The notes below the pieces were generated by a model. It worked only from the letters and a program-made list of their open reading frames with translations, searched no databases and was not told where the DNA came from. From a virus, in IMG/VR virus record IMGVR_UViG_3300047994_000087, positions 64,001-128,000 of that record: 64,000 bases of DNA; one strand, written 5' to 3'. The translations under genes were made by a program, and so were the position numbers. Shown here piece after piece: positions 1 to 64,000 of the stretch; within the stretch, counting starts at the first letter, position 1, and every line of letters starts with the position of its first letter.

Positions 1-376
1 CTTGCACGCAGAAGCTTTCTGAAGCGCTCTATGTTGACGGCGTCTTCTTCCTGGTTGTAGCACTTACCAAACACATATCCGCCCATCTATTTAGCTCCTT
101 CTACTGAGTTCTTTATGGACTCCAGATAACGTAAGCGTTCGAAGATCTGATCTCGGATCTCTTCGTAGTCACGCTTGTTGATACGGCCTTTGTCATATTC
201 ATTGCTAAAGGAATTGAACATATTAAAGAGCCCTGCTTGATTGAGTGTGTTTCGCACATTCTCTTGAGCTATCAATAAATCAAATGCTGGTTCGATGATC
301 ATCTCTATAAAAACCTCGGTCATGTACTGGACCTTAATATTAGGACTGCCTGTCACTGCTCCGAGGAAACCGTAAA

Positions 377-814
377 ATGTTTGGACCACACTTATTAGTT
401 TGCGGTTATAGGGCTTCTAAAAGCGCACTTGCAGATCTTGAAATGATCTACAACCTTATTGATGGTCTTCCAAATCTTGTCGGCATGACTCCAATTACTC
501 AGTGCCAAGCTTTCCGCTATCAGGGAAAGGTCAAAGATGATTGGGGCATTACTGCAATGATCATGATTGCTGAGTCTCACATCTCTATCCATACTTTTCC
601 AGAGAAAGGGTTCTTTGCCTTTGACCTTTTCTCTTGCAGAGACTTCAACACCGATCTAGTCGTCGATACTTTAGCTAATGCGTTCAACCTTGTTAGTGTC
701 ATGGACATGAGCGTGCAAGTTATACATCGTGGGCGTGAGTTCGAGCGTGGAAACGTTGATCCGCCAGAAGTAGGCGGCCTACTTTATCGCCTGCATAATC
801 ACCCAAGTGAATGA
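377..814 (+). CDS. speD: S-adenosylmethionine decarboxylase proenzyme
   Basis: Motif GITAMIMIAE|SHISIHTFPEKGFFAFDLFSC contains the ESH self-cleavage site typical of bacterial/phage AdoMetDC. Confidence 0.93.
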   Translation: MFGPHLLVCGYRASKSALADLEMIYNLIDGLPNLVGMTPITQCQAFRYQGKVKDDWGITAMIMIAESHISIHTFPEKGFFAFDLFSCRDFNTDLVVDTLANAFNLVSVMDMSVQVIHRGREFERGNVDPPEVGGLLYRLHNHPSE

Positions 815-961
815 TTTTTCCTGGTCCCCTATGGTGGCACGCTAGGATCTAGTTATGGGCCTTGCAGGACCTCCTGGAGACCTCTGGTAAGGTCATATAT
901 AAGGATGAGAAAGACCGGAAACACCCAATTTATGGGCAATAATAAAGGAAACATTAAGAAC

Positions 962-991
962 TTGACCGTATAATAGCAGCGGTGCTATTAT
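962..991 (+). promoter_or_regulatory. sigma70-type promoter with dyad in spacer
   Basis: TTGACC-18 nt-TATTAT with extended -10 TG; perfect dyad TATAATAGCA-gcgg-TGCTATTATA (969-992). Confidence 0.75.
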
Positions 992-997
992 AGATAC

Positions 998-1760
998 ATG
1001 GAGAACGGGGACGGGACAAACGAGCCCCAAACCGCCCTCCAAGGACTCCTGGAGTCCACCCTGTGAGACGATGGTACCCCATGAAGGTGACCGGTTAAAA
1101 GCCAAGTTGTGCAGCGGGGGGAACAAGGTTCACCAGAAGTCCGAAGAGAAATTGAAGCCCTATCGGGGACCTCACTGACATCGCAACCGACGCTACAAAC
1201 GTGGCCATCGTGCCCATATATTAAACAAGCGAATCGGCTACTGGACTCTGAGGCATGACAGCTATGTGGCGCAATGCTAACAGCTACTTCAAGCGATTAG
1301 ACCAGTTTCTCTCACACTACTCAACTCAACAAGGAAGGTTCACCGGCAGGAGAAAACTGAAAAGAGGCGCCCGATATGCTAGGGCGGTACAAATCGAGCA
1401 GGGCACGTGCGGACCACTAACAAGGTCTCGACACAAGATCCCGTGAAGTCTCAGGACAATCTCTTTTCGCTAAAGCTCCAATAACTTATAATCGCAATCG
1501 CCTGGTTAGGTAGACACATGTCTTGCACCGCCACAACTTAACTAGGTAAACCCAAGTTCACCGGGGGTAGATTCCGGGCTCCTGTACGACATAAGACTCG
1601 TGTTGTGGTAATAAACTGATTCAACCCCGCACTTGGGTGCGAATGTGCACTATCGCCCGAATCGTTGAAGTGAGACCATCAGGGATGAAGGTCCGGGGAG
1701 CGAAACCCCAGCGGGCGACCAATTTATCCGGCTCAGTAATGGGCTGCCCATACTGGCTAG
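998..1760 (+). ncRNA. candidate large structured non-coding RNA or leader
   Basis: No convincing ORF behind a strong promoter; many hairpins, with G-U pairs that work on the + strand. Confidence 0.4.
1654..1721 (+). ncRNA. degenerate tRNA-like element ending in ACCA
   Basis: CGCCCG/CGGGCG acceptor-like stem plus ACCA; T-arm GGGG-AGCGAAA-CCCC; no canonical anticodon loop. Confidence 0.4.
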
Positions 1761-1776
1761 CAATAGACAACTAAAT

Positions 1777-2103
1777 TTGTCAACCTACGCTCCCCAAAAG
1801 GAGGGCTATCGCATGGAAACATCATTCTGCACTTCTGACTGCTGTCCGATTATCTCTAAGCCTATCCCGCCCATAATTGACCCTTATGGCTGGGATGCCC
1901 ACTGCTTTTACAAAGCAAACATGGAATCGCCTACTGAAGTTCTTCAATTCATTGGTCTTCGTCCTATCGATCAACCAATGATTGAGCCTGCTGTCAAAGA
2001 TCGTTACCTCGACATTCAATTACTCCGTCAGTGGCGCGACTTTGGCATCCTGAACAACCTCTACCCGTCAGACACTGCAAAACGTCTGTTCTCAGTTCGC
2101 TAA
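1777..2103 (+). CDS. hypothetical protein (probable start at ATG 1813)
   Basis: AAGGAGG Shine-Dalgarno precedes ATGGAAAC. Confidence 0.6.
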   Translation: MSTYAPQKEGYRMETSFCTSDCCPIISKPIPPIIDPYGWDAHCFYKANMESPTEVLQFIGLRPIDQPMIEPAVKDRYLDIQLLRQWRDFGILNNLYPSDTAKRLFSVR

Positions 2104-2208
2104 ATCCTCACACCGTGGGCACTTTTCAACCGGTGCCCATACTGAGGGGATTCACCTCTCTATCTCAATCTCTCAAATTTTAATTGCCTCCAAGGAGGAG
2201 CTACCGCT

Positions 2209-3282
2209 ATGCCAACAGAACTCAAACCACGTCAGGTGCTTGCCTGGATGAAATCCAAGGTCAAACAACTTACGCCTGATGGTTATACACGCCCTATGTA
2301 CGTTGCAGGCGCACCTGGGATTGGTAAGACAGCTATAGTTTATGCTCTTGCTGCCTTCCTGAACTGCCCAGTAATCACCTGGATAGCTGCAACTATGGAC
2401 CCTACTGACACTAAGTTCCCTGCCCTTGTCACCCTTCCTGACGGCACTGTTGAGCTTAAGTGGCTCACGCCCAAGGAACTCTCTCAGCCAGGACGGTTCA
2501 TACTGTTCTTGGATGAACTCCCTAACGCTGCACAGAGCGTTCTCAACAGCCTTCAGAACCTGGTGTGGACCCGCAAACTTGGTGAGTTCACTCTCTCTAA
2601 AGATTGCATCATCATTGCTGCTGGTAACCGCACCACTGACCGTGCTGGTGCTGGAAGACTGAATACAGCTATGGGCAGTCGTTTCTTGAAAGTCACCATG
2701 GTGGCTGATGTAGATGACCTCCGCGCTTGGGGTGCTCAACCAAAAAATCCTAATGATCCTAAAGGTCCATCACGTCTTCATCATATAGTTCTGGCTTTCC
2801 TCAAGTTCAGGCCTACATATCTCAACAGCTTTGATCCTAAGAAGGACTCGTTCTGCTGCCCCAGAACTCTGGAGTTCGTGAGTGATTGTATCTACGAGAA
2901 CGAAGCTAGAATCCAGGCTGGTGAAACCATCGACCGCGAGATCACAAGGGCGGATTATGAGAACGCTGGTGAAGACTTCGCTGCGGAATTCGTTCCATTC
3001 GAAAGCCTCTACACGACCGCCATTAGTCCTGACACCATACTCAGGAACCCAACGGGTGCACGCATCCCAGAAAGTCCTGACGCTAAGTGGGCAACCACTA
3101 CCGCGCTAGCATGGGCAGCTACGGCCAACAACCTTGACCTGGTACTGACCTACCTAGATCGTCTGGAAGTGGAATACTCCACCGCTGCTGTGACCGTCCT
3201 GGAGACAAGACACCCAGAACTGGCTAACAGCAAGGAGCTTACCGCCTGGAACGTCAAAATGGACCGGCTCGTAGCTGCTTAG
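2209..3282 (+). CDS. MoxR-like AAA+ ATPase
   Basis: Walker A GAPGIGKT, Walker B ILFLDE, sensor AAGN, AMGSRF; AAGGAGG RBS. Confidence 0.9.
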   Translation: MPTELKPRQVLAWMKSKVKQLTPDGYTRPMYVAGAPGIGKTAIVYALAAFLNCPVITWIAATMDPTDTKFPALVTLPDGTVELKWLTPKELSQPGRFILFLDELPNAAQSVLNSLQNLVWTRKLGEFTLSKDCIIIAAGNRTTDRAGAGRLNTAMGSRFLKVTMVADVDDLRAWGAQPKNPNDPKGPSRLHHIVLAFLKFRPTYLNSFDPKKDSFCCPRTLEFVSDCIYENEARIQAGETIDREITRADYENAGEDFAAEFVPFESLYTTAISPDTILRNPTGARIPESPDAKWATTTALAWAATANNLDLVLTYLDRLEVEYSTAAVTVLETRHPELANSKELTAWNVKMDRLVAA

Positions 3283-3373
3283 TTTTTCCCAAGGAGAGAA
3301 GAGACAGGAACCGTGGGTGGTGAGAGCCGCCTACTTCCTGGGTCTCTCAAAAACTAAAGACCATATTACGGAT

Positions 3374-3403
3374 TTGACTCTATAATCGCGCCACTGCTAT
3401 TAT
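3374..3403 (+). promoter_or_regulatory. sigma70-type promoter, same family as 962
   Basis: TTGACT-18 nt (ctataatcgcgccactgc)-TATTAT. Confidence 0.7.
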
Positions 3404-3498
3404 AAATACATGAGGCGCAGGCCACGAGTACCTAAAACAAACGCTCTGCCCGCCACCACAATCTACTCTCACTACTGACCAAACGAGGACCTGACCCC

Positions 3499-4431
3499 AT
3501 GACCAACGGAACTATTGATAGAACTGAAGCTGTACCCCTCCATAAGCGGGCCATGCTGCTCTCCCTGAGCTTCAGCAAATGGAGTGCTAGAAAGCACGAC
3601 AAACAAGTAAGCCAGGAAGTGGCCAATACCCATGGCTTGTCTGACGTTAACTTGGGTGCTTACCGTAAGCAACTAATTGCCAAGGAAGCTTTGGATGAAA
3701 TCAACGCTCTGGACTCACAAGCCAGAACTGTGTGGATCAAATACACCAGTGCTGGTCGTAAGGAAGGAGAGCGCATTCTCTCCAATATGTTCTACACCCC
3801 CTGCACAACAGAACTTCGTACTATCCAAGCCGAACGTGAAATTGCTGTGCAAAAGTTCAAGTCTAACTTCATACAGTTCAAGGAGGATCAAAAGAAAAAA
3901 CTCAATGGCCTGTTCCGTGAGGAAGATTATCCTACCCTCCAGGAACTCGACGATAAGTTTGATATGTTAATTGACATTCAACCTATGCCTGATGCAGCTG
4001 AATTCGTAGTAGCTGGCATCGTAGACGAGGAAGTCAAACGCATTGAGGCTGCCCGTGCGGAGCAAAGTAAGAAAATGGTTGCTGACGCTATGCGCGAGAC
4101 CTGCACCCGTCTTCTGGAAACAATCACTGGCACAGAGAAAAAACCAGGGCTAATCCAGAAGCTGGCAAAGTTCGAAAAGTTAGGGTCTAGTGTTAAGCAC
4201 CCGTTCAGAGATACAGCCATATCCAATATAAAAGACATGTTGGACCTGCTTCCTGGCTTGAACTTGACCAACGACCCGAAGATCAACGATATCGCTGATC
4301 GTATCCGCAAGGAGCTTGTATCCCTGTCTTGTGAGGACCTTCGTAACGACGATACCCTCAGAGAGACGGCCATCAATAAGGCGGATGCCCTGGCTGATGA
4401 AATCACCGCCCACATGTCCAACTTCATTTAA
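3499..4431 (+). CDS. DUF3150-like phage protein
   Basis: AMLLSLSFSKWSARKHD, DYPT..ELDDKF and LPGLNLTNDP motifs; recognised as a frequent neighbour of AAA/vWA phage loci. Confidence 0.6.
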   Translation: MTNGTIDRTEAVPLHKRAMLLSLSFSKWSARKHDKQVSQEVANTHGLSDVNLGAYRKQLIAKEALDEINALDSQARTVWIKYTSAGRKEGERILSNMFYTPCTTELRTIQAEREIAVQKFKSNFIQFKEDQKKKLNGLFREEDYPTLQELDDKFDMLIDIQPMPDAAEFVVAGIVDEEVKRIEAARAEQSKKMVADAMRETCTRLLETITGTEKKPGLIQKLAKFEKLGSSVKHPFRDTAISNIKDMLDLLPGLNLTNDPKINDIADRIRKELVSLSCEDLRNDDTLRETAINKADALADEITAHMSNFI

Positions 4432-4506
4432 TCCTCGCTCGCAGGGCTGGGTAACTCCAGCCTTGACTGAGGGGATTGACCATCTTCTCATCTCTCAACA
4501 TTCACC

Positions 4507-4536
4507 TTGACCCCTTAATAGCAGTAGTGCTATTAT
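4507..4536 (+). promoter_or_regulatory. sigma70-type promoter, same family as 962
   Basis: TTGACC-18 nt (ccttaatagcagtagtgc)-TATTAT. Confidence 0.72.
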
Positions 4537-4554
4537 CAAGGTATCTTCTAGGAG

Positions 4555-5877
4555 GTGCCAATGAGCATCGACACCAAAGAACTAGTATCAGCCACCAGGA
4601 TTAGACTTCTTTCAAAGCATCCATGGTTCGGACAACTCTCTATGAACCTCAACATCGTTGAGAATTCCGACATTGAAAACTTCAACACTGACGGCACTGA
4701 CCTGGAAATCAATCCTGAACACTTCGCCAAACTGCCCCGCCTTGAGCGTGAAGGCTGTATGGCCGTCAAAGTTTTCCAATGTGGCATGGGACACCCTTAT
4801 AGACAAGGTGGCCGCGATGCTGAAAAGTGGAATGAAGCCTCCAGACAAGTGGCGCATGCCCACATATCTAAGGCCGGTCTTACGCTTCCTGCCAGCTGCA
4901 AAGTTGATCCTAAGTACTTGGAGATGTCTGTAGAGCAGGCTTACTCCTATAACGAAGCTCAAGCCCGTAAACAACAGCAACAGAATCAAGGTGGACAGCA
5001 GGGGCAGCAGCCCCAACAGGGTGGCCAACCCCAGCAAGGTCAAAACGGACAACAAGGGAACCAACCAGGCAAGCCTGGAAGTCAGCAATCTGGACAAGGC
5101 CAGGGCAACCCAACACAAGGCAAAGGAGCCTCTGCTCCTGCCACTGGCACCATATCTAAACCCAAGCCAGCTACCCCCAAGAAAGATAATAAGGGTCAGA
5201 AAGAGGAAGGCCAAGCGCCTGCTAAGCGTATGTCTGAAACTGACTGGGCTGATGCTCGTGAACAGGCCACCAACATGTCTAAGAAAGCGGGTTTCGGATC
5301 TGCCAGCATTGAAATGGCCGTCAAAAATGAGCGCGTAGCTACCAACAACTGGAAGGAAGAAACCCGTGAGTTCGTTGTTCAGACTGTGGTGTCTGACGTG
5401 AGCTGGGCTAAGCAAAGTCGCCGTGGCCGTGCTCAAGGACTGATTCTACCTGGACCAGTCAAAGAGAATATCGGACCTATCGTAGTTGTGTTTGATACCA
5501 GCGGTAGTGTCTACTCCGATGTCAGAACGGTGGAAGACTTCAGTGCTGTAGTCACAACAATCGCTCGTGAAGTCCGCCCGGAGAAGCTCATAGTTATCTA
5601 CTGCGACACTAAGGTGACTGCGGTCGACGAGTATGACACCTACGACATGGAAGACATCAAGGTCAGACCACTGGGCAACGGTGGCACCGCTTTCCAGCCT
5701 GCCTTCGATTACATCGAGCAAATGGACGCCCAGCCCAATGTTATCCTCTACTTGACCGACTTGATAGGAGCAGCCCCAATTGAGCCGGAAGTGCCAGTCC
5801 TCTGGGTAACCCCTGCTTGGGTAAAGACACAAGCTTGGTTCGGACGGACCATAAACATTGACAGACACGCATCATAG
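4555..5877 (+). CDS. DUF2201-type protein: metallopeptidase-like N domain, Q/G linker, vWA domain
   Basis: HPWFGQL..TDG N domain; MIDAS DTSGS, GGTAFQPAF and YLTD in the C domain; partner of the MoxR ATPase. Confidence 0.85.
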   Translation: MPMSIDTKELVSATRIRLLSKHPWFGQLSMNLNIVENSDIENFNTDGTDLEINPEHFAKLPRLEREGCMAVKVFQCGMGHPYRQGGRDAEKWNEASRQVAHAHISKAGLTLPASCKVDPKYLEMSVEQAYSYNEAQARKQQQQNQGGQQGQQPQQGGQPQQGQNGQQGNQPGKPGSQQSGQGQGNPTQGKGASAPATGTISKPKPATPKKDNKGQKEEGQAPAKRMSETDWADAREQATNMSKKAGFGSASIEMAVKNERVATNNWKEETREFVVQTVVSDVSWAKQSRRGRAQGLILPGPVKENIGPIVVVFDTSGSVYSDVRTVEDFSAVVTTIAREVRPEKLIVIYCDTKVTAVDEYDTYDMEDIKVRPLGNGGTAFQPAFDYIEQMDAQPNVILYLTDLIGAAPIEPEVPVLWVTPAWVKTQAWFGRTINIDRHAS

Positions 5878-8238
5878 GTGTGCAATCAGGAATTCACCCG
5901 TAAGTATGCAGACGCCATTTTGGAGAAGGCAAGTGAACAAGCCAACCAAGAAACTGACACCAAAGGAATACATGCAAGTAGTCAAGGCCATGGGTCTACA
6001 GGACCCTGTTGGCTTGTATAATGCTTATGATGACGCCTACGCCAAGGAGAATCTGGAGTGGTTCGACAGCCTTATGCTTGACGCGCCGACCGGAGAAGAA
6101 ATGGAACTGATGTTTTTGAGAACCGCATCGTGAAAGAGAAGGATCAAAAACAGTTAGCCATCTGGTTCGATAAACTAATGCTCTCCCTCAATGGGGCAGT
6201 AACATATGGCAGCACAATACTGAATACCAAATACGGTCCACTAGATGTTCGATTCAACGTATACTCAGATGGAGGAGTCAGTGCAGGTGTGAAGTTCACT
6301 AAAGCCACAGTAACTGCTACGTCCTGGCAAACCTCCCCTGCATCAATCAACAACATTCCAGTCACCGGCTCCGGTGGCATGTTTACTAATGGCTGTGATT
6401 GGGTCTTGTATCTCAATCCTACGGTCAAACTGAAAGAAGCCAAACAACGCATTACCTTAATGTTTGAGCCAGAAGGCCTGGGGGTTGTCCCTAAAAGCCA
6501 GAAGAAAGCCAAGGCTATCTCCAGGAAGAGGGCTTTTATAGAGATGGTCGGAGACGAGACTAAGGCCATGCAATTTGCGGCACAGCTAGTTGCATGGCCT
6601 GGGGGGCAAATCGATCATACCTAATAAATACGTGAGAGAAGTGATTGCAGGAAACAAGCCGACTGAGAAGTATTGGGCCTGGGTAGCACAAGAATGGTGG
6701 ATGAAGGAGCAAGGAATATGACCAACTACGACAACTTACTGCCAGAGCAGTTGTATTACTCTGGATACCACACCATGCGGAAAGAAGATGGCATCTTTCT
6801 CTACGACGATAAGCAGCTTGTTGTGCACGTGTTCTACAACGACCACGAGTTGAAAATGTGGTCAGAGGGCTTTGAATTTGCCGGACACTTTCTGGACAAG
6901 GTAATAAGATGAGTAAAACAACCACTAGCTACAACGTTGACTATGTCTATTCAGAGCGGGGAATAAATGTAGGAGACAACATGCCCTGCGAATCTCTACA
7001 GGCCGTGTGTGCTTTCCTTCGAAGCTTTGACAAAGGCTATTTGAGTAGCTACAAAGTCACTCGCTATGACACTTCGGACGAAACCAGCATCGTCAAAGAG
7101 GTAATGCGCCATTGGGAAAGTGCCAATGACTAACCTGACTGACAGTCAGTTCAGAGTGAAGCTCAAACAGTTAGAGCCTGAAGAGGGTCTCAAACTTGAG
7201 AACGAAGACGGATCTATCTTCTGGATCAGGAGATGGAAGGATGGTATGGCCTCCTGGCGGCCAGGCAATGCACCTTATTATGAAATTCGACTAGAGCGGA
7301 CTAACGGCACCTTCAGCAGTGCATACGCTGGGCCAGTTAAGACCATGGTGAAGCTTCTTAAAGAATGGCCGAATGCCAATGTCTCGGGAGGATTGGCAAT
7401 GAGCATCAAAGAGCCGATAACTGTCAGAGTAATCCAAGGGGTGTCTGGTTCGACAAAGGACAGACATTTCACGTTTGTACTAGATAAATTGACTAAAACT
7501 CAAATTGTTCTGACCAACCCAAATGGCGTGGCTTCTTACAAATACCGTTTTCGTTTCAACGGCTATGAAATAGGTGGCGACACATACCACCCAAAACGTA
7601 TTCACCCTGATGACCTAAAGATGCTGGAAGAGATGAGGACAAAGAAATGACCGATAGCTCCAGGTGGAGGCCAAGTAAATGGGCTAGGAAAAGCATACGA
7701 GAGTGGTTCAAAGATTTGAAACAACACCCAGAGCTTGAAGAGCGACATCCAGTCTTTCACAAAAGTATGGTGCGTGGTGCAGAAATGATGATCAGAGCGG
7801 GCAACAATGCCCCTATCGGTTATAGGGATTACTTGCTGGAGCAAAAGAAAAGGACAAGCAAATGAGTAAGAAAAACAATGAATATGACGCCTTCAGAGAT
7901 CCTCCAACGGCCTACAAGAAGGAAGACCGGCATCCAGTGCATCCAGTGCAACCAGTAGTGGTTGACGCACATGGCGTGCATCGCTTCAAGAAGAACCCGA
8001 TAGTGGACTATCTGCTAGAGTTCTACTCTGAGAAAACTGACGATGGCAAGTCCGGTGGTGGCCTCAATCTTCTGCGTGAGGAGAGTGAAAACCGGGGATT
8101 CAAAGGCGCCGATTGGGAGCAGTTCGCTCAACTCATTGGGTACTCGGTAAGCGGATCATCAGATCTGAGCTACATGTCAGACAAAACATGGGCGAAGGCT
8201 AGCAAAAGAAGTAGGAAGCTAAGGAAGGAGAAAAGCGA

Positions 8239-8448
8239 ATGAAAATAACCAAAGAAATAAAGACTGGAGATAGCTATCTTACGGCAAAAGAAATGCGTGA
8301 TAGATTACGTATATCTCCTTCTACCCAGTGCCGTTTACGCAATAGTGGAACTGGGCCTCCCTTTGTCAGGGTGACGGCTGGTACTTTCCTTTACCCGGAA
8401 AGTATGTTTAATGACTGGATACGAAACAAGACTATATCGGAGACGTAG
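8239..8448 (+). CDS. AlpA/excisionase-like HTH DNA-binding protein
   Basis: YLTAKEMRDRLRISPST..R..GTGPPFVR..LYP....WI pattern. Confidence 0.75.
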   Translation: MKITKEIKTGDSYLTAKEMRDRLRISPSTQCRLRNSGTGPPFVRVTAGTFLYPESMFNDWIRNKTISET

Positions 8449-8713
8449 CCATGACTATTGAAATAACCAAAGAAATAAAGCTGGTCACAAAGAGCCACAC
8501 TATGACTCTTCGAGCATCACAAACTGGATTCAATGGGACCTTGCTTAGAAGAGCCATGGACCAAAGAGATAATGATGAGTCCATGTCTTTCTCCCTGACC
8601 TTTGAAGAGGCGAGAGAATTGATCACGGCCATGAATGCAGAGATTCCCCTAAAGCAGCCGCCACAAAGCACTAGGAGCCATGACACACCGCCGCCTTACG
8701 ACAACATGGAAGG

Positions 8714-9124
8714 GTGTGGACGATGAATAAATATCAGGCTTACATCAATAACATCAAGCTAGAGGACAAACGCAGCAAGTGTGCAGAACGAACTCTAGAG
8801 ATGCAAGCAGCCTTCCCTGAGTTAACTCGTGTAAGAGGAAACGTTTTTCTTATGCCTTCCGGTCTGGAACGTCACCATTGGTGGTTGAAGACTCCTTCTG
8901 GTGAGATAATCGATCCTACTGTGGACCAGTTCTCAGACATGAACTACATCTATTGTGGCCAGTCCATAATGAGCTATGTGGAACTTGACGAGACTAAACC
9001 AGAGCCGGTGGGCAAGTGCATGAATTGCGGAAAGTACTCGTACCTAGACACTAACTATTGCAGCAACGCTTGCCTTCAAGAGTTAGCTGAGTACTACAAT
9101 TGGGATAGGGTAAAGAGGGCATGA
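8714..9124 (+). CDS. transglutaminase/papain-fold protein with C-terminal Zn-finger-like Cys cluster
   Basis: C..., HWW and IIDPTVDQF (Cys-His-Asp pattern); CMNC...YCSNAC tail. Confidence 0.5.
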   Translation: MWTMNKYQAYINNIKLEDKRSKCAERTLEMQAAFPELTRVRGNVFLMPSGLERHHWWLKTPSGEIIDPTVDQFSDMNYIYCGQSIMSYVELDETKPEPVGKCMNCGKYSYLDTNYCSNACLQELAEYYNWDRVKRA

Positions 9125-10043
9125 AAGGTCGATACAAGGAAGGACTCTATTTGCTCCATGGCGAACAAGTATCAGTCTACAAAACTGACTGGGGTTGGCT
9201 TTGGGTCAATTATGATGGCACTTTAGAAAATGGACGACCAAGAGCAACTCCCACTAAGCTCGATAGACATTGGTGGTTTCAAATGGAGTCAATACAATGA
9301 GAGAGTTCCACACTAAACGAGTGATAGGTTGTTGCTGCTGGAAGTGTGTTCGACGTGGCAGTAGCACTGTCAAGCAATATTATAAGAAGCTCAAGTCTGG
9401 AAACGTTAGACGCATGTTCAAGGACTTTGTCAAGAAAGAACAGAAGGACTATGGACCTTAACAGGCTCGTGTGGTTAACTAAACATCTAAGAACTTAGAG
9501 GAATGAATTCAGATGCCCCCATTAACCAAGCCCCGTTCAAACACTCGCTGGGTAGGTCTTACTAAACATCAATTAGCTGTTGCTATACGAGCTGGCGGCA
9601 GGGAAAGAGAATCCAGGATCACGCTCAAACCCAAGTGCGCTATATGTAGTAAAGCTATCAAACCCGGGACAAAGTACTATGATGCTGATAAACAGAAATA
9701 TGCGCACAAGTTCTGCATTGATGAAGAAGTAGCTCAGAAAGTAACCACCCTTCCGCCTGCTGAAGCTAAGGGCACTCGCGTTGTCACTCATAAGATGAAA
9801 GAACAGGTAGAGCAAGAGAAGGCTGCATTAGCTGCCAAAACTACGGTTAAGATGAGCAAGAAAAGAACACCAAGGGTTGCAGAGTCCAAACTAACCTACA
9901 AGGAAGCTGAGGAAGTAGCAGCACCCGTCTCTCAGCCCATCCTGAAGGTTTCTGAAGCCCTTCCTGGGGCAGTTGTCACCCTAACAATTACAGGCGCCGT
10001 AGAGGCTGTCCAGAGGGCTCTGGATAAGCTCCAGAACTGATCT

Positions 10044-10337
10044 TTAAGTAATCTTCCGCCAACCATTAGCTTGAATAGCAAGAAAAGCTAAAGCGGCCTT
10101 TAGCTGGAACTCGTCTTTATCAGTTCCTGCCAACGTACCATCATATGCATCTTGAACTACTTTAGAGGCGTTCGCTATAGCTTCAGCTCTGCCTTTGCGT
10201 AATGCAATCTTGATCTTAGGGTCGAGCCTCATCTCAGCACGGAACTCGTCCTCAGAATAATCCAGGATAGCGCAAATCTCTTCTATGTCCATTCGCTGTT
10301 TAGAATATGTCTGAACTTGCTGATAATCGACGATCAT
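10044..10337 (-). CDS. HTH protein, terminase small-subunit-like
   Basis: EEICAILDYSEDEF HTH, then DPKIKIALRKGRAEA and AALAFLA...W pattern. Confidence 0.4.
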   Translation of the reverse strand: MIVDYQQVQTYSKQRMDIEEICAILDYSEDEFRAEMRLDPKIKIALRKGRAEAIANASKVVQDAYDGTLAGTDKDEFQLKAALAFLAIQANGWRKIT

Positions 10338-10534
10338 TTATCGGCTTTCTTACGTCCAGCAGCTGCTTTGGCATCAAACTTAGCTTTACCTAGTTTTTTT
10401 CTGCCTGCTATGGCGGCAACTGCATCAGCTTCTTTCTCTGGCTCGCCCTTGCGCTCCAGGTCTCCCACAAGCTTCTTGAACTTGGACTCTTCCAATTCAG
10501 CTGCGGCCAGAATGTCTCCACTTCTACTCATCAC
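10334..10534 (-). CDS. small basic protein with MSR-type leader (candidate internal head protein)
   Basis: MSRSGDILAAAE leader; K/A-rich AGRKK repeats. Confidence 0.6.
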   Translation of the reverse strand: MMSRSGDILAAAELEESKFKKLVGDLERKGEPEKEADAVAAIAGRKKLGKAKFDAKAAAGRKKADK

Positions 10535-10796
10535 GCGATTCCTTACTGAGGTATTTGACTGAAGTCATTCTTTGACTCTACCGCAAACTCTTGACCGGCC
10601 AGAATAATAGTGTTCAAATCGGCGTTCGTAAGAGGGTCTCCCATCTCAAAGTTCCAAGCATTTAGTAGCTTCAGGTAATGTTCAGTGGTCAGTTTATTGA
10701 GCACGGGTTCGAGCGTGGCGAATATGGCCTCATACCTGGCAAGCTTCTCTTTGTACTGAGTTGCCTGCTCTAGGGCTGCAATCATCATGTCCTCCA

Positions 10797-11306
10797 TTAC
10801 TTAGACTCCTTCTTATTCTCTAGGATGTGAAAGGAAGTCACAGGATCAGATGTGTAGATGTCCAGTAACGAAGCCATGTGAACAGCCTCCGGGGCTGTGT
10901 ATCCAATTTTCATAGCGGCAAGTGCATATTCAGTGCCACTGCCTATCGCGTATTGCATTCTTCCCATGTCGACATACTTTGACAGAGTACCAGTGTAGAT
11001 ACGGACATTTCCAGTATTACCGTCAATAACCATTACCTGGAAAGGCCCCTTTAAAGTCGCGGTGTCGTCCTGAGTAGTAAGGAACCATTCAAGCACCTTA
11101 ATAAGATGCTTCCAATCACCAGCGAACCCTAGATAGCAGTTTCTGGATTGACTGTAAAAGATCTTACTTTCACAACGAAGCTTCGTATGCCCTTGAGTCA
11201 ACTGCGTGTCTGAGGACAGGGTATATCCGTCGAAGGCGATAGTGGTGGCAAGTGCCGGTGCCGTTGAGAGGATGAGCGCTGCTAGAGGGGCTAGAAATTT
11301 ATGCAT
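10797..11306 (-). CDS. HslV/proteasome-beta-like Ntn peptidase with signal peptide
   Basis: MHKFLAPLAALILSTAPALA|TTIAFDG..SSD; FAGD; YAIGSG..YALAAM..G.TA.EAV..A..LD.YT. Confidence 0.8.
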   Translation of the reverse strand: MHKFLAPLAALILSTAPALATTIAFDGYTLSSDTQLTQGHTKLRCESKIFYSQSRNCYLGFAGDWKHLIKVLEWFLTTQDDTATLKGPFQVMVIDGNTGNVRIYTGTLSKYVDMGRMQYAIGSGTEYALAAMKIGYTAPEAVHMASLLDIYTSDPVTSFHILENKKESK

Positions 11307-11382
11307 GTGGCGTACCTGAACAACTACAGACATGATTGTCCGTTAAGTTCTTGACATGCTGAACAAATTATAAACTATGCGC

Positions 11383-11904
11383 CTATCTCTTCTTGACCGC
11401 TTTCTTAGGTTCTTGTCCAGGAATGGTGCCAGCATAAAGACCAACGTAGTCTTTGGGGAACTGCTTCAGCTGTGCTCGTGTAAGGCTGTAGATAGGCTCT
11501 GAAATCAGCAAGGAATAGTTGCAGGTCAGTCGAAGCGCCTCTGGTGCTGGTATGTACCGGTCCATAAGGGCATTAGCATAATGCACTGCTGCCCCATGTC
11601 CTAGTCCGAACCGCACACACTGAGGAATTGCCTTGGGGGAAGAGGGCATGTATACACTGATCTCTGTGTCAGTTAACAGGACCCCACTGAAGTCGTCCCC
11701 CATTTTAGGATATTCCGACTCCTTCCTTCCGTCCTGGACCCACTGAATAAAAGCGGTTCCATCAAGTTCGGAGCCGCATGTAGCTACTGCTTGTCGATTC
11801 ACGACAAACAGCTTACTGCCTCGATGTACGACGGTGTCTTCAACGTCATCCAGGAACAGACTGTCCGTGCTAAGTGTTTTGCCGTCCCAGATTATAAGTG
11901 TCAT
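11383..11904 (-). CDS. HslV-like Ntn peptidase paralog (divergent)
   Basis: MTLIIWDGKTLSTDS..SKLF..ATCG..FGLGHG..A.EAL. Confidence 0.65.
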   Translation of the reverse strand: MTLIIWDGKTLSTDSLFLDDVEDTVVHRGSKLFVVNRQAVATCGSELDGTAFIQWVQDGRKESEYPKMGDDFSGVLLTDTEISVYMPSSPKAIPQCVRFGLGHGAAVHYANALMDRYIPAPEALRLTCNYSLLISEPIYSLTRAQLKQFPKDYVGLYAGTIPGQEPKKAVKKR

Positions 11905-13204
11905 GTGCGAAGTGCTCCATGTTGAAAGACCGTCCCTTATTATGGAACGGTCTAACAGTTAATCTTGAAAAGCTAACGCTTACTCAGAAGCAGGAGCTGG
12001 AGGAGCAGGGGGGTTGACTTCAGCAAGAAGAGCGTCTACTTCAGCTTTCTTGGCTTGGAGGTCAGAAACCAATCCATCCATGTCAGCAGCGGTAGGGGCT
12101 CCAGCAGAAGCAGCAAGCTGTGCTTCGACAGCAGTCTTCAAACTATCCAATGAACCTTGTAGAGCGGTCAACTCATTTTTTACATCACTCAGGGCTGCCA
12201 TAATTTTCTCGTCCTCATTCTTATCATTTTGCTCAAGCTGAGCAAACAAACTCTTTAACCAAACCAACAACGTATTAATCATACGACCTCTTCTTTTACA
12301 CACCTGATTTTCACCCCAAAATCGCAGGGAGTCTTCCCTCATTTTCTTTGACAGGAAGCCAGAACTCTCTGCATGGGTTGCATATTTGTCGGCCAGCCAA
12401 ATTGAACAGCTTGTATTCCTTCATTCTTATGCCACATGAGTCACACGGGAGCACGGGGATATCGTTATATTCCTCTGCTTGGTGCATGGCCTTTCTCCCA
12501 AGATAGATCCACAATACAGCAACAATTATTCTAGGCAGCATTACTTAGCTTCCTGCATTGCGGCAATTTGCTGCGGAGTTGCTTTGAAGAACTCCAAGGA
12601 GCCTAAGCCGTTTATAGGTCTGTTGTCTAACGGATCAGTAATGGCAGTGATCTGAGTCAGTATAATGTGTGCTGCATGAATAGGGTCACGAGCCTTAATG
12701 ACAAAGGTCTTGATCGACGCAGGCGGCTCAGAGAATATGGATGTGCCATCCTGGAACTTACCATCGCCTTTGAACAACGTAGCCTTGCAAGGGAGGCCTG
12801 TGTCAGCGCGAAAGAAGGCGATGTTGCCTGTGTATATCTGTGTCTGAATAAAGGGTCCGAAGTAGAACATGAGATTAACCTCTAATGCAATGATATTTCT
12901 AAGAGAGGACGCCCATTGTGAGCGCACAAGCAATATGTATCAGCCCCCTGATCGACTACGACTTGTCCAATGTCTTCCGGTACAATTAACCCCTTCAGAC
13001 ATCTGCAAACAAAGCCAATCAAGACCTTCTCTGAGTGCGAGTGACCGCTGAACTCAAATATACCTAACGGTCGCTCACTCTCAATCAACCATCCGTCTTC
13101 CTCTGCCTCAGGGTAGACTTCCTCGAACATGGTTATTAAGTAGTGTCCTTCTCGTAGCGCTACAGCTGGCATCTTTGGCTCATCCTCGTTCTTAGTACTC
13201 ATCC

Positions 13205-13234
13205 ATAATACCCGCCGCGCTATTATTGTGTCAA
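13205..13234 (-). promoter_or_regulatory. sigma70-type promoter, same family as 962
   Basis: Reverse complement TTGACA-caataatagcgcggcggg-TATTAT. Confidence 0.65.
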
Positions 13235-14183
13235 CTCTTAAACATCCGAGTTCTTTTATGATTGATCTTCTAAGTAGCCCTCTTTGGCTGCCAGCATTAA
13301 TGCCTCTCCTATCCAATCTCCAGGGAATTGCTGCTTGAGTCCTGTAGGATCTCTAGCATCCAGCTCTACAACGACCTTACCTCTGTTCGTGTAAACACTG
13401 TAGTCACACTGGGAAAGCTCCATTACTGCCATACCTATTTGTATCAACTCCAGCAACTCATCCTCAGAAAAGTCACTGATATCTATGTCGTTTGTATCGG
13501 CCATTTATTCGGTTCTCCCATCCTGGAATCTTGTTACCTGTTTGTGTTCATACCCATCCCACGTAGGAGGCGGTGTGTACTGGTTCATAAATCTGATCTG
13601 GTCCATAAGAGGCTTTCCGCACACCCAGCAAACCATACCTTCAAGGAATCCGAACATGATGATTGCAGAGAAGGCCATAGGCAGCTCTCCAGCGTAGATC
13701 CATTTGAACATTAAGGCACCGTCCCCTAGTTGTGTGTTGCTTTGTGGGCCACGAGGTGTACGGAGTAATCTTCTAAGTTATGGAATATACTCGCTACAGT
13801 CAATTCCGACTCATTGAACAACTTCTCCGCATAGTCAAAAACACCATTAGTGAAGGGACTGGAACAGAGCAGGAACTGATCGACTCCAGTGTCTAAATCA
13901 GACAGTACTAGCGTGTGCCTTCTGTACTTCTCATCAACATCAAACATATAGTGGTGCAGTGCCTTTCTAACCATCAGCCCCCAGCTGCTTCTCATATGCG
14001 ATTACCGGTCTAGACTCTCCTGGTGGAGTGACGAGTACCACAACGCTGTTGAAAGTACAGAACTCTACTTTGAATTCAGGGGTGATGCTGAGCGTTTTCT
14101 CCCATATCGTGGGCAGCGCTACTCTTATATTATCCAAACCCCACTCATCTACAAGAGATTTAAAGACTCCTAAGAATTCCTCT

Positions 14184-14828
14184 TCAATCTCTGCTGAGGC
14201 GAAGATGTTGGTGTGCTGACTGACGTTTGTGTTTTCCATGTGCAGATCCTTTTGCCATCTGCATCAATCTTAAATCTTGGTCTATCGTTGAAACGGAAGT
14301 TGAGGCTTTTGCATATGAGTACAGATTGTTCCAAGCTTCAATATATGGAGCTGCCCTTTCTGGACTGCGACTTTGGTTAAATGTCAGCACATTGCACTGC
14401 TCATCAGCGGAATCTGTGTAGTTCCAGGACCCGTCGATTACGTAAGCATGGTCTGCAATCGAGAACTTAGAGTGCATCAAAGCGTGATGATCTGGTGACG
14501 TTGTAACAAGCACCTCAATACCAGCTCTACGCATCTGATCAATAAGTGTCTGTTCCTTATCAATAGACAAAGTCTGTGACTTGTCGAGAATGACTTTGAC
14601 GATGACGCCATTGGCAGCCAGTCGACAATACTCATCCGCTACTCTCTGAGAAGTCATTGTGTAGACAGCTACATACAGGGAGTATTTAGCATTCTCCCCA
14701 ATGTAGTCCACATACGTCTGTGTCCCGTTCTGTGCGGGAGTGAACACCGTCGATAGATCACACAGGTAAGCCATGGCTGGCTGTAATGATAACGCGCACG
14801 CAAGGGCCAGTGGTAGGAGCGATTTCAT
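14184..14828 (-). CDS. phospholipase D-family (Nuc-like) nuclease with signal peptide
   Basis: Single HxK(x4)D(x6)GSxN motif (HSKFSIADHAYVIDGSWN); N-terminal signal ending AMA. Confidence 0.88.
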   Translation of the reverse strand: MKSLLPLALACALSLQPAMAYLCDLSTVFTPAQNGTQTYVDYIGENAKYSLYVAVYTMTSQRVADEYCRLAANGVIVKVILDKSQTLSIDKEQTLIDQMRRAGIEVLVTTSPDHHALMHSKFSIADHAYVIDGSWNYTDSADEQCNVLTFNQSRSPERAAPYIEAWNNLYSYAKASTSVSTIDQDLRLMQMAKGSAHGKHKRQSAHQHLRLSRD

Positions 14829-15469
14829 TACTTCTTTAGTCTCAACGCTTTGTTGATGTCAGCTTTGTTGAAGGCAACAACAGGGATAAGACCAAGAGAC
14901 TCCCACAGCTCACGTCCAGCAATGTTGCCGCTTATAAAGGCACCTTCAACCATGGTGAATTTCTTTCCTCGCAGCTCAGACCATCCCTGCTTTATCAGAG
15001 AATCCCCAAAGGAGATACGTCCGAACACAGGGGAGAATGAACCACTCTTATCCAGGAAGCCAATCTGATTGCCATCAGAGTACAGCACTGCGTCCTGATT
15101 GTATTTACTACAGGCGTTGGCCATGAGCTTGCGGAATTCAGACTCAGGCAGGCCACCTGATGCAGGCACAAAGAAAGACCGTTCTTGAGTCGGCTTTTCA
15201 TCGCCAGCTTCTTGCCAGTAGCCAATCAACTGAATGCCGCCTAGATTGGCAGCGTTCAAAGAGCGGATAAGCTCAGAGTTCAAACGGTCGTTCTCAGCTT
15301 CACTGTTATTGTGTCGACTTGCAGTCACTAGAGCATAAGGGGCTCCAGAAGTAGCATGAGTGTTGATACGTGAAAGACCAGCACCTTCCAGAAGAGACAG
15401 GTCAATCCAGGTCACAGCCACATTAGGGTGGTTGTCTGCTTCTGCCAGAATACGCTTAGCTCTACTCAT
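14828..15469 (-). CDS. phage protein with MSRA leader
   Basis: MSRAKRILAE; body with TASR, ERSFFV and KYNQDAVLY motifs, which I recall from T4-like phage hypotheticals. Confidence 0.7.
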   Translation of the reverse strand: MSRAKRILAEADNHPNVAVTWIDLSLLEGAGLSRINTHATSGAPYALVTASRHNNSEAENDRLNSELIRSLNAANLGGIQLIGYWQEAGDEKPTQERSFFVPASGGLPESEFRKLMANACSKYNQDAVLYSDGNQIGFLDKSGSFSPVFGRISFGDSLIKQGWSELRGKKFTMVEGAFISGNIAGRELWESLGLIPVVAFNKADINKALRLKK

Positions 15470-15870
15470 CTCTGTTCCTTCAAAACACTTACAAAATCAG
15501 CTCCATCAGATTTTCTTGTCCAGTAGTCTATCAAAGCATCTTTATTCAAGACGGCCCAATTTGAAGCCATCTCAATCGCTTCGGTGGGAAGACTATCAGG
15601 AGGAACTTCTGTTACGACAAAAGCGCCGTCATCTTGCAGGAAGAGATCGACACACGGTGCTTCATCAAAACGCTTGCCTGCATGGATTCTAATCCGCATA
15701 GGTTTACCATCTTCAGGATCTGACAAAGCCCAAGCTGTAATGAGTAGCCCTGAAGGACACCGAAGCCAGAAGTTGGCTCCTTCCCATACCCAGTCTTGCT
15801 CCAGAGTCTCGGCTGCTCTGCATTTGTCTGGTTCATCTTTACAGTCGTGTGTGTGCTTCGTCATTTTCAA
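15466..15870 (-). CDS. DUF4160-like protein
   Basis: PSGL..., PMRIRI, WAVLNKDALIDYW; paralogous to 15877-16242. Confidence 0.5.
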   Translation of the reverse strand: MKMTKHTHDCKDEPDKCRAAETLEQDWVWEGANFWLRCPSGLLITAWALSDPEDGKPMRIRIHAGKRFDEAPCVDLFLQDDGAFVVTEVPPDSLPTEAIEMASNWAVLNKDALIDYWTRKSDGADFVSVLKEQR

Positions 15871-15876
15871 AGAACC

Positions 15877-16242
15877 TTAAACATGCTGTTGTCTTGCTTT
15901 GAATTGAGCGTAATCGATCTCGCTTCTCCAAAGTTGCCATAGAAGATCTTTATTCAACTGCATCCAAGCCATTACTGATTCAATATCTTTTCTAGTGATT
16001 CCTTTAGGCACTTCTATGTCCTTGTCTAAATGAGGCTCTCCTAAGATGTCCATAATTATCGGAAGACACTCATCCTTAGTGAAGCTGTTTCCTGAGGAGC
16101 TTACCTTTACTCGTACTAGCGGATGGCCGCCTTGTTCCACTGAAACATAAACAACCTTAGACAACCCACTGTCTTTAGGAAAGATGTTGACCATCTCAAA
16201 CAAATCACTATGACCTTCAATTATTCGTTTGGCTCTTTTCAC
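15877..16242 (-). CDS. DUF4160-like protein with MKRA leader
   Basis: MKRAKRIIE; EMVNIFPKDSGL, HPLVRVKV, WMQLNKDLLWQLW. Confidence 0.55.
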   Translation of the reverse strand: MKRAKRIIEGHSDLFEMVNIFPKDSGLSKVVYVSVEQGGHPLVRVKVSSSGNSFTKDECLPIIMDILGEPHLDKDIEVPKGITRKDIESVMAWMQLNKDLLWQLWRSEIDYAQFKARQQHV

Positions 16243-16755
16243 TTAATCGACCTCTCTCAATATCTTCTTCGCCCTACTCTCAAACTGATTACCCGCTGCG
16301 TCTCTGGAATAATCATACGCTTGCAGGCGTCCAAGGTGATTATAACCTACCTGAGCACCGTCTATGTTGGCTATCCAATGGGGGTCCGTGCTGTCTTGTT
16401 TGTCGATGATGTCATGGCTTACGCCACTGTCTAAGCGGATAGTGTTCTTCAGCTTCTCCATGACCAGGACGGGCGGATTGTAGTCGTAATCTAATTCACA
16501 TTCAGCAAAGTGGCTGAGTGGGTGAGAAGCCCATAGATTACGTTCAATTGCATTGTCCCTCTCTCCATCTGGGGAGAGGGGAGCTTTGTACACATATTGA
16601 TCGTGGTCATTAAATATAAGGCGATAAGAACCGCAGCCAATGGGCTCTCCATATCTGTCCCGGAGTTGTCCAATGACTTTACGGTACTGGTCAAAGCTAG
16701 CACCGCCAGTGTTGAGGATGGTTGTTATGGCCTGGTTCCAGTATTGGTTACTCAT
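16243..16755 (-). CDS. minimal protein kinase-like protein
   Basis: IGCGSYRLIF glycine loop, VYK, N..E, LVMEKL, QVG...AYDY; paralog of the N domain of 27883-28920. Confidence 0.65.
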   Translation of the reverse strand: MSNQYWNQAITTILNTGGASFDQYRKVIGQLRDRYGEPIGCGSYRLIFNDHDQYVYKAPLSPDGERDNAIERNLWASHPLSHFAECELDYDYNPPVLVMEKLKNTIRLDSGVSHDIIDKQDSTDPHWIANIDGAQVGYNHLGRLQAYDYSRDAAGNQFESRAKKILREVD

Positions 16756-16846
16756 TTGTTATCACAGCTGTAATGCTCCTAAAAATTATATACGGCTCTG
16801 CCCTTATCTCCAGTTTCCACCCTTAACTATAGCAGAGCCTGTTTGA

Positions 16847-16876
16847 AGTGTAGCGCGGCTGCTATTATTCCGTCAA
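16847..16876 (-). promoter_or_regulatory. sigma70-type promoter, same family as 962
   Basis: Reverse complement TTGACG-gaataatagcagccgcgc-TACACT. Confidence 0.65.
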
Positions 16877-17009
16877 GGAATAAACAACTGAGTACTGTAT
16901 TGTTTAAAAGTTGTCCCATGATTAAACCGGCTCACAGGACAAGCCTATTCACCATGAAATTAATCATGGCTATGCTGCCCAGCGGGCATCTCTTTTAGAC
17001 TAACATAAA

Positions 17010-17097
17010 TGGTGCACACGGCTAGATTTGAACTAGCGAACCCTTTCGAGATGGAGGTTACAGCTCCACTGTTTTAACCAGACTCACACACGTGTAC
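17010..17097 (-). tRNA. tRNA-Tyr(GTA)
   Basis: Cloverleaf; anticodon loop CTGTAAC; long variable arm; CCA encoded. Confidence 0.92.
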
Positions 17098-17098
17098 A

Positions 17099-17174
17099 TG
17101 GTGCCATCGGTCAGTAACGATCTGACTTCTCGCCGTCTTCAGCGGCATGTGTTGACCTCAATCACCACAATGGC
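17099..17174 (-). tRNA. tRNA-Phe(GAA)
   Basis: Anticodon loop CTGAAGA; CCA encoded; atypical T-loop ATCGTTA. Confidence 0.88.
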
Positions 17175-17177
17175 ATA

Positions 17178-17259
17178 CGGAGTAATGAGGGTTCGAACCT
17201 CAGACCCTTGCGGGCAGAACCTTTAGCAAAGGCCACTCTCGACCAACCGAACTTACTCC
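17178..17259 (-). tRNA. tRNA-Ser(GCT)
   Basis: Anticodon loop TTGCTAA; long variable arm; no encoded CCA. Confidence 0.88.
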
Positions 17260-17263
17260 AAAA

Positions 17264-17352
17264 TGGCGGACACGGTATGGGTATGATCCTACAACCCCTT
17301 TCAGGGCACTCGGGTTCAAACCGAGCTGGCCGTCCAATTTGCCTTCGTGTCC
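17264..17352 (-). tRNA. tRNA-Ser(TGA)
   Basis: Anticodon loop TTTGAAC; long variable arm; CCA; irregular T-arm. Confidence 0.85.
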
Positions 17353-17358
17353 AAAAAA

Positions 17359-17431
17359 CCCTGAAGACGGGGGTTGCTCCCGCTTCCTCCCCATAGACAG
17401 TGGGGTGACTCTGCTGTACGTCTGCTTCAGG
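17359..17431 (-). tRNA. tRNA-Asp(GTC)
   Basis: Anticodon loop CTGTCTA; acceptor CCTGAAG/CTTCAGG; no CCA. Confidence 0.82.
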
Positions 17432-17432
17432 A

Positions 17433-17504
17433 TGGCGCAGCGCGAAGGAATCGAACCTTCTTCTGCGGTTTTGGAGACCGCTTGCCCACCATGGGCTGCA
17501 CTAC
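17433..17504 (-). tRNA. tRNA-Trp(CCA)
   Basis: Anticodon loop CTCCAAA; GTTCGATTC T-arm; CCA. Confidence 0.9.
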
Positions 17505-17506
17505 AT

Positions 17507-17583
17507 TGGTGCCCTACCCCTGATTCGAACAGGGATACACCTCTTTCTAAGAGAGGGGAGTGTGCCAATTCCTCAAGTAGGGC
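17507..17583 (-). tRNA. tRNA-Leu(TAG)
   Basis: Anticodon loop CTTAGAA; short variable loop; CCA. Confidence 0.9.
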
Positions 17584-17596
17584 ATAAATAATCACT

Positions 17597-18247
17597 TTAA
17601 GCAACTCCTAACTTCTTTGCTCTCTTATGTATAGCACTGTCAGATACGCCATACATCTTTCCAATTGACACTACAGTATTGTTAGCAAGCAAGTCCTCCA
17701 GCTCTGCTTTAGTCACCTCAAACTTCTTCAACCAAGGTTTATCAAAATTTCTCGGCTTATTGCCGGGAATTCTAACCTGTTTTTTATTTGCTCGTGTTCG
17801 TGCCGTTTTCAAAGCATGACAGTTAGCGCATAGAATCTCTAAATTATCTAAACGACAATCTTCAGGATTACTATTTTTGTGGTCCCCTTCCAAAGGGACT
17901 TTATCGCCCATCCACTCCGTTATTCCACAGGACTCACACATTTCCTGTTTGATTCCCTCTTTTATAAGTCGCTTCCTAAGAGTGTGGGACTTAATACTGC
18001 TTGGGCACACTAGATAATGATCAATAGCACGTTTAGACCCTAAAACCTTACTTTTAGCCCATCCTAATCCTGTGAAGTGAGAAAAATCAACGCCAAACTC
18101 AATGGCCCTCTTCTTCGCGTATGATTCAGAACCAGAGTAGGGTTTTAGCCCAATCTTCTGACATACTTCTCTCCAACAAGACGATGAAGAAACGTGGTCT
18201 TCTAGCAATTCCTTAGAATAGACAATTCTTGACACAAGCTTACCCAC
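17597..18247 (-). CDS. HNH homing endonuclease inserted in the tRNA array
   Basis: CESC...DHKNSN...NLEILCANCHA HNH/Zn motif plus C-terminal HTH; probable GTG start at 18247 (or 18235) because the upstream frame overlaps tRNAs. Confidence 0.88.
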   Translation of the reverse strand: MGKLVSRIVYSKELLEDHVSSSSCWREVCQKIGLKPYSGSESYAKKRAIEFGVDFSHFTGLGWAKSKVLGSKRAIDHYLVCPSSIKSHTLRKRLIKEGIKQEMCESCGITEWMGDKVPLEGDHKNSNPEDCRLDNLEILCANCHALKTARTRANKKQVRIPGNKPRNFDKPWLKKFEVTKAELEDLLANNTVVSIGKMYGVSDSAIHKRAKKLGVA

Positions 18248-18264
18248 AACAATGCCCTCTATAA

Positions 18265-18342
18265 TGGTGCCTCTTCTCAGATTCGAACTGAGACCTTGAT
18301 CCGTCTTGAGCGGAGCGCTTCTGCCAATTGAGCAAAAGAGGC
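18265..18342 (-). tRNA. tRNA-Leu(CAA)
   Basis: Anticodon loop CTCAAGA; short variable loop; CCA. Confidence 0.9.
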
Positions 18343-18345
18343 GTA

Positions 18346-18421
18346 TGGAGCACGTTGTCAGATTTGCACTGACGCATATCCGCTTTGCAGGCGGGTGCAT
18401 TACTGTCTTTGCTAAACGCGC
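18346..18421 (-). tRNA. tRNA-Cys(GCA)
   Basis: Anticodon loop CTGCAAA; U73; CCA. Confidence 0.9.
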
Positions 18422-18424
18422 ATA

Positions 18425-18499
18425 TGGGGTGAGTGACGGATCTTGAAACCGCATTACCTAGTTCACAACCAGGGGTCCTAGCCTTTAGACGACACTCAC
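18425..18499 (-). tRNA. tRNA-His(GTG)
   Basis: Anticodon loop TTGTGAA; C73; CCA; the base at -1 is T, not G. Confidence 0.9.
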
Positions 18500-18503
18500 A
18501 ATT

Positions 18504-18574
18504 CTGGTCCTGAAGGTAACGCTCCTTCTTCTCTTGCGTCAGAGGCAAGCGCGATGCTAGTACGCCAAGGACCA
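18504..18574 (-). tRNA. tRNA-Gln(CTG)
   Basis: Anticodon loop CTCTGAC; U1-A72; no CCA. Confidence 0.85.
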
Positions 18575-18625
18575 ACGAAATTGCCTGGTCGGCTCTCTCG
18601 TTATGATGTCGCTGTCGGTATGAAA

Positions 18626-18700
18626 TGGATGAGGAAGTAGGACCTGCCCCTACCACTCCTGCTTCAAAGGCAGGCACGTTTCTAACTACGCCATTCCTCA
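18626..18700 (-). tRNA. tRNA-Gln(TTG)
   Basis: Anticodon loop CTTTGAA; U1-A72; CCA. Confidence 0.88.
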
Positions 18701-18748
18701 ATATGCTGATGACAGCAACATCAGAGGTTTGGTTTTGTTGTCGGAAAA

Positions 18749-18824
18749 TGGAGGTCCAGGCACGACTTGCACATGCACCAGCGCTCTTATCGGGAGCGTG
18801 TTCCACTATTTGAACTACTGGACC
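18749..18824 (-). tRNA. tRNA-Ile(GAT)
   Basis: Anticodon loop CCGATAA (C33); CCA. Confidence 0.85.
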
Positions 18825-18826
18825 AA

Positions 18827-18901
18827 TGGTCCGAGATGCACGAATTGAACATGCTTGATCCTGCTCCCAAAGCAGACGGCCAGCCAATGGCCCAATCCCG
18901 G
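18827..18901 (-). tRNA. tRNA-Pro(TGG)
   Basis: Anticodon loop TTTGGGA; CCA. Confidence 0.9.
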
Positions 18902-18904
18902 TCG

Positions 18905-19375
18905 TAGAGCTGTTAAGCTCTGGGGTTTGGACTAATTCGCGGTCGGTTGAAAAATTTAGAGAAGGCATTGCCTGAATTTCCTACATTGTTGATAGCTACG
19001 CTGCACAGCGATAATGACGACCAGCTAAACTGGCAATCGCTTTGGAGGCTATAATGTAGGGACAAATTCACTGGAACTATTTCCTTTTAAACTAAACCTT
19101 TAGTGGCTGATCTTACGTGTAGCGCCTAAAGGCATCTGCAAACTAATCTATCACAGAAGCTGATCACTTGCAAATTTGTTTGCATTTTTGAAAACACAAA
19201 CTAGATGCTCATACTTTTAATCACTTTCAAAATCAAATCCCATAAACCGATCTGCGTCATCATTACTACTAAACTCAAGGAATGTGCGTAAAGGCTCAGA
19301 CCAATGAATGCAGTCGTATTCTATTTTGCCATCTAGGTTTCTCCATTGCTCAGAGCAGGGGAGAATGACCTGTGT
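18905..19375 (+). ncRNA. candidate ~470-nt structured ncRNA
   Basis: Nested long-range helices, with G-U pairs only on the + strand; no ORF. Confidence 0.5.
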
Positions 19376-19389
19376 CTCTTGCGTTATTC

Positions 19390-20157
19390 TCACAACGTCT
19401 CCTCGTAGAGTTTAGTTGTCTCCAGTACGAGAGCAGGCAATATCTTTACTGGATCACAGGCATACAAACCTGCAACGTTGACGCTGCCAGTTTCAAGAAT
19501 CCGATAGCCATCTCCACCATCGCAAACATCCAGCACGTAAACTGGGGGCAATCCAGGATACATTGGGACCGACTCTGCAAATTCTTTTACGGTCTCTTCA
19601 ACGCCAGCTTCTATGTGACGCTTTCCATCCCTTCTATAACAACAAACATCGAGGAGTCTTCCTTGGTGCATAAAGCATCTCCATTCATGCCGAATCTTAT
19701 AGGCTGGAGCGGCAACAACCAATGTTGAAGGCTGCACCTGATATCCATTGAATAGTCTCTCAAAATCTTCATAGCAATAGACGCCACCGTTGAAAAGCTT
19801 GTCGTTAGTGTCTGGACGTAGGAAAAGGTCTCTATCAACAAGCACCCCTTCTCTATCCCAACCCCATCTCTCCATTAAAGTCCCAGCTGGGAGCATGATA
19901 TACTCCTGATTGAACAGAAATTTATGCCAATACCCTGCATAGTCTTGAAACCTCAGAGACTTCCAAGGGGTCAAATGGAACACATGGTTTTGAACCTGCT
20001 TAGTTACGCCGATACTTGCGTGCAGCAGTCCGTAATTCTCATAGCGAGCAGCTTCTGTAGTCGGAAGAGTGTTTACCTCAACTTCCAGCCCAAGCTTTTC
20101 CGCCGCCTCTTTGACCAGAAGGTCTTCTGGAAGGAAATGTTCAAGTAACCATTTCAT
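19390..20157 (-). CDS. ATP-grasp domain protein (DUF4343/R2K-like)
   Basis: FLRP...KLFNGGV, EWRCF, YVLDV, ILETGSVNVAGLY. Confidence 0.82.
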   Translation of the reverse strand: MKWLLEHFLPEDLLVKEAAEKLGLEVEVNTLPTTEAARYENYGLLHASIGVTKQVQNHVFHLTPWKSLRFQDYAGYWHKFLFNQEYIMLPAGTLMERWGWDREGVLVDRDLFLRPDTNDKLFNGGVYCYEDFERLFNGYQVQPSTLVVAAPAYKIRHEWRCFMHQGRLLDVCCYRRDGKRHIEAGVEETVKEFAESVPMYPGLPPVYVLDVCDGGDGYRILETGSVNVAGLYACDPVKILPALVLETTKLYEETL

Positions 20158-20954
20158 TTCTTCATTCCTTCCTCCAGCGTCACATAGCCATGCTTGATCG
20201 CGATTAGTCCTGTGGACATAAGCGGAAGGAAAGCAGACCTTATCTCAAACTCCATCAGCTCAGGATGAGCATCGTGCATTCTCCGCACCAACGTGTCCAT
20301 CTTGAACACTCCAAAAGGAGTGAGCATTTCCAATATTTCTTGTTGAAGGCTCATCTCATTTTCTCCAACACTTTCTATCTCCAGGGTCATTGAAATCAGC
20401 AGCCATAGGCTCTTTATCCCACAAGTCTACAAGCTCTTTTACTACAGGGAGGGCTTCCGCTTCGTAATCAACCATGGCTTCGATACTCATCTTGATCGCC
20501 CTCCGCAGCTTCCTGCTGGTCTTGGCCTGCACCCACTTATTGGAAAACTTCTTTCCACACACGCCAATGTGTTTTTCATTGTAGTTTTTATGAGAGCGAC
20601 TCACTGCTCGCACAGCCTCCAATCAATCTCATCTTCAAATTTCAGGGCTACTTTGTAAGCGACACCCCCATACAGACAGCTACAATCATTAGACTCTGAG
20701 TCATTATCATATTGATCATCAGTGCTACCGCCATTCTCGTAGAAGAATTGCCTGCGATTACAATCACACGAAGCGCTGCCTTCTTCCCACCAAAATAGGG
20801 TGGTGCCCTTTGTCACGCCTGGATAATCCATGTTGTGATCATACTCAACCTGAGCACCGTCAGCAGTTCTTGTAATTCTTACTTGGTATTTCATAAAACC
20901 GCTCCAGCAGTCAACATCTTTAGACTACTGGAGTTTTCATACGCATCTTGTAAA

Positions 20955-21029
20955 TGGTTCCACTAGACTGGATCGAACAGTCATCAGACCCTTATGAGAG
21001 GTCGGCCTTAACCATTAGGCGATAGTGGG
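20955..21029 (-). tRNA. tRNA-Met/Ile2(CAT)
   Basis: Anticodon loop CTCATAA; C1xA72 mismatch; CCA. Confidence 0.88.
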
Positions 21030-21036
21030 ATAAAAA

Positions 21037-21111
21037 CTGCGAGAGAGGGCCACGATCCCCCAACCTTCTCCTTAACAGGGAGTTGCTGCCACCTACTTGA
21101 GCTATCTCGCA
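21037..21111 (-). tRNA. tRNA-Asn(GTT)
   Basis: Anticodon loop CTGTTAA; no CCA. Confidence 0.85.
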
Positions 21112-21118
21112 ATATAAA

Positions 21119-21189
21119 TGCTCCATGTTGGTACTGCCCCAACAAATCTTCCTTGTAAGAGAAGCGTGATACTTTTTCACCAACAGAGC
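21119..21189 (-). tRNA. tRNA-Val(TAC)
   Basis: Anticodon loop CTTACAA; no CCA. Confidence 0.85.
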
Positions 21190-21192
21190 GAA

Positions 21193-21264
21193 TCGGCTGC
21201 ATACGAGTTGCACGTATACCAAACTTCTTAAGAGGAAGGTGTCCTGCTATTAGACGAGCAACCG
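21193..21264 (-). tRNA. tRNA-Lys(CTT)
   Basis: Anticodon loop CTCTTAA; no CCA. Confidence 0.85.
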
Positions 21265-21267
21265 AAA

Positions 21268-21342
21268 TGGCCCCCACACTTGAAGTCGAATCAAGACCCT
21301 TTCCTTCGTAGGGAAAGATGCTATCCATTACACTATGCGGGT
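21268..21342 (-). tRNA. tRNA-Arg(ACG)
   Basis: Anticodon loop CTACGAA; CCA. Confidence 0.9.
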
Positions 21343-21343
21343 A

Positions 21344-21419
21344 TGGCCTTCCTGGAGAGATTTGCACTCCCGTAAGCCCGCTTAGAAGGCGGGTGCCCAA
21401 TCTACTAGACCACAGGAAC
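21344..21419 (-). tRNA. tRNA-Arg(TCT)
   Basis: Anticodon loop CTTCTAA; CCA. Confidence 0.88.
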
Positions 21420-21420
21420 A

Positions 21421-21495
21421 TGGTGGGTTGTGATGGTTCTGCCCCATCATCAAACTGCTTAAAAGGCAGGTGTCTTGCTGTTAGACCAACAACCC
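21421..21495 (-). tRNA. tRNA-Lys(TTT)
   Basis: Anticodon loop CTTTTAA; CCA. Confidence 0.88.
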
Positions 21496-21516
21496 AAATA
21501 GTTTTTAAATTTTGAA

Positions 21517-21590
21517 TGGTAGGGTGCACGGGGATCGAACCCGTTTTACCTAGTTGAAAGCTAGGGTTCCGACCAATAGAAGAGCACCCC
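21517..21590 (-). tRNA. tRNA-Glu(TTC)
   Basis: Anticodon loop CTTTCAA; CCA. Confidence 0.9.
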
Positions 21591-21591
21591 A

Positions 21592-21666
21592 TGGAGCCGA
21601 TGGACTGGTACTGCCCCGTCGCTTCCACATTACAAGTGTGGTTTGCTACTTTTACAACACAACGGC
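21592..21666 (-). tRNA. tRNA-Thr(TGT)
   Basis: Anticodon loop CTTGTAA; CCA. Confidence 0.85.
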
Positions 21667-21672
21667 AAAAAA

Positions 21673-21747
21673 TGGTGGAATGTCCGAGCTTTGCTCTCGG
21701 CTCTACTGATTGCAAGTCAGTGGTTTTACTGAATAAACTAACACCCC
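21673..21747 (-). tRNA. tRNA-Ala(TGC)
   Basis: Anticodon loop CTTGCAA; G3-U70; CCA. Confidence 0.9.
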
Positions 21748-21950
21748 AAGTATCAGGCGCTAGCTCGTGCGTTCTTAGTAGAGGCGCTCTTTGTAGTTCG
21801 CTCTCGTGTCGTGTTTGTAGTTGTTGTAGAAATAGCATGAGTAGTAGGTTCCAGAATAGGTGTGCAAACGTTAGCGACAGGCATTACCCGTCTGCTATTT
21901 CGTTTGACATTTATCCTTACAGTACTCACGTGTTTAGGTCCTTGAATAAA

Positions 21951-22025
21951 TGGAGCGGTCTGTGGATCTTGAAACCACATTCTCTGCTTGGAAGGCAGTA
22001 GTCTTAGCCTTTGGACGAAGACCGC
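21951..22025 (-). tRNA. tRNA-Gly(TCC)
   Basis: Anticodon loop CTTCCAA; U73; CCA. Confidence 0.9.
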
Positions 22026-22108
22026 ATGGCGCCGATTTCTCACGTCCCGGCACAGGCGTTAAGCTGGTTTGTTTATCTCCGTCCTAGGACCAGCGAGGAC
22101 GCTTTACT

Positions 22109-22182
22109 TGGGAACAGGGGTGAGATTTGCACTCACGTACTGGGGGTATGAACCCCATAAGCGACTAATGCTTGACCCTGCG
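22109..22182 (-). tRNA. tRNA-fMet(CAT), initiator-like
   Basis: Anticodon stem with consecutive G-C pairs (TGGGG/CCCCA); loop TTCATAC; 1x72 mismatch; CCA. Confidence 0.82.
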
Positions 22183-22293
22183 ATATAAAGACATTGGTGC
22201 GCTTTGTGTAGTGGCGTATGTCTTCTTGTTCTTACTAGTTAAGCACATTCTTTAACCGGTAGCAAATTTTTTCAAAATTACTCGTCTACTCTC

Positions 22294-22331
22294 AAAACAA
22301 AAACGCTCCTGAAGGACTACTTCAAGAGCGT
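22294..22331 (-). terminator. rho-independent terminator
   Basis: ACGCTCTTGAAG/CTTCAGGAGCGT stem followed by TTTTGTTTT on the - strand. Confidence 0.7.
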
Positions 22332-22367
22332 AAATGTGATTACTAGATGTACCTAGATTTAATCCGA

Positions 22368-22859
22368 TTACTCAACTTTCCAATCAGACACGCCATCACT
22401 CAGGAAGGTTTTTGTAGTGGTGGTTGCAATAGTGGTTGAACCAGCCGCACCCCCAGCTACCGTATCTGTTCCATTGGCAACTGCCATAGTTACAGTACTA
22501 GACCCTGAATTGTGGATATGTATTTCCGCACCCACACCAGCAGTTGCAGCGGATGGCAAAGTAGCCGTACTAGCTGAACTTGAGGTTTCATAGAACGATT
22601 GACCAGCTTTAGCTGTAAATGATCCAGCCTCACTTGTTACAGCTGTAAAACGACCCTGAAAACCAAGATTACCTTGAACAAGAGTCAACGGAGCTGCTAC
22701 TTGTACAGGGAAGATACTTCCATTAGGAGCAGTAGTTCCAATAAGAACTTGAACTCCGCCATCATACTGAGCCTTAACGATTCCAGCGCCAACCAAAGAC
22801 AACACTGCTGCGGCCACGACCGCGATTACATTCTTTCTTCCTAGCTTCATTCTATTCAC
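22368..22859 (-). CDS. exported or virion beta-rich protein
   Basis: N-terminal hydrophobic signal ending VKA; T/S/G-rich body with TLPSA..G and SDG..W motifs seen in fibre-associated domains. Confidence 0.55.
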   Translation of the reverse strand: MNRMKLGRKNVIAVVAAAVLSLVGAGIVKAQYDGGVQVLIGTTAPNGSIFPVQVAAPLTLVQGNLGFQGRFTAVTSEAGSFTAKAGQSFYETSSSASTATLPSAATAGVGAEIHIHNSGSSTVTMAVANGTDTVAGGAAGSTTIATTTTKTFLSDGVSDWKVE

Positions 22860-22894
22860 CCCAAATAACTAACTACGCTCTGAACTGTTCAATA

Positions 22895-22976
22895 TGGTGG
22901 AAATGCAGGGTTCCGCCCCCTGGTCCAACGAGTTCCACAGTGGGTTTTACTCATTGTCGACTGCTATTACATCCCC
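22895..22976 (-). ncRNA. mini-tmRNA (tRNA-like domain only)
   Basis: GGGGATGTAATAGCAGTCGAC 5' end and GGAC-CAGGG..CCCTG-CATTTCCACCA 3' end; G3-U70; no D-stem; only 29 nt between the two halves. Confidence 0.75.
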
Positions 22977-23343
22977 ATTGTGGCTCTTGCTTACGGGAGC
23001 CAATCGTTATGCTGCCTTAGAGTTTCAGTCATAGGAGTTGCAGCCTCCCAGCTTCAATGATTGCAGGTGTGTTAGCTACTCACTCTGACGGCTTCCTGCC
23101 AGCCGCTTATCCTGGCTTGAGTTACCCCAAAGGGATTCAGAGGCGGTGATAAGACTTACCAGACCCTGGAGATCTTTCATTCATAGGACTGCATCCAGGG
23201 TATCTGATGTATTTGTATCACCCATGTTTGATGCTTCTTTATTTTGCTCTGATCAACATCAAGACTGTCTATGTTTTCTAAAAGCACACACCATCTTCTG
23301 TGATGTGCATATAGTTAATTATGCGTGCGACAATTAATAGACC

Positions 23344-23556
23344 CTACTTTTGCCCTGCTTTGCTCCGAATCAAACTATCCAGAGTACTTGCCGCATGGTC
23401 TATGTACACAGCAACCTTATCCAACCCATCAGCAGCATCCTTGTCGTCCTGGTAGGTAAACGAGTACCCTTTTGCAATATCCCTTGCAGCCTCCAATCGT
23501 CTTTGCAGGGTGAGCAAATATTCGTAGCGCTCCAATAAATCTTTTGCCCTACTCAT
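23344..23556 (-). CDS. MSRA-leader protein
   Basis: MSRAKDLLE leader. Confidence 0.7.
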   Translation of the reverse strand: MSRAKDLLERYEYLLTLQRRLEAARDIAKGYSFTYQDDKDAADGLDKVAVYIDHAASTLDSLIRSKAGQK

Positions 23557-23921
23557 ATCCCTAGCCTGTGTCTAATTATGCTCTCGTAGTCATATCCATC
23601 ACTGCCTACTTGCGCTTTGACTTCCCATATCCCTGCATTGTCTTTGTTGATAAAGAAGCAAGCCCAATAGTTGGGATCTAATCCCTCACATTCCATGAAT
23701 CCGTCGTGAGTCATTTTGTAAGATTCCCAAATGTACATAGTGCTCTTGTCAGTACAAGGACGTTCCAGTAAACAGCGGAGTCTGTCATACCCATGATCAA
23801 GTCGCACTTCTGTAAGAGCGCGATCTATAGAACGAGCATTGACCGACACACGAATCTTCTCCGCTGTCCCCACGTCCAACATCTCTACTGATTCTAGGAT
23901 GTGTTTTACTCTACTCATCAT
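23553..23921 (-). CDS. MSRA-leader protein
   Basis: MSRVKHILE; shares MY.W.SY..TH motif with 23911-24504. Confidence 0.7.
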   Translation of the reverse strand: MMSRVKHILESVEMLDVGTAEKIRVSVNARSIDRALTEVRLDHGYDRLRCLLERPCTDKSTMYIWESYKMTHDGFMECEGLDPNYWACFFINKDNAGIWEVKAQVGSDGYDYESIIRHRLGI

Positions 23922-24504
23922 TCAGGAACTCCTGCACTTCTTCTGGCTGATCATATGGCCGACCATCCACTACATAACTAGACATCTTCCAACCACTCTT
24001 AGCAGACGGCTCTCTGTCTAACTCTCCACGCTTACTAAAGGCATATGACACTCCCAGAGCATTGGCTGCAAATTCATGGGTACGGTCATAGGAAGCCCAG
24101 AAGTACATATCTCCGTCTTCTGACACCAGGAAGCGAACGTGGTTGCCGTTCAAACCGCGCTCGCCCAATCGCAACTCCTTCTCCATGCGTTTGACGTTAC
24201 GAGGATTAACAGACACTCTTGTTCCGTCTGCTATCTCAACACTCTCCATCGCCCTAGCCATCATGTAGGTCTTCTGCTCCAGGTCCTTTTGAGACATGGG
24301 CAAGGTCGGCTTTCCGGCCCACTTGTTTATCGCTGCACGGATCTCAGGTGTGACGTTGTCGGTAGTGGCCCAAACAAACTGTCCATCACTGAATGCCATA
24401 ACCACATGCCAGCAGTACAGGAGTTTGCAGTTGCCGTACACCACTTCCGAAGTATGTGAGTCCAGGTCACGGACCAGCTCTAGAAGTCTTCCAGCTCTAC
24501 TCAT
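23911..24504 (-). CDS. MSRA-leader protein
   Basis: MSRAGRLLE; VRFL...DMYFWASYDRTH. Confidence 0.7.
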   Translation of the reverse strand: MSRAGRLLELVRDLDSHTSEVVYGNCKLLYCWHVVMAFSDGQFVWATTDNVTPEIRAAINKWAGKPTLPMSQKDLEQKTYMMARAMESVEIADGTRVSVNPRNVKRMEKELRLGERGLNGNHVRFLVSEDGDMYFWASYDRTHEFAANALGVSYAFSKRGELDREPSAKSGWKMSSYVVDGRPYDQPEEVQEFLNDE

Positions 24505-25196
24505 TTATACTAAGCGCCTTCCCTACATGATAGTCAATCTCTTCCTGACTTATCATAATCAGGCCTACCTTTTGAGGACCAAATAGGTGGTGTACATTGA
24601 AAGTACACGTCTGCGCCACAATCTCAGTGAACAATACTGGCCACAATTCTTCTGGAGTATTCATGCACTGCCCTTGGTAGGCAAGCACCTCACCCCTCAG
24701 GCTAAAAGGAGCGTGTCCTGTTGTGTGTCCCAGCAGGTCGTGTGCAATGCGAAAAGCAACGTTTGTATCAACTGACCAGACAGGGTGGATACTGTGCAGA
24801 CTGGTCACTTTAAACACACCCTGTGCAATGTCCGCAAACATCTCGTCTGAGGACTTGTAGGGGTCGACATCGTCGTACCGGATAATCTGATAGTCCTTTG
24901 AAAGCATGGCGGCCTGCTCGACACAACAGCGTCCTAACTTCTCCCAACTTCTCCCAAAGCTCAGAGGCGGAAGAGTCGTATGTTGGCATAGCATCATAAG
25001 CAGCACAGATGTCAGCCGCTTCCTTACTATAGAAATCTATGCCTGTAGGCGATATGGCATACTCGCGCACAATGGCACCGCCACGAGGAGCATTGCCAGT
25101 AAGGAATATGGCGTTGTTTGCCTTTACTATCTCCTCAGGAGACTTACACTGGATGCGCTCTTCTTTCATAGCTAATAATCTCTTTGCTCTACTCAT
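24497..25196 (-). pseudogene. MSRA-leader protein with HDxxGH (zincin-like) domain, frameshifted by a 10-bp duplication
   Basis: ORFs 24810-25196 and 24497-25006 both read WEKLG; tandem AACTTCTCCC x2 at 24936-24955. Confidence 0.8.
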
Positions 25197-25645
25197 ATCT
25201 GAACCACCTTAGCCTTCCCCGATCCGGTCAGCACTAGGGCCAGATTGAGTCTAGTATTCCCGGACATTATTGTGCGTCGTCCGTTCTTCTCAAGCACGAT
25301 GGGCAGCTTCATGGGAGAGCCATTATGAATGCCGTCTATGATGTCCTGGAAGGTTTTATCGTTCCGATACTGTGGCCAGCTTCTGTAGCCCTTGACCATG
25401 TCTAAAAGATCCTCGACCGGCATCATTGTGGCACCGCTTATGCCTGACGTGTTTGACAGAGAAATTGTCTGTCCTGCTCTGTAGGCGTCCTCAAAGTCTT
25501 CGAAGGTCGGCCAGATGTCTCCAGCCCAATGCCTTACGTGGTACTGGTACTCGACGTTATATTCCTGTTGCAAGTCCGCAGTGGAATTATCCACCCAGTT
25601 TATGGATTCGTTGATTGAAGATAGTATGTCTCGTGCTCTGGTCAT
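25193..25645 (-). CDS. ParB/sulfiredoxin-like domain protein with MTRA leader
   Basis: MTRARDILSSINE; LPIVL...IMSGNTRL. Confidence 0.65.
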   Translation of the reverse strand: MTRARDILSSINESINWVDNSTADLQQEYNVEYQYHVRHWAGDIWPTFEDFEDAYRAGQTISLSNTSGISGATMMPVEDLLDMVKGYRSWPQYRNDKTFQDIIDGIHNGSPMKLPIVLEKNGRRTIMSGNTRLNLALVLTGSGKAKVVQI

Positions 25646-26256
25646 AGCATCTTCCTGTAGTGATCTGTCGATAGACTGTCGGAGAACTCCCACTCAATCT
25701 CATCGTCCTTCATTGCACGTGAAGTCTCCAGGTTAGAGAAAGCAGCGCCTTCCATAGAGTTGTAGACATAAATGGGAATTCCCTTTTGCTTTGCCAACTC
25801 CCAGTCTTTCTTCATACGGTTCATGTTTACCGAACCACGTTGCGACTTACCCAACCACATATGAATCGCCTTTATGTAACTACAAGCATCAGGGATAATC
25901 CTGTCTTTGCTGAAGACGCGATCTTCCATCTCAACTGTGTCGCCGGAACCACGTGAGTAGTCCTTGGCCTGGTGGAAGGCTTGGAAATCCACAGCGTGCC
26001 CTGAGTATCTATTGTTGAACTTGTCCCCATCAAGCACCAGTAGGACTTCCCTGTAGTTGTAGTCTCTGTAGGCATTACGCACACTACGAGACACGCAGAA
26101 TGAATACGGCTTGTCTGGTGGATTCATAGCCCTGTCCACGTCGTAACCGCCAAGCATAAACTCGTTGTTCTCCAGAATACCCCCTAGAGCTGAGGCGCTA
26201 GTGCCGTGGAACACAACAGATGATATGCGTTCTAGGATGTGTCTTGCGCGGCTCAA
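25642..26256 (-). CDS. ADP-ribosyltransferase-like protein with MSRA leader
   Basis: FHGTS, FCVSRS and EMED (H / S / ExE layout); paralog of 26592-27146. Confidence 0.55.
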   Translation of the reverse strand: MSRARHILERISSVVFHGTSASALGGILENNEFMLGGYDVDRAMNPPDKPYSFCVSRSVRNAYRDYNYREVLLVLDGDKFNNRYSGHAVDFQAFHQAKDYSRGSGDTVEMEDRVFSKDRIIPDACSYIKAIHMWLGKSQRGSVNMNRMKKDWELAKQKGIPIYVYNSMEGAAFSNLETSRAMKDDEIEWEFSDSLSTDHYRKML

Positions 26257-26591
26257 AATCCCATCTCCCTGCCATTCTGATATTTGTCTTGTTGCACTGG
26301 CCCCAGCACATCAAACTGCGTGGCAGTTGGATCAAATATCTGTCCACTCACTTCACACCAAGAGTGGTAGTGTCCGTCGTAATAACCTTCCATTCTCTCC
26401 ACAGGGAAGCCCGCTCCATATAGCATCTTCGCCCAGGTAGCGCTTTTAGCGGTGCAGTCTAAGTTCCACTCATCGGCAAAGATGTTGGTGAAACGATGTG
26501 ACATGATCCAGGCCTTCACCTCTGGGTTAAACCCAGGTGAGAACCAGAATGGTGGCTCCGCGCTCTCTAATAATCGTCCGGCGCGGCTCAT
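26253..26591 (-). CDS. transglutaminase-like (Cys-His-Asp) protein with MSRA leader
   Basis: DCTAKS, HSWC, IFDPTATQF. Confidence 0.6.
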   Translation of the reverse strand: MSRAGRLLESAEPPFWFSPGFNPEVKAWIMSHRFTNIFADEWNLDCTAKSATWAKMLYGAGFPVERMEGYYDGHYHSWCEVSGQIFDPTATQFDVLGPVQQDKYQNGREMGF

Positions 26592-27146
26592 CTATAAATC
26601 TCCATGGAAGTAGTCCATAAGCAGCTCTTCAGAAGCCGCAAAGCGCTTGTCCATATCTTTGAATTCGGCTTCATTGGTGTAGCCATAGAACGGTATGTTC
26701 AGATTATGACAAAGCACATAGATGTCATAGACCACTTCTCTTGCCTGGCTTCCATAGCCACTCAGTAAGGACACGTGTACTTCTCTAACGTAAGTACGTG
26801 CATTAGGTATTTCAGGCTTGTCGCTGAATATGCGATCTTCCATCTCTGAACGTCTGTACTTATCAGTGCCAGCCATCCAGTCGACAGCGTGCCCAGTGTA
26901 GCGATCATTGAACTTGTTCCCATCTAGAACTAGCACAGCTGTGCAAGCTCCATCTTGGAAGAACCCATTAGTTTTACTACGGGCAGCGCTCATGCAGTAT
27001 TCACGTGTTGTGTCAGGAAGGCCATCTACTCCAGTGTGCTTTAGATGAAACAAATTCTGCTGCAATATAGACAGCGCATTCTCTCGGCTTGTCGCATGGA
27101 AGAGAATGTCCGACACTCGTTCTAAGATGTGACGTGCTCTACTCAT
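26592..27146 (-). CDS. ADP-ribosyltransferase-like protein with MSRA leader
   Basis: FHATS, MSAARS, EMED. Confidence 0.55.
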   Translation of the reverse strand: MSRARHILERVSDILFHATSRENALSILQQNLFHLKHTGVDGLPDTTREYCMSAARSKTNGFFQDGACTAVLVLDGNKFNDRYTGHAVDWMAGTDKYRRSEMEDRIFSDKPEIPNARTYVREVHVSLLSGYGSQAREVVYDIYVLCHNLNIPFYGYTNEAEFKDMDKRFAASEELLMDYFHGDL

Positions 27147-27886
27147 TAGTTGCGCTCCCTCTGGACAAGCACCTTACGGTACTGAGAGAAGTTATTCTCA
27201 ACCCAGAAGACAACGTCCGCTAATCTGTCCTCTGTATGGAGCACTCTGTCAGTCCGCTTATCTTGGACTTCCCAGCCACTTCCATTCCACCAGATAGGGA
27301 CAAAATCTGTAGCAGTCCCTGCTACGAATACAGTTTGATATTCCTCGTCGCCATGGTGTCTGACAGTTACTCCAGAAGCACGGAACATCACAGCATCACG
27401 TCCATAATGATCTCCTTCTGCTGGACGTAAATTATCGTCAGCAAAAGCAAACACGTAAGCGCTCAAGGGGTCACGAATGAGCTTAGCACTGTTCTTGTAA
27501 TAGGTGGTCAGACCTAGCCGGTCGAAGTCCTCTAGGCCGTACTTGAATCCCTGAGCAATGATGTCGCTAACGTTGTTAGACTTGTGAACCATCCATGTGT
27601 TGTGTGTGATCTCATCGAAGTCCATGAACATGTAAGAAGGGTCATCCGGGCTGTCAAAGCGGTTGTTGTCAAACACCCACTTACCAAACTTGATACGTTC
27701 TTCTTTAGAGAGGTCATCAAATTCTTTGCCGTCCTCAATGCCCTTTTCCTGCGCGTAATTCTCATACTCATAGGAGTGTGAGTAGGAGATGTCGTCAGCC
27801 TTCTCATCATCCGTCATGGTGAGATAGTTCTTGAACCAAATCAACGGATTACTTATGTACTCTAAGATTTTCCCAGCCCTGGTCAT
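27146..27886 (-). CDS. MTRA-leader protein, possible ART-like fold
   Basis: MTRAGKILE; WMVH..., YVFAF, YG..AVMF, DEEYQTVF. Confidence 0.55.
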   Translation of the reverse strand: MTRAGKILEYISNPLIWFKNYLTMTDDEKADDISYSHSYEYENYAQEKGIEDGKEFDDLSKEERIKFGKWVFDNNRFDSPDDPSYMFMDFDEITHNTWMVHKSNNVSDIIAQGFKYGLEDFDRLGLTTYYKNSAKLIRDPLSAYVFAFADDNLRPAEGDHYGRDAVMFRASGVTVRHHGDEEYQTVFVAGTATDFVPIWWNGSGWEVQDKRTDRVLHTEDRLADVVFWVENNFSQYRKVLVQRERN

Positions 27887-28920
27887 CTATGTGTCTCCAC
27901 TCGCAAAATGGCAGACACAGGCACCCTCACATCTTCACCTTCTCGACGACTGATCCACTCACGCTCGTCGTCTTTACACATAAATGAATCTATCTCAGCT
28001 TCCTCATAGTCCTTCTCACAGGCATCGTCATAATCATCGTCGTCATCAAAATCTTCAGGATCTAGTGAGCATTCATACTGCTCTCGCCACCCTTCTCCAG
28101 CTATGTACGACATCTGATCAGGATGCTGCCTTGCCCACGATCTGGTATATTGAACTTGCTCAAGTTGCCCCGCAAGAGCGTTCTTATCCACAGCAATCAC
28201 ACAGTCTCTGGCTGATATGTCATAGACCCATGGCTTCTCCGAGAAAGAGACAAAACCCTGTTGCCCTGGTCTGAACACACCGGTGCGTTTGATCTCGTCA
28301 GCCACGCTGAATGATGTTGTATGGTACAACTCCTGCGATTCTAATATCTTAGCCGCTCGTCCGAACGAAGACACTTGTAAGAATGCCAACACTGTGCTTG
28401 CTCTACTCTCAAACTGATAGCCATCAACTCCACGAGAATAGTCATAAGCTTTAACTTGTCCATCACGGCTTATGCCTACTTGCCCTGCATCGAGTTTGTT
28501 TATCCATTGAGGGTCAAGATCTGCCTGGTCATAAACACCAGCTTGTAAGCCCGTCTTGAAGCGCATCAGTTGAGTGAGCTTCTCCATCATCAAGACTTTC
28601 ACTCCATGAATTGCAACCATCTCGCACTTCGCATAGTGGCTCATTGGATGCCGTTTGAATATGTCATATTCTTTCTGATTGTCAGACTCCCCCTCCAGAT
28701 CAAGAGGCATCTTCACCACGTTCTCTCCAGCATCAAAGACAACTCTGTATGCCCCAATACCAATTGGTTCCCCATATTTAGTAGTCAGGTCTTCCAACAG
28801 CGTTATATAAAGATGGAGTTGGTTCGGTGCGTATGCGAACGAAGCAGCTACATTTGCAGCAGCCTTCTGATAAATTTGATTATGGTCACGTTCATTCAAG
28901 AACTCAGAGGCTCTACTCAC
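27883..28920 (-). CDS. kinase-like plus ART-like fusion protein with MSRA leader
   Basis: N domain IGIGAYRVVF..VVK..N..E..MEKL..AYDY; C domain LYHTTS, VSFS, EREW. Confidence 0.65.
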   Translation of the reverse strand: MSRASEFLNERDHNQIYQKAAANVAASFAYAPNQLHLYITLLEDLTTKYGEPIGIGAYRVVFDAGENVVKMPLDLEGESDNQKEYDIFKRHPMSHYAKCEMVAIHGVKVLMMEKLTQLMRFKTGLQAGVYDQADLDPQWINKLDAGQVGISRDGQVKAYDYSRGVDGYQFESRASTVLAFLQVSSFGRAAKILESQELYHTTSFSVADEIKRTGVFRPGQQGFVSFSEKPWVYDISARDCVIAVDKNALAGQLEQVQYTRSWARQHPDQMSYIAGEGWREQYECSLDPEDFDDDDDYDDACEKDYEEAEIDSFMCKDDEREWISRREGEDVRVPVSAILRVETHR

Positions 28921-28932
28921 CGGACTTACCTC

Positions 28933-29127
28933 TTAGTGAATAGCTCTTGAGTCTTTCTTCCTAGCTCTGTTCATGGCTCTTGCTAATGCCTGTTCAGGAT
29001 GCTTTCTGTCTTCCTCATCATCCGCAGCCTTCTGTGCTGCAAGCTCAGCAGCCGCTTTCTTAGGGTGCATTAGTTTAGAGATCATGCTGCGCTCAGCCAG
29101 GTCGAGTAATTTTCCAGCTCTAGTCAT
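28933..29127 (-). CDS. small MTRA-leader protein
   Basis: MTRAGKLLDLAE. Confidence 0.65.
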   Translation of the reverse strand: MTRAGKLLDLAERSMISKLMHPKKAAAELAAQKAADDEEDRKHPEQALARAMNRARKKDSRAIH

Positions 29128-29572
29128 TGTGCTTTTCCTCTTTGGCGCGAGCTTTTAAGTCATGATGAATGTCGTGATCCGACTTGCCACGGTAACTGTC
29201 CACGGTCTTGTCGAAGTCACTGTCCGAACCAGCATGCTTATCTAAGTACTTACGCACGTGATGGTGTTTGTCGGCCACATGGTTCATAGCTGTCACCACT
29301 CTATGTCTCTCCGGGTCGTGACCGTCATCTTTATAGATGGCCTGGGCATTGTAAGGATGGGACAATTTCTTCTCTAAGTCCTTACCTGCATGTTTAACGT
29401 GGTGAGCTGTCTTCTTAGCTTGTGCGTCTAGACTACGTTCAAAAACCGACCGATCTGCACATGGAAGACAAATTCCTTCTTTTATCTCACCACCAAAGAG
29501 AGGCTGCTCACAAGTTTGACAAACGTGTTTCCAATCCAATTGTTCTAGTAGACGACCAGCTCTACTCATCAC
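29120..29572 (-). CDS. MSRA-leader protein with CxxC..CxxC and His-rich tail
   Basis: MSRAGRLLE; CQTC...CLPC. Confidence 0.7.
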   Translation of the reverse strand: MMSRAGRLLEQLDWKHVCQTCEQPLFGGEIKEGICLPCADRSVFERSLDAQAKKTAHHVKHAGKDLEKKLSHPYNAQAIYKDDGHDPERHRVVTAMNHVADKHHHVRKYLDKHAGSDSDFDKTVDSYRGKSDHDIHHDLKARAKEEKHND

Positions 29573-29700
29573 TTAGGTCTCCCAAAAATAAGGTCTTCAA
29601 TCACTTGGTCGAGCAGGGAAAGGGCTGTGTTTGTTTTGCCGCTGTCCACCATCTGTCTGATCTCTTTCAGACGGTCGAGAGTGCTGCGCTCTTCATTCAT
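29569..29700 (-). CDS. small hypothetical protein (below the ORF-track cut-off)
   Basis: MNEERSTLDRLKEIRQ...FGRPK; its stop overlaps the next start. Confidence 0.5.
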   Translation of the reverse strand: MNEERSTLDRLKEIRQMVDSGKTNTALSLLDQVIEDLIFGRPK

Positions 29701-29728
29701 TGTCGTTTGAGACAAAATATCTGCTGCT

Positions 29729-31249
29729 TTACTCACCGACTTGTTCCTCTGGAATCAGGAACTGCTCAATGTCAGCATCAGAGAGTTCTTGTGCCTCATC
29801 TCGCTTGATGTCTGGTGCAAACTTATCCCAGAGAGCGTCATACATGATGCCCACTGAGCCACTCTCGTAATCATCATCGAACGTGGCATAGTTAGGGCTG
29901 TAGGGACTTGTACTTGCTGCGGAGTAGAGGTTACTCCACTGACCACTATGGAAGTGATCTCCGAAGTACTTGATAGCGATCTCAGCATCATCGTCGCCAC
30001 CATCTCTCCAGTCGACCAAACCACTCAGATGGCTCTTTAAGTAATCCATCATCTCTTGCTTAGTTGGGTCCATGGCTTCGTGCTTTCCCTGGTCTCCAAG
30101 CCTCAACTTGGTGCCTGCATTACTTTTGAAACCAACATGCTTAGGTCCTGTGTCAGTGACCTCCCAATCAGCCCCATAAGAATCTTGCACCTTATCACCA
30201 GGATTGAGTTTCTTGGAGCCGTGGAAATGATCGTGCACATGTGAGTACAGATCGTTGTGCGCTGGGTTCTTAGGACGGCCTTGGTCGTCATACCAAGTAG
30301 CCTCAGCAACAACGTCCTCATCCTTCTCACCACCCAAGTCTTTATCATCCTTTGGGTCCTGTGCGTCCTTCAGTTTGTTGTTGTCCTTGCCTTGCTCTTT
30401 GGCAGTGGATTCCCAGCTGGCTTTCGTCTTCGGTTTGGCTTTACGCTTAGCTTCAATCTCTTTAGCCTTGGCCAAATGATCCATCCCGGCCTTCATGTGG
30501 CTACCATCGGCATCTTCGTCTTCACAGTCGGAGCCTTCCTTAAGCACTGACTCTCCCATATAATTGTTGATGTACTCTTTTGCACGTTTAACGGTCGAGT
30601 GCAGCGTGCCCCCATGTCCGTCCGGCATGTGCTCTGGATGTGAAACTGTGTAGCCCTTAACTTTACGGTGAGTGCCAAAGCCTAACTGGGCTGATAGATT
30701 ATGCGAATCTGGCAGTCGGTGTCCTATCTGTACGCCAGAGAAGGGCTTTATTGTCCATCCCTTGTGTTCTATGTCTTCATCGACAGAATCTTCCTCAACA
30801 GCCATGGCAGCTTTGAGCATGTCTGATGCGGACTCGTTCTTAGACACTTTATACTTTGGCTTGGAAGAGACTCTGTCCTTAACTTCGTCGTCTGTAAGGT
30901 CCGACAAGTTAACTATCTTTGTTGCTCCGTTTCTGAGCACCATAATGGACCTATTTCCCTTAGCATCCATGCCTTTGTAATCACGGTGGGTGTTATTCCA
31001 AACAGCGTCTAAATGGTCATCACGTTTGGCTTCATTCTTCGGACCACAACCACACGCACCTTCTCGCACAACGTCTCGTCCAGTCAATTCCTTGATCATA
31101 CGAGTGGCTTCATCGTGCTTCATAAGGCCGTTCAGTTTGACACCAGCACAGGAAGAAGCGAGCGACTTCTCCGCCATATTAAATCTTTGTCGATCTGCTC
31201 TGGAGAGATCATCGTCAAATGACTCAAGGAATTTAGCGGCCTTACTCAT
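29729..31249 (-). CDS. multi-module MSKA-leader protein (possible polyprotein)
   Basis: MSKAAKFLE after GGAG RBS; string of short modules separated by charged linkers. Confidence 0.75.
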   Translation of the reverse strand: MSKAAKFLESFDDDLSRADRQRFNMAEKSLASSCAGVKLNGLMKHDEATRMIKELTGRDVVREGACGCGPKNEAKRDDHLDAVWNNTHRDYKGMDAKGNRSIMVLRNGATKIVNLSDLTDDEVKDRVSSKPKYKVSKNESASDMLKAAMAVEEDSVDEDIEHKGWTIKPFSGVQIGHRLPDSHNLSAQLGFGTHRKVKGYTVSHPEHMPDGHGGTLHSTVKRAKEYINNYMGESVLKEGSDCEDEDADGSHMKAGMDHLAKAKEIEAKRKAKPKTKASWESTAKEQGKDNNKLKDAQDPKDDKDLGGEKDEDVVAEATWYDDQGRPKNPAHNDLYSHVHDHFHGSKKLNPGDKVQDSYGADWEVTDTGPKHVGFKSNAGTKLRLGDQGKHEAMDPTKQEMMDYLKSHLSGLVDWRDGGDDDAEIAIKYFGDHFHSGQWSNLYSAASTSPYSPNYATFDDDYESGSVGIMYDALWDKFAPDIKRDEAQELSDADIEQFLIPEEQVGE

Positions 31250-31918
31250 CTGTATCTCTCCGAACGGGGGCACCAAGTTATTAACCTTGATAATAAGTCC
31301 CGTCTATATAGGTACGGGAAAACCAGAGAAATTAACTTCCCTGGCCCCGGATCGATGATGTGCGTCGATGAAATCTAGTAACTTGAGCTTCTAGATTAAC
31401 ACTTAGCTTATTGGTGCTTTGGAAACAGACCTCTATTTATGTCAAGCCTATAAAGGTCCAATGAGTGCATGACACTAGAGAGCTTCAGTATTGTCTGGTC
31501 AATGTCCTTAGCAAACTGACCTTCAAAACCAGGAACGTCTGGAGCCATATCCTCTATCTTCCGTAAGTGGTCGTAGGTCTCAGACAAGGAATAGAGTGCT
31601 TTGTCCAACCTCTTCACTATTTTCTTCCTACTCACGCGCCCACCTCGGTCATCGACATAAACTGCTTCTTCATTTGTTTCCGTTGTGACTTAGCGTTTCT
31701 ATCAAGAAGGTCGTCTCGCGCTTGGTCAAAGGCAGCCACAATAGATTGACCCAAGTCCGTAAAGTCGCTAGTAACTCCATACATCTGCCACCGACCAGAG
31801 TACTTAGCCTGTACCTCTACGTGCCATCACCCATGTCTCCAGAATTCGATCTTCACCCGCACACCGCAGTTCAAACAATCAAGAGTAGCCATCTGCTCTT
31901 TCAATAGATCATCTATAT

Positions 31919-32770
31919 TCATGCCGGTTGCTCCCACGGAAGGACAGTGATGTTTTCGTCTGCCAAATATTTCCTGTACTGCTTCCATCCTTTGAAATTG
32001 CCCAGGTAACCTCCATCGTATGAGGAGGCTGCGTGCTCTAGTGCGGACCCATGCATCGGACGACTCTTACACAGTTGGTCGTGGAGGGCCTTGTCCTTTT
32101 CTCTGCTGGGATGAGTGCCGTCGTGGTTTAAGTAGGACACTCGTGCGCATCTAGCTACTGAGCACTCTATAAGCTCTTGTATGTCGTCCCCATGCTCTTC
32201 AAAATCTTCCCACTCTAACTGATTAATAAAAGGAAGATGCCAGCGACCATAATCAAGTAGCTTCGGTACAGAAGCTCTATACGCTTCCCTCATATCTCTG
32301 GCTAACAGGGCGATGTGTGGCTCAGCCATGGGGTGATCACGCAGAGCAAAGAAATTGGCGTAATCAGTTGCTGACAAGACAATCTTTGTGAACATCCAGC
32401 TCTCCAATAACCTGTTTACGGTCTGCTTGTGCAACCCATAATCAAGTAGCCGTTGTGCTCTGTCCACAGCTGCATCCCTGGCTTCAAGCCATGTGATTTT
32501 GCATGCCTCAATGGTCTCTGAATCTAACTCTTCTCCTGCCTGCATGCCAGGTTTATTAGAGCCCCAATGAATAGGAATGAATGGTTCTTCAACCACTTGC
32601 TTGATCATTTTAGCTACAGGGATGGCACGGCTGCTGGAGGCGTTCCTACTGAACATCCTGTGAGTATTAAATTCACTCAGCACTATACGAGGCAGTGTCA
32701 GAACAAAGGTGGTGAGCCGATCTCCTTTAGGATTGACTGAGTCACAGATTACTTGTGCTGATATTTTCAT
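31919..32770 (-). CDS. thyX: FAD-dependent thymidylate synthase
   Basis: EFNTHRMFSRNASSSRAIP, HKQTVNRLLE, SVARCARVSY, H.SALEH. Confidence 0.92.
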   Translation of the reverse strand: MKISAQVICDSVNPKGDRLTTFVLTLPRIVLSEFNTHRMFSRNASSSRAIPVAKMIKQVVEEPFIPIHWGSNKPGMQAGEELDSETIEACKITWLEARDAAVDRAQRLLDYGLHKQTVNRLLESWMFTKIVLSATDYANFFALRDHPMAEPHIALLARDMREAYRASVPKLLDYGRWHLPFINQLEWEDFEEHGDDIQELIECSVARCARVSYLNHDGTHPSREKDKALHDQLCKSRPMHGSALEHAASSYDGGYLGNFKGWKQYRKYLADENITVLPWEQPA

Positions 32771-34257
32771 TTACTCTTCATCCTCCGCATGTTCGGCATC
32801 GAATCGGCTCCACGGAATTTTCACACGGGTACTTATTGACTCATAGGACGTGAGACCATATTGTTTGATCCAACCATCCAGGTAGGCTTGCATCTCTGTA
32901 ATTGCTTCATCTGGTATGTGGTCATAGGCGTCTTCATACATCTGTTCCGTTTCGTCTTGAATCAAACGATCAGCGTCAAAACTCATATGAACTTCACGTG
33001 TCAGGTGAGCATACTTAGGACGCCTCTCCCTATGATAACCGGCCTGCTCGTTTTCATAGTCACACTCATAGGTATTGTCGTGAATGGACTCCATCATTTC
33101 GTCCATGTCGTCGTAATAGTCATCTCCAACATTCAAGCAGTAGGGATGGTTAGGGATCTCCTCTTCCGATACGACCTTGATTTTCCCTTCTGCAATCTGC
33201 TTTTCCTCTAAGCATTCAGAACACAATTCCCCAACATAAAGGTGCCAACGGGCAGCGCCACACCCGACACAATTCTTTTCTTTGTTCCGCTGCTCATAGG
33301 GCACGCAATGATGAATGTCGCCGTCAATATTTTCCTTGTGTTTATCCACTACCTTGCAATTGGAACAATACCAAACGTGCGACTCTTTCATAGAGCCATC
33401 TTCAGTCTGATGGAACAAGGGCATGGCCTTTGTCACCACGTATGGTTTTGGTTCAGGAGTTACTGATTTGTGTCGTTGCATCATTATGCTCTCCTATCTG
33501 CCCACGGAGGTCTTCTGCCGCTTTTGGCATAACTGTGGTATCGCTGGGCCAGGGCTTCTGGATTACAGGCCACACGTCTCACTGCCGGATAGACCATGTC
33601 CAAATCTTCCGCCATGTACCTAAGAGCTAAACTTTGAGCAGCATATTCCGCCTTCAACCATTCGTTCTCGTCAATGGTGTGGCAGCTAAACCTGAAAAAC
33701 TTACCAATGTTTTTCCACATATTAATTTACGCTCCAGTACGTAGTTGAGAAATTGGTGGCGCCTTGAGTCTTGAAGAACTTCATAGCTTCGTTCAGCAGC
33801 TCCTCAGTGGAGTAATGCCCTATGTGCAGGACATACGGGGCCTGTGGGCCATCCTGCTTCCTCACCTCAACATAAGCAGTCAATCTCCAGTATGCTTGAT
33901 TGATTGATATTAGCCATCTCTAAATCCTTCATTCGCAACTATCCGTCAAACAATAGAACACTGATTTCAAAGTAAAGAACTTTGGTTGCACTGGCTCAGG
34001 ATCGTTCTTCTCATACCAATCAAGCGTTCTTAGATGCCTGTCGTGGCCCTGTTGCATTCTTCTCTGTTGGTTACTCCAAGCACACCACTTATCGGCGTAG
34101 TTTATTGGCTTACGAGGAATCAAAATCTTATACAGATGAGGGAACTCTTGGCCCTCACTGATACTCAGAAGAGGAAAGATCTCCTCAATGGAATCATCCG
34201 GCCCAATGGCAAAGAACTCATCAGTGTTGTCGACATAGAAGTATTGATCGCCAGTCA

Positions 34258-34635
34258 TCAGTCCTCCCCCGCTGCTTCGAACACCATGATCCCCAGTCTC
34301 TCTGCCTGTAGTTGGCAATCAGCAGTCCCACGGCCACCAGGAAAAACAACGAGCATATCCACATCCTTGTCTAACATTTCCAGCATTTTGTAATTCCGAA
34401 TGACTCCAGCGCCACGCCCGTACTTGCCCCAATTTGCTTTTACGGTTTGATGCTCTACGTCTCTGTCCATCGCCCAATAACGACCCAAACGATCAGCCCC
34501 TTTCGCACCGCCCTCAATGAGTAATTCAATAGGCTCTGAGGCGTGCACTTCATCGAGAGCCTTGTACAAGAACTCCTTATCGTCGTAAGTGCGGCCTCCT
34601 GTAACAACGACCTTCATCAAACACCCTTTATGCAA
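34258..34635 (-). CDS. SLOG-fold protein (DUF2493/YspA-like)
   Basis: VVVTGGRTY, IEGGAKGAD, AGVIRN..M, FPGGRGT. Confidence 0.85.
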   Translation of the reverse strand: MHKGCLMKVVVTGGRTYDDKEFLYKALDEVHASEPIELLIEGGAKGADRLGRYWAMDRDVEHQTVKANWGKYGRGAGVIRNYKMLEMLDKDVDMLVVFPGGRGTADCQLQAERLGIMVFEAAGED

Positions 34636-34879
34636 CGATAGTCATGGATGCCTGCACGTCCTTCGGACACTGCTTCTGCCTCAAGATACTCCTGGCAGAA
34701 AATGAGTATGCCCTCTGTTGATCGTCTCACAGCAAGATCTTCTCCACACCCAAACTTGTCGTAGTAGCCAATGGAGTATTGGTCACCATCCTCGGTTGGC
34801 TGGTGTGCATCTAAATAAACATTCTCGTGCTTAAGAAGCACATGCATGACGGCACGTCCAAGTGTTTCGTATGCATTCA

Positions 34880-36223
34880 TTACCAGACTCCTGTGTAGTG
34901 CGCTATGACGGTAGCCGACACGCTGACTAGCACGACGTACAAAACTACAACAGCATCTAATACTACCTTCATGTTACTGAGGGTTTCTGTGTAGCTCTCA
35001 AGTAACTCATTAATCTGCGAAAGAGGTTCATCAAACACTGAAGCAATCTGATCCTGCGGCACTATGGTTGCCCTACTGGTCACCTTATCTAGCAAGTCAC
35101 TAAGCAGGCCATGTGCAGCGTCTTTGTACTCTAACTTTTCCAAGCTCCTAATGTCGACTGGCTCATTTTGCTTATCTTCAATGGAATTGTCTTTAGCAAC
35201 ACGCTCTGTGTATGTTTGAACTGTTGCCTCATGTTGTGCGGCAAGTTCTTCAAGCTCTTTAACAGCTGCATCAGCCTTCGAACCAGTCCACTTAATACGA
35301 GTAATTCCTTCCTCTGCATCGTGTGTTGTCGTGAACACTTCCTCAGCAGCCACTTCCTGCACACTCGCACGTTTCTTGTATTTCTTCTTTATCTTAGCTG
35401 GCTTCACGTCTTTGAATGAATCAATAACCCACGTACCTTGAGCCTTAGTAGACTTAGGGTCCTTGTGCGCGTCAATCTTACCTGCCGCAATCAGGGTACG
35501 AAGTGTGGTGTCTGACATGTTCATGTAATCAGCCGCATTTTTTAATGACATCATGAGAGATGTGTCTTTCTGCTTCTTCACAGATACTCCTTGGGCTTTC
35601 TTACCCTTATGTGTTTTCTTAATTGGCTCATAACTACTGAACACCTTCTTAACGACAGAAGGATCTGAAACGTCTATACTCCATCTATCAAACTCAAGAC
35701 CGTTTTCATCGTTCGCCTTTTCCCAGCGAACAGGGAGCAGTCCTCTGCGACAGCAATCAGTTATCTTGTCCTTTGAAAATCCGAAATTCGTGCACACATG
35801 ATGTGCTGTGTGCCAGTATCGCCCATCCTGGGAGGGGTCGAACACCACAATGTTTCTACCGTGTTTATACACAGTCTCACGTGCGCTAACTGGAATCGCT
35901 CTGTATGATCCTGTGTTCGGTTCAATTGTACTCTGCATCACTTCCTGTTCCTTTACCACTGGGGGCACAAGTCTAAGTTCTGGCTGTTTACTGACTGGCA
36001 ACGTCTCAATTACATCCCACTCTGAGTTGGGAGCTACTAGGTGTGCTCGTCTCAATACAGAATAAACATAGTTTGTGTTGACACCTTGTTTCTTTGCAAT
36101 GTCGACTACGTGTTTTCCATTTTCAAAATCTTCAACAATGCATTCTTCTGTCCAGTCGATGTCATCACGAGTGTGATTCCATGCAGCAAACTGTTTATCC
36201 AACTTCTTCATTTGCCTACCCAC
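34880..36223 (-). CDS. multi-HTH DNA-binding protein with C-terminal membrane anchor
   Basis: DIAKKQGV....VY and LKNAADYMNMS..TLR..I..GKI HTH-like motifs; hydrophobic C-terminus. Confidence 0.55.
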   Translation of the reverse strand: MGRQMKKLDKQFAAWNHTRDDIDWTEECIVEDFENGKHVVDIAKKQGVNTNYVYSVLRRAHLVAPNSEWDVIETLPVSKQPELRLVPPVVKEQEVMQSTIEPNTGSYRAIPVSARETVYKHGRNIVVFDPSQDGRYWHTAHHVCTNFGFSKDKITDCCRRGLLPVRWEKANDENGLEFDRWSIDVSDPSVVKKVFSSYEPIKKTHKGKKAQGVSVKKQKDTSLMMSLKNAADYMNMSDTTLRTLIAAGKIDAHKDPKSTKAQGTWVIDSFKDVKPAKIKKKYKKRASVQEVAAEEVFTTTHDAEEGITRIKWTGSKADAAVKELEELAAQHEATVQTYTERVAKDNSIEDKQNEPVDIRSLEKLEYKDAAHGLLSDLLDKVTSRATIVPQDQIASVFDEPLSQINELLESYTETLSNMKVVLDAVVVLYVVLVSVSATVIAHYTGVW

Positions 36224-38048
36224 AACTACACCGCCTTCGGATAAAGAACATCAAGAGCTGCCTCAGATGCCTTATAACGCTCTATAAATTCAATCAGCTG
36301 TCTGTTGCTGTCTACTGTTTCGGAAGCACGCGACTGAACAGCTTCTCTCTGGTGTCTGACCTTACGTGCCATGACTATGTCGTCTCCAGACGCAACTTCA
36401 GCACATACAAGGTAACTAACAGCTTCATTCAAGAAGCTGGCAGCTCGTTCTAAAAAATAGGTTGCCTGAATAAGATCGTCTTCAACTACTTTATGCATCA
36501 CTTGATCTCCTTGTAATCCCACCGAAAAATACTATCAAGCACGTATTCTCTGAGAACTTCTTCAATATAATCATCACGCTCCTGAGCATTCAGATCTTCT
36601 AATTCACTGTCTTCTATTTCAACAGTCTGTCGCTGAGTGCAACCAACAAGGCCATTACTCACTGACACTTCAAACTTTGCCATGGTTTACCTCTTCCCTA
36701 TAAAGGCCTTCTTACTCTGAGCACAGGACGGCAAACGCCTTGGAAGTTGCAACTCCACTCCGCAATTTGTGCAATTCCCAAATAGATCGTCTGTCGCAAG
36801 GTGGGCAGCTATCCATGGGTGATTAGAGCAAGGCTCAGCACACAACGGACACATGAACCAATTACGCTCCAGGTCGTCCAGAGCTAAGTAAGTCTTTTCT
36901 TTCTTCATACCAATTCCTACCGTCTCAGGTCATTCAGTTCCTGCTGCGCCTCATAGAGCTTGTAGTCCAATGAGCGGAACACTTCAGCTACATCCTCTCT
37001 GGCTCTGTCTAAATCGACTTCCTCAAACTTTCCAGGGTTGAACGTGTGCGCCTTGGCCTTCTTTATCAGATGGTCTAACAGCTGCAAAAACTCAGCTTCA
37101 GTAAGACTCATCTGGCTTACCCCGTTATAACATGTCACCTCGCAACAATCCTGATGTTATGTTGAGCTTGTCTTGTAATTCGCAAATATCTCCCCAACTT
37201 CCATAGTCTGGCTCCAGGCCATTAGCGTTTAGTTTGCGTATGTGCTTAGAAAGCTGTCGACGGAATAGCATATTCAAATTTATCCAATGTTGTTCTCGCT
37301 CACGCAATTCTTTTAAATTGGCACGGTCAAGTCGAATTTTTGCTATGCGATGTCTGTAATGAATTTCAAACTGAGGATCAGTCGCCATCTTCTCCTCTGC
37401 CTGTTCTCGCAGTAACTCCCAGTTAGGCTCTGGTTGCCCAGCATAATAAATCTCATCAATCACGCAGCCTACTTCAAAGTCATGAAACAAAGTCTCACAA
37501 TCTTGCTCTAGCTGTTCGACATAATCTCTTACAGCCTTTTCAGCTGTGATAAGAGCACGTGCTGATTCTCCACACTCACTTTTCACATACCATGCATAGG
37601 CATCTCTGTAGTCTATAAGTAGTTGGTTAAAGGTTTTCTCTTCAGTCATTTACCCTCTCCTCAAGCTTTCTTAAAGGCCGACCGCCTCATTTGCCATTCC
37701 AGTCGCTGATGTTGTTGGTCCGCAATACTTACGGAGTTCCGGTCAAATGGGGTTCTCATATCTTCTTCCACCTAGCTAAGTGGTCGTACTCACCATCAGG
37801 ATCAGTGGGCACGCCATTGTTTCCCCAGCCAAACACAGTTTCAAACGGAATCTTACTTACGGCAAACTGCCACAGTCCTTGTCCCCATTCACCAATAGCT
37901 CTACACTTTCTGACATCCGCACCCCAAGTGACAACAGACACAAGTCCGTCTTTGTGGACAGACAAGAGAACTATTCCAGTACAATTACGTTCCTTTGCTA
38001 GCTTCTCTATTGTCTTGATGCCAACGGGGGCACGAGATTTAGTCATTG

Positions 38049-38450
38049 TTATACCGCCAGCAGCTCAAGTTCAGAGATCTGCTTACGAATCTCATCCAGC
38101 GATTGGCTGGTGATGTTCTCATTTTCTTTGGCCGCTGCGATCTCTTTCAAGTGAGCTAGCTTAGCAGCATTGGCTGCTCTGGTCTTGTTAGCCTCATTCT
38201 GTGCAACCTTGTGTTAAATCACGTGCTTCAGAATGTCCAGACGTAAATCATTATTAGTTGCAGTCTTTCTTTTAACTGAAGTAGGTATGAACGATTCCAC
38301 TTCTTCCTCGCGTAGTTGTGCATTGACCTTACGAGCAATAGCATCAAGCGCGTTGAGGTTAAGCTCATATAGATCTTCAGTGGCCAGTCTTCCTTGTGGT
38401 GCGTCGAAACGCAGTTTTAGCTTCGCAGCCTGTTCAAACATATTAGTCAT
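38049..38450 (-). pseudogene. conserved phage coiled-coil protein interrupted by an in-frame TAA
   Basis: After TAA at 38214-38216 the frame stays open (HKVAQNEANK...SLDEIRKQISELELLAV) and ends next to the following start. Confidence 0.75.
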
Positions 38451-38482
38451 GTGTAATTTTAACTCCTTATTACTGTTGTTAG

Positions 38483-39988
38483 TTAGGTTTCCAAAAGTGG
38501 GTAGTATTCCTCTCCACGTAATCCAAACATCGAAGCAATGGCATTGTAACCAGTACGTTCCTGTGGTTTACCGAACAGTTCCCCTGTTACCGGATCGATA
38601 GGCCTTAAATCGTTAGCTACTTCCATCCAATACTCCTTAAAATGCCCATCTGGTTCTGGTGTTGAATTGATTGCTCTCACCATAGTCATAGTGAGTTCAG
38701 TACCTTTAATTTCTTTATCCCACAACTCAAGCACGGGATTTTTAAAGCGCTCTTTCCCTGGAAGAACCCCCGGAAGCTTGTCTTCCCTATGTACTAGAAC
38801 TGCATTACCTTCTCGGATGTAACGCTCCGCTGTAAATCGTTCCAACATAGCTCTCTTAATCTCTTGATTGACCTCTGTGTCAATTTTATCCACTGTGATT
38901 TGTTCTGGGTTAGTGATAATCCAAGAGTTGTACTCGTCAAAGAGGACACCGTGCCAAGAATAAACACCATAAGTATCAGCGTATTCCAAGGCGGGAAGTG
39001 CTTCATGATGAAGTCTCCCACCATGGGTGTCTACCCTAACAGCAGTCGGAAAATCCGATACAATACAAATATTCTCGTAAGGCCAGAACATATGGACTTC
39101 TTGTCCAAGCTCGTCCCAAAGTTCTAAATCAGCTTTATCTTGAGCTTTGTATTCGACCCCAAGAACATCTCCAGCAAATTTATAATAAGCAATCCAGTTT
39201 ACCCACCAATTCATAAACCATCGACCGCCCAAAATCTTTTTGGCCAATTCTGGAAGGCTGCTCCTAAGGCTGCTCTCAAGGCTGCTCCCAAGGCTGCTCC
39301 CAAGGCTGCTCCTAAGGCTGCTCTCAAGACTGCTCCTAAGGCTGCTCTCAAGACTGCTCCTAAGGCTGCTCCCAAGGCTGCTCTCAAGGCTGCTCCTAAG
39401 GCTGCTCTCAAGGCTGCTCCTAAGGCTGCTCTCAAGGCTGCTCCTAAGGCTGCTCCAAAGGCTGCTCTCAAGGCTGCTCCAAAGGCTGCTCCCAAGGCTG
39501 CTCCAAAGGCTGCTCCAAAGGCTGCTCCCAAGGCTGCTCTCAAGACTGCTCTCAAGACTGCTCCTAAGGCTGCTCCAAAGGCTGCTCCTAAGGCTGCTCC
39601 CAAGGCTGCTCTCAAGGCTGCTCCAAAGGCTGCTCTCAAGGCTGCTCCAAAGGCTGCTCCCAAGGCTGCTCCCAAGGCTGCTCCAAAGGCTGCTCCCAAG
39701 GCTGCTCCCAAGGCTGCTCTCAAGACTGCTCCTAAGGCTCATTTCATTTTTAAGTAATTCAGTGGCCTTCGGCCACAATGCTCCAATCATACAGGCCTGA
39801 AAAGGTGATTGAGCATGAATAATCAAAGGCTTTTCTTTCCCTAATCTTGCGTACAACCTAGTGATCAATTCCTCAACACGTACTTGATCCATGGGCTCTG
39901 TTCGATACCCAATCTGTAAATATTTTTCAAACCAAACTGGCACCTGAGCTTCTTGCTCTGTCGTCATTTTCTCAATAAGGGTTTTCAT
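38483..39988 (-). CDS. DUF6745-type protein with SSLx repeat
   Basis: C domain WPYENICIVSD.P, GRLH, YSWHGV, VRAINSTPEPDG.FKEYW. Confidence 0.8.
   Translation of the reverse strand: MKTLIEKMTTEQEAQVPVWFEKYLQIGYRTEPMDQVRVEELITRLYARLGKEKPLIIHAQSPFQACMIGALWPKATELLKNEMSLRSSLESSLGSSLGSSLWSSLGSSLGSSLWSSLESSLWSSLESSLGSSLRSSLWSSLRSSLESSLESSLGSSLWSSLWSSLGSSLWSSLESSLWSSLRSSLESSLRSSLESSLRSSLESSLGSSLRSSLESSLRSSLESSLRSSLGSSLGSSLESSLRSSLPELAKKILGGRWFMNWWVNWIAYYKFAGDVLGVEYKAQDKADLELWDELGQEVHMFWPYENICIVSDFPTAVRVDTHGGRLHHEALPALEYADTYGVYSWHGVLFDEYNSWIITNPEQITVDKIDTEVNQEIKRAMLERFTAERYIREGNAVLVHREDKLPGVLPGKERFKNPVLELWDKEIKGTELTMTMVRAINSTPEPDGHFKEYWMEVANDLRPIDPVTGELFGKPQERTGYNAIASMFGLRGEEYYPLLET
39254..39739 (-). 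repeat. ~40 x 12-bp coding tandem repeat (AGCAGCCTT + AGG/GAG/GGG/TGG)
   Basis: Directly visible; encodes SSL[R/E/G/W]. Confidence 0.97.
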
Positions 39989-39989
39989 C

Positions 39990-40346
39990 TTAGTCTTGTA
40001 CCTGTCTGCTCATCTGACTCAGAACACTAAACTCACGAGGCATAATCACCTCATATGTGCCGACTGGAAGTGTCACTTTGTCATGCTCTTCATGCGTCAA
40101 AACAGCTTCCATTCCAAAACAAACTTCAAGGAATCTCCGTTGGTCTTCACTTACATACAATTCCGCTTCCTTTGGAGAAATAGCATGGGCATGTCCTGTA
40201 ACCTCTCCATACGCAAGAATCACACGACCTTTATCATTTTCTACTTTCTTTACTGATACTGGTTTTGAATCAACTTTTCTTAGGAGAACATCTCCTTGAC
40301 GGTACATAACCTGTTTGGTGCTATCAATTTCTCTTTCTACTGCCAT
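39990..40346 (-). CDS. His-rich beta protein, usual partner of DUF6745 genes
   Basis: YRQGDV, LAYGEVTGHAH, LTHEEH, GTYEV. Confidence 0.75.
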   Translation of the reverse strand: MAVEREIDSTKQVMYRQGDVLLRKVDSKPVSVKKVENDKGRVILAYGEVTGHAHAISPKEAELYVSEDQRRFLEVCFGMEAVLTHEEHDKVTLPVGTYEVIMPREFSVLSQMSRQVQD

Positions 40347-40363
40347 TTGTATAATTCTCCCAA

Positions 40364-42316
40364 TTAGATTTTAACTCTGAGTGTTCTGGTGAACTTACCT
40401 TCTACCTTAACTACCATACTGGCTCTCTGTGTCTCAGAGAATCCCAATCCAGACAACTGGTTAGGGTTATCTTCGATCTTCAGCTTGCCTCCAACAATCT
40501 CGAACACCTTACGGTGCTGGTCGAACTCCTGTTTCAGGAACTCATTAAAGAACGGACGCACAAACTCATCAGACAGGCACTTCTCCAGCATGAACATGTA
40601 GTGCTTGTTTCCTACCGGCTTGTCCCAGTGATTAGGCGATAGAAGTATCTTAGTCACTTTATGGAACTGGTTGGTCTTTACCCCCCATTTCTCACGAGAT
40701 ACTACGTTCGACTTACTCTCTCCTGCGAACTTAAGTCCGTCTGTTTTCGAATACTCAAACTTGGCGATTTCAAATGTGCCACCGTTGTGTGGATTTGTCT
40801 TAGAATCGAAGTCGAAGGTCTCACCATTGCACTCAATCTGCACAACAAATCCTTGATAGGTTGTCTCACGCTTGTTGTAGTTGTTTACTAGGACAGTATA
40901 AGTCCCTTCCTTCATGCGACTCTTATTTGTCCAGATTATGTTTTCTACTGGAGTCCTCGAACGTCCGTATCCAGCATTCATATCCACGTCTAAGGTACCG
41001 GAAGTAGGGCTGACTTTGCTCATGTAGCTAATCACGTTACCACCTGGTTCTTTGACGTGTATATCCAAGTCATCAAAGTTGTGCCATGACAGAGAAGTAC
41101 GCAGCTCTCCTACAACGTTACCACCAGCCTCTTTCACCCGCTCTTTGATGGAGTCCGTGACTGCGCCGGTATAACTCCAGGAGAAGCTATTGTCCCACTT
41201 GAACATGGAAGGAGCTTCTGGATTCTGCGCTGCCACCAATGATACGAAGTTGTTCTGATGAGAGTTCTCCAGCAGTATTGACACGCTTTTAGCGTGAGGC
41301 ACTACGTTGGCCAGGAAGTCTTCAATGCCAATCTCTTCGATCTTCGAAAACGATTTAGGGTTGACGATAGTGTCTTTGGCCACCTGGTCGAACACATCGG
41401 TTAACACTTGTGGGCGGTCCTGGAATAGCACGTCACACGCTCTGATGTCAGTCTCAATAGCGTATCTGCGCTCCAGAGATTCCAACAATCCAAGTGCCTT
41501 GATCTTCTCTTTAGCCTCTTCAGCCATGCGCGGAGTAACCAAAGATGTAGGTCTCTTGTAGTTGGTAGGCGCCACAACTCTTTCGAACTTAGTCACAGCG
41601 GTATCTAGATCAACTCCAGCACTAAGATCAATCAATAAGGTTCCTATTGCGGTGTTTCTGATACGAGACACCACAGTGCCAGCTTCCTGAGAAGTGGCCC
41701 AGCTGTATGCTTCTTGAGTCAGTAGATGCTCGAACGTAACCGGTTCAGGAGCTAGTCTCTTGTACTGACGTTGGAGCAGAACGAACTTATTGAGGATCGG
41801 TTCGAACTCTTTGCCCCTATAGAGTGAGTTCTGACTGATAAGCTCCAACACTGTCTCAGTAGCGTCCAAGGTCAGCTCATCTAAGCTTCTCTGGAGAACA
41901 TTCTTATCGTCACGTGCTTGTCCAAGCTTTGTGGGTAGATCTTTGTTGTCGACTACGAACTTGTTAGGCACCTTGAGATACAAGTGACTCCAGAATACAG
42001 AACGTTTCTCATCAAAGTTTTTGTCTGTTCCTGCCTTGTCAAACACTGAGTAGAACAAGTCTGTAACTGGTCTGCTATGAATGTACGCACTAAGTGCATC
42101 GCTTACAGCTTTAAACATCTCAGGAACGTCCAGGTCGTCCCAAAGGGAGATCACTTTGTTTTCCTTGATGGTCACAATCCCTGAGTACTGACGCAAGAAG
42201 CTCTTACAGCAGTTACATGTATGCTCCTGCCGGTATGCTTCAGGGAACGCATTGATGTAAACGTCCCACACTTCATCCCCGTCAACCGCGACATAGAATA
42301 GTCTGTCTTTAGACAT
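40364..42316 (-). CDS. conserved large phage protein with YfaP/DUF2135-like domain
   Basis: HTCNCCKSF, RIRNTAIGTLL, VAPTNYKRP, LSWHNFDDLDIH, LDVDMN, LSGLGFS. Confidence 0.75.
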   Translation of the reverse strand: MSKDRLFYVAVDGDEVWDVYINAFPEAYRQEHTCNCCKSFLRQYSGIVTIKENKVISLWDDLDVPEMFKAVSDALSAYIHSRPVTDLFYSVFDKAGTDKNFDEKRSVFWSHLYLKVPNKFVVDNKDLPTKLGQARDDKNVLQRSLDELTLDATETVLELISQNSLYRGKEFEPILNKFVLLQRQYKRLAPEPVTFEHLLTQEAYSWATSQEAGTVVSRIRNTAIGTLLIDLSAGVDLDTAVTKFERVVAPTNYKRPTSLVTPRMAEEAKEKIKALGLLESLERRYAIETDIRACDVLFQDRPQVLTDVFDQVAKDTIVNPKSFSKIEEIGIEDFLANVVPHAKSVSILLENSHQNNFVSLVAAQNPEAPSMFKWDNSFSWSYTGAVTDSIKERVKEAGGNVVGELRTSLSWHNFDDLDIHVKEPGGNVISYMSKVSPTSGTLDVDMNAGYGRSRTPVENIIWTNKSRMKEGTYTVLVNNYNKRETTYQGFVVQIECNGETFDFDSKTNPHNGGTFEIAKFEYSKTDGLKFAGESKSNVVSREKWGVKTNQFHKVTKILLSPNHWDKPVGNKHYMFMLEKCLSDEFVRPFFNEFLKQEFDQHRKVFEIVGGKLKIEDNPNQLSGLGFSETQRASMVVKVEGKFTRTLRVKI

Positions 42317-42405
42317 TGATGCAAATCTATCTGTAATGGCCTTCCTGATCTCTATGAAGGAAGGGGCTGCTATTTGTTGAGTAATTGATAATTTTTCCTT
42401 GTGTT

Positions 42406-42816
42406 CTAAACTAATTCAGTCAGTGGTCTGTGTGACAGACAACGCCCTTCATTCTCAGAAACAGCTACTGCACGGTCGTCGAAAAGTAAATACATATGCT
42501 GATCTTTGCAATTGGTCACCTCCAAGGGCACACCGATATGCTTAATACACCAATTCTTTATGGCCAAGCGCTGCTTCTGGCTTTCAAAATAAGGAGTCTT
42601 ATCGTAAGGGGCATAGACATCATCAATTAGACGGTCATCAACACGCGCAGTGAAGATCTTTACTGTCTGCCCTTCCTCAACCCACTTCTTAACTCGTTCA
42701 AGCATGGCAGGAATAGGCTCTCCCAACTCAGGAAACATGCCCTTCTCGTAGTAGGATAGTGTGCCATCGAAGTCTACTGCAATGTAACCAGTTGGTCCTT
42801 GATCAAAACAACCCAT
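42406..42816 (-). CDS. HAD-superfamily phosphatase
   Basis: IAVDFDGTL, IFTAR, K, FDDRA. Confidence 0.88.
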   Translation of the reverse strand: MGCFDQGPTGYIAVDFDGTLSYYEKGMFPELGEPIPAMLERVKKWVEEGQTVKIFTARVDDRLIDDVYAPYDKTPYFESQKQRLAIKNWCIKHIGVPLEVTNCKDQHMYLLFDDRAVAVSENEGRCLSHRPLTELV

Positions 42817-43732
42817 TAAGTGTGCACTCCAATGATTTTTTGCAAGGCTTCAATCACTTTCGGAACGTCAGCACGTGGAACCAATGTGTGGTGAATTGCA
42901 ATAAACGAGCCATTAGGCCTCTTCTCCAGGGCTTGGAAGGCTATGTTGCCGCTCTCCAATTCCTTGATGGCATAGCCTCCATACTGCTCTTGGGTCTTGC
43001 CACGGACTGCCTCTGTTCCGCGCTTAATAGCGAGGTCCAACGGACTTGGTGGCTTCTCTTTCTGATTACTCATTATTTTCTCCTCTGATCTTCCAATACT
43101 ATTCGGTGTCTCGTTATTTCTGAAATAAGCTCCAGCTCTAACATGTCAATTACTCTGTCCACAACAGGGTTGAGGCCCGTGAACGTTTCCCTTAAAAACA
43201 CCGGTCTATTGTGATTACATTCATAACCCAAACCGTCTGTTGATGAATCTAACAGACTAACCCCATTGTAATTACCAGCCATCAGATCGTTCAAAAGCCT
43301 CATTCTGTTGTTCAAGCAATAAACATCATGGTCGCTTGAGGGAAAGTGCTTCATCACCTGTTTAGCTTTAGCAATCTCCTTACGTGCTAATACACGCCTA
43401 TCATCGTTCATTTGCTTACTGTGTCCTGTTCAGCTTCATAAGCCCGCCATGCAGCGGCCTCAGCTCTCATTACTCTAATTAACTGAATACGTTCCTTGAG
43501 TTGCTGTTGGCCAGTGAGTGCAATCACTTCCTCCGCCTTGTCTCTCAGTGCCTGAGTTGGCTCTACACCTGCCAGCAGCATACTAATAGTGGCAATCTGG
43601 AAGTCGATGTAGATGGTCTCAAGGTCTTTCTGCATCTCATCAATACCCTGCACAACGTCCTGGACCGTCACTCTGTCGACCGCATAGTCGTTTTCGACAC
43701 TGACTAACTGCAACACCATCTTCTTCAGTTCG

Positions 43733-44005
43733 TTACTGTCCATCGTCTTTCTTCTCCTCACGCGCTTTGTAATACAAGAACATACTCGACGGCATGAACT
43801 CCCAGTTGAGCTTCCTCCCCTGCATGTGTTGTAGACAAGCAGCCGTACCATTAGCTGTGCTGCTCCCTAACTGACCCTGGTCGTACACAGGACCGAACTG
43901 GTCTCTTAAGTCCACTGACTCTGGCAACTCGTGTTCCTGCGCCAACTTAACTAGCGCATCGACAGGGAATGTCTTCCTCCATCCGTACTTTCTATACTTA
44001 CTCAT
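43733..44005 (-). pseudogene. truncated papain (C1A) protease fragment with catalytic Cys replaced by Ser
   Basis: LPESVDLR..GPVYDQGQLGSSTANG..PSSMFLYY. Confidence 0.75.
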
Positions 44006-45079
44006 TTCACTAGTTTCTCTATCCTTGCTATACGCCTATGCGCGGTATCTTTGAATGACTCCACATACGAAGCCATATCCTTAGCCACTTCCAGAACATT
44101 CTCAAGGATGTCCACGGGGTCTGGAGTTTTCTCGTTACTCAGACAATCAATAGCATCAGTGTGTATGGACTTAATTTCGTTCTCAATCAAGTCGATTGCA
44201 TCAGTCAAATGATCCAGCTCATTTCGCACGTCATGCACGTCTACCATGTCGTAATCTTCATCACGGATTAGGTCTACTATGTCAGCTACCCTCTGTGTGA
44301 AGTCATCTTTTCCTCCAGCAAGTCTAATGTCTTCAACAAACTCCGCCAGAACAATGGATGTCTTCATGTCATCGCACATTTCACGGGTTAGCTGCTTCCA
44401 CTGACTAAAAGGATCGGGTCCTCCACTCAGAATAGCTTCCCACTCGTCCTGGTTATATCTACGATGCTGCTCAACTAACTTCTCGTCCTTCAACCACACA
44501 TAGGGCGGTTTGACTTTCTCTACAACAGAAAGTGTTTCGACTACTGTCTGACTTATTTTCTTACGGCCCATTTCCCTAACCCCATCCAACCACTTTCTTT
44601 TGTCCACGAGATTCCACTGCCACATGTCTTACATGCATATTTCGAGTTGGCACTACGTGTTCTCCACTTCCCTAACTCGTGCCACGTGCAACTGAAATCC
44701 GCTGGGAATCTTTTACTGTCACGGACAAAGTCGGAATAATCCTGCCACTTTGGCCGCTGATAACGTCTCTTCCTACGTGCAGCGGAACTCATGCCACTTC
44801 TTCTCCGTATTCAAAGAACGAGTCTTTAGGCTCAACAGCTGGACCATTCAGTCCGCGCTGCTTCACCCATGCATCAATATGTCTCTGACTTCTCCAAGAC
44901 ATGGCAGGAAGTTCACAGTAGACGTACTGGCAAATCTCTAGTATATCGCTCAGGTTTTCACTGTCCGCCCTGCACACAGTCTCCATAAGGTCGTTTCTAA
45001 GCACGGCCTGTAGGAAGTCCCCTGGTAGAATGCCAAACTCCACGTAGCGCCGCAGAGAGGCCTTGGTTGCGTCTTTCAC

Positions 45080-45442
45080 TTAATCTTCTCCTTCAAGCAT
45101 TACAGTAATTACAGGCTCTTCAAGATCTCCAGGATGACATAGAGCATACACAGGAATAGTTGCTTGCCCATGTCCCAAGTGTAGAGCTTTGAACTCAACA
45201 CGGTCACAGTCTCCAGCAGACCTAATAGCCTTAGCTAGTTCAGACATAAGATTCAATAACCTATTCTCCTGTCTATCTTCTGCGTCATTACCCTGACACT
45301 CAATCAGGCGAAGCCAAATCCCCTCTGAGATAGCAACTGGGTACTTTATTCCTGCCTGCTTAGATAGATCAGTGACATCAATAAGAAGTCCATCTTCTAT
45401 TGCGTCAGCGCGTGAATAGCTGTAGATGACGTTGTAGTCCAT
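45080..45442 (-). CDS. DUF6573-like protein
   Basis: IYSYSRADAIEDGLLIDV...PGDLEEPVITVML. Confidence 0.65.
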   Translation of the reverse strand: MDYNVIYSYSRADAIEDGLLIDVTDLSKQAGIKYPVAISEGIWLRLIECQGNDAEDRQENRLLNLMSELAKAIRSAGDCDRVEFKALHLGHGQATIPVYALCHPGDLEEPVITVMLEGED

Positions 45443-45469
45443 ATCCGCTCCGTTGGTCCCAATAAATCT

Positions 45470-45499
45470 ATACTAGCGCTACCGCTATTATTCTGTCAA
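45470..45499 (-). promoter_or_regulatory. sigma70-type promoter, same family as 962
   Basis: Reverse complement TTGACA-gaataatagcggtagcgc-TAGTAT. Confidence 0.75.
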
Positions 45500-45929
45500 G
45501 TTTCAACCATTTAAGAGCTGGATTGTTTAATTGCAGTGAATCCTAGAACAGAAAGCTTCGTATTCATGAGTAGTTCTGTCTATGGCTTCTTTTATAGTGT
45601 CGTCTGGGTAGAAGTGAAGGTGGCAGCCATTGAAGCTCAGTAACACGTCTATGCCAAGCCGATCAGCAAGTGCTACAACTTCTAAGACTAGCTGGCCCAA
45701 TGAAGTGCCGCCCTTTCCCTCGACAGTAACATATAAGTTACTCACTCTTGTCGGCCTCCAGAATCTTTCGGTCTTCCTGAACGGTCACGGAGAAGAAGTA
45801 GTCACGAGCCGCCTTAAGGAAGGGGCAAATTTCTAAGTTGATTTTGTCTTGCATTGATAAGCTCCTCAAAGGGGTTACTTATCTATCTTGAATTCTGCTG
45901 AACACTGATCGGAAAAACTCTAGACTTTG

Positions 45930-46598
45930 TTATGTGTTAGACCGATTAATGTCAAATACTCGCACTGGATTAGTGGCTTTATAGCCTTCATCGCAAATCG
46001 CTGCGTTAATCACTTTGACCACTTTACCGTCTTCACGTTTGATCTCATACTCACCATTACTTAAATGGATGTGCCCACAAACAATATACTCAGGAACTTT
46101 GGTCCTGTTCTCTAGCATCCAGAGCATGTCCTTACAGCCTGCACGAAAACCATTAGGGCACAGATCACCATATCCATAGGGCGGTCCATGCGTCAGAAGG
46201 ATGTCAGTCTGTTCAGGCACGCATTCCCATATAGCACGCAGCTCTGCACCCCTCATCCTGTTCCATGCCCAATTACAGAAAGCGGGCTGTTCCGGCACTC
46301 CCCAAATATTCACCCCATCAATAGTGAACATCTGATTATGTAGATACACGGTTCCTGTTCTTTCTGCAATGTCATAAGCAAGCTGCTCATTGCCGCCAAA
46401 GGCAGGGTCCAATCCCTTTTCATGATTTCCACTGATCCAAACCTTCCAGGGTTGAGGCTGAGCGGTTAACCACTCCTCGTACCACTCAAGCTCTCGCCTT
46501 GATCCACTGAAAGAAAAATCACCAGCGACAAGTAGCAGGTCTCCTGGAGGCGTGTCAATCCATTTCATATGGATATCGGAAACGCAAAGTACCTTCAT
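45930..46598 (-). CDS. calcineurin-like metallophosphoesterase
   Basis: SDIH, AGD, GNHE, THGPP, GHIH. Confidence 0.92.
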   Translation of the reverse strand: MKVLCVSDIHMKWIDTPPGDLLLVAGDFSFSGSRRELEWYEEWLTAQPQPWKVWISGNHEKGLDPAFGGNEQLAYDIAERTGTVYLHNQMFTIDGVNIWGVPEQPAFCNWAWNRMRGAELRAIWECVPEQTDILLTHGPPYGYGDLCPNGFRAGCKDMLWMLENRTKVPEYIVCGHIHLSNGEYEIKREDGKVVKVINAAICDEGYKATNPVRVFDINRSNT

Positions 46599-48147
46599 TG
46601 AAAATCTATCCTCAAAACTAACTCATCGGTATCAGCGATCACTATGTCAATTCCATAATCGTAGTAGGCTCTCTTAGCCATCAGTTGGAGGTGGAATGTT
46701 CCACAGTACCAAAGGTGACTGAAATAACTGTTCAACTGGTTGATTCCTCTGAACAGGTTCCTCTCGTCTCCCACATTGCCGACCATCCAACCTACTTGCT
46801 CAAGGAGCGCAGGCTTAACCCTGTACAAGAACTTCAACGCCATCTCCTTATTCAATGACATTGGTGGCGGAGGGTTGATGTCTAGCACAAGATCGTCACT
46901 CCACATCAAGTGCATCTAGTCGACGTTCGTACTCGTCACAGAACATCTTTAACTTCAACAAGGAATCGCGCATCTTGTGTGCGTTCTCTTCAGTGAACTC
47001 ATCCCCACCATAACCCTTAAAATGACGTGGGAACCAACCAAAGGGGCTACAACAGGACATATCTCCCCTTCTTAGCATGTCTAGCTGACTTTCAAATTTA
47101 CTGTCGTCCAAGGCCCTTCTCTCCTATTAGCAAGAAGCTGCCAAAAAATGTGCCGAACACTAGCCCCACCGTCACAGAGGCAAGGGCGATAACTCCACCT
47201 ACAAACATTTCAATCATTTGTGCTTCTCCTTGATGTCTCTCATCCAGCGGGGATAGGTCTTAACCGTACTGGCCGCTATCTTCAGTTCTCTAAGATATGA
47301 TTCCGGCATGGGGTCTTTCCTCTTGTCTCTCTTCTCAAAGGCAACCATGTCCCTACGGTAAATTTCATCTGCGCAAGCGTCCATCAAGTCCAACACCTGC
47401 CTCTCAGACATCTTCGACAGATCAATCTTTGCCATCAGTAGGTCCCGTAGTTAACATTATGGCCACAATGAAAGCAACAAACACTAGAGCACCTACAGCC
47501 GCGCCCATCGTGGCGGCAAGTGTAACAATTTCTGGTGTAGTCATCAGGCTTTCTTCCTGCTAACTAGAGCAATGAAATACAAAAACGACATGGCACTATA
47601 TCCCATCAACACACAATCAATTACGTGATTATTCATTTGACTTATGACTCTCCAATATTACTGTTGCGCAGTCCCGTATAAGCTCCAACTCAAGTCCAGA
47701 GATGTTGGCCGTTGCAGTCAACCCATCGTGGACTTGGTGGACCACTATCAAGAATCTACCAGTACGCACGCCATGATCATCAAAAACAGGGATTACCTCA
47801 ACGGTGTCTCCACCTTGTTCAGAACTACCGAACATTATCTGGCCATTGTCCGCAGTGTGACTGATGAAGTCGTCGATTACTCCGAAGTTCTTATCATTCA
47901 TTCAACGGCTCCTTGTTCGATTCTTTTATCTGTTCGGAATATCTAGTCCAGATATCAACCGCCGCCTTTCGCAGCTGTTTCTGGTCAACAGGCGTCTCTG
48001 CTTGTTTCTCCAACTGAGCTATCCTATCCTGCAACTGTACAACCACTTCCATGAGGTCTGTGATCATTCGCTCAGTTGGCAGTGTACTGACGAACGAACT
48101 GGGGGACTTTGAGCAGTTGTAGCTCTCTAACACTTCCCTTGCGTCTT

Positions 48148-48321
48148 TCATTTAGCTGATACCTGTTCCTTCAAAGCTTCGATCTCACGAGTATGTTCAG
48201 CCAGTAGTTGGCACAGACGCATCACCACTTGAACCATTTGCCGATCATGGTAATTACCTTGATGGTATGTCATATGAAACAGCAGTTCCTCTGTGCCCAT
48301 GTTCTCGTATAAGTCATTCAT
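48148..48321 (-). CDS. small hypothetical protein, paralog of 48318-48701
   Basis: MNDLYENMGTEELLF...EIEALKEQVSAK; overlaps both neighbours. Confidence 0.6.
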   Translation of the reverse strand: MNDLYENMGTEELLFHMTYHQGNYHDRQMVQVVMRLCQLLAEHTREIEALKEQVSAK

Positions 48322-51300
48322 TGGCTTTCTTCTAACCCCAAGATTGAATTGATTGTTCTAGGCGTCTTATCTACCTGATCAGCAATTAAATTAGCTTTGC
48401 AGTACTCTTCCCATGCTTTTCTAAGCACCTCTGTATTACCAACATAAGAAGTCTCCTTCCGCCCATAGTCATTCGTACCTGGACCAAACACTCTGTGCTT
48501 CGCTTCCAACGCCTCCAGAGTCTTCGACTTTACAGACATCTGTTCTTTCAAGGCCGCTATCTCTAGTTCCTGAAGTACTAACAATCTGAGTATATGCAGC
48601 ATCAATCGCTGATCATCGCTGACCCGTTCAGGGTTGTTATTCCCCGCAATGAAAAACCATAGTTCCTGAGCTGTGATGTTGTCTTTATAACTATCAAACA
48701 TCTACTTCACTCCTGTATGTGGGAAGGTGGTGTAGATCCTGTAATTTCAAATACCTCTGTATAATCATCCGGTGGATGTCCCAGTAGATGAGTAAGCATT
48801 GTTCTAGTGGCTCTCCGTGCTTCTTCTAACGATCCAAGCTGCGTTGCCGCCCACGGCATTTGCCTAGATGCGTTCTGAACTTTGGACAGGTTCCCTAGAT
48901 TCTGGGCTACTGCACGTCCGTTGATCTCTTGCAGCCAAGCTGTCCAAACATTAGTGAAATCGCGGTGGTATACGACCTTATAGGTTTTCTGATTGTCTGT
49001 GATAGACACTGTCTTTCCTCTCAACAAAGATGAAGTGATATCCCTTTGCTTTAGAGTAAGACGACCTCAACACTCCGCGCCGTTTTCTAGCTTTACGAAT
49101 TAGTCTATTTAAGAAGGCCCATTTTGACTTGGTTCGACGAGTGCTCACTAAAACTTACCGGCCAGTTCCAATATGAATCGCGCCAATGTTATGGCGTCCT
49201 TATCGGTAATGAATACATCAAGATTCTCTGTGCCGTTCTCTATTGCCAAATAGATCCGTCCCTGTCCACCTTCTGTAATACGTAACATGTTGTCTCCATC
49301 ATCCATGTATGTGGCACGAGGATATCCATTGCCGTGGTCTATGTTGATGTTGTCACTCAGGCGCTCAGGTCTAGCACGCTGCTTAGCATGTGCCCAAAAC
49401 TCTTCATCAAGAGTGGGAACATCGTCGTCCTCTTCAGGTTCTAACACTGCCGACATTAGTCTTTATCTCCTGCCCAAGGTCCTAATTCTTCATACAACGC
49501 TTGTAGGAAAGCCTTCCCTATTAAATGTTCAGTCAATTCGCCACTGAACTGATAATCACTATCAAGCTTCCACACCGCCATTACCTTCTCAACTATCCGG
49601 TTGTTACGTGCTTCTCGCTCTGTCATTAGTCGACTGCTCCAGTAGCTATGGCACTAACGTCAGGACTGATACGAGCAAATTGATCAAGAACTTCCTGTCG
49701 ACCAGCGTCATAATTATTACGCGCCCCTTCTTCATACCAATGAGAAAGCTGCCTATAGAAATTAGCAATGGATTGATCACGTTTGGCCTGTATATACCCA
49801 CACGCCTCTTTGTCATTCTCTAGTGCCAGTTGCTTCTCGTACTCTAGAATCCTACTCATGTGTAGTTGAAAATCATTGTTCATGGACATGCCTTTACGGT
49901 TGCATCAACTTGGTTGCGCTCTTCTAACAATAGAAACGCCCGTAACCCTTCTCTCATAAGACTTAACTGGTTAACAGCTCTATCTACCTCCGTGTCCAGC
50001 TGGTCTATCTCGCGTTGTTTAGATGTGATCTTCTCTTCCAGTTCAACGATAGCCTCTTCTAAATCGACCTTGCCAAACTTATCCATGGATATATTGAACC
50101 TCTCCTTAGTAACGCGCCCAGCATGGGCATTAAACACATCTACCATGTGGCTCAAGACTTCCAACTCATCATCGTTGACTAGGGTCTCTTCCAGAACGTC
50201 CTGGTTCTTACAATCTTTGATTGCAGAGTATGTTTCCCTTATATTCTCTCCATTCAAAGACTCATGCCAGCGCTCACGCTCATCACAGAACCAGGGAAGT
50301 GGGTGTTTGGCTAATAGCTGATCGACGTGATGTTGTTTCATTTACTTATTCTCCACGTACTCCAAGTATTCATAGAAGCGGTCTAGCTGCTTACCAAGCA
50401 TCCCGTAGTCCTCGTCAGTTATTGGTCTGTTTCTGTCCATGGGACCAGGCTTTAATTCGGCCATTATTGGATATTTCTTCTTGTACATGTCGGCAAGTTC
50501 TTTGTCACTCATTATCGACCACCTTCCAGCTTCTTGTCCCATTCTTCCGGTGGCCAGGCCTCAGCAAATAGCTCTCGTGTGTCGAACGGCCATTTGTGCT
50601 TGCATTCGTTGCACTGCCACCAATACTGTAATGGCTTGTATTCTTTCAGCCCAATAATCTTGCCGCCGCAGTTGATATGCCTGTAGATCGTCGGTCTACC
50701 CAATTCTTGTGAAACCGTTGTTGGCATTGTATCCATCAGCGGTTGTACGAACACGACTCTGCCTCTGATCCTTATCGTACAAACGCTCGACGCGCTCCAG
50801 GCCCTTAACGTATTCTAGAATCTTCCGCTGGACGAACTCAGGGTCAATAACTGTGCGCTCACCATTGAAGTAAGTAGGTTCATGCTCCGCTGCAAGCAAT
50901 GAGTTTTTGTATAAGGCCAATAGCTTTTCAAACTTCTCGCTCATCTCACTACTCCATCAGCTCTCATTCTTTTAAAAGGAGTCCGCCTGCATCCAACGGC
51001 TTCAAAGGTGGCTTCAATCCAATCACAGTGCCGTATGTCATCGACCGCTTCTTTAGGCGTCAAGTCTTTATGACGGCTCCAGCGTAATCCATTGTCTTCA
51101 TCCCGACATTCGAACTCAATCCAATAGAAACTATTCCCATCGAACTGGACACAGTGATTAGGAGCATTGTCGAAGTAATAACGAACGTATTCTAGTTCAG
51201 GCACTGACTCCGCGCTCCTGTGAGGTGGCAATAATAGGCATCTCAAACTCATGGCTGACTTTCACCCAGTACTCTTCAATGTCCAGTAGGTCGAACTCGT

Positions 51301-52482
51301 CATTCATAACGCTCGTACTCCACAAGGGTTTGCATCTGACCCACTACCAAACGAGGGATATACCTAAGAATCTTGGCTAACCCTATGCCTGGAAGGTTTG
51401 ACACAGGGAGAAAGTCGTCAAGATCTTTATGTAACCTCAAATCTTTCTCAAAGGCGATGGCCTCTAAGCCATAAAGCGTCAAAGTCTCACTCACTGAATT
51501 TAACCTCTCAGTCCATTGATCTGTGTCGGTACGTCACCACCCAACTCACGAAGGCGGTTAACCATCTTCTCCAGATATTCCAGTCTGCGAGTCAGTCCAA
51601 CTTGTTCAGTTTCTAATTGAGTGACTTTATCTCTCAAAGCCCCCAGATCAGGCTGATCGAAAACATTATCATAATATGGTCCTGGGGAGCCTGAGGCGGG
51701 TATTGCCTGAAAGTCCACTTCTGGGCTGCCAGTGTTCTGCTGTTCTTCTGTCATTTATCCACGTCCTTTGTTGCTTGTTTTCTATCAATGCTCTCAATTG
51801 CTGCCACTGCGAGCGCTGCTATCTGAATTAGTTGCTTCCGGTGCTGCTCTACAGGATCTGCGACAAAGTTCAGGCACCGACTTCTAATATAATTGAAGAA
51901 GTCCCATGGTCTGTGTTTGTCATCATGTTCAGGACCGCCTTCACTTGCACAACCAGTTCAGCTTTTAGTTCCTTGTACACGTCTGGTTCTATGCCAGCCA
52001 AAGTGTGTTTAATGCCGCAGCGGTCATTGAGGTCGTATAACACGGCCTTCACTATCTTCTTGGCTAATTTCTTGTTATCACTCATCCCGACACCCATTCC
52101 CCATCTTCGTTGATAACTATCGACTCCACGTACTTTGGAGCGTTAGGGTCTAGCTCTTTTATAAGATCCCACTCTTCTTGGTCATGGCCAAGTCTGGCGT
52201 GGTAGTACCACTGGTTTCTTACAGCGTCTTCCCAGGAATAGCCGCTGTCCCCTTTGTCAGCTTCTTTGATATGCTGTTCAAAGCTTCTTTTCATGTCAGC
52301 TAGTTGTTGGCCAAAGATGTACTCCTCGACCTCTTCTTTACTGCCATTGAAAAGAGTAAAAGCATCGACTACTGTCGACCACACTGCATATAAGCCATTA
52401 GGTTGCTTGATGATTATTTTGGCCATACATAACCTCTTTTACCGGAACGTAATCAACCCACTTACCCTGAGCCAATAAATCT

Positions 52483-52512
52483 CTACTAGCGCTACCGCTA
52501 TTATTCTGTCAA
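52483..52512 (-). promoter_or_regulatory. sigma70-type promoter, near-identical copy of 45470-45499
   Basis: Reverse complement TTGACA-gaataatagcggtagcgc-TAGTAG. Confidence 0.65.
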
Positions 52513-53779
52513 GTTTCAACCTACCATCAAACTTGCCCAACATCTCCAGCTGTTTTCTGTAACTTCGAAAGGTTTCAATGCTGAAATCTTCCATCAGAAC
52601 CACTTCACCGAATGTGCTATAGCCCCCAGTGCTATAGTCATCACGACACCAACAACGAAACTCCTCAGCAATACTTGGTCAATGAATCGTTGATTCTTTT
52701 CGTCTATAGCCCTCATTGCACTCCATACTCCAGGCGCGTCCCCAGTGTATTCATGATTGTCTACATATTTGTCGTCGCTCATTCTTCCATCGTCAAAGGC
52801 TGCCGCCTGATATGCGTTGTAATTGCCGAAATACCAAAGGGCTAATTCAGGCTGACCGTCATCTAAAGCCTTATGAGCACGATCATACACGTCTGATCGG
52901 AACTCCATCAGCTCAGACTTGGTATACGCAATATCAAATTCCTTGAGGCTTCTGATCTCGTCTTTCAGTTCCTTTTCCCTATCCTTGTGCCATTCAAGTG
53001 TCCGCACAGCATTGTCAGCCATTTCCTTAAGCTCGACGTTACGAGCTGCTGTGACATCTAATGCCCTCTTCAAGTCAATCACTTCATCAAGCAGCTCATG
53101 TATACGCGTGACCGCTCGTTCATATCCCATCTAATCAACCCACCCTGGTGGAAACGTAGTCAGCCTGAACTTCTCGTCCCCTAACGTGCCGCCGCACACA
53201 TGCTCAGGAACCAACTTGAAGAGTTCATTCTTAACCTCTCGTGCCGACACTGGATCAAACCAACCGATCACATACATAACCAACTCTTTGAACGTCATTG
53301 GACGTGCATGTAACGCACGCATGATCAACACGTACAGGCCAGGAAAAGGTTCAACCACCTAAATACTCCTTCCCTTGTAAGTAATCAACCACGTCATCAT
53401 CTGGATGTCCGTGAACGTCATCACCCATCTTGTACAGCCGCTCCAGCGTATTCACGTCTACCAGTGGTACGCTCTCGATCTCTGCCTCATGCTCGTGGTC
53501 CACAGGGTCATACGGCCCTACAAGTTCTTCGAACTCACTTGGGTATAGTGACACCCTATACACCGGCTCCTGGGGGTCTGCATTCAGCTCACAGGACAGT
53601 ATGGTGAACTCCTCCATAGCCTCATCAAACAGTTCGTCTACGGTCAGGTGAGTGCACGGTACGTTAGGGTACTTGATGCTTACCACGTCCCCATTATTCA
53701 AGAAGAACTCAAACAGTATGGTGAACAGGACTTCTGGTGTTGGGCATTCGTCTCGATCTAAAGTTGCCATGTCAATCCC

Positions 53780-54931
53780 CTAATGCCAGTCTGTGAGTTC
53801 GTCCGCACCCTTTTGGGTCAAGTAACTGTCTGAAATCGCTTTCAATACTTTACGACCATTCCAAGACTGCTTCTCATAAACATCCTTCAGAACTACCCCT
53901 TCCCGTATTTTCTGGCCGCCCACAGTAGAATCTCCTTCCCTCATTGCACTAATCAACGCAGGTGAATAAGTTCCTAGATACAAGAAAGGCACCATAGGCA
54001 ACTCTCTCTCCTCACAGAAGGCCTTGAACTGCTCATAAGGTAAATACTTGTAGTCCACCTTCACGTCATAGACAAACAAGCTGTGCTCTCCAGGTCCATG
54101 CCCGTAGTTGTACTTCGCCTGAACTCCATCACCTACAATCTCCCCATATATTGCTTCATTGGGCTTGAGTTTGCTAGGGATATCGTACTGCTTGGATATT
54201 TTTCCATATATGTCAAAGCCGTAGTACAGCTCACCTCTCTTAGGCTTACGTTGCAGCTGCACATTACGTGACCCATAGCAGAACTGATAGGCGGGCAGTA
54301 GTCCAAAGAACTTTCTGATCTTGTCCCATAACGTCGACGCAACTGAGGGGAACAAACCAGCCCTATATGAGGTTCCATGCAACTTTTCGGAAATATAGAC
54401 TGTGTCTTCATCCGTAAAGATCTGTGGGTAGTTTTTCCAGTTGCTAATGTCGTTATACTTCTGGAAGGCCGGATTGTTTCCAGGCTTCCGTTGTCCGCTT
54501 CCGCCGACCTGCATATGCTGAGGCAGCGAACTAACGGGCGGCTCGTACTTGGTGATCTGAAGAAGCTCAGTAACATCATCCCCCAACTTAGCCTTACTCA
54601 GCGCTGGGTACATCTCAAGCAACTCAGGACTGAAATCGACAATCATGCCTTGGCTGATGGCACCACGAAGTTTGATTGACTTCACACGGCTCTTAGAGAG
54701 AGTGACCTTACTTCCTATTGGGAAGAGAAAGTCCTCCAGTTGCTTAGGGAGCACTGCATCGATGGGAATGTAGATAGTCTTATCGCCCACCTTGTAACGG
54801 GGCTGCCCATCCTCTGTCCTTGAGGTAACCACCCGCCAACCTCTCACTGCAACGCAGTCAAGTCTGTCCGCATTGGGATGTCTCTCAATACTTTCTATTG
54901 CTACCACTTCAACTCTGAAATCGCTTCCCAT
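53780..54931 (-). CDS. RNA ligase, DRB0094 (Rnl2-like) family
   Basis: N-terminal OB fold (HPNADRL, LRGAISQG); motifs EKLHGTS, YGEIVG, YDV, REGVV, LKAIS. Confidence 0.92.
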   Translation of the reverse strand: MGSDFRVEVVAIESIERHPNADRLDCVAVRGWRVVTSRTEDGQPRYKVGDKTIYIPIDAVLPKQLEDFLFPIGSKVTLSKSRVKSIKLRGAISQGMIVDFSPELLEMYPALSKAKLGDDVTELLQITKYEPPVSSLPQHMQVGGSGQRKPGNNPAFQKYNDISNWKNYPQIFTDEDTVYISEKLHGTSYRAGLFPSVASTLWDKIRKFFGLLPAYQFCYGSRNVQLQRKPKRGELYYGFDIYGKISKQYDIPSKLKPNEAIYGEIVGDGVQAKYNYGHGPGEHSLFVYDVKVDYKYLPYEQFKAFCEERELPMVPFLYLGTYSPALISAMREGDSTVGGQKIREGVVLKDVYEKQSWNGRKVLKAISDSYLTQKGADELTDWH

Positions 54932-57900
54932 TTTTATTCCTCTGCGAGTGTTCCCGTTGCTTCATATGTAAGCTCCGCAAAAGGCGCAGGCATAAGAATG
55001 CTGTCTTCGCCACCTCCTTGATTTGCCGGATCTTCATAAACTGCATTCAATGCTTTGGAACCGGTGCCGTAGTTGACTTTATCGTCATCAACCACCACAA
55101 CATCTTTGGTCAGTTCCTTCGCTCTATTGATCAGATCCTCGTCTACTAGAACCGCCTCTTCCTCTGCCGCCTTCTGCGCAGCTTCAAAGGCTTCCAGCTC
55201 TTCCCGCACATCCTTGAGCGACTGCGTGCCTTCGGCTCTAGCTACGAACTCATGCCAATCACTTCCATCACGGCGCCGCAAGAAACGCTCAATACGCTCC
55301 TCAGGAAGTCCTGACAGGAAGGCAATCTCTTTCGCGCTGTACTTGTCGAACACGTGCAAATAAAGTGCCATGCTGGCTGTTCCAAATTCTGAACGTGTCA
55401 TCGTCATCTGTGCTTGTGTACTCATTCGTTTATTTCCTCAGTTGTTTGTTTGTCTTGTCCGTAAAACTCTTCAATAATCCGACCGTTACTGGCTATAATT
55501 TCTTCGTTTGACATACAGCAATTACAAAAGTCAAACGAAAGCACTCCGCCCTGTATGTTTGCGTGCAGCGGCCTTGATAGCGTGATCACGTCTTCCGTAT
55601 CTTCTTCCGTCACGCTAAGTCCTCCCACTTCTCCAGTAGCTGTTCCTGGACCATCTGCACAAAGTCTTCAAGCTCCTTCTTGGAGCAGTCGAAGTACGTC
55701 ACTATCTTCCGGCCTTCAAACACCACAAAGCATGCATCACCGTCACTGTTCTTTCCAACGATCATCAGAGGGCTAAACTTCTTACCGTCCTCTTCAATCT
55801 CCTGACCACGTAGATGGATGCTTGTGTCACAGTCATATTTGACCAAAATCGGATTTGACTTCATTTACTGAACCACATACCTACAATGCCGACCACAAAA
55901 ATGCCCACCAGCACTGTCAGCTGTAGAACCACCTGTGCAAGAAAGGGGACAATGCACCACATGTATCCAATGTGGATAATCTTTAGTGCTTCCAAAATAA
56001 CCAGCACGAATGAAAGCCAAGCTAACATGGCGTCTACCTCCCAATTAACTGTCCTTAGATCCTAATAGCCCTGATGTGCGTCGAACTGCATAGCCGTCAT
56101 ATCATCTGAGTCTTTCTCTTCGACCTCTATGGGTCCTGCATAAAAGCCACTGTAGTTCTGCATGGCACCGGAACGCCATTGGTTTAACTCATTACGTGCC
56201 GCTTGCAACTCACCCCTCAACTGTAACAGAGCCTCTGTAGGGGTTGGTGCTTTTCGCCGTCTTTCGTCCATAACTTCTGCGTCCATCTTTTCGACCTCTA
56301 TCCAGGCCATGCGGAGTTTCTCTTTGAGAGATTCATTCTCTGTTCGCAACTTAGAAACTGTCTGCTCCAATATGACTTCTCTCGGTTCCTTCATCTCAAT
56401 CCACTACAAAACTTACATACAAACAGTACTACTGCACACATACACACAAATACTCGCAGCATGACGAAGGCGACTGCCTTCAGGGTCTTCCTTGCAAATT
56501 CCTCAAACACTTTTCTTGACTCTCTCATTGTTTAGGTCCACACGCTTCCGACACCGCGAGAGGGAACAACTCCTTGACACACAACAAGAATTCAACAATC
56601 TCTGTCTTTGATAAGTAGAACACCACTCCCGGATTGGGGTCTAAATTCACTTCGACGCGCAGCACATCAGTCTTGTTTAGAAGCCTATCCCCTTTGGATA
56701 TGTGCATCTCTACTTGGGAGCACTTTAGGTTGAATTCTTTGTTGATCATCTCAACATATCCCACAGCTTGGTCTTGAGTTCCCGCTTAGCATCTTCTTTC
56801 GCCTGCCATGCCCTGTAGTCGTCTAAGCAACGCTCATCTAGTGTCACGTCAGCAACTCTCTTGATCATTCTGATTGCGTCCAACACAACCTGGACATCGT
56901 CATCTCTCATGGGCTTGTCGAACGTCACTACGCAGCCGTTATATCTATCTGTCATTCATCCACCCATTTAACTAGTTCTTTACTCCAAACCTTTCCAGGA
57001 GGGCCGTATGCTATCGCTATTAATTTGGCCCCTTCAAAGCTGCCCTCTTTGTTGCCCCAACTCTCTTTAGTCCCTTCAGGCCATGGCTCTGCCTTAGCTT
57101 GTTCATCTATTCCGCTAGCATATGCTATGAATGATTCTTTCGGCACCCAAGTACGCAAATGATTGACATGCACTTCTCCAACAAAATCCTCCCACTCAGG
57201 CGTCAAATTCCAGCCCCAATCAATGTCATTCATTCTTCCACCGCACCCGTAATGAATTTGAGTGACCTCACTCATCAGCAATAAACGAGCCTCCCCAGGT
57301 CATACTGGCCCGTCCTTCATTGCGTCCTCTAGTGTGTCTAACATAATCTGAGGCATGGGTCCGAGATCTTCAACAGAGCATTCCTCATTAGTCATTATGT
57401 TGAGCGCTTCCGTCAGGCCCAACACTTCCTCATACCTTTTGATGGCAGCGAGCACTTCTTCAGGAGTCATCTCTACTTAAACCCCATTACGAAACAATTT
57501 AGCCTTGTCCCTATCGACCATCAATACACCAGTCCTAGTGCCATAAGTAATCCCCATCTCACGCAGACCAAGATCACCAGGATACTTAGTTTGTCCTTGA
57601 CCAGGAACAAGCTCACCTGTGTTAGCTTCGCGCCACACGTACACACCATTCTCCTGAAGGTGCATAGTGGCAAGGAAGGTGCCCTGATCGTTGATCACCA
57701 ACTGAATCTTAGGGTCAGTTCGCCTTTTGTTCTTATGGCTTGGCATGATGAACAATCCCCTCGAAATAAAGACTCTGTTCTCTAACCAGGCACGACACAA
57801 GCGGCTGAATATCGCGCTTTGTCCGCTCCAATGAAGCATAAGCGTTAGCTTGGTGCCGTTTAGCTTCAGTCCCCAAGCCTTCCATAGTGAGCAACACTTT

Positions 57901-60773
57901 CATAGCTCGCTCAATATGCTGGTCTGCTTCCATCGCCAGCCGCATCCTGATCTCTTCTGGTGAGTATGCTGGGGCTATTTTCTGTTCTGTCATTTTTCGT
58001 CCTCTACCTTATGGAACCCAACCGTTCCTTCCTTCTGTCTACGGTAAAACTCTTCTCGATAGGGCTCCAAAAACTTGGGCACATATCCGAATCCCCGCAA
58101 GTACCACCCAACCAGACCGATCAATGCATCTTCTCCAACTGGCTTCAGTATGTCGTCGACTTCCTAGTCATTCGCTGTCATAATGCACCGTCTGCGAGTA
58201 ATAGACGCGCTTGTCGTCGTTGTTCCAGTCTTGTTGCAGGCACTGTCTCAGTCGTTCATACAGTCCTTTACGTTCCGACTCAATCTCCCCAGTCCTTGGT
58301 AGATAGATCACGAACTTGTCGTAATCCTCATCACTTATTGGGGTGTCGCCAGACTTGACACGAATAGGTGAGCCTATGTTCTCTTTGCCGAAATAGACTT
58401 TCATCTCCAGTGCATCTCCATGTATAAGGTCGCCCTTGCCATTCGTTCGACGGCCTCAAGTCTCTGGTGCACCTGGAAGAACTCCAGGCCTGTAACAATC
58501 GTGCCGATACTCAACAGCATCATCACAAAGAACACACCCTTATCGTGCTTAGTGTCCATCATTCTTCTTTCGCCTCAGCATTGTCCTCTGGGTACAAACC
58601 AGCGGAGTAAGCAAACGACACAGCCCTAATCAAATAATCCAGGTCCTGGTCGTTAAACAATATTGCCCGCTTCATGCGGTCTGGGTCTTGTCGTAAGTCC
58701 TGCTCGTCTTGCAACAGGTCTGTCACATCTTTCATTGATTTTCCTCTTCTTCCTTGATTTCCGACTTAAGCAAGCTCTGTGTCAATTCCCGTGATGCATC
58801 TTCAAAGCCAGGACCGTCGCTGCCCCACTCCTCAATCATGTGTTGTTCTGCCAGCTTGAATAATTCGGGCATACGCCGCACTAATTGACCAAGCTCTGTC
58901 TCAGCTGCGGACTTTCGCCACTGAATCAACTCAGCAGACAAGGGACTAACCGCCCAATCTTCTGACAGCTCCAGGACCTTCTGTTTGGCCTCTCGCAGCT
59001 CTTCTTCCATCTTACCGACCTGCTCAACAAGATCGCTGCCAGTCACAACCACAGCGCCACCAGCGGACAAGTCATGGCTGGCCGTCTTCCAATAAACCGA
59101 GTGCTGTTCTAGTTGATCAATGATTGCCTCAAGCCTTCGCACGGTCTTGATCAATAAACTCTGCGCGTTCGGGTCACCTTGGGCATGGCAATGTGCCAAT
59201 CCAACAATCGCGTTTATTAAATCGCTTGTCAGTTCACTCATGGACCACTCACCGTATAAGCCTGCTTCAGCCACTTCAAGTACTTAGTCAACTGCAACGC
59301 TTCCTCATGTCCTGGACCTACGAACTCTTTGATCGTCCCTGAGTCTGGGTCAAAGCAGTAACCGACTGACAGCTCAAGCTCCAACCGTTCCGCGCATTCA
59401 ATTGCTTGGTCTATGGTAAATATGTCGTCGCTCATTACTTATTCTCCAATGCAGCCTCTATCGCTGCTTCCGGTAACCATCTAGGGTCTCCAGTGATTGA
59501 TATTGGATCATCGTACAAGCGCTTTAACTCTACTTCCCAAACAGGAGATCCGTATCGAGGAAAGTGAACGGTCAGACCGACACTGTACGGGTCTGGTTCC
59601 TCTATGTCATTGTCTAAAAGGGCAGGCATCCTGCGGACCAACTCTCCAAGCTTCTCATTCTTTAAGGTCATCTCAGGATTACACGTGTGCTCGTCGACCT
59701 GATAGGCCTCACACAGAGGGCACGCAGAGGCCATTTCAACTCGTTCTCTCAATTGCTTATTTTCAATCTGGAGTCTGTGCTCAATGCGCTGACATAGTTC
59801 GCGTATACGGAAAGACGCAGCCTTCCAATGGGCAGCCACTTTCCTGGCTTGCATAAGCTCAGCATTCTCTTTCTCAAGTTCAGTACACAGCGCATGGTAT
59901 GCAGCATCACTAGCCATCAGTTGATCCGGTCGTGCTACGTCATAACACGCTATTCCGCGCTCTGATGCAACAACCGCATTTATCAACGGTCTCCATTTAT
60001 CACTGAGTGTCATCTATTAAAGTCCTAAGCTGGATGATTGTATTGACTGTCTTGCAGCTCCGCCGCTTTCTTCACGTCTTCATGAATGAATGTGCTGCTT
60101 AAGTTCTCTATGTTGCTTCAGGATGTCGATCAGGTCATTGACACCTGAAGGCAAAAGGAGTAATACGTATGTCCTTTGTTGGATGCCTGTTCTTATGCAC
60201 AACCAACAACTCAAGCATGTACTCAATAGATAGTGTTTCTGCCACCGGTTCTTTCTCCTTCTCGAAGATCTCCCAAAACTTACTCATACGCTTGTCCACC
60301 TCGATTTATACTCAACACAGTGAGAGCACGAGAACCATGCGTAACCAACTTTACCCATACCACAGTTGGTAAATATTGCCTGCTTCCACTTGATGAAGAC
60401 CCATTTATGCAGCCCTATGTCACATAACATTGTCACCACCCACAATGCTGACACGAGTCACGCTCATGTATAGGATAGCCACACTTACATAGCTGTGCAT
60501 CCGTTCTCTTCATCGCTGCTCTCGATATCACATGTACTCCAGGGACTTCTGGTCTCGTATCAGCCATTTCAACCAACTTGTTAGTGAGTTGTTTGATGTA
60601 CTCAGCCTGTCCCTTTATGTGCCTTTCCATATCGTCAATTGCTTCTGCAAGCTCTCTAACCTTTGCCGGTATTACATAGATAGGGGCATGCGCATAGTCA
60701 GACATCTTGTAAGGCTGCCCAGACTTCTTAGATGCTTCCTTGATCTCAGTAAGTAATCGGTCAGTCTTCTTAC

Positions 60774-61298
60774 TCATTCATTTGCTTCCAGGAACGTGCC
60801 GCCTGCAATGAGATCCTTACCCTTAATACTTTCTCCTGCCAGGAGGGCTGAGAACTCCTGATGCTTTCCAAACTCAGGCGCTGCTTCAGGAATGAGTACA
60901 AGCTCTGTGCCTTCCCATCCATACACAAACTTGCCTTCCAGGCCTTTGCCCTTCATGCAATTTGCATTCTCTAGGACATAGAGCAAGTTAGGCATAGTGA
61001 TCTCAAACTCAAAGCCGCGAGGGTCATACACACGTGAGTAAGTCTGTCTGGCATCCCATCCTCTGCAACCACCGCCTGCCATCTTATTGAGCACGAATCC
61101 TTCAGTAGGCACATTGTCATATTCAGTGTTATCTATCTTCTCATCACGCCAACTCTGCCACGACTTCTCTTTACGGAGCACGCCCTTAGCGTCGTAGTAG
61201 ATGACGTATGCAAGTTTGCCTGTATAAGTACCCTTGCGGTCCTGGTAGCCTACGTTGATCCGCTTGGGTATGTATATTGTGCTGTTCATCCGTTCCAA
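60774..61298 (-). CDS. conserved phage protein
   Basis: VGYQDRKGTYTGKLAYVIYYD, VYDPRGFEFEIT, FVYGWEG. Confidence 0.65.
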   Translation of the reverse strand: MERMNSTIYIPKRINVGYQDRKGTYTGKLAYVIYYDAKGVLRKEKSWQSWRDEKIDNTEYDNVPTEGFVLNKMAGGGCRGWDARQTYSRVYDPRGFEFEITMPNLLYVLENANCMKGKGLEGKFVYGWEGTELVLIPEAAPEFGKHQEFSALLAGESIKGKDLIAGGTFLEANE

Positions 61299-63289
61299 TT
61301 CTCCTTGCCATACACACGCATCTTGTACAGATCGTCTCGACTCATTTCTATAACCTCTTTGGCATTATTAGTCTTCTTCCAACCACACCCCCAACCATCC
61401 TCTTCCCACAAGCAGTCGAAGCATTTACGGCGCGGTGGAAACGCCCCTCCCATATTCAGGGGTGTGTACTCACACTCTGCCACTTTGGTGTGCTTGCACT
61501 TCCTCTGTGTCTCAGCAATGAGTTCTGACTGTTCTTTGATGAGCTTATTTATTCTATCTTGCAGCCTGTAGATAGGGGGCTTGATTGTTTTGGTCATCCG
61601 TTCTCCCAGAGCTTGTCTGTTAAAGCTCTACTAGTCCGCTCGTGCTCCCGTTTTAACATGTCATATTCAGTGCACAAGGAAACAATCTCCGCCTCTAAAT
61701 TACCTTTAGCGCGAATAGCATCGCCTACTGCTGCCCCATATTCTGGCTTATTGACCAGCATCGACTTTATTTGATTAGCGGACACTAGATCATTAATGAG
61801 CTTGAGTATTTTCTCTGCCCTATTTACAGAATCTTCTTTCATTCATCTATGTCCTCAAATGCTGCTTCGTAAGCATGCGCCCACGACTCCAGTTCTTCTA
61901 GCCGTTGCAATGGCACCCCTATCTTTGCCTCTTTAGGATACTTAGGGTCTGCCGCATACGCCTCCAGCTCGTCATGTAATTTGAGCACGGCCATCGGAGT
62001 ATTATAGTTGATGGCCTGCATGGCCTTCTCAGCCCTGGTCAAATACTCATACCTGTTCCTGGATATGAACTCGCCTATTGCACCACTGTTCTTACAGGGC
62101 TCACTCACCATCAGATAGATCCTGGCTTCCTTACAGATCTTGTCTGCCTCTTCTTCATTTGTCACAGCCCTAAAGCTGTTTTGCAAAGCAGTCGCACGGA
62201 AAGGGTTTCTGTGGTGCCACTTATCCGCATAGAATGAAGCCACAAAGGCGCCGTCCATTACAAGTATCTTGTCGCCGTACTTGGTCTTCAATACTTTTCT
62301 CATTAGACCGACTCCGTGTCTGTGACTTTATAAGCTATACGCTTTGAAGCCTCTTCTATCTTCCCTTCACGCAGCAGACCCTCTAGCTCAAAGTACAACA
62401 CCTCTGCGTCGTCCTCTGAAAGATCGTCGAAGCTTTCATCATTGAGGTCAAATAGGTGTCTCTCATACGGAAGGCCAAATGCCTTAAGCAAAGTAATGGC
62501 AGTGTCTAGACACCCTATCTCACACAAATTTGTTGCTTCATAGATCAAAACATGAACACCTTCACCACATTGGTGATACACACTGGTTAATTTGTACGGC
62601 GTTGTCAGCTCAATCATTACTGCAACCCCGGAAGTGCGTTGATGTACTCCCACACGTGATCTGAACTGCCGGTCTCGGACTCGTGCAATGTGATGTTGAC
62701 TATCTCTTGGAAGTAAATGTTCTCGTCGACACTGTCACTGCCCTGACATTCTTCAAGCTCTTCCAGCTCGCTCACCCACCCTGCAATCATGTCCCGTATT
62801 GCGTCATATCGCTCCGCTTTCTCAGCATCGCTCAAGTCTTCAGTAGGCCCGAACACCTGCGCATCACAGTCGAACTCTTCTTCATTTGTTGGTTCCATTT
62901 ATCTGCTCTCCTTAGTACTTCACCCAGTAACCGTCCCTTGCAAGGATGTCCTCATTAAGACAAATGTCCGTGTTGCCCTTAAACAGCAACCGTCGACTCC
63001 CTATGTTAGCCACCTTCGGTAAGGTGCTTAAAAGAATGAACATCTCTCTTCCACAATCCAAGTAACCAGCTCCAGCGCCACTAATCATGTCCATCAACGG
63101 CCACTGTAGAGTCAGCTTATGCTCCAGATACGAAACATATTCCGGGGGCTCTCGCTTCCATTCAAAGAATGGCGTCTCGCTTTGTTGGGAGAAAAGCATG
63201 AAAGTCGCTTCGCACCACTCCTTCTGTTCCAGCTCTTCGAACTGCTCAGTCAGAGAGTCTTTGTATTCTTCTGCACTCATCTACTTACG

Positions 63290-63930
63290 TCCTCAGTTGT
63301 TTAAAATTGCGGGATTCGCCACTATCGCAGGCGTGGCCCGGACCATCTCTATCGGCTCGATTTTAGTGGTGCGCGTTCTGCAACGTTTACGCCGTATTGC
63401 GTTCAGGTCTCTCACCTGGCAGAGCCACTTTTATTTCACGAGCAGAGTTTGTAACGCCCACTCTCAATACGACTGATGTCAGACCTCCACTCGGTGGAGC
63501 TGGGTTCGGTATGTGCACGACCAGGGCCATCAACAGCCATTCTGACGTATCATACGAATAGAACCAATCAAAAGATCGTTATTCATTCTTCCGTCAAATT
63601 TTTTGGTGTCTGTTGCTTTTTTAGAAAGCCTTCCCCCGTGTAGCAATGGATGGAAAGGCTGATTCGCAGGTAACTCACAACAGACACCAAACTTCTATAA
63701 TTGAGGCGCCTTCTTATCCCCGAAAAACGCCAGCAAGGGTCCGACTTGTCTAGTGATCAGCATCGACTTTACGGAGGGTGCTTTTTCGTCGCACACCAGG
63801 ACACGCTAGAATTCTTATTGTTATACACATAGGTCTTCTAGGACCTTCTGCATTTTTTCGCCGTATAAAAGCAGGAATTGCAGCCTTCCTTCTGGGGTTT
63901 CACCTTAGTGGTTTGCTTTTCAGTCTACGT
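63290..63930 (-). ncRNA. candidate structured non-coding region
   Basis: No ORF of 60 aa or more on the coding strand; 14-bp stem (63602-63615/63678-63691) plus several hairpins. Confidence 0.35.
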
Positions 63931-64000
63931 CACTTCAGGTTCATCATCCCCATACCATTTACTTACTGAGTACAGCAGCCCCGCTTAGTTGTTTCGACAA

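Follow-up and report, generated by a model that had tools for sequence, protein, structure and literature searches.

Bacteria rely chiefly on trans-translation for ribosome rescue and quality control, and this pathway is a drug target. In the standard model, the acceptor of the nascent chain is tmRNA's tRNA-like domain (TLD), charged with alanine and bound to SmpB, and a crystal shows SmpB bound to a TLD fragment of 25 + 34 nt closed by a tetraloop (PMC3985003). A natural molecule of this reduced kind has been described in mycobacteriophage DS6A, whose tmRNA was classed as 'TLD only' (Hudson, Lau & Williams 2014, PMC4131195; tmRNA Website tmID 11587). As relayed in that account, a similar molecule strongly inhibits tmRNA in E. 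coli, chargeable or not, perhaps by titration of SmpB (PMC4131195, citing Mao et al. 2009, RNA Biol 6:355). The statement on inhibition is repeated in a 2025 database paper that places DS6A among its 'Standard, no CDS' forms (PMC11915505), and in its tally nine sequences are "standard, no CDS" and phages account for 79 tmRNAs altogether (PMC11915505). Mitochondria and some plastids have tmRNAs without a coding sequence (CDS), which are conserved along with SmpB and presumably assist with incomplete mRNAs (PMC11915505).

The window analyzed here is the whole stretch of 64,000 nt that spans bases 64001-128000 of a 146,741-bp IMG/VR virus record rated complete by CheckV. An original prediction, made from the letters alone, had read an 82-nt mini-tmRNA on its minus strand, consisting of a TLD only, with helix 2 closed by a 15-nt loop. 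The sequence agreed base for base, and every detail of the structural claim was right (Table 1). The genome holds a single copy of this mini-tmRNA.

Table 1. Coordinates of the mini-tmRNA, its parts and its immediate surroundings, in window positions
Feature	Position	Strand	Remarks
TLD-only (tag-less) mini-tmRNA gene	22895-22976	-	82 nt with encoded CCA
Acceptor stem, 5' strand (GGGGAUG)	22970-22976	-	Pairs 7/7 with 22899-22905
Stemless D-loop UAAUAGCAGUCGAC	22956-22969	-	14 nt, 3' end UCGAC
Helix 2a with 15-nt interior	22927-22955	-	22949-22955 with 22927-22933, 7 bp
Helix 2 interior	22934-22948	-	15 nt: AAAA, CC/GG mini-stem (P2b-like), AA
GGAC junction, helix 2a to T-arm	22923-22926	-	Invariant in alignment A1
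T-arm	22906-22922	-	5-bp stem, 7-nt loop GGCGGAA; position 55 is G, not U
Acceptor 3' strand CAUUUCC (U70, U69), discriminator A73, encoded CCA	22895-22905	-	
ACCA 3' end	22895-22898	-	
ORF-free stretch upstream of mini-tmRNA (leader)	22977-23343	-	367 nt
Downstream gene with terminator	22303-22859	-	Longest ORF 22368-22859
Intrinsic terminator, strong	22303-22331	-	12-bp stem, T-run

The acceptor stem of the window element is formed by the seven pairs G1-C72, G2-C71, G3-U70, G4-U69, A5-U68, U6-A67 and G7-C66, and is followed by A73 and a 3' CCA. G3 is an identity base for alanyl-tRNA synthetase (AlaRS). The alanylatable look ascribed to the molecule is borne out by the presence of G3:U70, A73 and the encoded CCA, while charging itself is predicted from these bases. 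The T-arm, with 5 bp and a 7-nt loop directly after GGAC, aligns to the T-arms of the Rfam models RF01849 and RF04321. The D-loop has no D-stem, ends in UCGAC and presumably docks onto the T-loop, and helix 2a places 7 bp where the anticodon stem of a tRNA would be. The element departs from a canonical tRNA (RF00005) in its absent D-stem and in the 7-bp helix that closes a 15-nt loop. An mRNA-like domain with resume codon and tag frame is absent, as had been claimed: only 15 nt separate the two strands of helix 2a, and no tag frame above chance level was found in the flanks. Pseudoknots are likewise absent from the 82 nt. RNAfold reproduced the proposed fold on the 82-nt element and added a 3-bp extension between the D-loop end and the GGAC junction as well as a 2-bp CC/GG stem within the 15-nt loop. 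The folding energy of this lone sequence is ordinary (z = -0.70), so that energy by itself proves nothing and the proof has to be comparative.

We performed three pattern scans of IMG/VR, which returned 72, at least 120 and 112 loci. The matches listed include at least 152 distinct sequences in at least 226 loci with perfect 7-bp acceptor and 5-bp T stems, and 19 different acceptor strands occur among them. The first of these patterns, which leaves the stems free, yielded 29 distinct sequences of 70-97 nt from its 72 contigs, with both stems perfect in all of them; the other two patterns were broader. In an alignment of 29 sequences (A1), 93.4% of cells are paired versus 73% after shuffling, and pairing falls to 45-61% when the partners are slid against each other. 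Changes on both sides were found in 13 of the 19 pairs, with all seven pairs of helix 2a changed in this way across the alignment; the acceptor helix and the T stem are each 100% paired in the 29 members, with 3 covarying pairs apiece. G3:U70 is found in 29 of 29 members with U70 left unfixed by the search pattern, and the D-loop AUAG and the UCGAC are invariant. Among the matches listed, a U55 T-loop goes with a GG D-loop in 90 of 94 sequences and a G55 T-loop with an AG D-loop in 52 of 58 (Fisher p = 7e-29, a value that overstates independence since the sequences are related). This covariation between D-loop and T-loop supports a predicted tRNA-like elbow.

The interior of helix 2 is also conserved: an A-rich loop on the 5' side leads into a short C/G stem, and 1-3 nt bulge out on the 3' side. 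Among the matches listed, 84 of the 102 members with 26-33 nt between TCGAC and GGAC (helix 2a included) have the arrangement of the window interior, with the A-rich loop ahead of a short C-rich stem. One lineage (L068:1102-1198, L077 and other 97-nt variants) has an interior that has grown to 45 nt by tandem GUCAC-containing units; the TLD frame is unchanged in these variants, which indicates that the helix 2 interior tolerates insertions. As a control, the third (112-locus) pattern was applied to bacterial genomes, where most of what it retrieved was high-GC coding sequence with 0-3 T-stem pairs, and the pattern therefore does not impose the structure. The window element is neither a chance match nor an assembly deletion. 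The loss of a full-length ssrA during assembly, named at the outset as a way in which the prediction could fail, is ruled out by the same architecture in at least 226 independent contigs. TLD-only homologs in phage DNA, for which a search had been suggested, proved to be many in IMG/VR, with DS6A in addition. A further pattern built on the T-arm core matched 16 viral contigs, of which 3 carry a second TLD-only form and the others apparently a permuted two-piece tmRNA.

The window element is almost certainly a TLD-only tmRNA of the DS6A kind. It shows the features of that type, namely a complete TLD, halves joined by a short hairpin, a length below ~100 nt and a phage genome as its carrier. A covariance model (R1) that we built from 29 distinct family sequences, with DS6A left out, scores the window element at 71.4 bits (E = 4e-15) and recovers the DS6A element (JN698994, 28478-28560, 83 nt) at 47 bits. 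Both RNAs are phage-encoded, 82-83 nt long, and have G3:U70, A73 and a stemless D-loop that runs to UCGAC; in both, helix 2a is closed by an A-rich internal loop with a short C/G stem, and tag frame and pseudoknots are absent. Both phages also encode a tyrosine integrase and an RNA ligase. The two elements differ in that DS6A has a canonical UUCGAUU T-loop, a GG D-loop and an unencoded CCA, whereas the window element combines G4:U69 and an encoded CCA with a GGCGGAA T-loop of the G55 type and an AG D-loop. Their genomic surroundings are unrelated, with the DS6A element flanked by gp33 and the DNA pol III gene and that of the window upstream of an array of 21 tRNAs in a phage of 147 kb, and sequence identity between them is low. 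The TLD-only kind is already described, which the original prediction overlooked, so the element is less novel than it would otherwise have been. The RNA ligase gene of the window phage lies at 53780-54931 on the minus strand (phrog_968, E = 1e-64) and that of DS6A is RtcB-like; the co-occurrence of ligase and mini-tmRNA is anecdotal.

Other described systems share parts of this design. The CDS-less organellar tmRNAs, found in jakobid and oomycete mitochondria (RF02544) and as ~65-bp forms in Mallomonadaceae plastids (PMC11915505), resemble the window element as TLD-only RNAs without a tag frame that are presumably still SmpB partners. They are, however, the sole tmRNA of their compartment, in mitochondria usually with a permuted gene, whereas the phage RNA is an extra beside the full host tmRNA. 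Full-length phage tmRNAs, including two-piece forms such as that of the marine myophage Melnitz (PMC9004378), are phage-borne and ssrA-derived like the window element. Its GGAC, T-arm and CCACCA are nearly those of permuted phage tmRNA genes and are the source of its only Rfam signal, but the permuted genes keep a coding piece, a tag frame and pseudoknots, whereas the window element has contiguous halves joined by a 15-nt loop. The same design was used in the synthetic TLD of T. thermophilus (25 + 34 nt, UUCG, PDB 2CZJ; cited in PMC3985003), in which a short loop across helix 2a links the 5' and 3' tmRNA ends, and which suffices for SmpB binding. That RNA is a laboratory construct without CCA, whereas the window element occurs as a gene in nature, and its conserved helix 2 interior is longer.

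Standard annotation tools pass over this RNA. ARAGORN called 19 tRNAs at 17010-22025 on the same strand and left the window mini-tmRNA uncalled, and it was also blind to 38 family loci. Rfam at gathering thresholds reported tRNAs only and no mini-tmRNA. A search of the whole genome with RF00023 gave 0 matches, and the mt-tmRNA model RF02544 was unlisted at E <= 10, with 1-2 lower-scoring matches of the same clan suppressed from the output. In permissive searches, RF01849 reached 25.2-25.7 bits against a threshold of 50 and RF04321 18-26 bits (best 26.4) against a threshold of 47, in both cases as partial matches over the 3' half; the GGAC of the window is that of the alpha_tmRNA and tmRNA_permuted consensus. 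RF01849 also took the downstream GGGGUGAAUAGAAUGAA as a second 5' half, as in a permuted two-piece gene. We rejected this candidate because the segment is the ribosome-binding site and start of the next ORF, has no UCGAC and is a worse partner for the 3' strand than the upstream GGGGAUG. The practical gain of the analysis lies in annotation, as ARAGORN and the curated thresholds of Rfam overlook the window element. Against the nine 'standard, no CDS' entries of the curated tmRNA database stand at least 152 distinct sequences from three IMG/VR pattern scans. The TLD-only type is common yet unannotated in phages, and its true abundance is under-recorded. The interest sits in this family, of which the window copy is one more member.

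The family is found in at least five unrelated phage gene settings: directly ahead of the large terminase gene; in a replication module, between an SNF2 helicase and a DUF2800 exonuclease with a Gp2.5-like SSB; between a Mu-F-like minor head protein on one side and scaffold and major head genes on the other; within tRNA arrays; and, in this phage, upstream of the 21-tRNA array. No neighbor protein is common to the five contexts, which means that any partner must be host-derived. SmpB, full tmRNA, Pth and ArfB are all absent from the CheckV-complete genome of the window phage, and its RNA therefore needs host factors.

Minis of the G55 type were also found in four bacterial genomes, three of them Bacillota MAGs (Clostridiaceae, Tissierellia, Bacillota) and one a Marinilabiliaceae MAG. 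All four keep a full-length tmRNA as well, and the mini is thus an addition and not a replacement. The T-loops of these host tmRNAs are canonical UUC, whereas the resident minis are G55-type, so the mini has not been newly copied from the host TLD. Searches with RF00023 produced end-to-end, mini-size matches in the four genomes that stay below the cut-off of 47 bits, for example 81 nt at 44.2 bits on the mini contig of one genome (G001) and 75 nt at 45.5 bits in another (G004); these matches are presumably the minis.

Several side observations concern hosts and origins. The same 81-nt mini occurs in viral contig L005 and in a Clostridiaceae MAG (L262) that has a full tmRNA, an identity that provides a host lead for the lineage with the mini between minor head and scaffold genes. 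Reading a host from the alpha-type T-loop was rejected, as the four genomes with G55-type minis belong to Bacillota and Marinilabiliaceae and have UUC host tmRNAs. Pattern matches in Sphingomonadales and other Alphaproteobacteria (L255-L258, L265, L271, L285, L293 and similar) were likewise discarded, being acceptor pieces of normal permuted tmRNA with a chance UCGAC hairpin. Ahead of GGAC these pieces carry AUAAA, a small hairpin and AAUAG, an interior much like that of helix 2 in the minis, and this similarity may hint that some minis stem from two-piece tmRNA genes.

At the window locus, the 367-nt stretch upstream of the mini-tmRNA contains no ORF in any frame, no repeat found elsewhere in the genome, no Rfam match, no sigma-70-like promoter and no significant fold (z = -1.10). 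A structured RNA in this stretch was rejected on the Rfam result, the z value and the lack of genome repeats. A 6-bp hairpin is present at about 22981-23002, with its end 4 nt ahead of G1. We also considered a hidden tag frame upstream (N-S-K-A-A-stop, ~45 nt before G1) and dismissed it as chance, since Ala-Ala-stop is not enriched there: it occurs upstream of 5.8% of the family loci among the matches listed versus 5.1% of control windows. On the other side, the likely ATG of the downstream gene is at 22850, after a GGGGUGA ribosome-binding site, with an alternative GTG at 22859. The 35-44 nt between the CCA and these start codons hold no terminator, and the mini-tmRNA and the downstream gene probably form a single transcription unit. 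A promoter-like site lies ahead of the tRNA array.

The phage has 21 tRNAs, nearly all with an encoded CCA. Two of the tRNA genes on the minus strand (21119-21189 and 21424-21495; RF00005 scores of 41.8 and 47.7 bits) are missed by ARAGORN, and both have G55-type T-loops. Across the array at 17010-22025 (minus strand), at least 9 of the 21 tRNAs have non-canonical T-loops (NGC, G55), namely Cys, both Gln, Ile, Lys, Arg-tct, Ala and the two genes missed by ARAGORN, and the remaining tRNAs are canonical; Phe and Asn have ATC loops. The G55-type tRNAs carry AG and not GG in the D-loop, which is the elbow variant of the mini-tmRNA. The tRNA-Ala at 21673-21747 (minus strand) has both G3:U70 and G4:U69, as in the mini-tmRNA; among the matches listed, G4:U69 is found in only 9 of 152 family members. 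A tyrosine integrase domain (G000:C1:62652-63161, 89.5 bits) sits in an open frame of ~450-480 aa about 1 kb before the window start, and hints at a temperate lifestyle of this 147-kb tRNA-rich phage.

On balance, we favor the reading that the mini-tmRNA is a competitor of host tmRNA, for SmpB and, in its charged form, also for stalled ribosomes, a judgment that includes its identity. The RNA would be transcribed with its neighbor genes and trimmed by host tRNA-processing enzymes, with RNase P acting at G1 and the CCA already encoded. The 82-nt product would fold as the upper half of a tRNA, host AlaRS would charge it with alanine via G3:U70 and A73, and host SmpB would be bound via the D-loop and the helix 2a face. 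With neither resume codon nor tag frame, trans-translation could not be completed on it. The RNA would then vie with host tmRNA for SmpB and, as an Ala-TLD-SmpB-EF-Tu complex, for stalled ribosomes, and ssrA tagging and proteolysis would be lowered during infection. The analysis establishes the sequence with its structure and covariation, its place in the family, and the lack of both a coding part and a phage SmpB; processing, charging, SmpB binding and inhibition are carried over from the literature by analogy. On the other side, the invariance of G3:U70, taken together with the inhibition independent of charging as relayed in PMC4131195, suggests that the RNA may act on the ribosome and not by simple SmpB titration alone. 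The G55 elbow of the window element differs from the canonical UUC T-loops seen in four host tmRNAs and lends no support to tight mimicry of the host TLD. A natural and widespread class of phage RNAs confined to the SmpB- and AlaRS-binding end of tmRNA would provide ready-made inhibitors or re-wirers of trans-translation, and a new entry among phage takeover tools. The two functions put forward in the original prediction, an SmpB/EF-Tu decoy and a tag-free rescue RNA, correspond to the two readings of the literature.

Strict conservation of the alanine identity set (G3:U70 in 29 of 29 members without being forced by the pattern, with A73 and CCA in the window element) suggests that charging matters, which makes tag-free rescue the main rival of competition. 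Here the Ala-TLD with host SmpB and EF-Tu would enter stalled ribosomes and take over the nascent chain, and the peptidyl-Ala-TLD would drop off and be hydrolyzed by host Pth. This would free the ribosomes and keep phage proteins from being tagged for degradation, as has been suggested for mitochondrial tmRNAs without a CDS. We consider this possible, though on the doubtful side. It would fit the heavy investment of the phage in translation, with 21 tRNAs and an RNA ligase, and the conservation of CDS-less organellar tmRNAs with SmpB (PMC11915505). Against it, the phage itself has no Pth or ArfB-type hydrolase. To our knowledge, there is also no release step for a peptidyl-TLD without a stop codon. 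The one experiment cited in the account of PMC4131195 is the inhibition of tmRNA independent of charging. Rescue and competition are moreover compatible, as the same molecule would suppress tagging too. An elaboration of the rescue reading, which strikes us as rather unlikely, sees a charged, ribosome-active factor that releases untagged chains with host SmpB and, as its second part, an adaptation in the G55/A18 elbow. The mini-tmRNA shares this elbow with about half of the tRNAs of the phage. U54 and U55 are the targets of TrmA and TruB and are absent from its T-loop, and the elbow may make phage tRNA-like RNAs independent of, or invisible to, host enzymes directed at the T-loop or defense nucleases.

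Readings in which the RNA has no part in trans-translation fit the data poorly. An acceptor/T-arm minihelix suffices for recognition by RNase P, and the element could in principle be a processing or stability signal, with RNase P or 3'-end cleavage cutting or stabilizing a polycistronic transcript. Several lineages indeed place the mini between protein genes of one operon, ahead of terminase or between minor head protein and scaffold, and in the window the next gene starts 35-44 nt downstream with no intervening terminator. We give such a signal only a small chance, because it would leave unexplained the AUAG..UCGAC, the GGAC, G3:U70 and the helix 2a/P2b interior, as well as the end-to-end RF00023 matches in four genomes that we attributed to the minis. 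The least probable reading by far is a relic, either an ssrA copy that has decayed or an attP-type piece of host tmRNA in a temperate phage. tmRNA genes are common integration sites, the phage encodes a tyrosine integrase, and the T-arm core of the element is that of two-piece phage tmRNA genes. An attP core, however, comprises the 3' part only, whereas here both TLD halves are present and perfectly paired, and the integrase is not adjacent but ~24 kb from the mini-tmRNA, with no tRNA-like sequence or attP beside it; both observations argue against an attP fragment. Decay is contradicted by compensatory changes over at least 152 distinct sequences from unrelated phages, which point to purifying selection on the fold, and by flanks that lack pseudoknot or tag-frame remnants and have Ala-Ala-stop at chance frequency.

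No close relatives of the window phage were found by blastn of window positions 22300-23800 against 50,697 phage records, by searching two neighboring proteins in IMG/VR, or by a window-specific pattern in JGI metagenomes. The sole clue to wider kinship is a 650-aa phrog_1735 protein encoded at 40364-42316 on the minus strand, which has 46% identity to proteins of ~143-kb Klebsiella/Escherichia myophages, and whose relatives are partly annotated as DNA-directed RNA polymerase.

Follow-up and report, generated by a model that had tools for sequence, protein, structure and literature searches.

A leader peptide shared by mostly unrelated genes of an uncultured T4-like phage is a probable capsid-targeting propeptide

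Why do fourteen consecutive genes with mostly unrelated products begin with the same short peptide? The genes form a minus-strand array at 23344–31276 of a 64,000 nt window, positions 64,001–128,000 of IMG/VR record IMGVR_UViG_3300047994_000087, the 146,741 bp genome of an uncultured T4-like phage (~147 kb). According to the ORF listing and leader table, the array genes carry a nine-residue N-terminal leader, M-S-R-A-x-x-[IL]-L-E, with the broader pattern M-[ST]-[RK]-A-x-x-[ILF]-[LI]-(0-6 residues)-E. A first-pass annotation had counted 13 tagged genes among the 14 and 16 tagged genes in total. The tagging stands; the apparent leaderless exception (24497–25006) does not, as it is the frameshifted 3' half of the tagged ORF 24810–25196, split by a perfect 10-nt tandem duplication at 24938–24957, and the count is therefore 14 of 14. 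The genes headed by the leader at 10334, 14828 and 15877 are all real, and the total is 20 genome-wide (14 in the array, three elsewhere in the window and three outside it). Of the outside genes, two follow the capsid gene immediately and the third is in the lysis/tail region (Table 1).

Table 1. Tagged genes and the related untagged ORF. Coordinates are those of the window unless marked as genome coordinates; start positions are given for the array genes, with start codons where noted.
Feature	Coordinates	Strand	Start	Length (aa)	Leader and body
Tagged gene 1	23344–23556	-	23556	70	Leader ends L-L-E at residue 9; no body family assigned
Tagged gene 2	23553–23918	-	23918	121	Leader I-L-E; body paralogous to gene 3 C-terminal part (BLASTP E 1.6e-6)
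Tagged gene 3	23911–24504	-	24504	197	No Pfam or PHROG family found
Tagged gene 4	24497–25196	-	25196		Two overlapping ORFs: 24810–25196 (leader) and 24497–25006 (body, PHROG 3170)
Tagged gene 5	25193–25645	-	25645	150	Longer leader, I-N-E end at residue 13
Tagged gene 6	25642–26256	-	26256 (TTG)	204	Predicted ADP-ribosyltransferase fold, Tpt1/DarT-like
Tagged gene 7	26253–26591	-	26591	112	Weak YunG match only
Tagged gene 8	26592–27146	-	27146	184	Gene 6 paralogue, predicted ADP-ribosyltransferase fold family (BLASTP E 1.8e-22)
Tagged gene 9	27146–27886	-	27886	246	Body starts Y-I-S-N-P, also in homologues
Tagged gene 10	27883–28920	-	28920 (GTG)	345	Two modules
Tagged gene 11	28933–29127	-	29127	64	pI 10.0 (basic); leader with an L-A-E end at residue 12
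Tagged gene 12	29120–29569	-	29569	149	Cys-x-x-Cys pairs; paralogue of capsid-adjoining tagged gene at genome 42525–42851 (E 1.4e-5)
Tagged gene 13	29569–29736	-	29736 (GTG)	55	Weaker leader variant S-K-A-A-D-I-L ... M-N-E, score 16.2
Tagged gene 14	29729–31249	-	31249	506	Opens the array; leader variant with an F-L-E end; no family found
Tagged gene	10334–10531	-		65	Basic, pI 9.6; leader S-R-S-G-D-I-L ... L-E-E
Tagged S-adenosylmethionine lyase	14828–15469	-			Leader with an L-A-E end at residue 10; lyase domain begins at residue 47
Tagged gene	15877–16242	-	GTG	121	K-R-A-K-R-I-I-E leader variant
Untagged paralogue of gene 10 N-terminal half	16243–16755	-			Leader-like tail 11 residues before stop
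Tagged gene outside window	genome 42525–42851				Late or structural region
Tagged gene outside window	genome 42857–43090				Late or structural region
Tagged gene outside window	genome 11787–12083				Late or structural region

The leader-model scan proposed in the first-pass annotation was run genome-wide as a position-weight scan in six frames, and placed the copies at the N-termini of 20 genes. It returned 22 sites scoring at least 15, against a mean of 1.3 in 30 shuffles, a figure that is circular because the matrix was trained on the leaders themselves. A cleaner test than the shuffles is provided by the internal positions of the called proteome, where one of 38,331 matches the leader; the other sites follow a start codon. 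As first reported, no tagged gene starts beyond 31.9 kb: the sole site scoring at least 15 in that region (window ~32042, score 15.3) has no preceding start codon, and in the proposed comparison with early genes the ~90 replication or early-type ORFs found there are without the tag. The bodies are indeed mostly unrelated, with paralogy limited to three pairs in all-against-all BLASTP of the leader-stripped proteins (23553/23911, 25642/26592, and 29120 with genome 42525). The ORF at 16243–16755 additionally matches the N-terminal half of 27883–28920; its leader-like motif is C-terminal, a placement that a purely N-terminal tag model does not predict.

At first and second codon positions the leaders are 65% identical to one another; at third positions the figure is 37%, and in the flanks it is 26–29%. 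Codons for Ala, Leu, Ile and Glu vary freely, and the genes start with ATG, GTG or TTG. Free synonymous change at most codons and the lack of conserved upstream DNA show that conservation acts mainly at the amino-acid level; the codon-position figures disagree with conservation confined to the DNA, a possibility raised at first reading. An mRNA-level signal at the start codon, either a translational operator or an initiation enhancer, is accordingly an extremely improbable source of the conservation. Such a signal would suit the bias of codons 2 and 3 to AGT AGA beyond genome usage, and the probable coupling of translation, suggested because many array genes overlap their neighbor's stop; but conservation does not extend to the upstream 24–45 nt (29% identity), synonymous variation occurs at codons 4 and 7–9, start codons differ, and copies away from a start keep the same amino acids.

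At the sequence level, 19 of the 20 leaders contain, within residues 9–15, a Glu at P1 preceded at P3 by L, I, M or F; the exception, at genome 42525, has Arg at P3. This pattern matches the specificity of gp21 for a hydrophobic residue (L/I) at P3 and Glu at P1 (PMC9026906). The prohead protease of the phage is a T4 gp21-type Peptidase_S77 (PF03420, 34.4 bits against a cut-off of 27; PHROG 207, 1.5e-30) and its capsid protein belongs to the T4 gp23 family (PF07068, 1.1e-13). The protease is fused to a coiled-coil scaffold region rich in L-x-E; a look for I/L-x-E sites in the prohead core or scaffold had been suggested as a check. Because T4-type head proteases, to which that of this phage belongs, cut the motif that closes the shared tag, the twenty tagged proteins are most likely capsid-loaded cargo that is injected with the DNA. 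We consider it probable that the leader constitutes a capsid-targeting propeptide system like that of the T4 internal proteins, with a new tag sequence and on a much larger scale. Against this, the main array lies outside the structural module, adjoining a cluster of tRNA genes and a putative thyX, assigned by its motif only, and a search for a shared late-promoter motif did not find one. The location among non-structural genes would suit a shared interaction or regulatory peptide with no capsid role, such as a docking helix for a host target, chaperone or phage compartment, or a turnover degron, and the short length of the tag, its predicted position outside the folds and its protein-level conservation are what any short linear motif would show. 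We regard such a peptide as unlikely, as it leaves unexplained the protease-family cleavage motif at the tag end, the tagged genes adjoining the capsid gene, a tagged scaffold/core homologue in a related phage, and the occurrence of a separate tag on homologous bodies in each lineage with a T4-type head.

The last two observations come from comparison with other phages. In Rhizobium phage RHph_TM30, a cultured relative whose capsid protein is 40% identical, the scan of related phages advocated at the outset found the tag on three consecutive genes and on a fourth that follows the capsid gene; of the three, one has a prohead core annotation and a match to PHROG 3503, ‘head scaffolding protein’ (3.4e-12). 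Three cargo families have homologues in other phages that retain the body behind a different, lineage-specific leader. The ADP-ribosyltransferase (ART) body is found with other leaders in Alishewanella phage Slicko01, in the T4-like Vibrio phage D484, where the leader resembles the T4 capsid-targeting sequence (CTS), and in metagenomic phages; the S-adenosylmethionine (SAM) lyase homologues likewise bear different leaders. In homologues of gene 9, Y-I-S-N-P directly follows the Glu of five different leaders, and the junction between leader and body, as read from these proteins, is exactly after the Glu, the boundary at which leaders have been exchanged between lineages. Slicko01, D484 and the metagenomic phages have same-leader arrays of their own, comprising 6–9 genes. 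S77 proteases are present in Slicko01 and D484, and Gp23 capsids in Slicko01 and in the 200-kb phage G002, where the array follows the capsid gene; a search for an S77 protease in G002 gave no detectable match, which does not favor the capsid-targeting reading.

The same comparisons bear on whether the leader is a relic of duplication and recombination, its DNA serving as a homology patch at cassette borders for gene shuffling and its peptide being functionless. Every leader Ser codon is AGY, and AGA encodes 13 of the 18 leader Arg residues, compared with a share of 31% across the genome, in agreement with common descent of the leaders; copies also occur at points of fusion or fission, inside 27883–28920, in the tail of 16243–16755 and in an orphan 15-codon ORF at genome 41941. 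A functionless relic is nevertheless decidedly improbable: the peptide is kept across phages with capsid proteins only 40% identical while third codon positions drift, and the leaders of other lineages differ in sequence yet keep the length and the terminal hydrophobic-x-Glu. A role in recombination is compatible with capsid targeting as an added role, not as a replacement.

The cargo includes recognizable enzyme classes. The SAM lyase call for 14828–15469 is based on PF23780 (E 9.6e-17, 61.6 bits against a cut-off of 28), with a weak match to PDB 7ock (E 0.33). Two tagged bodies, 25642–26256 and 26592–27146, are predicted to have an ART fold that is Tpt1/KptA- and DarT-like. The AF2 model of gene 6 (pLDDT 87, pTM 0.85) gave a Foldseek ART-fold probability of 1.0 and VIA Z scores of 11.0 to 7yw4 (rmsd 2.5, 112 aligned) and 8.2–9.3 to DarT chains (138–146 aligned), and the best 36 rows of the VIA table (Z at least 4.3) are all ARTs or ART-fold proteins. 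The gene 6 family has 2316 representatives; across 104 members of the ART family, E109, E111 and R113 never vary, and at least 90% of members keep H17, T19 and R57, which agrees with a putative catalytic-type set with His in strand 1 and an acidic residue in the late strand. An ART fold is possible for gene 9, for which the best Foldseek matches are ARTs but with E values of 0.06–0.3 (VIA Z 5.5 to Scabin). AF2 pLDDT is 67 over residues 1–10 of gene 6 and below 50 over residues 1–9 of gene 9, and the leader is predicted to lie outside the fold in both. The stretch [LIV]-x-E-[GS]-[LIV]-S before the first strand of the ART family may, against a pure tag reading, be partly structural, since polyvalent proteins keep it in their internal copies as well. 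The gene 6 ART domain occurs in such proteins together with ART-PolyVal, NUDIX and GNAT domains, and polyvalent proteins are predicted to be packaged in virions (PMC5512222). The ART and SAM lyase classes fit injected effectors; against the capsid-cargo reading, most of the cargo is acidic or neutral (pI 4.7–7.8), whereas T4 internal proteins are basic.

Binding to the core, cleavage, packaging and injection are the steps that we infer for the capsid-targeting system. The tag would bind the assembling prohead core, built by the protease-scaffold fusion protein, and any tagged protein would for this reason be enclosed as the gp23-type shell closes. The Peptidase_S77 prohead protease would then cut after the Glu of hydrophobic-x-Glu, freeing the mature protein inside the head. 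The cargo, a modular set of ~20 proteins including the two putative ART-fold enzymes, the SAM lyase and small basic proteins, would exit with the DNA at the next infection and act on the host ahead of all phage gene expression. The original proposal, a targeting tag distinct from that of T4 which loads modular effectors, drew support from every computational test suggested with it.

The principle is already known from T4; the tag and the much larger, enzyme-rich cargo are new. T4 internal proteins similarly share a ~10-residue N-terminal propeptide among unrelated proteins, with a hydrophobic-x-Glu end that gp21 cuts, and both phages have gp21-family and gp23-family head genes and cargo that includes an ADP-ribosylating enzyme class (cf. 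T4 Alt). By eye, however, the tag does not resemble the T4 CTS beyond the terminal hydrophobic-x-Glu, and ~20 genes are tagged here against three CTS-tagged internal proteins in T4. Most of the cargo here is 100–500 aa, enzyme-like and acidic or neutral, where T4 internal proteins are small and basic; the predicted ART fold is Tpt1/DarT-like and not of the R-S-E Alt type, the protease is scaffold-fused, and the system is predicted from sequence. The known T4 Ip targets are GmrSD nucleases, with no demonstrated counterpart here. In the giant phages phiKZ and SPN3US, many propeptide-bearing head-internal proteins are processed after Glu by a gp21-related prohead protease; their propeptides are long and are not known to share a decapeptide, and the motif is small-residue-x-Glu. 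Processing after Glu would be common to these ejection proteins and the present ones, which differ in their short shared tag and hydrophobic-x-Glu end. In the hypervariable ip hotspot of T-even phages, a signal sequence identifies at least 10 Ips (Silas et al., 2025, PMC12373910). As here, non-homologous genes with only an N-terminal leader in common are read as injected anti-defence proteins; the single array here is far larger (14 genes, 8 kb, overlapping frames) and its phage is only distantly related to Tequatrovirus.

Because the same cargo carries tags that differ between lineages, with the junction at the protease site, these data suggest that the T4 capsid-targeting principle extends well beyond T-even phages. 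If so, ~20 proteins, most of them without a known family, become candidate injected host-takeover or anti-defence factors, among them nucleic-acid-type ADP-ribosyltransferases and a SAM lyase; a simple sequence rule would be available for listing injected effectors in uncultured phages, and foreign proteins could be loaded into non-T4 capsids by means of the tag. A broader reading, which we see as evenly balanced between right and wrong, is that short, lineage-specific tags ending in hydrophobic-x-Glu act as a general, exchangeable ‘zip code’ across phages with gp23/gp21-type heads, that effector genes move between phages by tag swap exactly at the Glu, and that arrays of tagged single-domain genes and giant polyvalent proteins pack the same effector domains in two alternative ways. 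Finding the over-represented N-terminal decapeptide in the sequence of an uncultured phage could then reveal which proteins it injects.

Polyvalent proteins occur in phages and conjugative elements (Iyer et al., 2017, PMC5512222). They share the gene 6 ART domain with the array, and both are read as DNA-delivered effector sets; in contrast to their two to fifteen effector domains per polypeptide, the array has one tagged gene per domain, and only 27883–28920 joins two modules. In this fusion an N-terminal half (PHROG 4301) is followed by an internal leader copy at residues ~188–196, ending I-L-E, and by a C-terminal half with a weak match to the ART family (hhalign E 1.4e-3 at a probability of 17%).

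The source of the window (bases 64001-128000) is a single virus contig of 146,741 bp, in which 14 closely packed genes run on the - strand from 31276 down to 23344, many of them overlapping the stop codon of their neighbor. All 14 begin with M-[ST]-[RK]-A-x-x-[ILF]-[LI], followed by a Glu within 0-6 residues. The first-pass annotation had counted one gene of the array, 24497-25006, as leaderless; this assignment was refuted, since an exact 10-nt tandem duplication (24938-24957), the result of either a mutation or an assembly error, throws the tagged ORF 24810-25196 into that frame, and the two are one gene. The three further tagged genes proposed elsewhere in the window were recovered, and others lie outside it (see table). 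Scanning the six reading frames with a weight matrix returned 22 sites scoring at least 15 against a shuffle mean of 1.3, a comparison that is indicative only because the matrix was trained on the leaders themselves; of the 38,331 internal positions of the proteome, only 1 matched. The bodies are mostly unrelated, as originally suggested: with the leader removed, only three paralogue pairs and one domain in common with 16243-16755 remain. Searches of Pfam, NCBIfam and PHROGs gave no family for most tagged bodies, and by megablast the array matched none of 50,697 phage records. Below the matrix threshold, a 114-aa ORF at 60433-60777 starts M-S-K-K-T-D-R-L-L-T-E, leader-like with one extra residue, and may from its sequence be a divergent 21st member. 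An orphan 15-codon ORF on the - strand at genome 41897-41944, which starts with the leader M-S-K-A-G-D-I-L (matrix score 18.3) and runs into the end of a head-module gene that is read in a different frame, may be the remnant of a lost tagged gene.

Positions of the protease-scaffold gene and of tagged genes outside the array (window coordinates unless marked genome, which refers to the whole contig)
Feature	Position	Strand	Length	Remark
Protease-scaffold gene	genome 44714-46222 (L001 9715-11223)		502 aa	
Tagged gene	10334-10531	-		
Tagged gene	14828-15469	-		predicted SAM lyase
Tagged gene	15877-16242	-		
Tagged gene	genome 42525-42851			outside window; immediately downstream of major capsid gene
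Tagged gene	genome 42857-43090			outside window; immediately downstream of major capsid gene
Tagged gene	genome 11787-12083			outside window; in lysis/tail region

Comparison of codon positions across the 20 leaders places the constraint on the peptide. Within the leader, the first two codon positions show 65% identity and the third 37%, with 26-29% in both flanks (the 24 nt upstream and codons 16-23); Ala is encoded by GCA, GCT and GCC, Leu and Ile together by nine different codons and Glu by both of its codons, while the genes start with ATG, GTG or TTG. Drift at position 3, unconserved flanks, free synonymous codons and mixed start codons thus argue that selection acts on the peptide, and the objection that conservation might lie in the DNA alone was not borne out. 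A leader acting as an mRNA signal is therefore a weaker explanation; what speaks for it is a residual bias at codons 2-3, where Ser is always AGY and Arg is AGA in 13 of 18 cases. This bias fits common descent of the leaders, and there may be some selection on the initiation region besides.

The best-supported explanation, from sequence comparison, is that the tag is a capsid-targeting propeptide. In T4, the capsid targeting sequence (CTS) is an N-terminal 10-residue propeptide with a terminal gp21 site, and it is cut off once it has bound to the prohead core; gp21 cleaves behind a Glu that has Leu or Ile at the second residue before it (PMC9026906). Of the 20 leaders described here, 19 have Glu at P1 and one of L, I, M or F at P3 within residues 9-15; the remaining tag has Arg at P3, a point against this reading. 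The genome encodes T4-type head proteins: a 504-aa capsid protein of the Gp23 family (PF07068, 1.1e-13) and, directly upstream of its gene, a protein of 502 aa that begins with a Peptidase_S77 (S77; T4 gp21 family) prohead protease (PF03420, 34.4 bits, cut-off 27; PHROG 207 at 1.5e-30), as well as a contractile tail sheath. The C-terminal part of the 502-aa protein, about 300 residues, is helical/coiled-coil, of low complexity and rich in L-x-E, which identifies the whole protein as a protease-scaffold fusion and bears out the expectation that the core or scaffold carries L/I-x-E sites. In T4, by contrast, protease and scaffold are separate proteins (gp21 and gp22). No maturation site could be fixed for the capsid protein itself from a four-sequence alignment, and the small scaffold/core protein PHROG 3503 was not detected within this genome. 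By this model the tag would dock cargo onto the protease-scaffold core, the shell would close around it, the S77 protease would trim it after Glu, and the trimmed cargo would be ejected together with the DNA. In T4, exchanging the Glu for Asp blocks trimming, whereas loading still takes place.

The tag also occurs in a cultured relative. A search of IMG/VR with the single capsid-protein sequence found no relative, and among deposited phages the Rhizobium phages of the family Kleczkowskaviridae come closest by this protein (40% identity). One of these, RHph_TM30, has the same protease-scaffold fusion arrangement (503 aa), a tagged 105-aa gene three genes past the capsid gene, and three tagged genes in succession (gp329-gp331). 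The first of the three is annotated as a prohead core protein; its tail is very basic, and it hits PHROG 3503 'head scaffolding protein' (3.4e-12). These genes indicate that the tag is old, lineage-wide and carried by a head-core component; its use is expanded approximately five-fold in the present phage. BLASTP did not match the RHph_TM30 core protein to 10334-10531, which is likewise tagged and basic but small. The tag was not found described in the incomplete body of literature searched, which included the PhiM9 paper.

The cargo folds are best defined for 25642-26256. Its AlphaFold2 (AF2) model (pLDDT 87, pTM 0.85) has its first strand at residue 14, with leader residues 1-10 at pLDDT 67, and matches only ADP-ribosyltransferases (ARTs; Foldseek probability 1.0), including Tpt1 (7yw4; Z 11.0, rmsd 2.5, 112 residues) and DarT chains (Z 8.2-9.3, 138-146 residues). 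E109, E111 and R113 do not vary among 104 family members, and H17, T19 and R57 hardly do. The same domain lies inside giant proteins with ART-PolyVal, NUDIX and GNAT domains; packaging and injection have been predicted for such 'polyvalent proteins' (PMC5512222). For 27146-27886 the best Foldseek matches are all ARTs, but at E values of 0.06-0.3 (VIA, Z 5.5), and its model may represent another ART. The product of 14828-15469 is a predicted S-adenosylmethionine (SAM) lyase (PF23780, 61.6 bits, cut-off 28), a class with a phage anti-restriction function. Small basic tagged proteins resembling T4 internal proteins are encoded at 10334-10531, 28933-29127 and genome 42857-43090; most cargo, however, is not basic, which counts against capsid targeting.

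In 27883-28920, two modules are connected by an internal leader copy ending I-L-E; the second aligns weakly with the ART family (E 1.4e-3), and the first recurs in the untagged gene 16243-16755, which has a leader-like tail. Judging by the leader copies at these junctions, the DNA that encodes the tag has a second role as a joint at which genes fuse, split and are shuffled. Such copies favor the weaker explanation that the leader is a mere recombination scar, against which stands the selection on its peptide. A SteC match (E 0.07) was the sole basis for taking 16243-16755 and the N-terminal half of 27883-28920 for kinases, a reading that was dropped to a lead.

One pattern recurs among homologues of three cargo families: the tag is a module that can be exchanged. 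The very large family that includes the body of 25642-26256 and its paralogue 26592-27146 has 2316 representatives at E 1e-3 or better. A close metagenomic homologue (58% identity) retains the present tag, and more distant ones have different tags: in Alishewanella phage Slicko01, nine genes in a row, an ART-body homologue among them, start M-K-I-D-x-L-Y-E-S-x-L-x-E; in the T4-like Vibrio phage D484 the homologue has a tag resembling the T4 CTS; and four metagenomic phages with homologues each have their own tag on 6-9 neighboring genes. A metagenome scan with the ART alignment returned distant loci only and did not recover the 58%-identical JGI relative. Homologues of 27146-27886 all have a conserved body that opens Y-I-S-N-P directly after Glu, behind five different leaders, and SAM-lyase homologues carry the present tag at 58% identity and another at 37%. 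S77 proteases occur in Slicko01 (1.8e-22) and D484 (4e-98), and Gp23 capsids in Slicko01 and the complete 200-kb phage G002, where a leader array lies directly 3' of the capsid gene; no S77 match was obtained for G002, which leaves the pattern with a gap. In 122 ART-family members, L or I stands at -10 from the catalytic-type His in 96 and Glu at -8 in 96, and the protein usually starts 6-8 residues ahead of this L/I-x-Glu. Against the capsid-targeting reading, the [LIV]-x-E stretch is conserved in internal copies too, and may be partly structural. The N-terminus of the Slicko01 scaffold (L010/L011, record 139.2-140.1 kb), M-K-E-D-L-K-Q-L-F-E-S-V-V-L-N-E-E, resembles the cargo leader of that phage, a likeness from which the tag may mimic the scaffold's own N-terminus.

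The principle of a capsid-targeting tag is already known from T4: the leader is the only part common to internal proteins IPI-III, the ip loci of T-even phages are hypervariable, and ip genes have been found by their tag (PMC9026906; PMC12373910). The present system differs in a tag sequence unrelated to the T4 CTS, in a lineage whose capsid matches the Gp23 family at profile level only (Pfam E 1.1e-13), and in a cargo of approximately 20 proteins, most of them the size of enzymes, in a single operon-like array of 8 kb. The comparison of homologues adds direct evidence for tag swapping between lineages at the predicted cleavage site.

A docking peptide unrelated to the capsid, or a degron, is a weaker alternative, to which the cleavage-motif match and the tag on a head-core protein are opposed. 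Two features of the locus count against capsid targeting. The main array is not part of the structural module, and no late promoter could be assigned to it: the T4 late promoter TATAAATA has one copy in the genome, away from the array; among intergenic 7-mers, the only enrichment was a weak one of AATAGCA, which does not occur upstream of the array; and sigma-70-like sites are no more frequent than in shuffles. Just upstream of the array, 31919-32770 encodes a putative flavin-dependent thymidylate synthase (ThyX), named from its R-H-R-x-x-S...S-x-R motif. A 163-aa gene with a signal-peptide-like start lies at 22368-22859; the strong terminator-like hairpin that follows it at 22303-22331, with a 12-pair stem and a T run, is probably the end of the long transcription unit containing the array. 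Just downstream of the array, 19 tRNA genes are clustered on the - strand at 17010-22025, including tRNA-Arg(UCU), the reader of the AGA codon favored in the leaders.
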